A stretch of 63,568 nt of DNA, filler included, from Sluysia triapertura (Eukaryota): NCBI GenBank assembly GCA_046118255.1. It is 5 parts of 5 records of this genome, joined end to end, with 100 filler letters (N's around TTAATTAATTAA, not from the genome) between each part and the next. Parts side by side here need not be neighbours in the genome. Positions count along the whole stretch, not along the records: positions 39,364 to 52,273 come from JBJNIA010073054.1; 4 more parts are not named here. The stretch is one strand, 5' to 3'. The notes below the pieces were generated by a model. It saw only the letters and a list, made by a program, of their open reading frames with translations. It did no database searches and was not told the origin of the DNA. The position numbers and the translations under genes were made by a program. Shown in pieces: positions 1 to 63,568 of this stretch (the stretch's first letter is position 1; each line of letters begins with the position of its first letter).

Positions 1-172
1 AGAAATTAAAGAATTAAATATTTTCTTTTTATTTGGTTACAGTTTAGTTTATGGAAGTTTAACAAATTATATTTATTGAATATGATATTATGTTAAAAGA
101 TTGATTTTTAATTTTTTGTTTCAATATTAAAAATTGTTATAATTTAATGATACGTGATTTTTGAATGTTAAT

Positions 173-477
173 GAATTTTCTTTTAAAAGTGTTGATAATT
201 GGTGATGCAAAATCGGAAAAATATCATTTGTAAATCGTTATAGTCATGATACTTTTCAAGATCGTTATAAAGTAACAATATGTGTCGATTTTGCATTGAA
301 GGAAGCTTTTTGGCACGATTATAGAAAATTGAAAATGCAATTACGGGATGTTGCTGGACAAGAACGATATTCATCAATGACAAGAGTGTATTATAAAGAA
401 GTTAGTGGTTGTATATTAATGTTTGATTTAGCAGATAAAAAATCATTTCAAAGCGTAACGAAATGGAAAAAAGACAA
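173..477 (+). pseudogene. Rab32/Rab38/Rab29 (Rab7L1)-family small GTPase, truncated intronless pseudogene
   Basis: With two compensating frameshifts near the P-loop it reads EFSFK/VLIIGDA/IGKISFVNRYSHDTFQDRYKVTICVDFALKEAFWHDYRKLKMQLRDVAGQERYSSMTRVYYKEVSGCILMFDLADKKSFQSVTKWKKD. VDFALK, DxAGQE and MTRVYYKE fit the Rab32/38/29 clade. Defects: in-frame TGA, GKT->GKI, TIGVDF->TICVDF, WD->RD. Similarity stops before the NKxD motif. Confidence 0.85.
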
Positions 478-1599
478 TAGATGCAGTGCCAATCAGCAAA
501 ATGAAAAGCGATGCACATGGAATGACTAGAGAAACTCTAAAAATCGTTGCAGTATTAACCGAAAATCCTACAAACCACATCTGGAGATCAACTTTCGATT
601 TAGCCAGTTCTACTGTAACAATTAAGAAAACGTCAAATTAAAACTTTAAAGATCAAATGCCGAAGTCTATTTATGATAATTGGAATGCTGCTAAAACTTT
701 ACAGAATAGAGAACCGTTCAATTTTATTGATACCATATTAAAATTATTGTTATGCAGTTTTCTATTAAGTTAAAGTTAATTCAGCACTTGGTACTGAGTG
801 ATAGTATTCCTAGTCTAAAGACATGTTTACGTTACCTAGTTTGTAAAGTTAATCAAAGGTATAAGCTTATCCGTTTTAGTTTTGTAAGCGATCATCCTAT
901 CAACAACCGACTTGGACAGGAATATTGTTTGCTGAGTACCAAGAGCTAGTTCGTAGGTTTAAGAACTGACGGTGTAAAATTTTGTTCGATTTTTTGATTT
1001 TTATTTTGAAATCGACATGTGATTCTCACCGAAGTATGTTTGTTTGTGCCGTGTATGTTGAGAGTATGATGCATTACTGCCATGACAAATTTACTCATAT
1101 GATGTATCTTCACGTCAAGCTAGATTTTTGAAATAATTCGTTTATTTTTACGCCTTGTCGTGCATATACAAGATTCCATTGCGAATTCAAAATTGCGGGT
1201 CACCTTAAGGTTAGACGTTTAGGCAAAATAGATAATTATAACCTGTGTATACGTAATTGTCTAGATCGGCATAATCTGTTCCACCTACATTGTTGTATAT
1301 CTTTGATATGAAGCTTTTATCGTGTTTGAGTCTGGTGAGAAAATTTTTGTTGTTCAAAATGTCGCAAAAGGTGGAAACTTTGGAGCGATATTCTACTGTC
1401 TCGCGATTGATAGTGAATGTAAGTTTTGTACTATTATATTTGTTAAATTTTTTAATGTGTCAACAATCTTTATCAACCTTTATTATTTGCGTAGAATACA
1501 ATTTTTTCATGTTATTCTTATTCAAAAATTGTTCTTTATAAAGAAATTTTCGAGTGCCTTAAGCACCGATTTTGTCGTAACTATAGATTTTATGTAGAT

Positions 1600-2192
1600 C
1601 GAACCCGTTGTAACGATACGTATAACAAAAATAACAACGGTAATCTTAAACTCTTAAATGATAAGATCATAACTACAATATTCCCCTCATTAGATCGGAG
1701 CTGTGAAATTTCCTTAATCAGATTTTTCCTGTATTTTAGGTTTCAACTTAAAAATTAAAAATCTTACCAAACAATTAAAAATAATTAAGGTAATTCAAGG
1801 ATTTTTCTGCACCAAATCGCAGAGCTTGATATGTCATGAATGAATTGCTTTGTGAACTGTTGGTTGATTGTAGTAAATAGTGGTGATAATTAAATCGAGA
1901 TAACTAATAGTGTTGAATAATAATTGATAAGTAATTGTCAAATAATTGTGTTAACTATTGAACTGATGATAGTTTATATACTAGTCATCAGCCAATGGAA
2001 ATCGATGGAATGTTCTATAACATTCTAGAAGCATCTATTCTATTTTTAGAAGCTTATTTTCTTTTTTGGAATTTTTTTTTTGGAAAATGAATGTTTATTA
2101 GTTGTTTGGAAGCTTTTAAATATTTTGTTAAATGATTTTAAAAATTTTTAATGATGTAGATAATTTTAAAGGGTTGTGATGACAACCTAACA
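1600..2192 (-). mobile_element. LTR-like dispersed repeat family A (solo-LTR-like copy)
   Basis: On the minus strand it starts TGTTAGGTTGTCATCACAACCC and contains ATTGGCTGATGACTAGTATATAAAC (CCAAT plus TATA). Homologous to 36075-36950, 59923-60696, 10975-11095 and 61601-61630. Left boundary approximate. Confidence 0.7.
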
Positions 2193-2349
2193 AACTATTA
2201 TTACTACAACATAATGATTATTTGTCTAATACTAACATAATTGACTAAACAAATAATTTTAGACCAAAAGATTTATTATTATTATTATTGTTATTCACTA
2301 AACTTTATTTTCCCAATATGTAGCCACATTTAACAATAATAATTTGTAC

Positions 2350-2564
2350 CTGATAACATGTATGTGCTATTGTTCGTGCAACATAGGTTATTAGTTTTGA
2401 ATAAGCTTCTTCGCCAGTTGAATGAACTGCCTGATTAGCACTCGTTATTAAATGTTGCATATCGGTTCCTAAGTGATTGTAACATGTAATTTGCCATATT
2501 AATCGTGGTAGATAAAACATAAGACACTGAAGTGATAAAATGAACGGTATCCATTGATAATATA
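2350..2564 (-). CDS. Innexin (gap-junction protein), exon 2; downstream exons not found in the window
   Basis: Acceptor ttattcag at 2565, phase 1. Reads (L)YYQWIPFILSLQCLMFYLPRLIWQITCYNHLGTDMQHLITSANQAVHSTGEEAYSKLITYVARTIAHTCYQ, then donor CAG|GTACAA. YYQW..P..IW is the innexin TM2 signature. Phase matches exon 1. Confidence 0.93.
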
Positions 2565-5500
2565 CTGAATAATAATGATTATTATTAAGCCAATATAAAT
2601 CATTCGTTCTCTAATAACACACAAAATAATAAAATCGACTTTAATCCTTAATAATTAATCATAAAAATTAGCTGCAAAATAAACAAATATCAATGTACGT
2701 GTAAAAATTAACTATAGATGAAATTGGTCATATAAACAATCGTTATAGCTCATCTCTGCTATTTTAAAAGCCCCAAAAATAATCTTCATTAAAATGTTCA
2801 ACATTATAAATAATACGTTATCTATTTATAGTGATATTTACGATCTCTTTGTGTTAATTTTGAATTCATAAAATGTTCATTCGCCACTTATAATAATAAA
2901 TAGTGTTTTTCTACTGATATTATGAAAAATTTTCCTCATTCTATTCTATAACGCTTTTTCATTCAATTTTTTATAATTAATTTTACTCTACAATCAAATA
3001 TATCTTTATACAGTTGCGTGATCATTCTGTATTATAACTTTGGCCCTCTTCACATCTAAAAAATGATTACAATATATATTTACTTCGGGATTGGTTAATT
3101 GGAATGTGTGTTATATTATATGTTAGAATATATTCTAATAGGTGTGTTATCAGTAATCAATAACAATTATAATCCAGTAAACATGATAATAGTAGTACCT
3201 TTTAAAAGTACTTAATTTAAATGTAAAATTAAAAACGCCTACATGCAAAATCAGTATGAAAAATTCAGGTTTGTGTAATAATTTGTCTATAACTTGGTAT
3301 TAATTTTATTTATTGGAAAAATGTACCAATGACTTAAATATTAAAAAGATTACTAATCGATTAACAAAAATCGTGTGGAACAGTCTACATTCAGTTATAA
3401 GACTTTGACTAATTTTATTTGTTTAATTTTATTATCCAATTAGAAAGTAGTTTATAGATTCTGCATCAAATTCATTACAACCAACGAATCTATTAAAATA
3501 AAATAAATAAAAAATAATTAATGCTAATAATAATAAAATTGAATGTTTACTTTTAATTAAATTAATTAAAAACAATAATAATTTGTAAAATTCATTTAGG
3601 CAGATAGTAAGAATTAATTAATTTTTAATAAATGTATATTACTATTATTATTATTATTTTAAAGAGATACTGGCTATTATTATTGCCGCAGGTTGTCTTA
3701 AATAAGTTTTAGGTAGAAAAATTAGAATAATTATATTAATATGGTTTGGTTTTCAATCCACGATTTATTAATGAATGTATCAGGAATTTATTAGAAATAA
3801 ACTAAATTTTTAAGTCAGTAATATGGACAGAAATAAAATTATAAGATATTGATTGTTCAGAAAGTATGGCCGAAGTTAGAAAATAGCATACTAGAGTTGA
3901 TGTTAGGTTTCCCAGTGAATTGAAATTAACTTAGTACATTTTCTTAAACGTATAACAATCTTATTTATGTAACTTGAAAAACTCATAAGAAGACTATCAT
4001 GATATATATAGTAATAAATATACTCGTCAATGTATCTTTGGTATAAATTAAAATAATCATTGATAGCTTGATGACAAAAATTTGCATTTACGATTAATTG
4101 AAAACTGTACGATCATTTACTTTTTTTATAGTAAAATTTTAACTGAATTTTAAGATTTGTTTCTAAGTGATACCTGTTAGTGTTTAATATATCATTATCA
4201 AAATAACCTCTATCTAAATAAATTATAGTACTGAATGACTATAAGCATGATTAAGCATGACTAAGGTTTATTTCAATATTGGTTTAAAATTAAAAATAAA
4301 AGGTAAATAATTATTATTGAATAAAAACAAAGACACATAGAATATAACATAAGGATGCAATTTATAAAAGGATAAAATTCAAAACACCGACTAAAATGTA
4401 GCCTTACTTTAAAAGTATTATCAGTAGTATTCAGAATGGCTAAGAAACAATGTTCTGACAATGAATCTGATAATAGATTTTCCGAAATTTCTGTCATAAT
4501 TTTAACAATAATTTCTTGACTTAGAATGTGCACGTTAACAATGATATATTTTCATCAGATAATTGTAAATGAATGAAAACAGTAGGTAGATTTAAATTTA
4601 TAACTACGAATGAATTAGAATGTGAGGTTTCAATTGACTTATTATTTGTATTTGTTCGTTTAGAATGTTCTTTAGAAAAACTTTGATTGGTGATCGTTGG
4701 CTTTTGTTACAGTTACTGTCGAACCGAATTTATTTTCAAAGAATTCTTGATTAACTGGAAATTTCTCCGAAATAGCAGTCGAGTTGAGAAGACATTCTTT
4801 TAACTGAATATAGATTTTTGTAATATTTCTATTTTCGACTTCCATTTAAATAAAATAAAAATTAGTAATTAATGGAAAAACTATTTAAACAAATCACTTT
4901 GATTGGTTGTAAACAAATAAAACTTAATTAGGTTGAACCAATGAAATGTGGACTAACAATTGCTTTGACCAATTCAAATTTCATTAGACAATTTCATTAC
5001 ATATTAACAGTTAAATATGAATGTGTCAATATTGTTAGTAATTAAGTGATAATGTTGATGATGATAATGATAGTAGTAATATTATTGTAGTTATAATTAA
5101 TATTAAGGCTTTCATAGGTTTCCAAGAATTACTATGAAATTATGGTACATTTAAGAAGATAATGAAGTTCTTTCTTTTAATGATTTTATATTAAGCGTTT
5201 GAAAGTACTTTGTAATAGATATTAGTATTTTGTAAATTACATATTACACTGAAATAAATTAAAATGGGACCAATATAGCTTAGGATTGGTACCACATATT
5301 GTCAGAAGTTAGACTGTTGAAATAGTAACGTAAACTAATGTTCAAATTGGATGAACATAAGTAAAATTTGTAACATGAAAAGTTGTACGATTTGTCGTGT
5401 GTTGAGCTTCTAAATGCTTTGTATTAAATGTTTTTGACGTTTATAAAATTGTTAGTTGGAAATTTATACAAATCAATATAGTGAAACTTAACAATAGGAA

Positions 5501-7510
5501 ATATTAATACCAATTATTTTATGTAAGATTGGTTGTTATATATAGGTGATTGTTTGTTCTAATTTGCATGAATCCCCTATGATATCAGACTTACTCACTT
5601 AAGGGCTAATACGTAAGTGACGTATAAAACAATGTCGATAGCCTAGCTAAAATTTTTAATACTGCGTGAAGAATTTAAAATAATTATGAACACAAATTTG
5701 AATATTTTATTCTTAGATAACAAATTATGAAATATATAACGTAGCTGTAAAAATGTATGTAACTAAAAATATTATAAGCAATATACAAACATTTTGTGGT
5801 GGCCAACCTTTTCATTCAAAATTTAAATCATTATTACACATATTTAAGATCACATTTTTAACATTTCACATTTTATTTTTTCAGATACTTTAAAATTCTT
5901 TTATACTTTAAAACATTTTAAATCCACAATTTCGTGACATTAAAATTATACTTACATTCAAAACAATTAAATATACATTTCAAATTTAATTTAAAACATT
6001 TTAAGTTCACAATTCTTAAACATTCAATCACTAACATCATTGAAAACATTAAATTCACATTTCAAAATCATTTTAAACATTATAATCAAAATGTTTCTAC
6101 AAATTTTATTCTTTCCATAACATTCTCTACTTTTTCACAATTCCACAAAAGAATATTAATTTCAAGAAATACATACACAACTTTTAGTTTAAGAAAGGAA
6201 GTAATAAAGAACTTATTTTTAAGAAAGAGAGCTGTTTCCACAAAAAAAGTTTACAGCGATATAGTTGTTGACAGACATAGTCAATTAAAGGAAACATTGT
6301 AATGATGTTAGCAGCTAAAGAATAACTTGGAGTTCCAAAGATCTATATATGGGTGTGAGACCTTGTGGACTTGAAAAACCTTAAAAAGCATTAAGGTACC
6401 TTTGAACTGGTATACCTTTAAATCATTTAAGACGTCATTAACCTTTAAGTATTCTTGAAGCATCTATAAGCATTTGAGATCCTTTAGTAACCTCATAAAG
6501 TATTTAAGATCTTTAAAATATTTGAGAAATAAAATCATTGTTATTGGTATTAAAGATAAATCTACTATGGTTATAATTAACATAAAGAAGTAGAAAAAGG
6601 AATCGAAGTGAAGGTGAAAACATCTAGAGCCTCCTGAATGCTTATAAACTACTACATAACTTTAGGACCTTAATTAAGTCTAAATACAGGTTAATTAATT
6701 AAAATCTTAATTAACTTAATTAAGAAAAAGTACGTTTTTCTGAATAACTTTTGAATGCAGAATGATACAATAAATTAGAAACTGTGTGTGCATTTGTTTT
6801 GAAAAGACCTTTCGATGAAGGTATGGTTTTACTGAGTTCATCCAACGAAAGCCTTAATATTGATCAAAGTTAAATTCACAATGAATTGAATGTGAATTAT
6901 TGCTATGGAAGAGGGGAATCTAGAAGTGAGTCTGAACTATTTGTAGAGTTGTTTGTTTAAGAATAAGAAGCTTAAAATTTTTGCATAAGAAAATTGGGTG
7001 TGGAAAACAAAAAATCAATTAAATTAAATTCATTATTTTTTATGTATGTTAACGATAATAATAATTATTATATTAATGTGAGAATTAATATAAGTAAAAG
7101 TAGATTGAACAGAGTAAAGGAAAATATAGATAATCATAAATCAATTTTTTGTGTTTTGTATCTAATAAAGTTTGACAATCTGTACCATCTAATTGTCAAA
7201 GATATTATTGTCTGATTAATTTGTGTGAGAGAATGTTTAATCAAAAATTTGGGAATGATTTAATGATGAGAAAATATAAAAAGGAATACTTAAAAATTTT
7301 ACTTCACAACAACACAACAGTGAGAACAATGATTAATAATGCAAATGAGAAGATCCATGCTTTAAGTAATTTTTATATTTATTTTATAATTAAAAATAAT
7401 ATTATTTTGGAGAATTTTAGTAAAATAGTTTTTCTTTTTGTGTTGTTTTTGGGAAATTTATATTCGATTATTAAGGAATAATCGTGAATAATAATTAATA
7501 TTTTTCTTAG

Positions 7511-8150
7511 TGTTGCGTCACCTCTGGTTTCTTTAGATAGATTGTTATGTCCTTAGTACTATTATAAACATTATTGTTAATCTTGTAGTTTTAGAATTGT
7601 TTAGTGGATATTTATAATAATAATAATAATAATAATAATTTTTATTTTATTTTTGTTTAACCAGTAAATTATTGTTATTGATTTGATTTTGAAAACTTAT
7701 TTTGGGATTTAATAATTTGATATATTTATATTTATATAGTGATATAATGAGTACTTAAATTAATGAGGTTCTTTTTAAGCTGATTAAATTGATATTGATT
7801 TATTGTAGCTATTAATTTTCAAAAACGCAAATCAATATCCAATCAAATATAAATTAATTTTATTAAAAACAATGACAAGAAATGATATGATAATTCATAT
7901 GATAAATATGATAATTCATTGTGTCAGTCTAAACTCAAAGTGAATTTAATCTAAAATTAGTATAATTTGTTTATGTTTAAAATTAATTATAAATAGTTAA
8001 TTAATTATAATTAATTATAATTACAAAATAAAGTTAATTATAGTTTAAAATTAATTAATTTTATAGAGTTTATACCTTAAATAAGTACGTTTAAGTAAAG
8101 ATAGATAAACAAATAGTATTATACGACTATAGAGCAAAATTAAGAACATT
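7511..8150 (+). mobile_element. LTR-like repeat family B, upstream of the gag remnant
   Basis: Starts TGTTGCGTCAC. The first ~230 nt align by eye with the minus strand of ~38700-39010 (shared TATAAACATTATTGT, TTTGATTTTGA, TTTGGGAT). Right boundary uncertain. Confidence 0.55.
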
Positions 8151-8161
8151 TTAAAGAATAT

Positions 8162-9160
8162 ATGGCTCAACTAGCCAAAGATTTAAGTCCCATATTAACT
8201 TTACCAGAAATGAGAAAATTTAATGGAGCAGAGGAAGACCTCAGTGTTTTTCTTTTTGAATATGAAAGATCGCCGAAGCAAACGGTTGGAACGAAATTGA
8301 GAAAATTAAGAGAAAACAAAAATACAAACATATAAAGAAATAAGTAATAATGATAAAAAATCTTGGAATGCATTTGTAAATGCTGTTACCGAGGAGATAG
8401 CCTTCGATGTCATGCAAAATATTATACAAATAAATTAAATGTAAGAAAACAAAAGCCAAACGAATCTATATATGAATTCGCTTGTGTTCTTAAAGGTCTT
8501 GTTGCCAGGGAAGAAGTCCCTGAAGATAAAAAAGAACCTACATTATTAGATAAATTGAAAACTGGTCTTCGTCCGGAATTAAGGACATATGTTACACTAA
8601 TGGAAGGTAAACCTTTTAAGGAAATAATTAAAAAATTAAGAAGCATAGAAAGATCTTATAGCGATGACAGAGATAATATTAATTATGTAATGATGGCAAA
8701 TATAAGAGAGATAAGAGCCCAAAATTTAAAGAAATAAAGATAATTCGATAATTATAATGACAATAGATGTATGAGTAATTCCTCAAACTATGATGGATAT
8801 AATAATAATCGAAATAATAATTGCAATAGATTTAATAGCCCATGTTGAGGCATTTCAAATAGTTACAGGGGTAATTGAAATAATTATAGAAGAAATAATA
8901 ATAGGAGAGGATTTCAGATCTAATTATGAGCAATGACCAGCACCGAGATAGCCTTCTAGTTCTAATTTTAATAGGAATAGAAGTAAAAACCCAATAAGAT
9001 ATGAGAAATAATCTGTGACAACTGTAATTAAAAATGACATTATGCAAGAGATTGTAGAAAACTAAGGCAAGAAGTATTTACTCAAGACTTCACTAAAGTA
9101 TGTGGTCCATAACAACAAAGATATCAAAATTCCAATAGGAAAGTAAGCTTTAATGATAAT
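8162..9160 (+). mobile_element. Degenerate Ty3/Gypsy-type gag (capsid domain plus CCHC zinc knuckle) inside innexin intron 1
   Basis: MAQLAKDLSPILTLPEMRKFNGAEEDLSVFLFEYE..., then ...KLNVRKQKPNESIYEFACVLKGL...DKLKTGLRPELRTYV... (retrotransposon Gag QxxxESxxxF and GLxxxL motifs), an Asn/Arg-rich linker, and IICDNCN*K*HYARDCRK at ~9008-9062 (CX2CX4HX4C with stops). No pol follows. Confidence 0.85.
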
Positions 9161-9720
9161 AATAAGAGTGATAAGGGACAAATAAATCAAAAAGATTATA
9201 ATGATAGAAATAATTCATTATCAAATTATTATCAAATTCATTATCAAAAAATTATCGATTGTTTATGTTAGAAATCTGAAAATGTCAAAATTTCTGAATG
9301 TTTAAAAGAAACTTTATCTGTAGCAAAACATTTAAATTAAAAAAATTTTATAATTTTAGTTTTGAAATGATCTAACAGTGCTATTTTAATCTACCAATGG
9401 TTTCTTTGAATTTAAATTTAACAATATTTACTTTAAAATTTAAACATTACTTCAATGATGAATAAATCGATTAAAAAAATCGATAAATAAATTTAAATTT
9501 AGATTTCTTTTGAATTTTATTTAAATGTGACTGCATATATCTTAAATTCTTAAACTAACGAAACAAATTCCGAATTTCCTGAACAATAAATAAATGGTAA
9601 ACAAGAAATTATGCAAGAAATCCCAAAACAAAGTAATCGAATTATTTATTTGTGTATACTTAATTCATTCTTACAATTATTCATTATATTTATGACATCA
9701 AGTCTTTTTAACATCAATTA

Positions 9721-9907
9721 NNNNNNNNNNNNNNNNNNNNNNNNNNNNNNNNNNNNNNNNNNNNNNNNNNNNNNNNNNNNNNNNNNNNNNNNNNNNNNNN
9801 NNNNNNNNNNNNNNNNNNNNNNNNNNNNNNNNNNNNNNNNNNNNNNNNNNNNNNNNNNNNNNNNNNNNNNNNNNNNNNNNNNNNNNNNNNNNNNNNNNNN
9901 NNNNNNN
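9721..9907. other. Assembly gap (187 N), probably a real scaffold gap
   Basis: N run without the internal 12-nt linker. The innexin exons on either side agree in strand, order and phase. Confidence 0.9.
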
Positions 9908-10974
9908 TTAACTTTTACAACAAAAATTACATAAGCATCCCAGAATTCACATAATACATAATATTATCTCAAATCTTAACCATTATAAATGATCTTACAA
10001 TTGGTAAAACACTCAATAAAACCCTTAATCTTTATCACACAATTTAATTTATAAATCTATAATTTTTAGACAATCAAAAAACACCATTTCACACAAGAAA
10101 ATCCACACATTACAGTATTCAATGCATTCACCTAATTAATAAACAGACACCAATAATATACCTAAATTTATGGTTTAATATTACAGAAGGTGAGGTCGTT
10201 ACCGACTTATCATTTATTTGATTATTATTAACTTATCTATTAAGCGACGATTATGGAATTTAAATTTTGAAGAATTAAAATTTAAAACGATGTTACCCGA
10301 TAAATTATGAAGGATGAAAAACAAACAAAGATAACGCATAAAGGTTTTATAGATATAACATTTAATAGTATAAGAGATTGAATCACAAAAAGTAGAATTA
10401 ATAGCAACTCTTACTTTGATTTTTTTGCAATGCGATGAAAGCTGCAGATTTCAATTTGGCTTCTTCTAGTTTGATTCGATGTTTACTTTCACTTGTCTTA
10501 CAGGTTATATAAATTAGCTCTATAATTATTCGTAATTTTAATCATTTCCACAAAGATAAGGAACCATTTTCCTGCAACCAACATTTTTAGATATTTACTA
10601 GACTTAAAGGGTTTCGTTACAGTGTAACTTATAAGTTAATAAATATCAGTAAATACTTTATCTTTAATATCGAAACTAGTAATGTTAAAACTATAAATTC
10701 AAAATACTTTATTACACAAAATCTAGTAAACATTATGTAATTATTGATTTATAAAATAAAGAACAACGATAATTATTTTAGACGTTATAATTAATAAGTT
10801 TATATTATATAGATTTTACCTCTCAATATGTCGAAGGAACTTAACTTTTCTTTTAAAAATAAAGTTTAAATCGATTTTAATTAAAATTAGTAACACCTTA
10901 AAAACAAAACTTACGTTATACAGAGAAATCACTTATTAAAATTTGCAACGATCGTTTTTTCCAAATTGACCAAA

Positions 10975-11260
10975 TTCTTTAAAATGACGATTCTTATTAA
11001 ACTGATGCTAGTTTGTATACTAGTCATCAGCCAATGGCAATCGATGGAACGTTCTAGAACATTATATAAGCTTCTATTGTATTTTTAGAAGCTAACAATA
11101 GCATAATTTTATGCATAAGAACAATTAGATAAGTGCACAAAAGTATAACTAGTATTATTATTATTAACTTAAAGTTACATGAATGCCCACTGTACGTTGT
11201 AAGTCTTTTACTGTAACTGGATCATACTCAAAAAATATTTTGCCGAAGGTTAAGTGCTTA
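10975..11260. mobile_element. Two fragments of LTR-like family A in opposite orientations
   Basis: 10975-11095 is the reverse of the CCAAT/TATA segment (TATACTAGTCATCAGCCAATGG). 11190-11260 matches the 3' segment at 36825-36900 and 60575-60620 on the same strand (AAAAAATATTTTGCCGWAGGTTAAGTG). Confidence 0.65.
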
Positions 11261-11451
11261 CTTCATAAACACAGTCAAATTCACGAATTCTCACACATCC
11301 CTAACATATACAAGCTCAATTTTTAAGTATAGCATCACATTAATGAATAACTTTGATTATTATTATTATTAATATTATATTACTATTATTAAATCAAATA
11401 AAACAATAAATTTATAAAAACTAATTTAAAATATAAATTTTCAATTCTCAC

Positions 11452-11755
11452 AAATTTTCATTTCTTCTAAAGCTTCCCATTCTTCTTCTGAATTTGGTAA
11501 ATTGGCATTGTCTTTGAACGGTATTGTGCCTTGAACCCAACAATAATTTTCTATATAATTCAATAAATTGTTTCCTTTTTCTCCATTAGAATAATAACAC
11601 GATATAGGCTTAAGAACATACTGTTTAACCGTTACTATTGCAGTTAAAAATAGTAATATAATGACAGTAAATTGAAAATTAATTTTATCTGCAAAATCCT
11701 CAATACCAGCATAACTAGCAACTTGAAATTTTGTTAAATGATCAATAAATTCCAT
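11452..11755 (-). CDS. Innexin, exon 1
   Basis: MEFIDHLTKFQVASYAGIEDFADKINFQFTVIILLFLTAIVTVKQYVLKPISCY...NYIENYCWVQGTIP...EMKI has innexin TM1 and both first-loop cysteines (PISC, NYCWVQGT). 304 nt, phase-1 donor T|GTGAGA. Splicing to exon 2 gives EMKIL-YYQW. Confidence 0.95.
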
Positions 11756-12949
11756 TAGTTATTTGTTGCCCCTTGTGCTTTAGAAATATGATATTTGATT
11801 TTTGCTTATACTATGTGTATTAAGTAAATATTAAATACAATGATTATAAAATTTCTGTAAAATTTTATAAAATAAATAATTTTAAATTTAAATAAGTAAA
11901 TAAATTATATTTTTAAATTAATAATAATTATAATTTGAGTTAATTATTTAAATTTAATTTTTAGCAAATAAAAATGCATATTTTTGGTGCATATTATACT
12001 CTATATAAATACTATATGTTCCATTTTTAAGTATTATAATTAGTGGGCTTATAATGTACATTTTTATTTAATTACATTGCTTTTCTACTTGCATATTATT
12101 ACAATTGCTAATTGTTTTAATATTTAACATACAGTCAGTTATTGATTATTATTACAACATGAGTTCAAATATAAATCCACAAATATAAAAAGTAAATCAC
12201 ATTGTGAGAAGACTTTCTCAAAACAATTTGTAGAATTGGAAATAAAATTAAATAAAACTTTTATAATTTAAAATCAAGAAGCTTAAAAGTTCGAGTATCC
12301 TCAGTATGTAGTATTTCAAAAATGTATTGGATGTAATTGAAAAAGAGAAAATTGTGGAATAATCGAAAGTATCGTAAGAATGTATACTAGAAAGGTCAAA
12401 TAAATGCATACAACCGCATAATCATTAAAAGAAAATACATATATGATTATATTAGGTTAAATTCACATTCCAGCTTGATGAAATAATAACCAATAATAAA
12501 ATAAGATAATTTTTACAAAATATTTAAAATATAAAAAGAATTTCAAATATTACTAATAATAATTTTTCTTTTGATATAAACTCCAGACAAAAATTAACGT
12601 TACTAGTTAAAGAGTCTAATACAAATTCTACGTACTTGAATCATTGTATTAGGCAGCCATATTTGAAACTTTTGCTGAATAATTCAACTGAAGTAGTAAA
12701 TAATTAAACAGATAAACAAATCTTAAAATATACTAAAAATAAAGATGGTAAAGATTGAAATACATTAATTTTTGTAAATTATTGTAATAAATTTTTAATT
12801 TTTGTTAAATAATTTGTAAATTTAATAAGAGTAACAATTTATAATAATAATAATAATTTATTTTAATTATTTATTTTAAAGAAAATTTTAATAAAAAAAT
12901 ATAATCTATCTATTTTAGAAAAGTTTTTAGTTTATTATTACATTTTCTA

Positions 12950-13049
12950 NNNNNNNNNNNNNNNNNNNNNNNNNNNNNNNNNNNNNNNNNNNNTTAATTA
13001 ATTAANNNNNNNNNNNNNNNNNNNNNNNNNNNNNNNNNNNNNNNNNNNN
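12950..13049. other. Artificial contig spacer (44 N + TTAATTAATTAA + 44 N)
   Basis: The 12-mer has stops in all six frames, and the same 100-nt spacer occurs four times. Confidence 0.95.
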
Positions 13050-13299
13050 TATATTTTTATTATAATTGAATTTTATTGTTTTTGCATTGATCTATAAGTT
13101 CATATTGTTTATTTTTGAATTTTTATAAAAAACTACATTGTTGTATCGATCCTTAAATTTACATTATTTATTTTTTGTATTCTATAAAATTACGTTGTTA
13201 TATCATAGTTTAATTTAGTAATAAAAGTTCCTAAGTGAATTTTGCTTTGTTCATTAATAAGGGTTTATTAAAATCAGAAGATTTAGTAAAGAAAAAACG

Positions 13300-13855
13300 A
13301 TTGATAAACGATATAGCGTTATAAATTTGAAAAAATAGTTAATAAAAGTTTTCTCGTGTTCTGTAATTAAAGACGTAAACTAGTAAAGATTAAAAGTTTA
13401 TTAACCATTAAAAATTATTTAGAAAGAGAATTAAAACCTAAAAATACGGTTATCGATATTACGCACGTAAAGACATTGAGACATAGTTATAAATTAAAAT
13501 TATTATAGACAAGAGTTCGTACCATTAAAAATATAATTTATTAACCTTTGAGAAAAAAGTGGAGAGTGTACTTTAGGAGATACATTAAAGAATTAAAAAG
13601 TATAAGATAAAAAGTTTGTAAAGAATTTTTAGTCGTTAATATAAAGGAACTAAGGTGTAATTTTTTAAATAGATAAGAGCTAAAAATATTATTTTAAAGA
13701 ACGTATTAAAGTAAAGACAGAGAATATAGTATTCTTTTGACCTTCAGTAATTCATTTGAAAAAGCTTTAAAATCCTACGTGAACGTCCTTATAGGTAAAT
13801 CGTTTAGCGTAGGCGGACCCAACTTAAAATTTATTTATTTTTATAATTGTTCGAG
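13300..13855 (+). mobile_element. LTR-like repeat (family C), related to ~21690-21960
   Basis: A-rich body ending AAATCGTTTAGCGTAGGCGGACCC...AATTGTTCG, compared with AAATCGTATGTCACAGGTGGACCC...AATTGTTCA at 21908-21960. Boundaries approximate. Confidence 0.45.
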
Positions 13856-13900
13856 TAGTAAGAAAACAGAACAATTTAATTAATAATTTTAATTAATTTA

Positions 13901-14449
13901 ATGAATAATCCTAATTCGACTACTGTAACTTTATGTTTTCATGATAGAAATTTGGCTCCCGACGAATTTTTAAATGATTATGGTTACCCTCTTGGAATTC
14001 ACGATGATATATTAAAAGCTACTATTGTTTATGATATACCCCTTAGTTGTTCTACTCCCAATAATATTATTAAAAATAAAATAGATAAGGATTACTTAAC
14101 CCCTACATTTACGAGTAATAATAATAAATTTGAGAATAACATTACAAATACTGATAATGAACAGCCCGATTATGTAGTGGATTTAAATGACAATCCACAT
14201 ACAGAGACATTAAATAAAGAAACCAATATTCTGAAGAGAAGACTAGGCAGACCAAGAAAAAAAGAGTATAGTGATCAGTTAGTAACTTCTAATTTAGTTA
14301 GTAAGGATATAGTAGATTTAACAAAAATTACTTACGATAGAAACACAACTGAATTAGATACAATAAGTTTAATTTACACCCTACTGTCTGATAAATTTGA
14401 TAACTTCCATAAGATTAAATATTTTTACCTAAGATTATGGATAAAGTAA
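13901..14449 (+). CDS. 182-aa ORF of unknown function with an AT-hook-like motif; probably retroelement-borne
   Basis: Longest ORF in the window. Contains KRRLGRPRKK. Lies between an LTR-like 3' end and an env-like fragment. Confidence 0.4.
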   Translation: MNNPNSTTVTLCFHDRNLAPDEFLNDYGYPLGIHDDILKATIVYDIPLSCSTPNNIIKNKIDKDYLTPTFTSNNNKFENNITNTDNEQPDYVVDLNDNPHTETLNKETNILKRRLGRPRKKEYSDQLVTSNLVSKDIVDLTKITYDRNTTELDTISLIYTLLSDKFDNFHKIKYFYLRLWIK

Positions 14450-14802
14450 CGCAACAATTAGAGGAAAAATGTCGAGATAAGGATATAAGTGAGTATAGAG
14501 ACACAGGGCAATATAAGTTAGTAATAGTAAACAAATTAATATCGGCTTAAATAAAGAGAAACTCAAAATTGTAATTGGTCCTATACTATTTCAATGCGAT
14601 AAGACAAGACTTCTTACTACAGAAAAATGGATATAATGATAAAAAAAAGTTATGGATTGAAAGTCAAAGTGGTTGGAAAAATATAATTAAAGCAAAAGAT
14701 AAATTGGATTCTAACGAAACTTTCAATAGGTTTACAAATATATTAGGAAATAATAACGTATTGAGCAATATAATACCTAGGTTAGATAACTCTACTAATA
14801 AT

Positions 14803-14892
14803 ATGTTGTTTGTAATTATTTTACTTGCTGTATTCGGTATAAATAAGACAAGTGAAATTAAAGCATTTGACTGTAGTAGACCACGAATATGA
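14803..14892 (+). mobile_element. N-terminus of an envelope-like glycoprotein (signal peptide plus AFDC motif), truncated
   Basis: MLFVIILLAVFGINKTSEIKAFDCSRPRI* is a hydrophobic signal followed by [A/G][F/Y]DCxxP, as at the start of chuvirus/gB-like Env proteins. It is the end of ORF 14575-14892 and is followed by a 25-nt tandem duplication (~14910-14960). Confidence 0.5.
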
Positions 14893-15529
14893 AGGCAATT
14901 TCGAGCCAAAACGTAATAAAATAAGGATTATGCCAACGTAATAAAATAAGGATTATGCCAACTCCTAAAATAATGTCGGATATATCAGTGTATTCATTAG
15001 AAGAGTCCGACCAACTGAATTTAATTACATTTATAGTTGTTATAATTAATAATAAAAATTAATTAAATACTTCCTCTGGTTAAAATTGATTAAACTATTA
15101 ATACTAATACTGTGCATCAAATTATTTAAATGTGAAATTAGAAACATGAAAAAAGGAATAAGTACAAATACTAATGTAAGATTGTTAGTTATTAAGAAAT
15201 TACTACCTTTATTAGTTTGAATCATAATAATTTCATCAGCTAATTATGAAAACACTTTTAGGTCAGAATATTTCGAATTTCATAATTCAGATAGTGAAGT
15301 AAGAGTTAAAGTTTTGGATAATAATATTCGTGCAAAGTTTACTTGTCTTAGACCGTCGAGGCTTAATTTCAGTATTTGGATAATTCATGAATTACTTATA
15401 AATAATGTAATACATTCTTTTACATTTTGTTCAGATTTACTACCAACAAATGCACTTTTGTCAATTTTATATCTAAAAATGATTTACAAAACTTTGAAAG
15501 CTTAAATCATAATGTTGGACTTCATAAAA

Positions 15530-15601
15530 TGGACTGACCGGAGATCGAACCCGGGACACTTCGCTGTGCAGTTCGATTCTCTACCACTGAGCTATCAGCC
15601 C
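15530..15601 (-). tRNA. tRNA-like (Ala- or Cys-derived) pseudo-tRNA within a dispersed repeat
   Basis: GGGCTGA TA GCTC AGTGGTA GAGA ATCGAACTGCACAGCGAA GTGTC CCGGG TTCGATC TCCGG TCAGTCC A, then TTTT. Has a 7-bp acceptor stem with G3:U70, A and B boxes and a T arm. The anticodon stem pairs poorly. Confidence 0.75.
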
Positions 15602-16413
15602 CATCTAACAATTTTAAATTATTATATTCAATTATACCAAATGGCACTTTAGGCCTGTTTCCCAACAATACACTATTTACAAACGTTATACATCTTTCTT
15701 GTCCCGTTAATTGTTATTATCATTATTATTGTCATTGCTAATTTTTACTACTAATATTATCGACATTCACATTATTAACTTATTTTTAATTTTATGGTGT
15801 CACTTTAAATTCACAATATTGAAAATCAAGATTTAATACAACTTATCAATATCCACAACATTAAATCATAAATCAAATAGATAATAATTAACTTCAAACA
15901 GCACTTGTAACACAAAAACTACGCAATTAAAAAAATTAACCAAGAACTTATTTTATTTTAATAATATACTTAATTGTTGTTGAAATAGAGAAACAAATAT
16001 TGTGATTTATGATTAACCATTCAACTATTTCCACATTTCAGTGTTTTACGAAACAATCAAAGCTTTCAATATTTTTTTATAAATTTATTGTATAACAAAC
16101 TAGCTGACTATTGCATGTAACATTTGTTTTCCACTAATTTTAAATCATGTATTTCATTAATATACATGTCTATAAAAAGACTTATTTCAATTTAACAAAA
16201 TTACAAGTTGACTGGTTTTTTCTCGTAAATCAGTATTAAGAGTAATTTGTACCAAAAATTTTTTGACTAAATTTTGTTTAATTATTTGTAATTTTTGAGA
16301 CACTAAGTAAAATAAAATCACATAAATAATGAATTAAAAAACTGTATTATTAAAATTAAACTATAAAGTATCAAAACTAAATTATTAAAATAGTAATTTC
16401 CTAAACCGAATTT

Positions 16414-16548
16414 CTAAAGTCGTGGTAAAATGTATTTAGCTGCAAACATAAGTAAAGGAGCAGCAGTAGGTAATGATCCAATTGAACCAGCTGAACCTGC
16501 ACAATCCACATGAGTATAGGGAAGAGGCTTAGCAGAAGTACGACTATG
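16414..16548 (-). CDS. M17 leucyl aminopeptidase, terminal exon
   Basis: Acceptor ttgcag, then HSRTSAKPLPYTHVDCAGSAGSIGSLPTAAPLLMFAAKYILPRL* (TAG). HxDxAG is the M17 C-terminal motif. 135 nt, phase 0. Confidence 0.93.
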   Translation of the reverse strand, partial: HSRTSAKPLPYTHVDCAGSAGSIGSLPTAAPLLMFAAKYILPRL

Positions 16549-17115
16549 CTGCAATTACAAAACAATTAAGCAATAAATTAATATGAAAATATTGTTTTAA
16601 CATAAAAATTCAATGCTAAGGATTTCTTAAATTTGCTTAAATTTATTCTTATTATTTTTACTTATTCTTAAATAAATTCTTATTATTTCCAAGAATAAGC
16701 ATAAGAATAAAATCAAAGGGTTAATTGTTTAAAAAAATTAACTTAATGTCAGCACAAAATTAAATATTTTGTATTAATACAAAATTAAAAATTGTATTAA
16801 CAATCATGAATATAAATTCTAGTTCGATTTTGAAAATATGCAAATGAAAGTTTGCTTTTAAAATTTTCTTTAAAAATTTATATCGCTTAAATAGATATAG
16901 TTTACAGAGATTCAAATAAACTTTGCTTTACAAAAGTTATAATAAATTCAAGTCACGTCAAGTAATCTCTTGCACCATAGAGATTATTCAGAACTGTCAC
17001 TATTGTTTGAAATAGAAACTCAAATTTAATTAAAGTTTCAATTCGCTGTCTCCAATAATTAATTAAATAATGTATACTCTAAAGTTATATTTTAAAATAA
17101 TAGAATAAAAAACTA

Positions 17116-17683
17116 ACGGATAACTCCAAATAGTGTCACCAAAAAATGTCATCTTAGCATATAAACTGGGGACACTATTTGGTTTTTATGAAAATAAAAA
17201 GGTTTCATAAAAAACAAGTCTCTTAATGAATTTATTCGTCTTCTATTTCAAGTTCGTCCGATTCATCGGAAACATCAAGTGGTTCAATAGATCGATCTCC
17301 TTTGTAAATAAATTCTCCGTAGACATCATGCTTTGCTATATTGATTATATCTTGGGTATTCTAAGCCCAGCTTTTGGTCGTTGTCATTAATCAATTATGG
17401 TTTACAATTGACGTCTGGTCTTTATGAATAATAAAGGGTGTAGCTTTTTGTCCAATGACCCAAACAGAAAGAGCATCCGTTACTTTCACTGAAGAAAATA
17501 CTGTTGGCCTCATGACGACATGCCTTCTTCATTTCAGATCAATGGTTTGAGTCCTATTTTCTTCGAAATGGACAGATATTTCGTCCATTAGTATTGTTTT
17601 CCATACGTTTATTGTTGGTATTAAAACAACATTTATTAAAAAAATATTTTACTTAATTGTTGATACTATTTGGAGTTATCTGT
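17116..17683 (-). mobile_element. Internally deleted pogo/Tc2-type (DDE_1) DNA transposon in a LAP intron
   Basis: TIRs ACGGATAACTCCAAATAGTGTCA and TGATACTATTTGGAGTTATCTGT, with TA on both sides and a subterminal inverted copy at ~17168-17182. The minus strand reads ILMDEISVHFEENRTQTIDLK*RRHVVMRPTVFSSVKVTDALSVWVIGQKATPFIIHK, matching the pogo MDET...G.K.PP.II.K region. Confidence 0.88.
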
Positions 17684-18160
17684 TATTTATGAAAAATAAA
17701 CAATATTAGGAGATAGAAACCACTTAATTTATTTAATTTTATTTATTTATATTTTTTAATCTAGGTCAATTTCTTCTATTATGTATTATTAGCCATAACA
17801 TTTATTTATTTCCATCCTACATTGTGCTAGTATGTTATGTTAGTATTCATTTTTCATTTCTATTTTATTAAAATCATGTTTCTTCATTCTTTCGGTGCTT
17901 CTGCTTAATTCATAGTTTGTGTTCTTGCTAATTGAGTGTGGTGCGTTTTACTTCGCATTTTTATATTTCTATTTTCGTTTTTGGTTACTTTATTATTGAG
18001 TTAGAAGCCATTTTTAAAGCATTTCTATTTTAGTTTTGTATTTCTAAGCTTTCTCTTTGATACTACGAAAACAATTAGTTTTAATTAATTCATTAAGTTT
18101 TAATTAAATTATGAAGTTAAATTATTTTAAAAGTATCAATTATTTTCATTTTTTGCATCT

Positions 18161-18162
<2 letters not shown>

Positions 18163-18216
<54 letters not shown>
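18163..18216. repeat. (AAT)18 microsatellite
   Basis: Read directly from the sequence. Confidence 0.95.
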
Positions 18217-18217
<1 letters not shown>

Positions 18218-18406
18218 TGCTGTTGAATTTAAAAAATTATCACATAGTTTTCAACTTAATTAGACATAAGTACAATTCTTCCAAAAATAAGTATTAACGA
18301 TTTAGTTATTTTAGAATTAACGCTTTTGTATATAAGTTGATAAAGTTTTCAATATTTTACATACTATAAATACAAAGGCAAAATATTATACAATACAATA
18401 ATGAAC

Positions 18407-18559
18407 CTTATCTAAACCACTTGCTAAAATTAAGAATGCAGCTGGAGATTGATGTCCTCGAGATGTATTAGAACTTGGTTGATTATTACATTGAAGAACG
18501 TCTTCATATTCTTTAAATCCTCGATGAAATAGCACATCTTCTCTACGAATTGTTGATAT
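18407..18559 (-). CDS. M17 leucyl aminopeptidase, internal exon
   Basis: tattag|ISTIRREDVLFHRGFKEYEDVLQCNNQPSSNTSRGHQSPAAFLILASGLDK|gttcat. 153 nt, phase 0/0. Confidence 0.93.
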
Positions 18560-18562
18560 CTA

Positions 18563-18607
<45 letters not shown>

Positions 18608-18612
18608 CTAAC

Positions 18613-18699
18613 CTCAACTGGTTCAGCTAATAAATTTCCAGCTTCTTGTAATGATTTGGGAATATTTTTATCACAAGAAGGACCATTACCAAGAACTGC
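18613..18699 (-). CDS. M17 leucyl aminopeptidase, internal exon
   Basis: taacag|AVLGNGPSCDKNIPKSLQEAGNLLAEPVE|gttagg. 87 nt, phase 0/0. Confidence 0.92.
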
Positions 18700-19338
18700 C
18701 TGTTACAAAATTTAACAGTTAATTATAAAAATTCAATTGGCAATAATAAATAAAACAAAATCTGTGTCAATATTACAAAAAATATCAAAACCATTATTTA
18801 TTCTATGATCGAAAAATATTCAATATTTTCTGCATTGATAAAAGCTAATAGAAAATTTAAATTTACGTAGATATTTGAAATATAAAAAATCTGAATATTT
18901 GCTGAAACCTTGTGAAATTTTTCATTATCTAAATACCACTTATGACTAGTTTATTTTTCTAAGTTTTATGAAATTATATTCAAAACTCTTTCAACATTGT
19001 ATAATTAAATTGTCTAAAAGAAATTTCATAAAATACTAGTTTTATATCAAGAATTTAACAATTCTATTGAAGTTTATTAACTTTTTAGTTCACTGCTATA
19101 ATTGCGTTTGTAGGACATTATGTGTTTTACAGAAAAATAATAAATTACAATAGAAACTTCAAAAATATTACGAGTTAGTTTGTTATAAAACTCTATTTGA
19201 GATAAATTTATTTTTTAAATTTAATTATGACACGTAATGAATTAAATAGGTGATTGTGAAAAATGTATATTATAGTAATTGTCAATAATCTACAATAAGT
19301 GTTAAATTTTGTATATTTATAAATTCAAAACAATTAAC

Positions 19339-19422
19339 CGTATAATTAGGACCATATGCTCTGATGACATGACCAGTTAAAGTAGCCACTGTGAATAAAG
19401 ATGGATTTACAGAGTTGACAGC
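19339..19422 (-). CDS. M17 leucyl aminopeptidase, internal exon
   Basis: ttttag|AVNSVNPSLFTVATLTGHVIRAYGPNYT|gttaat. Contains the ATLTG motif. 84 nt. Confidence 0.94.
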
Positions 19423-19568
19423 CTAAAATTATAAATAATAAATTATTTTATTTATAACAAACAAAGAATGTTTATTCTGCATATTAATTCTTTAATATTT
19501 TAATTTATCATTACAATTATTTTCATTAATTACTATTTTAAATTATAAAACTATATTAAATAACTTAC

Positions 19569-19763
19569 CATTTCTTTAGCTTGGCACAATAAATCTGCCA
19601 TAACCATTCGGCCTTCGGCATCAGTGTTTCCAACACGCACACGAACATTAGCACGTGAGGTTATAATTTCATCAGCAACATACGATGAAGAGCCAAAACT
19701 ATTACGTACATAAGCTAATAATCCAACGACTTTAATTTTTTTCGGCTTTAATAATGATAATGC
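19569..19763 (-). CDS. M17 leucyl aminopeptidase, catalytic exon
   Basis: attcag|ALSLLKPKKIKVVGLLAYVRNSFGSSSYVADEIITSRANVRVRVGNTDAEGRMVMADLLCQAKEM|gtaagt. NTDAEGR is the cytosol aminopeptidase signature. 195 nt. Confidence 0.97.
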
Positions 19764-21689
19764 CTGAATAATTATGAAAATTTTAAAAACTATTTCTAAT
19801 TAACTTATAAAAATACAACTAAAAATAAATTAATTAATTATAAAATATTAAATTAATAAATTAATGTTCTTATATCATAAAATAAAAAATATAATTTCAA
19901 ACATAAAAATAATCTAAAATACCTTAGTAATTTTACAAGAAATATCTTAAGATTAACTATAATCAAAATAAATGATACAAATAAAAAGAGAGCGTAAATT
20001 TAAATTCACCATATTTAATTATCAAATCAAAAAGTATGGATCAAATATTAGTGTCAAAAAAACTGTGCCGAAATGAAATCAAGCAAAAACCAACAAATAA
20101 AAGTAAAATAGACGAATACGAATGCATATATAAAAATTATAATTAAATAAATATTACACTAGAAATTAAATAACACATAAATGAAATTTCCTATACTATA
20201 ATGATATATTTTATATTTTAACTATAGTAAAAAACAGTATAAAAATGACATCACAAAATTATTAAAAAACCAGACCGGATTTATTTAAAAATTCTTTTAT
20301 TACCGCTACTATTACCACATTTTGAAATTATCGGAGTTTTATATTAAATTTTTTTATCGAGTATTATTAAAAATAACAGTAAAAGCAGACAATTATTTTA
20401 ATAGGATTTAACTACTTATATCCAACGCGTATTTTTACATTGAATTAATATTATAAAGTATAAATTTCAACATTTATTCTCGAAATTGAATTTAACTGAT
20501 AAATGAACTATTATTCATTCGCTAAATATTTACTATTCTGGCCAACCTCATTTGTTTTTTCATTATTATTCTTTCATCTAAAATCACTTATTTAATTATG
20601 TTTTATCCCAATAACTGTACTATTATTGTACTGTTAATTGTAATTATATTGTTATTACATTTTTATAAATCTTAGCTACTGGATTAGTTTAAAGATTTAA
20701 ATTCGGCTTTCCATCAAAAACAATAAAAGCTGATATAGATAAAACTAACCCTCATGTGAAATAAAAGTTACGCATCAAATTTTAAAGTCAAATATCTTTG
20801 CTAAAAGGAAATAAATGTGCACTGAATTAAACGAATCAACTGCATTAAGCTTTTTTTAAGTTAATCTGTTATGTAAGGGAAGATGAAAACAAAACTTTAT
20901 TGTGAGTATTATATTATTAATGTAATATGTAAATAATTAATATAATTATTGATTAATTTAATAATGCAAATAATTTTAATTTAATTTCGGAAAGTACTAA
21001 TTGTAAAAATACAATTAACTATTTCGTTCAATCTAATTTTAATTTATATTTAACATTAATCATCTCGATTTTATAATTTATCTGATACGAATAATTAATA
21101 TAATTGATTTTCCTAATTAACACAAATAAATAATATAATTTGATCGACATACGAATATAATCTTCAAAAAGCTCACACAACAAAGGAAAAAATTCCTAAA
21201 AACAAGTTTCACTTTATTGAATAGAAATCTTTCTCTGGAAAATTTACTGTCGATTTTGGCTAAAAAACCACCAACTAGATATAAATTTAAATTCTTCGAA
21301 ACAAAGAAAAATCTATTAATCTTTTTGAAATTCCAATTTTACAAGTTATCAGAAAGCTTTATTCACTCTCTTCTTATTTGGAATTTTCATGATTATGTCT
21401 CAGAATAAGTAAGCTTATTGTCAATAGGCTAAGAATTAATATTTTTTGCTTTAAAATCTAGGTAAAATCATCATTAAATTAAAAAATCAAAGCATTCGCC
21501 TGGATCAAAATCATTATTAAAATTATATTTTTATTATTCGAAGGAACAATCCTCGATAATTAATAATTGATATTTTATAATTAATATACATTTTTGTTTG
21601 TATATATTTTTTTCTGTAACGAATAAATTTATACATATTGTTAATTCTTTTCATTGAAAGTATCAAAAGTAGATTTAGAATAGAAAGAT

Positions 21690-21960
21690 ATACATAATAA
21701 GAAAAATAAAAGTAAGGATTGTAAAAAGGTAGTTAAATTGACATACACGAGTAAAGAGTACATAACTTTAAAAGTAAAGTGGTAGTTGTTAATCCGTAAT
21801 TGTAAGATAAGGTACAAGAAAGTAAAAATACTGACCCTTGTTAACTACATTGCTGCAAGATTTAAGGTATTCCTGATTTGCCTGTAAATACGTCTTTCTC
21901 TTAATATAAATCGTATGTCACAGGTGGACCCGTACGATTTAATAATTTCACAATTGTTCA
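21690..21960 (+). mobile_element. LTR-like repeat fragment (family C) in a LAP intron
   Basis: Resembles 13550-13855, including the CAGGTGGACCC and AATTGTTC motifs. Confidence 0.45.
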
Positions 21961-23247
21961 GAATTAAAAGAGATTCGAACATTAACACAATATATTAAAA
22001 GACTTGTACATTTCTGCATCATAAAGATAAGAATTAACTTTCGTTTCTGAAATTAAACATTTTGAAACTAATTTCACCAGGAATAAGAATGTTTGACTTT
22101 TCTTCAGAAAATTTGTTAAAGATGTAAAATAATTGTCTGTAGTAACATTGTAATTTTTAAAAGTGATCCTGGTAAATCTTTCTATGTACTTCTTCCATCA
22201 TCAGTTTTTTATCGACTAATATGTAGCACGTAAGTAATACATTAATTGGTTTCATCATCAAAAATGATCCAAAATTTCATTCCATCTATGTCTAGTCTTG
22301 ATGAAATGTATTAAATCAATTGCAATATAAGGTAGTAAATATTCATTAATTTGCAAGTCTTGAATATGATTAATCGCAAAATAATTATATAAGAGAATTA
22401 ATACAAAACTTTTATCTTTTACTCTATAAGATTTGCTTTCCATATCGTCAATGTGATATATTGTAATGTATCGATAAATCTTTTACGTGACTTTGTCTTT
22501 CTAAATATTTAACTTCCAATCACTGTGCTTTACAATTATGATATCCCAAAATTTCTCTACAATAGACAAATTAAATACACTTTTCATATCAAGGACAGAA
22601 GTCTTCAATGATCATATTTTTCAATATGTTTACATACTTAAAAAAATCTTCAAGCATTTTAAACCTTTTTAAAGCTGTTTCAACAGAATATATTCATTTT
22701 CAAAAAGATATGAAACTAGATCATTCATTGAAAATATATTACAAATATGTATGAAACCAAGTTAAATAAATTCAACGTTTTTGTGAGAAAAGTAATATTC
22801 ATGTGAATCATAATGTAAAGTTATACTAAAATGTTCTGCTTTAATCAGAAATACATAAATCGTATAACGTTTGCATTATAGATACATCATTCATAAATTT
22901 GTGAACATCGATCAATTTTTCTTGTTCTAAATCAGAATATGAAATACCATTTATAGCAATCTTTTTTATTTTAAATTTCTTGCACATTAAAACAAAAAAT
23001 CAATAAAGATAACATATGCAAACAAAGAAGCTCTGAAAACAATCTTAATGACATTATTCTACTTATTTTCCAATGGCATTTCAATATGAAATGAATTATG
23101 CATAACATTTTGACTTTGATTATGAATAATTAATTTTACTTAACCAATTCATAAATTGTTTACATTTTTAATATAAATTTTAACTTGAATATAAAAAAAC
23201 GTTTTCAGCATTACATTTGACTAAATATATATATAAAGAAAAAATAC

Positions 23248-23438
23248 TTTGAAAAAACCCGTAATAGCTGCAGCACCGCATTTATCTCTATGCATACCAG
23301 CCATAATACCACCAGCTTTTACATCGGCTCCCCCAGTATCAAAAGTGATGCCTTTACCAACTAAGAATATAGTCTCATCGACAGCATCATTAGAATCATA
23401 TTCCAAGTTTATGACGACACCGTTATGTCTTTCAACAT
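23248..23438 (-). CDS. M17 leucyl aminopeptidase, first exon found (5' exons not found before the contig ends at 25563)
   Basis: aactag|xVERHNGVVINLEYDSNDAVDETIFLVGKGITFDTGGADVKAGGIMAGMHRDKCGAAAITGFFK|gtattt. Metal-binding K and D residues (GKGITFDTGG, RDKCGAA) are intact. Confidence 0.96.
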
Positions 23439-25146
23439 CTAGTTTTTATGCAATAACATTAATTATTTATTGATAATTATAATAAAAAATTGTAACAAAA
23501 TTATAGTACATTTCAAATTTAAAACTGAAAATGTGAATTTTAATTTATTTGTTTGTTAAACAAACTTAAAATAGTAGATAATTCTTGAACAGAATATTAT
23601 TTGATAATCACTTTATATAAACAGACAAATAATTCAATATATTACTACCTAACGTCCCAACATCCGAAAGACTAACGTTTTCGATCTTAAGAATTGGATA
23701 TAAAAATAAGATATGGAAAATAATAATGAATTTAATATAATGTAATAAAATTTATAATTTTATAAAATATTGACTGCATTAAAAGATTTTTATGGACATA
23801 ATCACATTTTTCAGTTTACTTAAAAATTTAAGTTTCAAAACAAATATTAAATCTACAAAAATCTATTAATTATATTAAATATTGATCCAAAATCTTAAAT
23901 ATCTTAATTTAGTCTCAAAAATGTTTAAACAGAATTTATTTAATACTTAAATAAGTTTTTATATATAATTAGTATATTCTATTATTTATATGTTTCATAT
24001 AAGATAACGTTGAAATAAATGGAAATGTGCCTGAGAAATGGCAGATGAAATAAGAGATTTCACTTAAAAAGTTCTAACATTTGACTAATTAATTTGTGTT
24101 TTCCAATGTTTCTATGGTTATACATAAGATGCTTGCTTGGTTTTTCCTTCACTTTTGATTCAAAGTGATTTATTGATGCCTACATTATTCACCAGTCCTG
24201 ATGGTTCCAATAACTCATGATGCATACCAAGTACAGAATGACCTTCATTTTCCTCTGATTCTGTCAGCTGACCTAATTTCTCTTTGATGGAGCAACATCA
24301 AAAACAAACACTAGTATACAACATTTTTCAAACAGATTTTTGATAAAATATTGTAATAAAATGAACAATATTTAAAAGTTATAAATTTTTAAACATTCAA
24401 ATGAAAATATTACTTCTTGCATTATTACAGACAATAAATTCAACATTGACTTATGACTCACCATATAATACTCATTTTTTACTAACTCTCTAATTATTTT
24501 AACATCTAAACTATAAACTAATTTTGTTTACGCACTTAAAAGAATATTTATAGGATTGTGCAATTTTATAATAAACACTTAAAATTTCATATTACGTGTT
24601 TAATTTTAAGTGTTTATGAAATTACATAACCCTGTAAATTGTTTCAAATAATCCATTAAAACTTAATTTTGAAATCCTACAAAAAACAGTGTACATGAGA
24701 AAGCTATAGCAGGTAAAATATCAAGTGTTGTTGCTTCAACTAATACTGTGGATTACTTGTCACCCTTAATTGTATCACACAATAATGCTAAAATATATAA
24801 AATCGTATTTTCATTCATACGTAATTGCCAAGAGCAAGAAAATAACTTGATACTCTCAGAAGAAATATACATTTTGATCGTGTTATGGCCGAACAAAGGT
24901 CGTGACTAATAATGAAGTTTTTTGCTTTTCAAATTGAAAATAAAATCTTAAATGAATATTTTGTTGCCCAACAATCAAAGTTTAATCTTTCGTAATATTA
25001 GGTAAACTGAGCTGACCGAAATTAATGTGACAATAATTTTGATGTAAGAGCATGAAACAAATAAGAATCTTATATTTTACAAAATACTCGGCCAATCAAG
25101 AATACAAACAGCGTAGCGTATAACATACTGCATGTTCGTCTTATAA

Positions 25147-25332
25147 CACATTCTTTGCGGGAAATGAGTTAACATAAATAGATTTTTCAAAATATTGATA
25201 ATTCAAACAAAAAATGTAATTATAATAAATAATCATAAGATAAAAAACTGAAAGATTTATTTTTTGCGCAAATGTCCAAAAATCGCTCGCTTTTCAGCTT
25301 GGATTGGAGCAAAATATCCCGCATAGAATGTG
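25147..25332. mobile_element. piggyBac-like MITE (186 bp)
   Basis: TIRs CACATTCTTTGCGGG and CCCGCATAGAATGTG (14/15 match), flanked by ATAA on the left and TTAA on the right. Confidence 0.7.
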
Positions 25333-25563
25333 TTAAAACTTAATTTTTGATTTAAGTGATGTTACATAGTGCTTAAAACATTATAAACAATTTTTCAAAT
25401 ATTGAAAGACGAATTCATATGATTACTACTACATTTCAGTAGACAATGAAAAAACATTTCATACCAGCAACAGAACTTTGAACAAAGTCCAAAGTTTACA
25501 TTGTATTTATATAAATGTAATTTTCAAATTAGTAAAATATGTATAATGCACTGAAATATGATG

Positions 25564-25663
25564 NNNNNNNNNNNNNNNNNNNNNNNNNNNNNNNNNNNNN
25601 NNNNNNNTTAATTAATTAANNNNNNNNNNNNNNNNNNNNNNNNNNNNNNNNNNNNNNNNNNNN
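25564..25663. other. Artificial contig spacer (44 N + TTAATTAATTAA + 44 N)
   Basis: Same 100-nt spacer. Confidence 0.95.
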
Positions 25664-25980
25664 ATTTTATCCTAATACTAATTCAAATATTTTATATTCT
25701 ATATTATTTAAATCTAATATTAATATTTAAATCGAATACTTTATTATAGTATTATTTCTAATATTTTATTTTATATTATTTAAATCTAATATTTTATTCT
25801 TTATTATTTATACTATATTATTTTATCCTAATGCTAATTCTAATATTTTATATTTTATTCTATATCATTTAAATCTAATATTATTTCTAAATAATTTATT
25901 TTTATATTATTTAATTCTATTATTTTATTCAAATATTAATTCTAATACTTTTATTCTATATAATTTTATTCTAATATTCT
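25664..25980. repeat. Degenerate AT-rich tandem repeat (TATTTTATTCTATATTATTTAAATCTAA-like)
   Basis: Recurring TATTATTTAAATCTAATATT and TTTTATCCTAAT units at a contig start. Confidence 0.75.
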
Positions 25981-26273
25981 GCAGAATTGCAAATTGATTC
26001 ATGTTCATATTTGCGATGAAATTATTTTTTATTGTCATTATATTATCGAAATTAATTTGTCGAATGACATTTGTCGAAGAAATTGTTTGAAAGAGAATGT
26101 CATAGTGCAATTTAATTCGAAGTTTAATTAAATGCTATTGAGCTGCGTTGTTTACAAATTCAGTTTATTATTATATGTGCACAATGAGAAAAATATTAGA
26201 TTTAACTTTGACAGTCGAACAATTGAAAAAGAAAAAGTGTTGTCTAGGTTACTTCTACTTTTAATAAATTGGT

Positions 26274-26275
<2 letters not shown>

Positions 26276-26342
<67 letters not shown>
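26276..26342. repeat. (AAT)18 microsatellite with a GAT-interrupted tail
   Basis: Read directly; it accounts for the poly-Asn in ORF 26132-26386. Confidence 0.95.
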
Positions 26343-28479
26343 CAGTCCGTTATATAAATATTAGGTCGAAAAAATTAAACAATTAATAATTAAAGACCAA
26401 TAATTATAATTAATACTTTCTATAAAGAAATAATTATTAATTTTTATAAAGAAATCATTATTGTAAATTTTATTTGGAAAAATTTAATACGGTAAATTTT
26501 ATTGATAGTTAAATCTTATTATTTCATTAATATTAAATGTTTTGAATTTCATTTTATAGTACGAGTTTCTTAATAATTGCTACCCTTAGTTAATTTGTTG
26601 CATGGTCAACTTTATTCTGTAAATAAACATATACATATAATCTTATTCTGGTTTATATTCCGAGTATTGCTGTGGATATATAATAACTTAACCTATGCAA
26701 TAAAGAATTTAATTTTTGTATCCCATCTATAGCGATTGGCTTATGATCTACTGGTGGGAACCCTATAGGATAGTAACAAAAAAATTAAATAGTTTAAAAT
26801 AAGACCCTTAAGTGGAACGTGTGACTACATTAAATATCTATATTTGCATGGTCAATAAGTTGTGAGTTTTTGCTTTTATGCTACATTGCCATTTTTTAAC
26901 CTCTATCTTTTTCTCAAATTGAATCTAATGAATTAAACAAAGTTATCTCTAAATAGATCAAAGTCCGTAATGAGTTTATATCAAAGATATACCATAGATA
27001 TGTTTTTACGTAATGTATTGCGCATGCAGTAAATAGTTATTTGAATGAATTATTCTACAAAAAAGGTATCGATAACTTCATAATTTAATAAACGCTTCAC
27101 AATTAACAACTATGAAAATTCAGTACAAAAATCTGCACAAACAATGGTTATATCAAGAATATAATGGAAACATTTCAATGACATACTGATCAATAGTTTT
27201 CGAAAAATTATTTTTTAATATAACAAATCTATATAAAGTAATAGTTCTTGTTTTACATTGTTTTTATTAAAATGTTCAAAATTAAAATATGTTTAAATTA
27301 TCCAAAAGTATATTTCGAAAAGCACTTTTTCTATCAAATAAATATTTATCCTTAGTATTATGTCATTTTGTTTAAACGAAATTATTTATCTTTAATGCTA
27401 GTAATGTACGAAAAAATTAAAAATATTTTAGACAAATGAACGGTAAAAAATGGTTACTTCACTTCAAAACTTATGAAAACTTCGTAAAGTTGTTTGTTTC
27501 ACATTAAACGCACACCGTCGGTCTATCTATACCAAGTCTTACTAGCACGGGTCCAATGACCCATTTCTATAAAATCATATCGTTTATGTTATACATTGTA
27601 GGGATATCATATCAAAATATTAACAATTAATCACATCAAAACATATCATACAAGCTACTTGACTCATTCAAAAAACAGACATAATCATTGTACATAATTA
27701 TCATGAACTATAGTTATTGTTATTATAAATCCAATCGTATTCATATATATAATAATAATTATCATTATTCTCATATAATATGATTACCATGATTGTCATA
27801 TAAAAACATCACAATATCATTAAATCATCATATTAAACTATAATAATGACATTGTTATCATTATTATTCTTTTATCTTTACTATTGACATTTTTTATTCT
27901 TGCGTTTGTATAAATTTATATATATTTATATGTGTGCGTCTGAAAAGTATATGTCGAAAAAACATAATCTAATAATCAAAATACATCAACTTGTAACTAA
28001 AAGACCACACAGGAGCGACCTGCTTCTATAGTGCTTGTAATCAGTGCATGTATTATTGTCAACTATCATATCTAGTCATATACGGAAATTATAGAAACGT
28101 CTGAAGAATCTGAAATTATAAAATAATTATGTACAAATACATAATGAGTGACAATTCATCTTCCAGATCAGGCATTGTTTTTATCAGAAGACATCACCAT
28201 ATCAGAAACAAATGTATATTCTGTGGAAGCTGCCAATCGGAATTTATTAAATTGTATGACCAACTCAAATGAATACGAGAACAATAAAAAAATAACCTTA
28301 AATCACCTCATCAGTTAATGTTACATCACAACAGTTTACGGAAACCAGCGATCGTCTACAATCGTTTTATCAAGTTCATATACCATCATATCAAGCCAGA
28401 GATATTGAATCAATGCTTGCTGATAGCAGTTTAAGTAAATTAACTTCTGATCAAGCGAAAGAAAACAGTCAAATTACGA

Positions 28480-29049
28480 AGTATGACAAGAAATGACTTA
28501 TTTATTCATAATGCCGAAATAGTCCAATTGCAATTATATGCTTGATAAAAAATCCAATTAAATCGTTAATACCACTAATTGCAACAATTTTAGATCATTT
28601 TGGTGTATTTAATTGGAAGAATTTATTCGGTGTTAATACTCTCGATGTCGTTCGTGCTATTCGTATTATATCTCTCGAAGAAATTGAAGCCGCGTGCAAA
28701 TATTAACAATATTGATGTAAACAATTCTAGAGGCTAAAGAAGGATACGATGAATCTACACTCAGTATGGCATGGACAGGATACCGTTTTATTGGATCGAT
28801 ATTAGCAGCGACGGATGGATTATTGGGAGTAACTGAAGTATCTTTTGTCAAGTCAAATGATATTTATTATGTGAATTATTTTCTACACCATTATTGATTG
28901 GGAAAGAAGGCATTATTCAAAGTCTGGGTATTGGTCAGTTGACAGAATATGAAATGGTTATGCTTGAAGCTGCCGTATCGATTTTGAAACTTGATATTGA
29001 AGTTGGTAAGCGATATGCTCAAAGCTATCTTCAGAAACTAAACAGCTGA
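28480..29049 (+). pseudogene. Mitochondrial malate dehydrogenase (MDH2-like) intronless pseudogene with internal deletions
   Basis: Pieces: MTRNDLFIHNAE; SPIAIICLIKNPIKSLIPLIATILDHFGVFNWKNLFGVNTLDVVRAIRIIS; ILEAKEGYDESTLSMAWTGYRFIGSILAATDGLLGVTEVSFVKSND; TPLLIGKEGIIQSLGIGQLTEYEMVMLEAAVSILKLDIEVGKRYA...*. These are colinear with MDH2 (MTRDDLF, NPVNS, FGVTTLD.VRA, SATLSMA, FSTPLLLG). Frameshifted, and the catalytic GGH segment is missing. Confidence 0.9.
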
Positions 29050-30914
29050 AATTAAATTATTTATAAATGAATTAGTATAAATAAAATATTAAATTTTTAT
29101 GAAATATTTTTAGATTCCTATACGTAATAATACATAATAATTTTATATATATATGGAAATGAAAAAAATCAATTAACGTTGTAAATGAAATGTTAAATAG
29201 AAATGATTTCAGTATTTTGATAAAAGAATCATTTAATGCTTTTAGTTTTATTTCGTGTGTCGTTAAAAATTTCTACAAGGAAATTACATCCAAATACAAT
29301 GTCATTTATTTAAAGTTAACTCTTAAATTTATATTCCTGGCCAGTTTTGCAGTATTATTGACTATAACTTTGACTTAACTCTAAGATTTATATTTTATTT
29401 TTCAATTATAGTTACATACTTTTTCACTCCATTTATCAAGAAAACAAACGAAATAAAAAATTTGGACTTCATTATGGTGTTGTTTTATTATTTATTTTAT
29501 TATATACGCTATCGAAAGTAATTAATGTTTCAATTTATTATGAATTTTTCCCTTTCCTTTCAGTAAATTTTATCTTGTTTTGTATCACCAGTCTTAGTTT
29601 TAATTTACTAATAAGTATATTTATCATATCATACGGATTCATATTATTCGAGGCACGTTTATTATGGCTAGAGACATTTTTATCTGAATAACAAAAAATA
29701 GATATTAATTTAAAATATTCAACCTATGCAACGTATAATATAGTTCAATTGTCAAATTTCGATGATTTTGGAAACGCGTCATCCGAATACTCACTCGGTG
29801 TGACTTGTACCTGCCACCAACTTTTTTCAATTATCATAAGTATGATTATATGTGTTTTTACAACATTTTATTGTTTTCTTAATAAACTTTTAAACTTTGT
29901 TGATATTTTGTTAATTTTTATCTTTAAGAGGCCTTAAAACTAGTTTATTAATTAAGAAGTTTATTATTGTGTTAATTTTTTTAAAGTTAAAATTAAATTG
30001 TTTTGTGTTAGGCAAATTCTTTAACTTTTCTAATTTAAATTTTAAAATAAAAAATTAAATATTTATAATAAATTTCTAAAAGAAAAAGCCCTCCCCACAC
30101 TTACGGTTGACGCACAACGTATTAATGAAGAATACTCTTGTGAGAAATAGATTTATTATTTAATAAATTTTATCGTTAAATTAAGTTGACAAATTACGTT
30201 ATTAGTATAATAGCAATGTAACAATGATTTTAAATTTTAATTAGGTGATATTAAGAAGATAAGGTGATTGTTTATCACAAATCCCATTATCTTTAGATAA
30301 TTAAAATGAGATTGAATTTGAACATAGACTAGAATTGCTGCCGAGATTCATTCAGTAAAATTAGTCGGCTTATTACCGACTAAAAGAGAATAGACAGCTT
30401 TAACTTCCGTCTTGTTCACTTTCTGATTTTTAATTTCCTAAAAGCATTATAAACTGCTATATAAGCAGTTACATTTTTGCATAAAGTTAAAAAAGTAAAG
30501 AGATAGAGCTAAGAATTAAGAAGATTAAAGAAAACTTTCTAGCTGTAGGGACTCTGCTTCAGTTCATCATTGGATAACAGTGGAACTGAAATTATTTCTT
30601 TAGCACTCATTTAAAATTAAATAGTTTAGTATAAAGTAGGAATTAAAGTTAGTGAATTATTTTGTATTGATTATATTTTATATTAATACGAGTGCGTAAA
30701 TTTAAATAAGCTTATGATTTGTTTTCAAAACATAATTTACTTTATTGAAAAAATAATTTATATTGATATTGCTATAAAGAATAATTTATATCTTTTAGTT
30801 GTAATTTTGTGATAATTCAAAAAATATGTCGAGATTCTGAATTTGTTTAATCATTGAGTTTTAAATGATAATTTGTAAAATAAAAAAGTAAAAAGACACA
30901 ACAATACAAATTCA

Positions 30915-31950
30915 ACAGCATCTATCTGAACCAACCCCAATCCTACATGGAGTCAAACAGGGTTATCCGTTGTCCATGACGCTATTCTGTTTAGCAGTAT
31001 ATTTCTTGTTTCGACAACTCACCGACAGTGATACAATAAAAGTGAACAACCTGAACTTCCCTCCATACTTCCACATGCTAATGATATTGCTGTTATCAGC
31101 ACTAGCCTAGACAAACTGCAACATACTATCAATAAAATTATCGAATGTGCAAAATCCGCGAACTTGATTTTCCAAATGTTACTACTATAACAACGTTCAA
31201 TTCACTCTCTTCTGACTGGGAAGTTCCTATCCCCGCGTCAAGACAACGAAGCAGACACTTTATCTTGGCATCCCTTTTGGTGACATCAAACGCCAGTCCA
31301 GTGACGATCTATTGAATGAAAATATCAAGTTCACTGAATTAATAGGTCAATCGAACATGTATCGAAACTTTATTCAATTCCGACTCCTATTTCATCTGCG
31401 GAACCTGTATGTCAACGTTCAGATATTGAGAATGATTCATCCCATTCGCTGTGATGAAATATTTTGTGAAATACTGAAACAATATCTTCGTATCAGAAAC
31501 TATTCTCTAAACAGAAGCTTCTTCCGGGCACACAAAAACCATGGCGGACTTGGCTTAACCTCGGCGTACGACGACTACATGTGCATTCCACCTACTCAAC
31601 AGCCACATTCCCATTATATGCACTCTGGCTCATCACGAGGTCATAAAAGCAACCAATATCTCAATGAATAAAAGCATCGAAACCATAGCCCAAACACTAT
31701 GGCTCAATGGAGAACCTGTGGACAAACGTGCCAGACTACAAACCTGGTGGTCTAAGAACCACATTTCAATCAAGAACCTAGACGGAAATACAAAATCAAA
31801 GCTTCATTTGTCTACTCCAACGATTCCAATGATGTCCAGCTATCACTACAATCAGACATCCTCATAGTTAACCCCATCATTATTAGCTAATACCCCAAAA
31901 ACAAAATTGGCAAGTACCTCCATGAGTTAATTAGTACTTGCATTACGCAC
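30915..31950 (+). mobile_element. Non-LTR retrotransposon (LINE) reverse transcriptase fragment, degenerate
   Basis: SEPTPILHGVKQGYPLSMTLFCLAV (RT GVxQGxPLS), PHANDIAVIS (decayed YADD), YLGIPFG, and FFRAHKNHGGLGLTS (thumb GGLG). Frameshifted. Right boundary approximate. Confidence 0.88.
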
Positions 31951-34900
31951 GAATGTAAGTTTCGAAAATGACTGGGAATCTGAGTCGAGTGCCTAATGCA
32001 CAACCCAATATTCAACATGTGTCTCAAACTCGACATCGAAAATTAGACCTGGTTTTTGGGGAATTGGTAAGTTTTACATAAAATGTAGAATGATTTATTA
32101 AGTTAAAAATTAATTCAGCAAATTTTATTAAAATTAAATTTTATTGCTTCTTTTTATTGGTTTAACAAAGCATAAATGTACAAAATAATTTTTAAAATAA
32201 TTGTTTATTATTATTAACGATAAAATGAAGAGTATTGAATAAGATAAAATATTTATTAACATAACATGTAAATGATTTTTATAATTTGAATTTCGTAATG
32301 TTTATCATATTACCTTCACGAAACATAGCCTACAAATTAAGTGATTTTATTCCAACATTATAATTATAAAAAAAAATCATACGATTGCGTCGCCTTAAGC
32401 GTAAACCGTATATCACAGGTGAACTCGTAATAGCTTACATTTGTACGTTAGGTTTAATAGGTAATTTCTAAAATAAACAGTGCAATTTTACTTACTCAAT
32501 ATAATTTTCATGTTTTAGAAAATAACTAGTGAAATATACATTCATGCCCATTGGTAGGCGGAAGGTTAAATCTGTAATTACATTAGCATATGTCATAGAA
32601 TATTAAAAATACTTTATTTTAATATTTATAATTTTTAGTAGCGTTTCTGTGAAATATTTTTTTTGAAAGAATGTGAATTAAATAAAATAAAAGTCTTACT
32701 ATAATTATAATTTTTATAATAATAAGTTAAAAGTTTTTATTTCATATATTAAATTATATTTTTATAACATTGCTCAATTAAGTTTTCACGACAAAGATTT
32801 GTTTAAAATCATCAAATTATTTTGAGCGCCATATTGGTTATTTCTTTGCCAATTTTTGTTAATCATTGTTTTTGTTATTAAATGCATGAGTGAAAGACAT
32901 GGGTAGTGAGATGATTTGGTTATTACATCTCAGTACTTGTGTCTTTTTGTCATGCAGTTTAATGGACTTCTATATTTTCATTTGGTTGGGTTCCAGCGTG
33001 CTATGGTGTATCGTCAAATAGGTTATATCACAGCCCCGCTTGGAACGCTTATAAATGATAAATCATCAATGATATAAATTTTAATTTATTTTATGGTACT
33101 TTGGCGATGGAACTCAATAATAATGTAGTATTTATGAGGTTATTTAACATGTGGTCATTGGGCAATCTAAGCATTATAATGATAAATGAAGGATCTGGTA
33201 AATTCTTTATTATTTCATATCCTTATTAATTACTTATTGAATATTACATTTTTATATTAAGGTTAAAGGCTTGAAGCAATAGACATTAAATTGAACTGGT
33301 ATCTTGAAATTTATTTGTCTAGATATGGTTATGCTGACAAGGTGCTTGCTGTCAATTGTTATGAGGTATTGGTTAATATATTTAACTACATTTTATTAAC
33401 TTTAAGTAAATCATCCATGCGAAACTAAATCTACCAATGATTGTAATCAATTTCAATAGTGCATAGCGTTAAATTTGGTGATATTAAGTTTTGCTTGTGT
33501 TGAATGTGAATTTAATCTTGATTAAACTAAATTTTTAGGATTACAAGTCTGAAAAAAATGAACTTTTACGTCATGACTCAGCATAAAGTTGGGTATGGTT
33601 TTAGTACAAATACAAAAGTAATTTTTCAATGTAAATATTGATGATTAACATTTGAATTAAATAACTAAATAGTGCATCGGATAGACTGAAATTGAACAAA
33701 ATAGTGTATTTAAAGGTTATATTGAAGTAGTAAAACAACTTATGAATTTAATGCTTACAAGTCATAATATTGTATCAGTGAACAAAAGAAATTTTAAAAG
33801 CCATCTTTCACATGATAACTAATTAATAAAATTATGAAATAAAAATGAGGATGGCACTTGACATTAGTTTATTAACTGCTATTATTTGCCAATGACATGT
33901 TTGATCAATAATAGTGATATTGAAGCTTTGTAAAACTAAATAAAGTTCTCGTTTTCTCAGTTGCACAATTTTCTTTGAATAACTGCAAATCTATTAAGTG
34001 GGATTAAAGATTAATTCGTGATCTTTAATGATAGATAAATAATAGTGATACACTGTTATTCAAATGTGTGGTCTTGTGTCTGTTTAGTAAATTATTTTAA
34101 TGCTTTTAATTTGATTTATGGTGCGAGTTGATGGTGTTACCAACCGTTATCAATATTGTTATTGGTTATTTCAGATGAATTGTATAATTAAGACTTATAT
34201 GTAATGTGAAAAATGTGGATATATTAGCTTGTGACATGAAAGTGTATTAATATATTAACTGTAAGAATGTTGTTACACTTGAGGTTTTATCGTGGCAGCT
34301 CCCTCTTGTATTTTATGTACTTGAATTCGAACCGTCTGTCCTGATATTAGAGTGAAAGTAAAAGCTAAAACTTCTGAATATATAACAATAAAACAGTGAA
34401 ATGTACTCGAACAACTAGTTTTACGATGAGTAACTAAACGGAAATGATTTTTAATTTAAAAGATATTTACTTTCATTAAGTAAATTTGTGAAATTTAAGG
34501 ATTAAAATTTATAGTCAATAAATGAATATAAAATTTGATCAATCCGCGAATTATTGTAAATAACTTCAACAATTATATTAAGAAAAATATTTAGTAAAAT
34601 AGATGAAATTTTAGAACAGATATTCTAGTGGAAAAGGTTTATTAATTTAAGCAAGATTTTAAGTCTTCATTTAGGGAAAACAACTTGTGATGTTTGGTTG
34701 AAATAGAAATCGTTGAATAATATTCCGGATCGAGCACCATGGTTATTTGTTTAATCGAATTCGTTATATTGTCGTTAAATATTCCAAATAAAGAACCATG
34801 TTCGTTATTAAACATGAATTAATATTTCTGGTTAATTATATAACTGTTCTTGAATTTTTGTTTCTAATTTCAGTTATCTCTGTATATATTAATTTACGAA

Positions 34901-35612
34901 TTATATCTACCTTATCAAAATATGGCGATATTTCTGCAAATAATATGAATGTCATTCAACTAAATTGATTTATTATATTGTTTGTAGATGCGTGCTTTCG
35001 CTCTTTGCAAGTAGTAACTATATTTTAGAAAAATTTAAATTAAAATTAAATAAAATACCAATAAACTACTAAATTATCAAATCATAGGTCGTCTCTAGAT
35101 ACATCTGTTATGTTATTGTACTCTTGTTCGTCATGCAATCATTGTTGAATTTTACAGTTTCACTTACATAAGTCATTAGAAAATCCATTGAGGATTAAAC
35201 GAACAATAACATAAAAATTGATTAATTATTAACCGGTATTTCCTTTCGATTTAATTTTACTTAAATTATTTCTCAAATTAAAATAACTATCATCATTATT
35301 GTGTCAAAGTTCCTGAATAGCGATGATAATAATGTGTTTTATGTAAAAAGATTTGTGCAAAAAATTTTAATCGAATATTTTTTTACTTAATTGATAATTA
35401 TGTAAATTCAAATTTTTCTAAATTAAATTAAATAATTAAGTGAGATAAAAACAAATTGCTATCAAACCAAGTAATATATATAAGCGCGAGTATTTTACAT
35501 AAAACTCGGACACAAAAAATCAGCACAATGAAAAGATTTTTTAAGTGGTATCTGTTGGGGATAAAAGGGCCATTTGGTAAAATTGAATATAATAAAATAA
35601 AATTGTTAGATG

Positions 35613-35686
35613 GGGCTGATAGCTCAGTGGTAGAGCAATCGAACTGCGCAGCGATGGTCCTAAGTTCGAGATCCCTCGTCAGTCCA
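35613..35686 (+). tRNA. tRNA-like (Ala- or Cys-derived) pseudo-tRNA, second copy
   Basis: GGGCTGATAGCTCAGTGGTAGAGCAATCGAACTGCGCAGCGATGGTCCTAAGTTCGAGATCCCTCGTCAGTCCA, then TTTT. Same acceptor stem and flanks as 15530-15601; the T arm is degraded. Confidence 0.7.
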
Positions 35687-36074
35687 TTTTACGAAGTCTA
35701 ACATATCGTTATTTATCAAACTCTTCGGTGCGGCAAATCATTAAACTATTGTCAACAATTTTCTTCTTTACGTGGTATTTCTGTTCTACATTGGATCTCC
35801 ATGATAATAATTACGTAGCATTATCGTCTATGCTGTGAAAACTCATACAGTTAGGTCGTCTTGAGATTACTGATAAATAATTTTAAATAAAATTTAAGTT
35901 AATTAATGTAAGGTTTCCTATAAAATCACTTGTATTTACGCAGGCTTAAGTCCAGTAACAAATTGGATACACCAGAGAGATCTGATGCAACAAATTACTA
36001 TTATTAATTTTTTTGCTCAATTGATTTTTGTTCAAGAAGTTTATTTTATATTTCGATATATAATATTTTTGCCT

Positions 36075-36950
36075 TGTTAGATTGTCATCACGACCCTCAA
36101 AAATTTAAGTAAAATGCTTTAAAATTATTTAAAAATCAATTAAAATCATATAATTCTTTAAAATGGGTTTAAAAATAATTATTTTCCAAAAAATAAAATA
36201 AAATTTCGAAAAAATAAAATTAGCTTCTAAAAATAGAATATAAGCTTCTAGAATGTTCTAGAATATTCCATTGATTTTCATTGGCTGATGATTAATATAT
36301 AAACTAGCTTTAGTTTAATGAAAATCGCCATTTTAATCATCTCCATATTGAAAATTTAGGTATCATAAATTCAAGGATTTGCAGTTGTTTTCAAGATTTT
36401 CGAATTCCGTGTCAAAAGTAATTAATTTTTTATAAGTCAATGTCATTTTGTTCAATAACATTAATATCGTAAAATATACTCAACATCCAAATTTCTAATA
36501 AAATGTAAGGTTTTTCCGATATATTGAGGGCTAAAAAATACAGGAAAGATCATATTTAATCAAAAGTTAAAGACTGAAAATCAGTTTTAACTGTAATAAG
36601 CTTTTATTTATTTGAATTTTATTTTCCTCTTGCAATCTTTTAAGCCTTGTAATTTGTATTGTACAATTTTTTTATTTAATAAAGCTTCGAATTTTTAGTT
36701 TTGTTTGTGGTATTAATATTTGTAATTATACTTAATAAGTATTTGACCCTCAAGCATTAAGCTTGATTATAAGGTAATATTATTATTAAGGTAACTATTA
36801 ACTTATTTAGTTGCAGAACTACCAACTATGCGTTGTAAGACGTTTACTGTAACCGGACCATGTCAAAAATTATTAAACGTAGGTTAGGAGTTAGAAAAAC
36901 TACAGCACATTAGTCATTTGTATATTGTAATAATGTAATATTTATAAGAT
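36075..36950 (+). mobile_element. LTR-like repeat family A (solo-LTR-like copy)
   Basis: Starts TGTTAGATTGTCATCACGACCC, has ATTGGCTGATGATTAATATATAAAC at ~36280, and its 3' part matches 60575-60670. Right end approximate. Confidence 0.7.
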
Positions 36951-37574
36951 CTTGTTTGTTGAAATATTAAAATATATTTGTTAAATTAATTTAATAAAAA
37001 ATTGTTTAAATTGATAAGTTAGTGAAAAAAGTTTGCTCATGATAAAATAGTTTTAGAATTAGTGTGAAATGCTGAATCTTATTAGTATTTTTTTAATGTT
37101 GAAATGTTACGAAGCACGAAAAATTAGTTATTCTAATTAGTTTTTATAATCCAAAATTAAAACGTTGGAGGTCGATTGATTATATCAAATTTATTTTAAT
37201 TTTTACTTATTGGTTAAATGTTAAATTGTTAATTTTAATTTTTTCTTATTGTTAAAATGCTAGATGAGCTAATATTTAATTCTAGTTACAATCCAGGTTT
37301 AGTTTCAGCTTTAAAGCGAGATTAAGGTGTGTTATAAACAGTTTATACAATGTGTGTGAGTCCACATACGATCCTAGGCTTACGAGTTACGGCTAGTTCG
37401 TATGATAGACAAATTCGAATGATATGTTTAATGATGGAGATATTTTGCTATGGAACCTTTAGAAAATTATAATTTGTTTTGATTTTACAAAGGTGAGATT
37501 ATAGTTATTTGAGTTTATTAATAATTTGAATATTAATATCGATGATTTTTCTATAACTTCAAGAAGTTTATTTT

Positions 37575-37905
37575 GATTCTGAAATCGAATCTTTTAAATG
37601 GATTCCTAAATTAAACCCTATGAATAAAATACAAATTTTACTAAGGTTCTTCAATTTAACCTATTAAAATAAAATGTAATTGATTAATTTAAATTTATCA
37701 ATGAAATTACGAAGATTCTTAAATTGATCCTGTTAAAATAAATTACGATGAATTTAAATTTGTGAATAAGTTTACTACGTTTTCTAAACTGAACCTCTAT
37801 AAATAAGTTTATTACGGCTCTTAAACTGAACGTGTAGAAATGAATTGAACGAGTTTTATTGAAATATGTAATTAATTTAGCTTAGATTCTTAAATTGAAC
37901 CTAAG
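37575..37905. repeat. Irregularly spaced array of ~7 inverted-repeat motifs, consensus AGRTTC-TTAAAYT-GAAYCT
   Basis: Copies at ~37575, 37600, 37644, 37713, 37778, 37815 and 37881. Confidence 0.7.
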
Positions 37906-38699
37906 GAAACACAAAATTCTTTTCTTTCAAAAATAAATAATTGATTTTACTCAATATGATAACTAAAAGAGATTTATATATTTCAAATTGACTAACAATT
38001 AAGTTTATTAAAATATATAATAAACCAATGAAGAATATAACTTAGCTTATAAATGAAAGATAAATATATTGACACGATTAATCTTTTTCTAAGGTTAATC
38101 AAAGTATTATTTATTTTAAAAAATAGTTGAAATTAAGTCTATTAAATAGTTAATGAAAGTTTTATTAAGATTTAAAGTAAAACTTTGTAAACATGTACAA
38201 AACTTAAATTAAGAAAAACAAACGATACAAAACTCAAAGAATTAATTAATAATCACTATGGATAAATCAAAGTTGTCTGTATATTTGACTAATTAAATTG
38301 TTGTTTGATAAAAATTATCAGTCGATATTTTAAACTGATACTTGTTTGCAGAAAGTTTTATAGAAAAACAAAAAAATAGCTTTAACCAAAATTTTTCAAT
38401 TGAGTTGCATATTAGTTTAATTTTTCTTTTATAGTTTCTTGTAAGGTCTAATGTTTTTGCTGACTAATGATCTCTGCTGGTTCCTATTTAACTTAAAAGA
38501 TTTCGTACTGATGATTCATAGCTTGAACAGTTTTGTACCTCTATAATTATTTTGCATTTTAATAATAATTTTTTTACAATTTTAATATTTTTTATTTAAA
38601 ATTTTAATTTAATATTTATAATACTTATCTTTTCAAAATAAGACTAATAAACTAAAATATTATTGCGTCTTTAAAACTTGTTAAATATTAAACTCACTA

Positions 38700-39010
38700 T
38701 TATTATCTTGATCATTTTAAACTTTAATAATTTTAATAGTTAGTATATCAAGTATAATTTTATCGTGATCTACTTTTATAACTATATCAATAACTATTAT
38801 CCCAAATCCAAATTCTTGGAATCAAAATCAAAACTAAGTCGATAATGTACTATTAAACACAAAATTCGTAATACAATGTATTATTAATGAAAATCTTTAC
38901 TAAATTCTGATAATCACTCAAATGACAAAAATGACAATAATGTTTATATTATTATAATAATATAATAATAAAAAATCCAATTAAAATAAAACAGCAGGAG
39001 TGACGCAACA
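38700..39010 (-). mobile_element. LTR-like repeat family B copy
   Basis: The minus strand starts TGTTGCGTCACTCCTG and aligns with 7511-7740. Confidence 0.55.
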
Positions 39011-39263
39011 ACCAAAAAGAATTGGATATCCAGAAAGTTTAGAATATTAATCTTAAATCAAAATATTTTAAAAATAAATTGGGCAGAGTGTTGTCTCTAA
39101 AATTACTGTAAAATAGCTGAAAATCAACGGTAATTTTAAATACAATTCTTATCAAAAATTGTGCAGAGAGTGGCCTCTAAGATTACTGTAAAATAATGTA
39201 ATATTAAAATTATCCGAATTAAAATATAATTAGTTAATAATATTATTCTAATAAAATAATAAA

Positions 39264-39363
39264 NNNNNNNNNNNNNNNNNNNNNNNNNNNNNNNNNNNNN
39301 NNNNNNNTTAATTAATTAANNNNNNNNNNNNNNNNNNNNNNNNNNNNNNNNNNNNNNNNNNNN
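39264..39363. other. Artificial contig spacer (44 N + TTAATTAATTAA + 44 N)
   Basis: Same 100-nt spacer. Confidence 0.95.
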
Positions 39364-39431
39364 TTATGAGCGGGGCGGGTATTAGTACCCGTTTTATGTA
39401 CTGTCACTTAAGAATACCCGCTCATAATGTG
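39364..39431. mobile_element. Very small piggyBac-like MITE, left TIR cut by the contig edge
   Basis: TTATGAGCGGG...CCCGCTCATAATGTG|TTAA. The TIR resembles that of 25147-25332. Confidence 0.6.
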
Positions 39432-41759
39432 TTAATAATGTTAAAATCGCCTAATTAGCAGCAAATTATCTTCAATGTTATCACAATCTTCCATCAATTA
39501 GTAAAAAATTTGTATCACTATTGAAAATTCTTGTTAGTTGCTAGTACTATTTATACTATCGCGAAATTTTTAGTCTGATATATAATTATATTTATTTTGA
39601 TCAATAATTAATAATCATAATTTGTAATTTATAACATATTTCAATTCAATATAATATAATATTTACGAACTATTCTGATACATTAATTACAATTATTTGG
39701 ATTAATATTAATCTTAATTTGTAGTTTATAACATGTTATTTCAATATTTACTAACTACACAATAATAAATACTAGTTGTGATACATAATTTATAACGTTA
39801 TACAAATCACAATAAATACGATGTTAATTCAGTTCTACTATATAATAAATGAAATAGTTATTCTTAGTATGAATATTGTGATACTTAATCATGTTGGGTG
39901 GATGAACATTTTAAACATTTTTTGGGATTTTGATAAGTGGAACATTTTTGATTATATTTAATTAGAATATTATTTATAAAGCAACATATTTGTTGCTATA
40001 ATTATTTGATTTAAATATTATTTTTGATTTAAGTATTATTTGTATTATAAAAAAATTAAAAGTATAGAAAATTAATATGAAAATTTTGATTGGTAGTATA
40101 ACTAATTTTATTTTGTTTTAATGGATTATTATCGAAAATATCAACATTGTTTTAATGGATTATTATATCAACACTAAGTGCCTATATGGCGGATTTTAAT
40201 ATATAAACAAAATCTGGTATTACAAGATTTTTATTAACAATTATCGCAGTTTTTCAAGATGACATCCATGGTTCGGTAAAGTTCTTTTATTTAAGTTTTC
40301 TACAACTCTAATTTTAATTTAAGAGTTTCTTAAAATCCGACTCAAAATATATTAATATTTCCTGGATCGTAAAAATGCTATGTAAAGGTAAATCCAAAAC
40401 CTCAGCCTAAGAGATATTTCTTAAGGCCTAAAATCGTCATCATTATAATTATTCTTATTTTATTTTAAACATTGCATAATTATGGTAATATATTTATTAT
40501 GATTTGTTTTGAAATTTAACTTGAAATTGCTACATTTAGACAAATTTATTAATAGAATTAATTTATTTAAGCCTGATAACATTAGGAAATTTTGATTTAA
40601 TTATATCAATTTTAACTTTATGATTTACCAAACAAATGCAAAAATAAACACTTACTTGATTTATTTTACAAAAATTTTTAATTATATTTAGGTTTTGTTG
40701 TGGTCTAATCATTTTCTGAGTATGCCTGGCCATATAGAAAATTGAGGTCCTAAAAAAGGAAAATAATGTAAAAATCTAAATCGATTTATATAAGAGTGAG
40801 TAAAACTAAAATCTAATATTACTTCAAAGTTCTGTTGGTTTCTCCAGTCTACTGGTGATGATGTCATGCTTAATAATAAGGTACTGATCCTACGATGATG
40901 ATCATTGAGAAACTAAACAGGTTTCTAATTTCAAAGGCTTCGTGACCATAGATACAATTTCTGCCATATCGGGAACATTCACCATTCTGCATTCTTCCAT
41001 ATCATGTTTATAATATTTGCATTGATGAGCTTTTTTAGGCGAAGATATGTTGTTACTATATTAACGTTTTACATTGTCAGTCTTTACTTTTGTCATGTTT
41101 TTTACTAATGGTATAATTTTATTTGTGATCACATTGATAGGGACATGTATACTGTTATCTATTTTCATCACGATATAAATTGAAGCATTAAGATGGTTGG
41201 TATTGAATCGTTTTATTTGAAAGTCATGAGATATTGCAGTGAATTTTCTTATATCATCTTGTTTTGCGTTTTGTTTGTCTACTAATTTTAACATACAATT
41301 TGAAGGCAAAGTGCGAATTTCGATTCTATAATTTGTTCTTTAACGAATTCTAATATTTTAAATTCTAATCGATCGAATTGTACAATTAGCACTAATTTTA
41401 ACGAATTATAATCCTGTTAAGTTTGGTGCTGCTTGGTTGGACAATGGACAATACAACAGAATTTAACATTTATAATTAACAATCATTCTTAAATAATTTG
41501 TTTAACAATTATTTAATTTTATCTTTAATTGAAATATTAATTAACAATTATTTTATTATTTGAAGAAAGTTGAAAAAACAATTACTTTTATTTTTATTTA
41601 TTCAAAAATTTTTATTTGAAATATTAACAATTATTTTATTTTTATTTGAAAAAACAATTACTTTTATTTTTATTCAAGAAATTATTTTATCAACACTGCA
41701 ATAAAATCCAATATTCTTAAATAGAAATATTAAACTAATAATTTATTTAAATAAACTAA

Positions 41760-42490
41760 TTAATGAAAATTTTGTTCTAACGAAACAATTTCAAGATGGA
41801 GAATCGAAAAAGAGTATAAATAAATAAAATTTTAAATTAAAAGAGAAGTTTTTAGGAAATAAATCGAAAGTAGAAGAGTTCCAGAACCAATTTTTTGAAA
41901 TAAAATTTATTGTCAATGTCCATGCAGAAGTAATTTTTATAAAATTTCTAATTTTAAAATAATAGGGATTCTAAAATACTCACGTCACTTAATTTTTGCA
42001 TTTTCACCTAGACCGTAACTGGCTAGGTCAACTTTTGATAAAATCAGATAATTTTCAAACATCAACTAAGCCATAAGCTTAAGTTGACAAATTCGGTATT
42101 GATATTATAATAGTTCTCATTGTTTATTATATCATTGGTATACATATATAAGTTTTTTGTACACTAAAAGAATAGAAGTTAGTACTTGTTTTTTATTATT
42201 TGTAACAATTAAAATAATTTAAAATTTGACCAGACCCCTAAAAAGGCTGGTTTAAAGCCAAAAATAATTAAAATTTGACCAGACCGTAAAAAGGCTGGTT
42301 AACTAGTATTTCTCTTGTTGATCATTTACGGCAATTAGTAAATCTACTCCTTTAACTAGATATCAACGTCTACCAGCATAATTACCCCATTGCCTCAGCT
42401 AATTCTTCTAAGACTCAAATCTAATTAGAGTGTCTTCATTTTGATATAAATCATGCCTGATTAGTCGGACGGACTTACAGAGGCATTTTG
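41760..42490 (+). mobile_element. LTR-like repeat family D, left copy
   Basis: Colinear diverged blocks shared with 44750-45495: TCCATGC, TTTTCACYTAGAYCGTAACTGGCTARGTYAACTT, AGACCGTAAAAGGCT, TCTTCTAA, GGAC..., ATTTTGC. Ends approximate. Confidence 0.65.
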
Positions 42491-43284
42491 CATTTTAAGA
42501 GAAAATCTTGTAATCCAAAAATTCACGTTTAGGTAGCATAGTTTCCATAAACAATTTCTTTATGCGGAAATAAATTCAAAAATAGATATAAGTTCTTAAA
42601 AGTATCACCGTAAACTTCTAATTTTTTACAACAGTGTTAAGTATTATACTCTAAATATTCAGTTTAATACAATTTCAATAAACCGTAAAGTAGAATTATC
42701 TAATAAACACAATTAAATTTTAATTGTAAATTGTAAAATTAATTTGTTACTGTGAAATTAAAAGTTATTTTTATTTTTTGAGATTACTATGATGATTGGA
42801 CGTGATTGGATAGCCAATCAAGCAACAAGTGTACAAAATACTATTTTTACTCTGTAAATAATAAGTAATGAAAGTAAGTCAGTCCATGATTGGGCGTCCA
42901 GTGAGATGAGGCAAAACATAAAACAGAAAGACAATTAATTGGACGTCCAATCAATTGAAATAATCGACTTAGTAACTGTCACCAGTTGACAGTTTAATAT
43001 AATATAGTAACTTAGTTTAATGAACAGTCAACTGTTGAAGACCAAACTAAATAAATTAATTTGTAAAAAGATAATAATATATAATATTAATGGTAAATAA
43101 TACTGTTAAATAATAATAATTTTAGTGAATAAAATATAATAATAGTAACAAAAAAAACAAAAATAAAAACATAAATTTCATCTTTTATTTCTTATATTGT
43201 GAAGACGATCTTCCTTTTAATTATTCTGTTTCTAGACATTTAAATTCCTTAAAAAATGATTTATAATGTAATAAGTGTAATAAT

Positions 43285-43458
43285 TGTGATAATTGTAATA
43301 AATACGGGCACTCTACAAGAAACTTCGTAAAGTTAAAACAGAATATGTTTAGTCAGGATATCCCTAAAGTAAGGGGCCCTCAACAACAAAGATATCAAAG
43401 CCCTAATAGGAAAGTAAGGTTTAATGATAATAAAAACGACAATTATAAAATCAAATAG
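43285..43458 (+). mobile_element. gag C-terminal fragment (zinc knuckle), same family as 8162-9160
   Basis: CDNCNKYGHSTRNFVKLKQNMFSQDIPKVRGPQQQRYQSPNRKVRFNDN compared with CDNCN*K*HYARDCRKLRQEVFTQDFTKVCGP*QQRYQNSNRKVSFNDN at 9014-9160. Confidence 0.85.
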
Positions 43459-43606
43459 ATTACAATGAATATGAAGATCAATACCAATATAGAGAAGAAT
43501 ATGAAGAACCTAGAAGAAACAGGAAGCATAACTAGGAACAAAGATGAGAATTTAGTAGCGAAAAAGATGAATACTGAAAATTAATAACAGATGAAGAAAA
43601 TAATGC

Positions 43607-44095
43607 ATGGTAGGAGAATTTCATATCACTGGATTAGATTGTGATATAAATCGATTTAAGGACACTTAGGTTTGTCCTGAATCAAAACCAGAGTTAGAAT
43701 AAAAGACATGAAAATATTAAATGTTTACAAGGAAGGAAATTTAATCACAGCTTTGGTTAGAGAATGTTTAGTCAAAAGATCTATAGTCATATGGTATTGT
43801 GGACAGCATAGCCATTCATCAATTATTGATATTTCTAATGTATTAAAACCATTTAAGATATTACCCAATAATTGTCGTGATGCTTTCGAAACTGGATACA
43901 TAAATCTAAATGAGAGATAAACTTAAAATTAAAAATAATGCAAAATTAATTTATAATGTAAGAACCCCAGGTACTTGCGAAAGGGGTTCAATAGTGTACG
44001 AAGGGAAAATTTATAATAATGTAGTGGCGCAAGAAACATATGTTGTAAGTTTAAAATCCTTCAATTAAAGTTTCGATCTAGAAAAGGAACAATGA
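43607..44095 (+). mobile_element. Degenerate envelope glycoprotein fragment, chuvirus-G/herpes-gB-like (class III fusion) type
   Basis: MVGEFHITGLD...VCPESKPE; MKILNVYKEGNLITALVRECLVKRSIVIWYCGQHSHSSIIDISNVLKPFKILPNNCRDAFETGYINL; after a +1 shift LKIKNNAKLIYNVRTPGTCERGSIVYEGKIYNNVVAQETYVVSLKSF. The order C-x9-YCGxHSHxS, CRxxxETG, GxC...NVVxQ matches chuvirus-type glycoproteins as I recall them. Confidence 0.75.
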
Positions 44096-44749
44096 TGTCG
44101 CGACCATTTTGTAAAAGTAATCAAACGTTAATATTCAACAAAATTTTCCTTAGTAAACACAATAAAAATACGATTCTCAAAATTAAACTTGTAATCGAAA
44201 ATTTATGCTCTAGAAATGTCTATAAATAATTCAAAAAATGATTCACAAAATAACGTAATTAATGACTTGTTCTAATTTCATAAATACTTATTAACACTAT
44301 TTATATTATTTACTTATTTCGCGTTGGCATTAAAACATTGATACATGACTAATTTGTGCGTGATACTAGATATGATTAATTTTTGCTAAACTACTTTTGA
44401 ATTTGTACTTGATAATAAGATTTTAGTAATCCTTTAATATAATTATTAACATAATAATTATTAATATAAGATAATTTCTTTTAATAATATAATTATATAA
44501 TACAGTGAGATCGTAATTTAACATTAACATGTACTTGTGAATTTAACATTAACACTTTATTTTTACTTGGTATTACATTTATTTTATTGGTTTTATTATA
44601 ATTATTTTATTATTGGTATTAAATTATTTATTTTTATTATACTTAACAAATATAACAAATTAAATAAATAAACTTAAATTTTATTTATAAAAATTTAATA
44701 AATTAAATCAATTAAGTTTAATAAATTAAATTAAATTGTTAAATTAAAA

Positions 44750-45495
44750 AATGAGTTTTGTTTAAATGGATTATTTTTCAAAATATAGGACAATAAAGCA
44801 ATATTTTGTATATAAGAATGACAAAATTTTCAACAAACCATAGAGCAAAACAATATCAAAAAATCATCACAGAAAAATCCATTCAATTTTTTATATGTTC
44901 CATGCTAAAATAAGATTTTGTTTAATAAGTTTTACATTCTCACCGTAACCGGGAGAATTAAAATCTACTTCAAATATTTAATTTATTTTCACTTAGATCG
45001 TAACTGGCTAAGTTAACTTCTATATAAACTTTATTGCACTAAATCAATAAGAATTAAGTGATAAAAGTGAGTATCATTATTATATTGTACAAAATTCCTT
45101 CTTGGTCTTTGATAATATACATTCTAAGAGTTTGTGATTGTTTATTAAATAATAAAATATCATTTATTATCGCTAGACCGTAATAGGCTAGCTAAATATT
45201 ATAAAATATAAAGAAAGTTTTTACAATTAGACCGTAAAAGGCTAATTTAAAATACTGTTTATTTAAAGTTTATTTAATACTGTAAAAAGGCTAATTCAAA
45301 ATATATAAATTATAATTAATTTGAATAGCTAGTGGGTATTGCTAACGAGATTAATAACACAATAAAAGTATTCTCGTAATACGTGACTCTTCTAAAATCG
45401 AATTACATTACTTCTTAAAAGCCTAATAGACCGCCTTCGACCAGATACAAGACGTTTCTGTTAGGTGGACTCGCCTCAAAAGTTATATTTTGCAA
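44750..45495 (+). mobile_element. LTR-like repeat family D, right copy
   Basis: Diverged direct repeat of 41760-42490. Carries five bulged-A hairpins (one degenerate) and the AGGTGGACTCG motif at ~45463. Confidence 0.65.
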
Positions 45496-47014
45496 GTAGA
45501 TAAGATTAAAATCTTCGCAATACTTTTAATAAAGTTAATAATTAATATAATACAATAATAATTGAGATATTAAAATACTAAACTAATAAGTTAAAAACCA
45601 TTTTCTTTATTACATAATTACAATTTATATTATTTACATATGCATATACATTAGTAATTTTATGATAACTATTTGAATTTATTACCATTCAGAATAAAAA
45701 TATAACAGATAAAAAACCACTAATACATTTAGGTAATAAAATCAAAATTATATTATAAAAAATTAACATATAAGATCAATTGGAAAAAACTATAAAATCA
45801 AAAGACCACCAATTTAATTTTAGTGGTTGTTTTGTATTTTTTATGATTATTTGGTTTAATGATAATGGGCAATATATATTGCAAAGTGTGTGGGTTTGCT
45901 AAGAGTTTTAAGAACCATTCTTTATAATTACAAAACAAATTGAAATAACGTTTATTTAATTTCGAATAACTTATAATTACATAATTAAAATGCATTGTCT
46001 CTAAATTGTAAAAATAGTCAGATGTATAATTTTTAATTAATATTAAGATAACCTTAGACAGTTTCATAACAGTATTAATAAACAATGGGATAATGAAAAA
46101 ATAAGACAATAGAAATTTATAAAGGTAAAATATATAACACAAAGAATGAAAATTGTAAATTCTTACACAAAATACTTGAATCTGAAGCAAAGTCAACACA
46201 TGTTCAAGATCAGACCACGTTAAAGTCGAGAAACAGCAATGAATCAGTTAGATGTTGGATGCTAGATAGTAGTTCCTTAATCATGACGTTTTCGTTACCG
46301 ATACAATATACTGACGCATTTATTTTGTCTGATAGAGAATGACCAGTCGATAACCTGGATGAATTTGTTTTAGTGAGGTAACCTAAATTTGTCGATGCCT
46401 ATTTCTTTCGTTATTGATGTGCCTTTGATTGGGCAGTTGACTTTATCTAGGTTTACATTATTATACATAAGGATTGATTTGCCTTTACTAAATATAAACA
46501 TGACTTGATCTACGTTTACATTGTTAAACATCAAGATTGCTTTATCTTTATTTACATTAATAAATAGAAATAACTTTATCGTGAAGTTTAAAACTCAGTT
46601 TTTACTTCGTCGACATGAACAATTCCTAAGATAAAAAAGAATTATTCAAGCCACACAAAGTATTTCCAAATCCTCTATGGATAATCCTTTTATTTGCTGA
46701 TAGAATATTTGTTCAGAAATTGTTTTAACTACTATTTTAATTACACCAATACAAGAAATTTTGTTTTGAGTAATCTCTATAAGTGAATCAAATTTGCAAC
46801 ATTTTACGTTGCGGTATGTTAGAAAGTTATTAAAATTTTATTAGTATTATTATTATCCTGCAATTATTTTTCATTAATTGAGCAATATGTGGTTGGTACA
46901 GTGTTGCTAGCATTTGCTAGAGAATTACTTTAAAAGTGTAACAATGGTTTTAACTGCAAAACCTGTTAATAAGCAATGCTTCAGAGAGTTATTAAGATTG
47001 TTAAATTCATTTCA

Positions 47015-47890
47015 TTTAAAATGTTCTTTTAATTGCAACAGACGAAATTTAGATAAACATTGAACTAAAGCTGTTTTAATGATTCCTTTCAACAGTTTTG
47101 GTTCAACTATTTTAAACAATTGATCACGCCCGAATTAAGTCAGAACCAAGTCGGACAATAACTTTTTTAACTTATTTTTCGTGAGAATATTGTTTAATGT
47201 TTGCATGCATCGGTTCTCAATTCGATATGAAATATCAATAAATTCTTAATGTATGGTTTAAATGTCCTTTTCTGGCGTCGCTGATAAGCCCAAAACTCGA
47301 AATAAACATTGTTAAAATTTACCAGTTAATAAACGTATTACTTGATAAAAAGCATGATTTACAGTTGCTGTGAACCTCATCCGAAACTCTAAAGACAATA
47401 TCTTCACTAGGAAAAATTAACTATTACTTAATCAAAACTATTACTTAATACTTGAGCAGTTAAAAAGAAAACACGTTATATATATCCATAAATGAGTTCA
47501 TGAAACAACTGCAATAGAACCAATCATTTCAACTATTTCTGATGAATTTATTGATAAACAATATTGGCATGCTACCATTTGTTGATGTACCAATGGTGTA
47601 GTTGGAGCAACAATTATCAATTTACCTTTGGATATCAACGGTAAAAGTTAAACATAGAGATTGTTTCAAATTTGTTGATAAACAAATCGGAGTGTTTCTG
47701 AATAGACGTTGTTGAACAATTTGAAGTTGATAATTACGAATCATTTAATGAATAATCACATGTCTTTATTTGGTCATGATTATTTTCAGTTATTGGATAA
47801 GCAAGTGGTTTTTAGCGATGGTCCCGTTGAGGGCTCAATTGTTTTATTGTTTACTTGCACACTATTATCAAATAAAGTTGTTTGTTTCAT
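47015..47890 (-). pseudogene. FANCM: FANCM/Mph1 DEAH-helicase intronless pseudogene (N-terminal part)
   Basis: Minus strand with stops and shifts: MKQTTLFD...; IRNYQLQIVQQRLFRNTPICLSTNL; SMFNFYR*YP/GKLIIVAPTTPLVHQQMVACQ...IVEMIGS...HLW...FLLTAQVLSN; VSDEVH/ATVNHAFYQVIRLL...FRVLGLSATPEKDI; IKNLLIFHIELRTD; NIKQYSHENKL/KVIVRLGSDL; LSKFRLLQLKEHFK. These are colinear with FANCM (QxTLF N-terminal PIP-like motif, RDYQ, YNFYRWFP.GK...APTKPLV.QQ, DEAH, LSATPG, NL.I..IELR). Walker A GKT is deleted. Confidence 0.92.
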
Positions 47891-50800
47891 TAAAATTATT
47901 GAGATTGAACGTATATAGTATTACTCCAAATTTAAAACTAAACACATAACGAACAATTATTATTTAGCTCCATTCTAAACATAATTTCAAGCTTTAGCTT
48001 ATGAATTTGGTGATGGATTAATATCAGATGTGGTAATTGAGCTTGTAGGAACAATATTTATTTATGTAAATAAAACTTGAGATTGTATTGTAAACTGAGT
48101 GTGATAAGATAAAAGATATAAAAGTTATAAAAGGTAATATAAAGCTGAGAAAAGTTAAGAGTATTGAAATAATTAAAATGCGAGTTAGAATGGAAAGGAA
48201 AAAATAAAATGGAAGGTTAAGGAGATTTAAGGAACTTAATATAAAAATTTTATTCTTAAAATTATTTATTTTAAAGTTTATTTTGATGTTGCTTAGATTG
48301 TTACGTATTTATGTGACTGTGCAAATGTTTATTGTTTAGTATGATAAATGGAGAGGTTGAACCACCACATTTATATCGTGTAACTAGCAGATTTGTGGAT
48401 ATTGTTTATTATCAAATTATTCGTGGAGCTTGTTTGCAGAAACTATTCATTATCGAATTATCTGACATTGCTAGTTTGTCGAACAAAACCTATGTGTAAG
48501 TTTTACATGTAAGTTTTAGTCTGAGGTAAAAAATAAAATTAATAAATTCTAAATTTGGTAAATTATAAAATAGGTTATAAAATCGAAATACCTAGTTGAT
48601 TTATTTAAATTTACTCAATTAAAATTGATAAATTGAATTTCAGTGTTGATTCTCGTTTATATAAATCTGTATATAATTTTGCTATTTAATTCTGTTAATT
48701 AAAATTAATAATTTGAATTTTATTGTAATTTCTGTTTGTATATATATATGACATGTCATCTATTTACGTTGTAAAAACTATTTTGAAAGGCGTATTTGTG
48801 TTATGAATTGTTAAATTATTATATAATGAATATTATTAATAGATTATCATTAATAGATTAATAAAATATTAAATGAAATTATTTTTGAAATTATTTAAAT
48901 ATCAGCTTAAAAGAACACACAAAATTATCAGTTAACTAAGAATAAATTTAATTACTAATTTCTATTGTTAAAAATTTGGTTATAAATATTTAATTCTAAA
49001 TTCAATAATTAAAAAATTCCACATTGTGATTCATAATAAATCGAATATAAATAGGTAAGTATATTTTTCTAAAAAATCAATAATTAAAAATTTTAAAGAC
49101 AGTAGTAAAATTGTTAGTTAGAAAATTCAGATACCTTTTTCCATTGATATTACAGATAAGGTTTTTTCACGATTTAGAACGTGAATATAAAATCATCTTA
49201 AATTCTGGATTAGTTTTTGGTAACTTTTTAAAGTAATTACACATGAAATTTAATTCAAATTCATTTTATAACAATTATTATTATAGAGATAATAATTGAA
49301 TAAATTGCATATTTAGATACATCTTACAATAATTATTATAAGACTGCCTTATATAAAATTTTGCACTTTTAAAATCTTCTAAATTTTGTAATTCACTTTT
49401 TTGATCCCTTTAAAATGGATCGATTAGTAAAATAATTTCTATATAGTTTTAAAGTATTTTAAAATTGTTGCACTATTTTGAGTAATCGTTGGTGTATAAT
49501 ACCGAACTATAAAATCAATTTTCTTTTCACAAGTTCTGTTTAAATAGAACTTCAGTAAACTACCTTTTCGTAATTAATTTCGCTGTATAGCGGAACTCTG
49601 ATCATTGATAAAGTTAAGGTTATAAACGTTTAATCTTGCATAAGCAGAATCAGAATATTTAAGAATTCCTAACATAATTTAGGAAATAGGAACTCAGAAT
49701 GAAGTACAAGTCACACAGTTCATAAAAAATTACATTAAATGTATAATTAATCGGCCTCTTAAGTTCTTTTTGTTAGAAAATTTATCTTGGATAAAATCCT
49801 ACGAACTAGCCGTAATTTGTAAGACTAGGATCGCAGGCGAACTTGTAACATACAACTTATTTATTGTTCAGGATAAACTTATGATTAATAAAAAACTAAA
49901 TTAATGATAAAAATTTCAATAAAATTTTGTTTAGTCCCACTTGTGTTGGTAAATAAACAAGGGTTGAAAATAGAGTAACGAAGTGAATTAAAATTTCCAA
50001 AGTTTTAATAAAGTGAATTAAAGTTTTGATAAAGTAAACAAGGCTTTACGTTATAACAAAAGCTTAAAGGATAAGTTGATAAAGTCTTCATATTCATTTT
50101 GTAAGTTTAAGAAAAAAACTTGCGATGGGCACGTTTGTTCAAGACCATAAACAAGTTTAGAACTAAATCCAAAATTTAAGCCTAAAATATAAACCTGAAA
50201 TTATGACGTATTTGACAAATGTGTGCAATATTATGTCAGCAGTTCAAAGTAGATTCGAGTTATAAAGATATAAATTGATTCTATAGTCATTTGAAGCATA
50301 ATCTAAACAAAAGTTATTATTAAGTAATCGTTAATTGTGGTTACAACTTTAACACCAAATATAAAGCTAATTTCATAAGTAGAAATCTATAAGTTATTTA
50401 TCACAATATTAAGATTATATTAATAAAATGCTACAAATTAATTACTTAATCTCAATTTTATTATGTTTATTATATAATTTAATATAATCTAGTATTATAA
50501 CTTCTATTCTGATAATTGAAGCTTCTAAAATTTATTTAACTGGTTCACAAACTGAGAAATTTTGACGTAAAAACGCGAAATTGAAGAGCAAAGGCACCTA
50601 ATCAATAAATTTTTGTAGAATTTCCACTTATCAATAACAAATCATGCATCATAAACTACTTAAATAATCCAGTTTAAGATTAAAATCAGTCTAATGTGTA
50701 TCAGTAAAAGTTAGAAAAATAGTAAATTTATATAATTCAAATCAAAATTGTTTATATATTGTAGAACATGAGAAATAGCAGTAGTGTGATCAAAATAAAA

Positions 50801-52273
50801 TATGGACAACATTTGAGTTTAATTACAAAAGTGAAAGCAACAAGCATACATTATACATTTTTGAAAATATTATACTTTAGAAAGGTCGTTTAAAATAAGT
50901 TCGCAACAAAATCAAATAATTTTCAATAAATGAAACTATTCTTAAAAAAGTTATTCAAAATGATAAATCTTAAGCATTTCTTCAAAGCATTAATAAGCAT
51001 ACATAAAATTAAATTTGAAGTGACATCAGTTTCTCTTAGCAGAGACGTGTATTAAATAGTAAAAACAGAGAAAATTCCGATTATAATTATAATCAATTTG
51101 GAAAATATAAACGTATTTCAATTCATTAAATAATTTAAATATAAATAAAATAACCTTCGATACTTTTGAATTAATACCTTCATTAATCAATCCTTGAAAA
51201 TATTTTGTGTTACAAAGCATATATATTGTTATGGGAATGGTTGTATATATAAAAAAACGAATTTGCTCAAATCTTATACTTGCCATAACAGGTTAATGTT
51301 ATTATAATTTTATAGTATATTAACAAATTACATGTTAATAAAGAACAACCATAAAATTTAATTACTTTAATTAATAAAACTTTCAATTATCATATTTTTA
51401 TATGATATATAACGAAAAGATACATTTTATGAAGCTTTAACTTTGCCTATTTAAAACAAAATGAAAATTTTTTAAAATGTTAAAAAACAATGTGATTAAT
51501 AGATTATAATTTTCTAGAATAAAATTAGATTTTGGAATAAATGAAATTAATTTTTTGAAATTATAAAAAAGTAGTTAATCTTCATAGTGATTGTGATTCG
51601 TAAATTTTTACTTACGAATATAAACCGTAGAACTCAGTTTATTCCTAAAGAGATAAAACTAATAAATTATTAAAATATTAAAATTTAATAAATATAAAAA
51701 TCTATTAAAATATTAAAACATTTTAATTTTCATCATTCTCGTTTATAAGCTTTAAATATCTGTTAATATATTATTGTACGTGTAATGCTCACATAATAAC
51801 TATTAAACCGAAAAACCTTAAATACATCTTTATTTCATTGTAATTTTCATTTGTTTCCTTTGTTTTTGGTTTAACTTTTAACGTCGGTTCAACTGTTAAT
51901 TTTCTGTTTCGTAGATTATATTCTTCATTTGGTGCTATTTTACAGCTGTTAGAATTTTTTCTTATTCCTAACAAATTGTCTGTAGGGTCAGTTCGCTTAG
52001 TATATACGCTTTATACCAAACTTGGAGACGTATTACTAAGTTTTTAGTAATTAGAATTTTAACTTAAAAAACTATGTAAACTAATCTTACAAATTAGTTA
52101 TAATTTTAAATTTATTTTTCACGACTGAATAAAATTGATCGGTTTGATTTATATTTTATTTATATTTCACAACCCTTTTATTAAGGTGTTGTTAAGATAA
52201 AAGAAGATTACACAACTCCCTTAATGAGATGTTGTATGAAAAAGTTGATTTTATATTTACACAACCCTTTTAT

Positions 52274-52373
52274 NNNNNNNNNNNNNNNNNNNNNNNNNNN
52301 NNNNNNNNNNNNNNNNNTTAATTAATTAANNNNNNNNNNNNNNNNNNNNNNNNNNNNNNNNNNNNNNNNNNNN
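52274..52373. other. Artificial contig spacer (44 N + TTAATTAATTAA + 44 N)
   Basis: Same 100-nt spacer. Confidence 0.95.

Positions 52374-52448
<75 letters not shown>
52374..52448. repeat. Head-to-head (AAT)n/(ATT)n palindromic microsatellite
   Basis: About 10 AAT units switch directly into about 15 ATT units near 52404. Confidence 0.9.
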
Positions 52449-52450
<2 letters not shown>

Positions 52451-55273
52451 AGAATGTATGTCTAGAATCATCTAATCAACATATCATTAATCCAATTTTG
52501 AAGTACTCTAGTAAACAATGTAAGTAATTATATTGAAACATTTTACATTAACAATAGTACTATTTTTACCTAATAAACCATTTCTGCGTACTTGTTGACA
52601 TTAAATCATTTGTAGAATGTATATAAAACAATGTAATGATGATGATGATGATGAAGTTGAAGAATAAAAGAAAAGTATTATTTAAATCAGAAGTATACAT
52701 TCAAATATTTGGAATTGTAACCATCATGATTATGATTATCATTAGACTGGATAGATAGTCAAGAGCAAATTATGTATTGTTTTCATTATAAATTTTTTCT
52801 ATTGTTTTTCAATTTATTTTTGTAAATATTTTTGTTATTGTTACAAAAAAAATCATTTAATTTATTAAAATATTAATAAATTAAAACAGTAGATATATAA
52901 ACAAAGACAATGATTAAATATAACGTTTTCTTTTATATTGTTTGTTTTATGTTTCGGTTTTCATATGTAAAGTATCAGCAAAATTTATAATAATATGTAC
53001 AAATGATTAATTTTGATATTAAATTGTGATTTACATTTACAATGTCAATATAAAATTCAATAAAAAATATTACGAAAATAAAATGTAAATTTTTTCAAGT
53101 AATTATTGCTAAATTCTAACTTTATGTGATTTATGTATTTGTTGATCGTTTGGGTTCTTGACAACCCGTTCTTTGGTAAAGGTGAAAGGAAAGTAGTTAA
53201 ATATCTTTGGACAGAAAAAATTACTTCAATGCTTAGAATAACTAAGTAACACGGAAATATATTAAATAAATAAATAAATTATGTACAGTTTAAATTTATA
53301 AAAGGTTTTTAAGATTCAAATAAATCACACAAAATTTAAATAAATAGGTTGATTACGAAAATAATATGCAAAGTCACTAAATTACACTTACGATCCAAAT
53401 TAGAAAGTCCTTAATTTCCGCTGTATAGTTTCTGTAATAGAAACCGAATTGAAAATTTAATCAACTTAATAACTCGGAATAATACCCATGGACAAGCGTG
53501 TGTAACATCTTTCTCTTTAACATTATCATTTTTCTGTGTTTCTTTAGGTAACAAAATTATGTTTTCTTGCAATGATTTTGTTATGCGATTAGCTTTATTT
53601 ATATTACCATTTTTTGCCCCTTAATATTGTCTATTTTTCTATCTTTTGTAGCCAGTAAGCTTTAATATTAACGTCTCTATTTTTATAATAAAGTATTGTA
53701 TTTTCTTCTAAAATATATGTGGTAGGTTAAAAAAGAGTGCCTAACTTAAACTTAACTTACCAATAAATAATTTTAAATGTTATGAGTCCGCTTACAATTC
53801 TAAACTTATTCTAAAAGGCTAGTTCATAAGACTTTAAATTTGAAAAAGTTCAATTGATTTCATCAAATTAAGTTTTCCTTTTTTATTGTCTAATGTATAT
53901 GGTGCTAGTTACAATTTAAATTCAATTTCCGCTTCTATAGCGAGATTAATATATAGAAGATTTTGCTTTCGGTCTCCTTTAAACGAGACCTACTTAAAAT
54001 AGTGATTTTACAAATCGGTCTTAAAAACAGGAAAACAAAATTCAAAATAGTATTAATTTAGTATTAAAATAGTATTAATTAAACAGTATTATTAAAACTA
54101 TATAAATTATTTTGCTTTATTCTCGATCCATGAAAATTTATGAATTTATAACTTTAGTGGTTCAAAGGGTTCTAGTATTTTATAAATTAATTGGACAAAT
54201 AATTTTTTAGAACAAATTGCGAGTAATAAAATTTTTTTATTAATGATGAAATAATATTATGATAATCTTAAATAGCATTACGACAATCAAAAATTTATAC
54301 TAATGCAGTAATGTACAATAATAAGATAATCAAAAAATTTATACTAAGAATAATAACTATACTAACTATTGTCATAAGTTTATGAAATAAAACTTATTTT
54401 TAAAAATTACAGTGACGGTGTAAATACAATAATTTACTAGATTACTATTTAATAATAATAATCAAAGTACAGCAAATTTAGTTAAATTTTACAAAAACCG
54501 TATTAAAAGGTTTTATATAATTTTAAATTATACAAATTTTAAGAAAATATTTATACACGTAAATAATCGTTTAACTTACACCTTTAAAAATAACGACTAT
54601 AGTGAAAATCACATTTTTGTTTACATAATTGCTGCATGACGAAGTAGCTGTTTAAACTATTATTATTTAATTAAATTATTTTTAAATAAATCATATTTAA
54701 TAATTAGACCATAAAATAACAAATGTGAATTAAATAGATTAGACGATAAACAACTGTGTGAATTAGTAACTTTAAGCTACTACTTACATTAATTTAAAAG
54801 TTATGACCTTAAAATTCTTGATGCGTTAATTTTTTTGCGTTACTGACCTGATGATTATTAATATTATATTATCACTAGATTTATTATATTTGAATTAATT
54901 ATTCTTATTTTTTATTCTTATTTTTTTCTCCCAATTTCAAAAGAGTCGTTAATATTTAAGGTAAAAATATAAATTAATTTAAATTAAAAATATAAAATAA
55001 TACATTTTACAATAATATAATCAGTTACTACGTTTTTGGATATTTTTTTTCTATATTGTAATATTCCTTCTTTATCTTCACTCTAGTTAGTGTTTTCTAC
55101 GTATAGTTCTGGTTATAAAGTTTATTTTCGTTTCTCTGGAGATATCTGTATTCCATACATTTTCTTACTTTTGCTATTTTGTACTGCTTTTAATCTTTGA
55201 TTTGTTAATTCCGGGAGGATTTAACATTTAGTACTTTATATTTTTTTATTTGGTATTTCTGAATTGATTATAA

Positions 55274-55295
55274 CATTATTATTATTATCATTATT

Positions 55296-55333
<38 letters not shown>

Positions 55334-55355
55334 CATTATTATTATTATTATTATT
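55274..55355. repeat. (ATT/ATC)n compound microsatellite
   Basis: Read directly from the sequence. Confidence 0.9.
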
Positions 55356-58039
55356 TTATTGTCATGATTAACTCGAATAACTTGAAGCTAATGCGAGTAG
55401 AATATTAATTGTATGATTAAAATATAAGAGTTAAGTAAAATAATAAGATATTAACAAGTAAAATAAAAATATTTAATATTAAATTAAAATTAATTGATTG
55501 TAAATTAATATTAAATTGTAATTAAAATTCACATTTTATTGACATTTTAAAAATTATATAAAACGAAAATTGTTTATCAAAATATAAATATTTAAAATTT
55601 GAATATGTAAATATAAATATTTAAAACAGAAATGGATTATTTGTATAATTAACGGAAAACAGGCAATTATTTAAGTGTGTATGTGTTAGTTCAATTAATA
55701 TAAAATTTTAATGTTTAAAAATTAAACAAACTTTTAAAAATCATTTAGCATTTTGAATAAAAGTTTTTTAAAACAAATTTGTGAAAATAATTTTAAGAAA
55801 ATTGTTGAAGATAAACAAAGATACATTTAACAGAAAATAAATTCAATAACGAAAGAATTCATTATCTTAGGGTCGGAACTAAGATTACTATAATGTGGAA
55901 TCATGTTACCTTCATTAACATAAGTTTTTATAACTCTAGGTGGTATATTTTTGAAAGACCATTTTAAAAAGGTCTTTAAACTAAATTTTAAAAATATAAA
56001 AAATACAATTAAGGTATAGACAGCCTTAATATATAGTAAATTGACTATCAATTTATTGTAATCAGTTTCATTTTTGTAATATCGTAATAAAACATTAAAA
56101 AGTTCAATTTGTTATTAATCATTATTAACTTGGATAGTTTTAATAAAATTAAAATCTTTTAGAATAGAGTTTTTTGACAAAGGTATATATTGAAATATGT
56201 GTACCTTTAAAATACATTGTTGCTGTCCTATTTTAAATATGGACTTAAAATATTTAATAAATAAATCACTAATTGATAAGTAGATTAAGTAATAGAAAAA
56301 TTAATCAAACGACCTTGAAATCAAAATCCCATAGGCAAACTCTTTAGATTTTAAAATAAAATTTGTTAGGTACTACAACATTATTATTATTACGAATAGT
56401 ATTACTGGTAGTTTGTTAGAAGTGATTTTCAATAAGACACAATAATACCAAAAAATAATTTTTATATATTTCAAGAATTTTTATGACTTGACATGTTGAT
56501 GTTGATTGGTCAACACCAGATGCTTTCTGAGTTTTCTGTATCGACTTTATGAATGATTTCAATAGCCAGATTTGGGAGCATTGTGATGTTAATGGTTTTT
56601 TGTTTACTATTCAATGTCGATTGGAAAATTTCCATGATCATTATTGTGGTATTCTAGATCATTATGTATTGGAAAATTTCAATCAATATTTACAAGTTAT
56701 TTTAAGATCCCGAGTTACAGATTCAGTAACTACATTTGGTGATTAGTACCATGGAAATGCCTTCATGTTCCATGGCTGTGCAACCAAGGTATTAACAAGT
56801 TAGTATCGACATCAAAATGTTACTTACGCAGCCTTTTAAAGTAACTGCATTTATTGATCGGTACTCGTGCAAGTTCACTTATGCATGATTCATTAGCTGA
56901 AGTTAGAAACAAATACAAAATATGTAACGGCGCTCTCCAGAACAAAAAATGACGGTCTACCACCATGTATAATGAATATTCTTGTTGCTATTTCTTCGAC
57001 CGGAATGAGTAATGTCAGAAATTAAAAACAAAATAACTCTATTTAATTAATATTTTTTCAAAAAATAAATAATAAAATACCATGTGCACAAAAATTAACA
57101 CTTAATCACACAATAAAAGTTAAAAATTGATTAAAAATAAATGATATTCAAAGGATATTTATGTTATAGTTAACGATTTATTGACTTTACTTTGTTCTTA
57201 TTAATGCAGTTTAAGGGGGATTTTAGCTTTCAATAAGTCTGGCAAAGCAATGAAATATATGTAATTTAAAATCTATTCTTAAAAAGAATAAACCAATCTG
57301 ACTAATTGAAATTTTATATAAATATGAATATAATTAATTATAATATAAGAATGTACAAAGAATGGATGCAAAGCAACTCTTTAAAAAGTTTAGTCAAACT
57401 AAAATTGTGAATTAAGTGGGCAAAATAATCAGAATTTTTACTGATTCATAGCCAGTTAAATTTGAGTAAGTGTGTAAAAAGTTTTAAACTAATTTATTAT
57501 ACAACAAATTAAAAAATTATTACTTACTAAAGTTCTGTTAATGTGTTGGATTACTTATAGGTTAAGTTTATAAATTTATAAAGTGTATCACTTGGCTTTG
57601 ACTTAGCTCTTTCTACCTAAATTATTTTCTAACACTTGTATTAACTTTTGGAGGTTACTGTTCACTCGTCTCTGGTGTAAGAGATGGAAGTGCAATTTTG
57701 TTTGATTAACGTTAAAATTCAAACTCTTCTCATTAAAATCAAATAATATAAACTAAACTCACTAGAAGTTTATTTATCAAATGTAAGTAACAAATACAAA
57801 GTCTACAAAAATAGTTCTGGTAATATTCACAATATAAAATGTAGTTATATTTTGGGTGCTTATGAACTTCTTTTAAAATTAAGTTTAAATTTAACACTTT
57901 GATTATTTTAATTGTTATTCTGATAAATATTAATGCAATTTAAATTATAAAATGTCACTTATTTAAATACCTTTGACTGAATAGTAATTGTAGAACAAAT
58001 ACCTTTAACTTGAACAGTAATTGAATATCTTCGATGAAT

Positions 58040-58140
58040 AACCAAATCGATACTTGAAACCAAATTAAAACCAAATTCAAATAAAACCAAATCGAAATCA
58101 AGTCGATACCAAATTAAATACTTGAAACTAAATCGATACC
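58040..58140. repeat. Degenerate ~11-nt minisatellite (AACCAAATCGA-like)
   Basis: Recurring AACCAAATCGAT, AACCAAATTAA and AACTAAATCGAT units. Confidence 0.7.
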
Positions 58141-59922
58141 TTGTAAAATGTGTTGTTAAAACCCGTCTATTTATACTTAATTTCTTCCATTATAACGCCA
58201 TTTTTCAATTTTTGTAATACATTAATATATAGTGTAATTACCTTTTTAATATTATTTCATTTACACTATAGTTTGTTATTATTTTATAGTATATGTGTTA
58301 TTATTTTTCTCTCTTAATTTTAATTACTTACTTATTAGTTAATTACTTATTTTTATTCATTTATTGTTTATTATTATGTTACTACTTTTTGACTTAATTT
58401 TTAATTTATATAATATTTTTCTATTATATAATTTTTAATAATAATTTTATTGTTTTTAATGCAGTTTTTTGGTTTAATTAAATTTTGGATAATTTTGCCG
58501 ATATATTTTATTATTAATGAATAATCTTTACAAATGTTTACTTTACTTACATGTTAAATTTGATATAAACATTAAAAATTATTATTCATAATATTATTAT
58601 TATAATACTGCAATGCCAACCTGACATAAGAAAATGTGGAGAATTTACAACCATGAGAAGTAGTCTAGATCTAACGATATGGCAGCTGATTTGAGTGATA
58701 AATCAATGCGGCACTTCCAACAATAATTCCACTCGAATAATCCCAACTCGAATAAATACAAGCTGACACAACCAAAAGAAGATTCAAGATTCAAACAACG
58801 GGAAACAACCGAATAATTATTGAAAGCAAATCTGAATACTTCAACTTCAATCACTACCACTTGTATCAACATACTTAGCACAATCTCCAAACACACCGAA
58901 TCCGATGTATCTGAAGGTTAAAACTGATTCAACGATTACGAAAATCAGAACATCGAAATTATTACTTTAATAAATTCTAAAGTATCGAGAGGCGATTCCG
59001 ATTCTGATACTACCTTGATTAAGCATTGCAAATAATTTTTCTTTACTAGACATTATTTAAATTAGAAAAAGGAAAGTTAAGTTTATGGTTATAGAAATAA
59101 ATATAATGTTACAAAATGTTGTTTTAAAGAAATATGTTTATTGAAAAACACAAAGGGACTTATAACGTAAAGTGAATTAAGAACTTGTCGAATTTAATCA
59201 AAGTTAGTTCAATATTAAGATTTCTCTAATGTGTTAGATTCAAATTACTTTGTTTTAAATTTGTTATAATGATTTTGTTGTGTAATTTTTATGTTATTAG
59301 TACTATAATACAAAAAATAGAATAGAAATAGAATATATTTCCTTATATTGCAGTAAGCTAGTTTGCCATTAGCTCAGAAAAACCTAACGCCCTAAGAGTA
59401 ACTGCAAAAATAACAACAACAATAATAACACCTTTAAAGGTCATTAACTAAAACTTAAAACTTAAAAAAGACCTCTGAAATCTAAGTTGTTAATAAGTAC
59501 ATATGCGGTAATATATAGCACAGATATGCACAGTTAATCTTAGCATGTTAGCTTCAATCAAGCGAATTTTAACTGAATTAATTGAAGAAATCGGCAACAA
59601 GAAAAGACAAATGTTTTGCGATAAATAGAAAACATTAGTTTCTCGTTAATCACAAAGATTTAATTTGACACATATTGGTTTAACTAGAGATTTCTATCAA
59701 CAAAAACAATAAGTGACAATACAACACAGAAATGTTTATTAGAAAAGTGAAAAGTATGCCTGTTTTCGAATTTATATGTTTTAAAACGCGATTTAAAATC
59801 ATATTTAACTTTCATTTTATAATTTTTAAATAGTTTGTAAAATCGAAAATTAAAATTTCATTAATTATATTGTTAGAAATAAATATATTGCAATACATTT
59901 CTAAAAATAAAACTTATACATT

Positions 59923-60696
59923 TGTTAGGTTGTCATCGCAACCCTCTAAAATCATTGAAAATGCCATTAAATCATTTTAAAATCTTTAAAAACACTTTAA
60001 AAATATTTGATTTCCAAAAATAAAATTATTTTTCGAAAAAAGAAAATTCGCTCTAAAAACAGAATAAAAACTTCTAGAATGATAGAGAACATTCCATCGA
60101 TTCCTATTGGCTGATGACTAGTATATAAACTGGTGCATGTTTAGTGAAAACCGCCATTTTGTTCCTTATTCTATCATTTATTTTTGGGTTGCAATTAACA
60201 CTCAATATGGTGGCAATATTATTCGATCAGAACCCGCTTTCCATTCTATGTTTATCTTAAGTTATTTTTATTAAGGTGATACTCAACTTTACTCAACTTT
60301 ATTTTTAAAATTATAGTAAGTTTTCCTGATGTACTGAAGGACAAAATCCACTTAAATTTTATTTATAACAAAAGCAATGAAAGATTTAATTTTATTAGTT
60401 ATCTGTCTATTCTTTATATTATACATGAATTGTAAATTTTTAAATCTTTTTGTATTTTTTGAATAAACTTTCTGAGAGTTTATAAGTTTCATTATTTCAT
60501 TAGAATTAGAATTTTTAGACCCTAATTAAGGAGTATTGTTATTTTGATAACGTATTAGCTTATACAATTACCACATATGATCCTGCTCAAAAAATATTTT
60601 GCCGTAGGTTAAGTGTTAGAAAACCACAGCGCATTGGATTATGCATAGACATTGATATTGCAATAATATGATTATTAATATATTCCTATTATAACA
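59923..60696 (+). mobile_element. LTR-like repeat family A (most complete copy, TG...CA)
   Basis: TGTTAGGTTGTCATCGCAACCC ... ATTGGCTGATGACTAGTATATAAAC (~60106-60130) ... ATAACA. No clear target-site duplication. Confidence 0.7.
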
Positions 60697-61600
60697 ATGC
60701 AATTATTTGTTAAAATAAAAGTGTACCAAAACAACTGTTGTAATAATATCAATAATGTGTACACATAATATAGTGATGAGACATAATGCTGCCTGAAAAT
60801 TAAACTAAATAGCATAAAACAAATCGACCGAATAATAGAAACTAAATATTGGAAAAGATGATTGTTAAAGAGTTATTATAGAATGAAATTATCGACTAAT
60901 AAAATTAGTAGAAGCCAGTGATACATAAGATATTTTTTTGAATTTTAAAACTTCGTCTACAGTATAGGGTGATTTAATTTGAGATAACTTTGAACCAATT
61001 GTACGGTACAATAAATTTTTAATGAAATAATTTCATTTACAATAATTTAATATTGAATCAATTACTATGAGTGGCTTCCTTTGTAATTATAAATGCTATA
61101 ATCATTTTTTAAGTATTTTCTTTTTTATTGATAAATCTTAGAAAAACAATAGTTCATTTTTCTTAACGACACTAAAAGGATAGAGCGATGCACTTTCATT
61201 TCTTACATCAGAGACGAGTAAGACTCTTATTTCCTGATAATAATAATTAAATTCGTAGATGGGGCATTCCTGTAACTACACTTAAGCAAATCTTAATGCA
61301 AATTTAACGATAATAATTATTCTCCCTAATGTAAATTAGAAGGTCACTTAGTTTTTAATTTAATTTAATCAATCTAATCTTAGCTTATTATAGTTTTTAA
61401 TGCTTGAAACTTATCGGTGAATTTAATATTAATGAAAATAAGACATTTTACAAACTTAAGATAAAATTTATATTCTTAGGCAAAATTCAGAAGACAAATA
61501 CGTCAATCGTTTAAAATTAAAATTATAATTTATTTATAAACTATTTCCCTCAGTACACAGGGATTAAAAAATCTTTTTTGTTTTTGTTATTGTTTTGTAA

Positions 61601-61630
61601 TTTTAAAAGGGTTGTGCTGACAACCAAACA
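61601..61630 (-). mobile_element. Terminal stub of LTR-like family A
   Basis: TTTTAAAAGGGTTGTGCTGACAACCAAACA matches 2163-2192. Confidence 0.6.
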
Positions 61631-63568
61631 TATTTAAGTAATATTTAAAATTTAATTGTACTTGTTGACTCCACATTTTAAATAGTGGATTAAAATCTTA
61701 CATTATTATATTAAATTTCGAGTAGCATTCGTCACTACATTACATAAGTACTTTTGAAATAAATACAAAAATATTGCTGACTCCATTTCATTAAGAATAA
61801 GTATCTTTTAAATCCTACGCTTGGATCAGAGATGGACTCCATTATATGTTTCATTCTCTCCGCTTATGATAGGAATATTATTTAATAAATAGAAATCCGT
61901 CAATATCAAAAGACTATCCAATCAAACACAAAACGAAAGTTTTTGTAACACTCTTATAAGTCGATGTGAAGTTAGATCTGTGTTTTGATAAACCAATAAT
62001 TTAATTAGAAAACCAATTATATGTAAATATTGTAAACAATATAGCTAGAAATGTATTACTTTTCGAAATGTCTTTTCATAATCAGAATAATAGTCGTGGT
62101 ACTGAAGCACCAGGACTGTTGCTTCTGATTTGATTGTAAGTAAAATTCAAATATCTTTTTTATCGAAAAATAAAATCCAGATATTAATATTTCAGTATTT
62201 GTATAAATTTATGTAACTAAATCATTAATAAATAAAATTAACAAATAAAAAATAACAAAGATTTATTCTGAAAATTTATATAATAATAATTATTATTATT
62301 GTTATAACTATTTTCAGCAAAATTAAAAAATACATTTCATAAAAATATTTATTTTTCACACCTACAAACACAATAATAAATTATTTAAAATACTTTTTCA
62401 AAGTCATAATTTCTAGCATTAATCATTTGATTTAGAATAATATTACTAATAATAGAAATCTATAATTCAATAATAATAATAATAATGATAATAATAATAA
62501 CCTTAATGGCAAATCATTGTAATTAATATGGCTCCATTAATGTCAAAATTTTCTCAAATTATATTTCAATCAGTTTGTATTGTTAGTTTCAATTTATTAA
62601 TACTAATAAAGTTTAATAGGCACCAGTTATAATTTGACAATTGAAAACGTTTCTCTCTCAATCACCGAAAAAATGTATAAAAAATTCACATTATCATTGA
62701 TAATTACTTTAATTCTAACAATAATAGTATTATTATTAGTAATAATAATAATAATAATATTGATTAACATTTTGAATTTGTATTATAGATAAAAATACGT
62801 TGTGAGAGTATCATTACTCAAATGAGTAGTGATTGACAAATTAATAAAGCATTAATATGGCGACAATAATGAGTTAAAAGTGTGGTGGTCAATCATATAT
62901 GAAAAATACTATATTATTGGTACCAATTCATAAACACCAAAATTTGAATTGTAATATCCAAAACCGGAAAATCAAAGCTCTTTTCTTTATTTATTATAGT
63001 TACTCTAATTACATCCGGAATGTGTTTTCCAATATAACTATTGTTTTAACCTTATTTCGGTATGATTTTAATTTGTTTTAAAACCATAAGTTAGAGAACA
63101 ATTTAGTGATGTGCACTTATATGGTAGTTAATGGGAATATAATATGCGGATATCAATGTTAACATGATGTTGAATAGTGTTACTGTGGTTTCATGCACAG
63201 AAATAAAAAAAGCGGTTGAAGTATTGGTCAAAAACAATTGTTCCTGCATATTACAATAGTATCAATAATCATAATGACAATTTTTGATAAATAGCTCCGT
63301 AATTAATTAATGTTTTTATGAAATAATATAAAATGATTTATAGTTCTGAATAAGCTTCGAAATTATCCAATTTTATATTACTTGAATTGATATAATAAAT
63401 TCGTTACAGATTTTATGAAAATTATTTTAACAAATTAAAACAATTAATAAAAACAATGTAAAGCAAAAGAGGAATACAAAAATATATTGCTTAATTTAAT
63501 AATAGAATTTTCATAAGTATATTGATTGACATAATTTGATTATTTTGGGAACTAAAAATATAAAGTAT

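Follow-up and report, generated by a model that had tools for sequence, protein, structure and literature searches.

Two non-coding repeat units, left and right of a decayed gag/env fragment, carry an array of small bulged hairpins that keep their structure while their sequence changes. The array lies in a 63.6-kb stretch of DNA (hereafter the window, i.e., the whole stretch that was analyzed) and is real and apparently undescribed. The conserved part of the hairpin is a surface that combines an unpaired A with two C-G pairs and a GUAA-starting loop; the outer stem need only pair. Its probable role is that of an RNA signal acting in cis in Burro-like enveloped retrotransposons.

A first-pass annotation of this DNA had proposed seven bulged-A hairpins and a degenerate eighth one. 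All seven were found again at the same positions with the stems, loops, and closing GG that had been described, and the eighth copy is indeed degenerate, i.e., its core (45279-45290) retains loop, GG, and 3' arm, with the paired 5' arm absent (stem 0). Together they form the following array:

42006..42028, + strand: hairpin at array position 2 of the left unit (6 bp, bulged A, 2 bp, 6-nt loop)
42228..42252, + strand: hairpin at array position 4 of the left unit (8-nt variant loop; covariance model E 0.64, outside its training set)
42275..42302, + strand: hairpin at array position 5 of the left unit (8 bp including one G-U, 7-nt loop; covariance model E 0.0025, outside its training set)
44936..44958, + strand: hairpin at array position 1 of the right unit (most divergent stem; UAAC loop closable by a third G-C pair)
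44991..45013, + strand: hairpin at array position 2 of the right unit (one inner U-G pair, private to the window copy)
45172..45192, + strand: hairpin at array position 3 of the right unit (5 bp; 30 contigs have one more base in the loop)
45225..45247, + strand: hairpin at array position 4 of the right unit (loop one base shorter in 16 contigs)
45274..45296, + strand: degenerate hairpin at array position 5 of the right unit (pairing of the 5' arm lost)

In 7/7 hairpins, two pairs separate the bulged A from the loop, and the stem is sequence-free. Loops measure 6-8 nt and begin with G in six copies and with C in one; this first G has a possible partner in the final loop base, be it C, U, or, in sheared form, A.

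The two units that carry these hairpins are ca. 0.8 kb long as far as seen and represent one conserved multi-copy non-coding module with the following parts, of which the limits of the units themselves are approximate:

41790..42560, + strand: left non-coding repeat unit, subfamily A (three intact hairpins between a TATA-like site and the downstream block)
41815..41820, + strand: TATA-like hexamer of the left unit, 197 nt before the first intact bulge (weak, one of 4 in 920 nt)
42410..42520, + strand: downstream conserved block, left copy (GGAC in the loop of a predicted hairpin; fold z -1.7)
44785..45580, + strand: right non-coding repeat unit, subfamily B (five hairpins, one of them degenerate, between a TATA-like site and the downstream block)
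44809..44815, + strand: TATA-like site of the right unit, 188 nt before the position-2 bulge (weak; 5 such sites in 920 nt)
45408..45520, + strand: downstream conserved block, right copy (bin depth 7,777; one site at which 120 contigs deviate from the window)

TATA-like sites are frequent in the local AT-rich DNA. The units are collinear over ca. 41790-42520 and 44785-45520 with 449/683 aligned columns identical (ca. 66%, z 7.8), and both follow the same order of TATA-like site, hairpins 1-2, a gap, hairpins 3-5, ca. 140 nt, and the conserved block. Hairpin pitches are 55, 54, 48, and 49 nt; the distance from position 2 to position 4 is 222 nt in the left unit vs. 234 nt in the right one, and that from position 4 to position 5 is 49 vs. 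48 nt. Positions 1 and 3 are missing from the left unit as judged by eye. The downstream blocks share 68% identity (z 5.0), and no structure common to both was predicted. No primer-binding site was recognized next to the units; as such a site, the downstream block did not beat controls (best match 12/18 vs. 10-11/18 for controls, in a search with the available tRNA-like 3' ends), and no purine run was found abutting either unit. Terminal repeats or a transposase were not seen around the locus.

That the flanks are repeats of one kind around a gag/env remnant, as initially annotated, stands, whereas a reading of them as the twin LTRs of one insertion falls with their ca. 66% identity. Twin LTRs are identical when inserted, and the stems would not have survived decay to 66%; we therefore regard the units as two diverged subfamily copies, in which the double changes described below would have been fixed while the lineages were still active.

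When 41900-45400 was scanned for the structure (A bulge, CC/TC/CT-GG neck, loop of 4-9 nt, outer stem of at least 5 bp), seven hits were obtained on the + strand and none on the - strand, compared to a mean of 0.16 hits and a maximum of 2 in 500 dinucleotide shuffles of this region. The same scan of the remaining 60 kb of the window gave one hit on the + strand and two on the - strand. To avoid circularity, a second test chose sites merely by the primary motif A[CT][CT]GTAA-N1-4-GG, which has 13 matches in the window. All six matches on the + strand with a C before GTAA have stems of 5-8 bp, and the other seven have stems of 0-1 bp, at a background of 1.2-1.8% for 5-bp stems.

The outer stems had further been said to vary in sequence yet remain paired, and this is borne out by the five copies with 6-nt loops, in which 39/40 cells are paired. 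Pair counts cover these five of the seven copies; the two with longer loops were misregistered by MAFFT and omitted. Double-sided changes occur at 5/8 stem pairs, among them the C-G vs. T-A change between the hairpins at 42006 and 44991 that had already been noticed, and one stem position displays four pair types, while spacers are weakly conserved. The covariation score, obtained from a small sample of hairpins that are kin by duplication, was reached by 0/500 shuffles, and pairing falls to 13-58% in controls with slid partners; when arms were swapped between copies, 7/42 combinations likewise paired 5/5. In their sequence context, six of the seven hairpins have pair probabilities of 0.82-1.0 vs. 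0.13 for the poorly folding copy at 44991. A covariance model built from the five copies and run over the whole 63.6 kb recovers the copy at 42275 (E 0.0025) and the one at 42228 (E 0.64), between which an AT-rich hit at 42716 scores (E 0.077, 8% GC), and reveals no additional convincing copy beyond those already known. Stems that are held paired by double changes between units only 66% alike suggest selection on structure.

Other copies of the locus can be seen among the contigs of sequencing run X1, which is perhaps the source of the window and hence lends no independent support. At an identity of at least 80%, 4,396 of these contigs map to 41500-46000. Their summed depth, which is not a copy number, amounts to 1,082-3,126 at the hairpins (1,117-3,126 at those of the left unit), 9,947 at the left and 7,777 at the right downstream block, and 35,565-59,579 at env, and it is 17-20 for the two contigs identical to the locus. 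In the left unit, depth drops past ca. 42556. Among the 12 indels listed of 211, those at hairpin sites hit loops or spacers. Of the 81 joints, 15 are listed; seven of these bring together, in other copies, the last hairpins and the downstream block, and none of the 15 convincingly ties a unit to gag or env. One contig contains an extra hairpin repeat, i.e., a local duplication.

The gag/env remnant beside which the hairpins had been placed is real and shares their strand:

43057..43487, + strand: C-terminal remnant of gag with a decayed zinc knuckle, broken by stops and frameshifts
43620..44130, + strand: broken, truncated N-terminal remnant of a fusion glycoprotein of mononegavirus type (env; PF24664, E 7.3e-8)

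The zinc-knuckle match is weak (E 0.005, under the curated cut-off), and the gag remnant aligns to a second gag remnant at 8776-9224. For env, the start at 43620 was set by eye, and the profile covers 43681-44127 (profile positions 50-206). A search of 1.84 billion proteins returned nine hits to the env remnant at 28-42% identity, 8/9 of them carrying PF24664; one hit, P0006, is an unrelated repeat protein and was dropped. The relatives are env-bearing gypsy polyproteins with the predicted layouts gag knuckle-env-protease (P0002), env-PR-RT-RH-IN (P0007), and env-PR-RT-RH-IN plus ankyrin repeats (P0010, a member of the P0004 cluster with 4,844 residues), and P0001 has a weak Bcl-2 match before env (E 0.001, below cut-off). 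In P0002, P0004, P0007, and P0010, env lies in frame between gag and pol. The remnant in the window has the gag knuckle followed by env on one strand, with broken frames and without pol, and no Bcl-2, SUMO, BIR, or ankyrin domains were found within it. Its distance from knuckle to env is ca. 150 nt vs. some 600 residues in P0002, and the window copy may be internally deleted or of a shorter kind. Region 40850-41460 had been considered as a second piece of env, for which a profile search gave no support.

Judged by these predicted domains, the relatives of the remnant share the layout of the giant Burro gypsy elements of planarians, in which, according to the available part of the source, env is in frame between gag and pol and the polyproteins bear many accessory domains (PMC6431247). 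The window contains two further Burro-like remnants at ca. 8140-9220 and 13880-14900, and the model scan found no hairpins near either of them. Assignment of the units to a Burro-like element is suggested by their adjacency to the remnant (at most 1.3 kb on both sides), their strand, and their absence elsewhere in the window. The host is, by protein similarity, a flatworm: the window has ca. 24% GC and short exons, and 31/31 hits of an innexin exon are flatworm proteins with 46-64% identity, all from parasitic flatworms and with no triclad among the listed matches.

All seven intact hairpins are on the + strand, i.e., the sense strand of the neighboring gag and env, and this makes a better case for the + strand than the G:U pairs to which the first-pass annotation had appealed. 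Three such pairs exist, two of them in matching positions of sister hairpins that are nearly identical, the third private to the copy at 44991, where 47 contigs of run X1 have a standard pair; they amount to about one independent event and argue weakly for RNA of this strand. G:T is also tolerated in single-stranded DNA. Folding energy does not pick a strand either; as RNA, the minus strand folds equally well or better in 3/7 copies. When folded as DNA both strands are about equal, and the + strand is lower in energy in 3/4 of the longer segments.

The search of Rfam that had been called for was run as well, and no Rfam 15 family reaches its gathering score in 41500-45800, where one minus-strand hit is sub-threshold (E 0.89). 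A two-hairpin pattern matched one viral and 10 metagenome loci, none of which is an array with outer stems and none of which is Burro-like. The matches obtained with this and the following pattern turned out to be tandem repeats or coincidences of codons. Nine of the metagenome loci and the viral locus lack a 4-bp outer stem at the core as well as Burro-like protein matches, and metagenome locus L005 has one copy with a 4-bp stem and no Burro-like protein match; L001, L006, L009, and L010 all stem from a giant virus in which a 19-nt unit is tandemly repeated. A one-hairpin pattern matched 12 viral loci, with one match apiece and none Burro-like. The match common to L015, L019, L020, and L024 runs antisense to a conserved stretch of a polymerase, which we take to be of the mito/narnavirus type, in the three loci with frames listed and was therefore rejected as codon coincidence. 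Phage DNA gave short weak matches only, a search of the Atlas gave no match, and attempts to reach further loci by way of proteins yielded nothing usable. The collections searched for these patterns probably hold little flatworm DNA, and their silence would say little about other planarians. The hairpin is not described in the titles and abstract starts of the literature searched, though a prior mention may be found in the original Burro paper, the supplements of PMC6431247, or Repbase; the available part of PMC11410931 mentions Burro once and no hairpins.

We give about even chances to the explanation that a protein encoded by the element reads the hairpins as an array and thereby selects genomic RNA to be packaged or exported. 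The element would be a Burro-like enveloped gypsy retrotransposon with many copies, and the hairpins would sit in its promoter-side non-coding end (LTR R/U5 or 5' leader); in the window, two such ends from diverged subfamilies would enclose a gag-env fragment with an internal deletion. Once transcribed, every hairpin would display the same fixed surface of a flipped-out A, two C-G pairs, and a GUAA-starting loop, and up to five such sites at a pitch of ca. 50 nt would bind several copies of one element-encoded RNA-binding protein. The most plausible reader would be the Gag zinc knuckle, picking genomic RNA for packaging, with a Rev/Rex-type export role as a close second. A fixed surface on a sequence-free stem is the signature of a protein-recognized hairpin, and repetition at fixed pitch suggests binding by several protein copies; what we infer is the membership of the units in that element, their place in it, the RNA level, the protein partner, and the function. 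More speculatively, and in our view rather doubtfully, the giant enveloped gypsy elements of flatworms might have independently evolved an MS2-like tagging in which up to five hairpins and an element-encoded reader serve to package a genome of ca. 30 kb in enveloped particles.

Several other explanations account for parts of these data. The same RNA array of the same element might be read by a host or accessory protein for control of elongation, export, translation, or stability (TAR/Tat-, RxRE/Rex-, or PCE-like), which we see as clearly less likely. GUAA-starting loops of 5-8 nt may adopt a GNRA-like fold with extruded bases, and such folds are read by arginine-rich peptides. The array also sits 130-470 nt past collinear TATA-like sites in both units, although the local frequency of TATA-like hexamers speaks against this reading. 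Readers other than Gag might be found among the many accessory domains of Burro polyproteins described in the available part of PMC6431247. It seems unlikely to us that the units are instead a separate non-autonomous repeat (rolling-circle/HUH-type or another LTR family) that neighbors the Burro fragment by chance and has hairpins that work at the level of single-stranded DNA or of its own RNA. HUH transposases do read bulged DNA hairpins, and the hairpins of the window fold as DNA too, about equally on both strands; moreover, their depth of 1,082-3,126 is far under that of env (35,565-59,579), and there is no tying joint among the 15 listed of 81. However, the only two units in the 63.6 kb flank a single remnant at distances of no more than 1.3 kb and share its sense strand. 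Neither terminal repeats nor a transposase were seen around the locus, and a faster divergence of non-coding ends than of env would in itself cut depth at the 80% cut-off.

The hairpins could, finally, be a functionless by-product, i.e., a palindrome amplified through tandem duplication. With its pitch of 48-55 nt the array looks like an old tandem repeat, one contig contains a local duplication, and decay can be seen in the copy at 45274 and at positions 1 and 3 of the left unit. Yet duplication copies sequence and makes no compensatory changes, while these stems are paired via double changes amid weakly conserved spacers and with four pair types at one position, and we consider this explanation very improbable.

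Burro-type elements constitute a major part of planarian genomes, and the available part of PMC6431247 does not address how their RNA of ca. 30 kb is selected, exported, and packaged. The covarying motif provides a handle in the form of a model for mapping element ends and subfamilies in flatworm assemblies, and the hairpin is a small RNA suited to binding and reporter tests. With a dedicated protein as its reader, the hairpin would be a eukaryotic counterpart of the MS2 operator; if the MS2-like tagging is true, Burro elements would gain their first defined signal for packaging or export, and hairpin and protein would constitute a new orthogonal RNA-protein pair. Should it belong to another repeat, it would still be an undescribed structured motif, though of narrower interest.

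Among known systems, the Burro elements of the available part of PMC6431247 resemble the window in having a mononegavirus-like env behind the gag knuckle on one strand, in the flatworm host, and in the many copies, and the nearest protein relatives of the remnant have Bcl-2, env, PR, RT, RH, IN, and ankyrin in Burro order. No hairpin array is described in that part of PMC6431247. The window copy differs as a broken 1-kb fragment without the Bcl-2/SUMO part or pol, and multi-kb twin LTRs were not seen.

HIV TAR, HTLV RxRE, HERV-K RcRE, SNV PCE, and the MLV Psi stem-loops are RNA signals of retroviral LTRs or leaders. They share with the array the nature of a structured RNA in the non-coding end of a retroelement that plausibly binds several protein copies, but they belong to vertebrate retroviruses rather than a flatworm gypsy element, and the window has one small repeated motif with freely varying stems and no sequence or Rfam match to them. 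The boxB hairpins of lambda and P22 and the Csy4 hairpins, which have GNRA-like loops, are alike in the CC-G...-GG closure around a purine-rich loop of odd size. They are bacterial or phage elements without the bulged A, and their likeness to the hairpins of the window is probably convergent.

The MS2 coat-protein operator has a sequence-free lower stem, a single bulged A, two base pairs, and a 4-nt A-N-Y-A loop. The likeness to it that the first-pass annotation had pointed out holds for the geometry, i.e., the sequence-free lower stem, the single bulged A, the two base pairs, and a short loop, and fails for the loop consensus, since the loops of the window have 6-8 nt and start with G in 6/7 copies. 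Further differences are the GUAA start of these loops, the inner pairs (C-G, C-G), and the natural, eukaryotic array of up to five hairpins, and the frames scanned around the locus gave no Pfam hit to leviviral coat or replicase genes. The array of the window is not a member of the MS2 operator family, though it would act in the manner of an operator or of a packaging array.

A conserved block, present in two copies, lies about 140 nt 3' of the last hairpin:

42410-42520, conserved block, left copy
45408-45520, conserved block, right copy

Related contigs, i.e., contigs of one sequencing run placed on 41500-46000, reach a greater depth over these blocks than over the hairpins, a summed value that gives no copy number. 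Both copies are predicted to fold into a hairpin whose loop contains GGAC, and in each we recognized by eye a second, alternative stem that would have one strand in common with this hairpin. The right block is loosely similar to a tRNA-like 3' end read in complement (12/18), a match that did not exceed the controls.

Between the left hairpin unit and gag, ATTGGAC/GCGT motifs recur within the stretch 42790-43040. Two inverted repeats, both short, lie there as well, at 42932-42957 and 42979-43038, and contig depth is elevated over the stretch. It may represent part of a promoter or a small element that has inserted there.

Among the loci retrieved with the two-hairpin pattern, a giant-virus contig (L001, 5001-5150) contains an intergenic 19-nt tandem repeat with the GACCGTAACCGG core common to the hairpins, though no outer stem surrounds the core there. 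Repeats of the same kind occur at L006, L009, and L010; all four are, as far as tested, unrelated to the hairpin array.

The window holds further transposable-element remnants and host exons:

8140-9220 (+), Burro-like remnant
13880-14900 (+), Burro-like remnant
15530-15601 (-), tRNA-like sequence (Rfam)
35613-35686 (+), tRNA-like sequence (Rfam)
206-641, 2305-2610, 11441-11758, 19551-23445, 28512-29049, and 46646-47647, host exons

The two Burro-like remnants comprise, respectively, gag capsid and knuckle, and the linker together with the env signal peptide and the first env residues; a scan of the window found no hairpins near either. The tRNA-like sequences are mutually related, pass Rfam but fail ARAGORN, and are probably heads of tRNA-derived SINEs. 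Pieces resembling a decayed non-LTR reverse transcriptase lie at 30892-31867 (RVT_1, E 0.03). Among the host exons, Pfam identified a Ras-family GTPase and an innexin, while leucine-aminopeptidase-like, malate-dehydrogenase-like, and FANCM-like helicase pieces were assigned by eye, the last with a weak DEAD match (E 0.095).

Among the protein relatives of the env remnant, P0001, P0002, P0004, P0007, and P0010, encoded on ENA contigs of 16-31 kb, are gag-env-pol polyproteins that reach 4,844 residues in length and contain the protease in several copies. They may widen the range of Burro-like elements, giant Ty3/gypsy LTR retroelements of planarians, beyond the hosts described so far.

Follow-up and report, generated by a model that had tools for sequence, protein, structure and literature searches.

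Between two related direct repeats in the genome of Sluysia triapertura, a fragment of a gag gene with a zinc-knuckle region is followed on the same strand by a fragment of a viral-type glycoprotein gene. The question that this locus raises is whether the two fragments are what is left of a single envelope-carrying retrotransposon and, if so, in which kind of host and with which gene order. The window that we analyzed is a stretch of 63,568 nucleotides, composed of five scaffolds of one assembly (GCA_046118255.1) with N spacers between them; the gag-env fragment and both repeats (A and B) share one of these scaffolds, of 12.9 kb (39364-52273). We read 43267-44110, with good confidence, as what is left of the interior of a dead Ty3/Gypsy element of the flatworm GAG-ENV-POL type (an errantivirus as Chary and Hayashi use the term); the repeats to its left and right are likely solo LTRs that inserted independently. 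The features are listed in Table 1.

Table 1. Features of the window, with positions counted along the whole stretch.
Feature	Position	Strand	Basis or remark
Host exon, Ras-family GTPase	206-529	+	Pfam
Host exon, innexin	2305-2610	-	Pfam
Longer related gag, likewise broken	8162-9204	+	Other scaffold; basis for classifying the gag tail
Host exon, innexin	11441-11758	-	Pfam
Host exon, M17 leucyl aminopeptidase	19551-19799	-	Pfam
Repeat A, 1098 bp, likely solo LTR inside another repeat	41415-42512	.	TGT...GTA ends; ATCC at 41411-41414 and 42513-42516
Decayed 3' part of a gag of Ty3/Gypsy type, comprising the zinc-knuckle region and the basic tail behind it	about 43267-43468	+	Homology to 8999-9204
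Acidic, non-hydrophobic linker from gag tail to env, likely gag tail or intergenic	43469-43603	+	Hydropathy
Likely first piece of env ectodomain, with internal stop	43604-43699	+	Position before the PF24664 piece and 'DC' motif; no Pfam match
Main env piece, chuvirus/gB-type (class III) glycoprotein, N-terminal part; 79 aa without stop	43681-43917	+	PF24664
Third env piece, in another frame	43910-44110	+	By-eye match to Smed ENV; no Pfam match
Repeat B (1016 bp), probably a solo LTR from a subfamily related to that of A	44504-45519	.	AGT...GCA ends; ATAC at 44500-44503 and 45520-45523

The original prediction spoke of a flatworm-like host, and the host genes in the window bear this out. For one innexin exon (11444-11740), located on a scaffold other than that of the gag-env fragment, 39 candidate homologs were screened and four passed a threshold of E 1e-10. 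These four were all from Platyhelminthes (three tapeworms and one monogenean) and were 54-61% identical to the exon. As every innexin match was a flatworm protein, the host is likely a flatworm, and a planarian host would be compatible with the env match described below. The predicted type of element, a retrovirus-like lineage in such a host, is already in print for Schmidtea mediterranea, M. lignano and P. crozeri (PMC13524379).

The gag tail could be classified through a longer gag located on a different scaffold. The two shared 70% nucleotide identity between the tail (aligned over 43271-43468) and 8999-9204 (E 3e-20) and 61% amino acid identity across 41 residues, confirming the suggestion that the fragment belongs to the same family as the gag at 8162-9160. 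Taken by itself, the tail gave a weak zinc-knuckle match below the cutoff (PF16641, E 0.005), and its final knuckle position is not a Cys. The longer gag has one knuckle and gave no Pfam match above the cutoff (weak zf-CCHC, E 0.02); for a 126-aa piece of it (8357-8734), the two best ESM Atlas matches were PF03732 Retrotrans_gag clusters (0.95 and 0.94). This match of the related gag supports, indirectly, a Ty3/Gypsy type for the tail. Comparison of the gag piece with longer proteins gave a weak negative, with 0 of 148 candidates homologous. BEL/Pao gag proteins carry three knuckles, and an Anakin-like BEL/Pao identity was discarded on the single knuckle and the Retrotrans_gag match of the related gag.

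Downstream of the linker, the env sequence is preserved in three pieces, split by frame breaks and interrupted by stops, which jointly represent roughly the first quarter of a gB-type glycoprotein. The motifs CRDAFETG and GTC...NVVAQ, with which the glycoprotein fragment had originally been described, are present on the plus strand within these pieces. The main piece matched the Pfam profile PF24664 (Monjiviricetes fusion glycoprotein) with an E-value of 7.3e-8 (31.3 bits, cutoff 27), over profile positions 62-121 of 653. In an ungapped comparison made by eye, and so carrying no E-value, 43717-43917 was identical to the ENV of Smed_errantivirus_2 at 27/67 residues and to that of Smed_errantivirus_1 at 25/67, with the Cys residues in register with both; ENV identity among the six Schmidtea pairs compared ranged from 32% to 64%. 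In the ENV/class III sequence file of PMC13524379, the motif VREC has two occurrences, both confined to Smed_errantivirus_1 and _2, in a search of aligned sequences where gaps could mask further cases. On the PF24664 match above cutoff and the by-eye likeness to Smed ENV, the env fragment is, judged by its sequence, of the chuvirus/gB type (class III), as had been proposed. Since this class of glycoprotein resembles both Chuviridae envelopes and herpes gB (PMC13524379), the name of the profile does not imply a recent capture from a chuvirus.

The first env piece contains a 'DC' motif, which we take to be a feature of gB-type glycoproteins, and its placement at the start of the ectodomain is presumptive. 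No signal peptide was recognizable before env in this decayed copy, where the maximum 12-residue hydropathy was 1.35 across three frames of 43330-43640. The third piece is, by eye, about six residues shorter than Schmidtea ENV near 43960-43970, and similarity stops near 44110-44190. The C-terminal part is absent, and nothing resembling a membrane anchor was seen downstream of the pieces. Wider searches were negative. Among longer proteins, 0 of 120 candidates were homologous to the env piece (a weak negative), and the ESM Atlas gave no usable match for it. In viral contigs a single locus came up, a phage-like contig in which 19 residues agreed by chance; 0 of 179 metagenome stretches matched, and no PDB sequence reached an E-value below 0.67. 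A 70-residue single-sequence model, which was weak (best pLDDT 68.8, the other four 36-50), had no match in BFVD or PDB at E ≤ 0.001.

The order of the two genes can be set against that of published elements. Env-carrying Ty3/Gypsy elements of Platyhelminthes have HSV/gB-type ENV only, in the order GAG-ENV-POL (Chary and Hayashi, PMC13524379). That study describes nine flatworm elements, six from S. mediterranea (with 45, 215, 3, 8, 1 and 1 intact copies), two from Prostheceraeus crozeri and one from Macrostomum lignano, together with ENV-POL matches in Dugesia japonica and Girardia tigrina; the published ENVs carry a signal peptide or a TM segment (PMC13524379). For nematode elements it cites Sacco et al. 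(2022), in the part available, and the accessible part of PMC8532177 adds nothing further on env. Given this published order, an intact element would be expected to have env next after gag, and pol would lie downstream of env. In the one copy found here, the gag tail immediately precedes env, with about 140 nt between them and a shared orientation. The original description had pol missing; placing it between gag and env presumes a gag-pol-env order and does not hold for elements of this kind, which are GAG-ENV-POL (PMC13524379).

Five motif patterns for RT, protease and integrase had no match in any of the six frames of the 12.9-kb scaffold (39364-52273), nor does that scaffold contain another long ORF. 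Because no pol or RT was seen, membership of Ty3/Gypsy rests on the gag and ENV likeness. The copy is truncated at either end, breaking off within env, and stops and frame breaks interrupt it; the three uninterrupted ORFs and near-identical LTR pair of an intact element are not present. As it has no pol, no recognizable signal peptide, little of gag and only about a quarter of env, the copy is predicted to make no functional protein and to be inert. Its ancestor, by analogy with the published family, would have had the order gag-env-pol. In an intact member, the particle would be built by gag, entry into other cells would depend on the gB-type ENV as a class III fusogen, and copying and integration of the RNA would fall to the pol encoded downstream. 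The transmission mechanism outside Drosophila is unknown, according to PMC13524379.

Assembled reads gave a view of the wider family. One public sequencing run (X1), which may be the source sample, contains the stretch; no RNA run was listed as containing it. Depth here is a sum over contigs that passed a filter at 80% likeness; it should not be taken for a copy number. In the four bins spanning 43321-44188 it was 13,751, 33,960, 58,826 and 18,005, and it dropped from 18,005 (43972-44188) to 64 in the next bin (44189-44405), with single listed contigs at a depth of about 17-27. This pattern fits a much-repeated family, with the match stopping where the env similarity ends. At the knuckle (43360-43363) depth was about 1,650, compared with 39,000-65,000 at several places in env, so that most copies of the one need not be accompanied by the other; this is the chief result speaking against a joint spread of gag and env. 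Over the bin 43321-43537 the average is 13,751 despite a start near 1,650, and therefore the high depth would begin within the gag tail or the linker. One 382-base X1 contig covers 43460-43841 without differences, so the join of linker to env is no assembly error in X1; this contig barely reaches the gag-like part, with which it shares about 9 bases.

We then considered the two repeats, originally described as diverged direct repeats of about 730 nt on one contig. Their homology and common scaffold were upheld and the length was not, the repeats measuring 1098 and 1016 bp. The homology is beyond chance, with a global score of 18.5 against -86 ± 21 (maximum -40) for 210 other stretches of the window; 634 of 1185 columns (54%) are identical, as are 68% of aligned pairs (null mean 62%, maximum 67%). 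That A and B might be the very old LTR pair of one LTR-gag-env-LTR element, from which pol was deleted, is highly improbable. This model would account for the presence of homologous direct repeats to the left and right of gag-env, and for outer flanks that agree at three of four letters (ATCC left of A and ATAC right of B). Each repeat, however, has its own exact 4-bp flanking duplication, ATCC/ATCC for A and ATAC/ATAC for B, with one end of each a single letter off TGT...CA. An end scan with 6 bases of slack recovered exactly those ends for A and for B, at a chance rate (duplication plus TG/CA-like ends) of 3.4% of 3000 random end pairs, and found no duplication flanking A and B taken together as one unit. 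Contigs of run X1 also join 41398 and 41406 to 42513, skipping A alone, which we read as other copies of the surrounding repeat without A; among the 15 of 140 joints listed, none crosses B. Neither a TGG-type primer site after A nor a purine-rich tract in front of B was present, and just 54% of the columns in the alignment of A with B are identical, yet env keeps open pieces of 79 and 52 codons. As each repeat has its own duplication, the two do not bracket gag-env as one element. More likely, each is a solo LTR, the two belonging to related subfamilies and having arrived as separate insertions, a possibility of which the original prediction had itself warned.

The remaining alternatives concern the gag-env junction. 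The gag tail and env could come from different sources, either two decayed elements or a chuvirus-derived insertion beside a Gypsy fragment, brought together by nesting in a repeat-rich region. The roughly 25-40 fold difference in depth between knuckle and env points this way, as do the related gag at 8162-9204, near which no env-like match was found and which has no env after it, and the naming of PF24664 for negative-strand RNA viruses. In addition, fragmentary Gypsy sequence beside a chuvirus-like glycoprotein, with capture unproven, is common in insects according to the available part of PMC10084718. We nevertheless regard separate sources as unlikely, as the pieces share strand and order and lie about 140 nt apart as in the published flatworm elements, the close motif match is a planarian retrotransposon ENV, and the high depth appears to start inside the gag tail or linker. 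Quite unlikely, in our view, is a high-copy non-autonomous family that retains the gag tail and env, lacks pol and is mobilized in trans. The very high summed depth over linker and env, the much lower depth over the knuckle, the lack of RT, protease or integrase motifs on the 12.9-kb scaffold and the lack of a signal peptide would agree with it. A copy that ends inside env, however, cannot show what came after, the relatives in print are autonomous elements, one of them present in as many as 215 intact copies, and the depth hinges on the likeness filter. The same low probability attaches to the corollary that the host carries a very high-copy pol-less family, running from the gag tail into a gB-type ectodomain without a signal peptide, as a non-autonomous passenger of GAG-ENV-POL elements that far outnumbers its autonomous partner. 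The decayed remnant of a GAG-ENV-POL element thus remains our preferred reading.

Several other sequences were noted in the window. Contig depth and joints indicate that the multi-copy repeat interrupted by A occupies about 40930-41410 and 42517-42670. The motif AGACCGTAA...GGCT, which may be an LTR enhancer or promoter element, occurs at least twice in A (42010-42295), where a third, diverged copy was seen by eye near 42232, and four times in B (44995-45290), with a further similar match at 15350. Between A and the gag tail, at 42790-42960, GACGT motifs accompany several CCAAT/ATTGG boxes, possibly as a promoter-like repeat. Short direct repeats with a 63-bp period were seen at 46438-46570.

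On the scaffold 13050-25563, the plus-strand region 13880-15505 contains a 189-aa ORF with KRRLGRPRKK, presumably an AT-hook-like motif, followed by a broken frame ending in a strongly hydrophobic stretch (hydropathy 3.4) and 'AFDC'. This region, which had no Pfam match and no tblastn match to the env piece, could mark the beginning of another env-like gene that differs from the first. The broken plus-strand ORFs at 31216-31867, without a relevant Pfam match, resemble the C-terminal part of a non-LTR retrotransposon. Two tRNA-like stretches, 15530-15601 (minus strand) and 35613-35686 (plus strand), lie inside a 140-bp repeat pair of 87% identity and are likely tRNA-derived SINEs; these were the only Rfam matches in the window (RF00005), and ARAGORN found none. 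A dispersed repeat of about 240 bp occurs on several scaffolds (1956-2194, 10979-11095, 36074-36336 and 59921-60160; 76-90% identical). Low-stringency blastn was dominated by AT-rich noise.

For elements of this kind in flatworms, gag beside a gB-type env is the normal order and not a sign of pol deletion. Where related repeats surround such a fragment, their flanks need checking before an LTR pair is called. The copy described here is a fossil and provides no test of function; the data suggest that its family is, or formerly was, abundant in the host.

Among known systems, Troyka was dropped, its elements having CG...CG ends, 3-bp duplications and no env in the portion of PMC12440569 available. 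Like Anakin of mosquitoes, the element would be an LTR retroelement with the same broad glycoprotein class, which the accessible text of PMC7642597 links to chuvirus G; unlike the gag-env fragment, whose related gag is a Retrotrans_gag with one knuckle, Anakin has a BEL/Pao backbone and an insect host (PMC7642597, same portion). The Jingchuvirales glycoprotein EVEs of arthropods and nematodes likewise comprise glycoprotein fragments beside fragmentary Gypsy LTR elements, whereas the fragment here resembles a planarian retrotransposon ENV, and the part of PMC10084718 available holds no flatworm case and no clear capture by Gypsy. Closest are Smed_errantivirus_1 and _2 ('Platyhelminthes C1a'). 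In contrast to these, the gag-env copy is truncated and broken, without pol, a recognizable signal peptide, TM segment or LTRs of its own. Like them, it comes from a host that is (here likely) a flatworm, has gag immediately followed by env in one orientation and belongs to a multi-copy family. Because ENV identity to these Schmidtea elements is only about 40%, the family is separate from them, and would add one more flatworm family to the published GAG-ENV-POL Ty3/Gypsy set.
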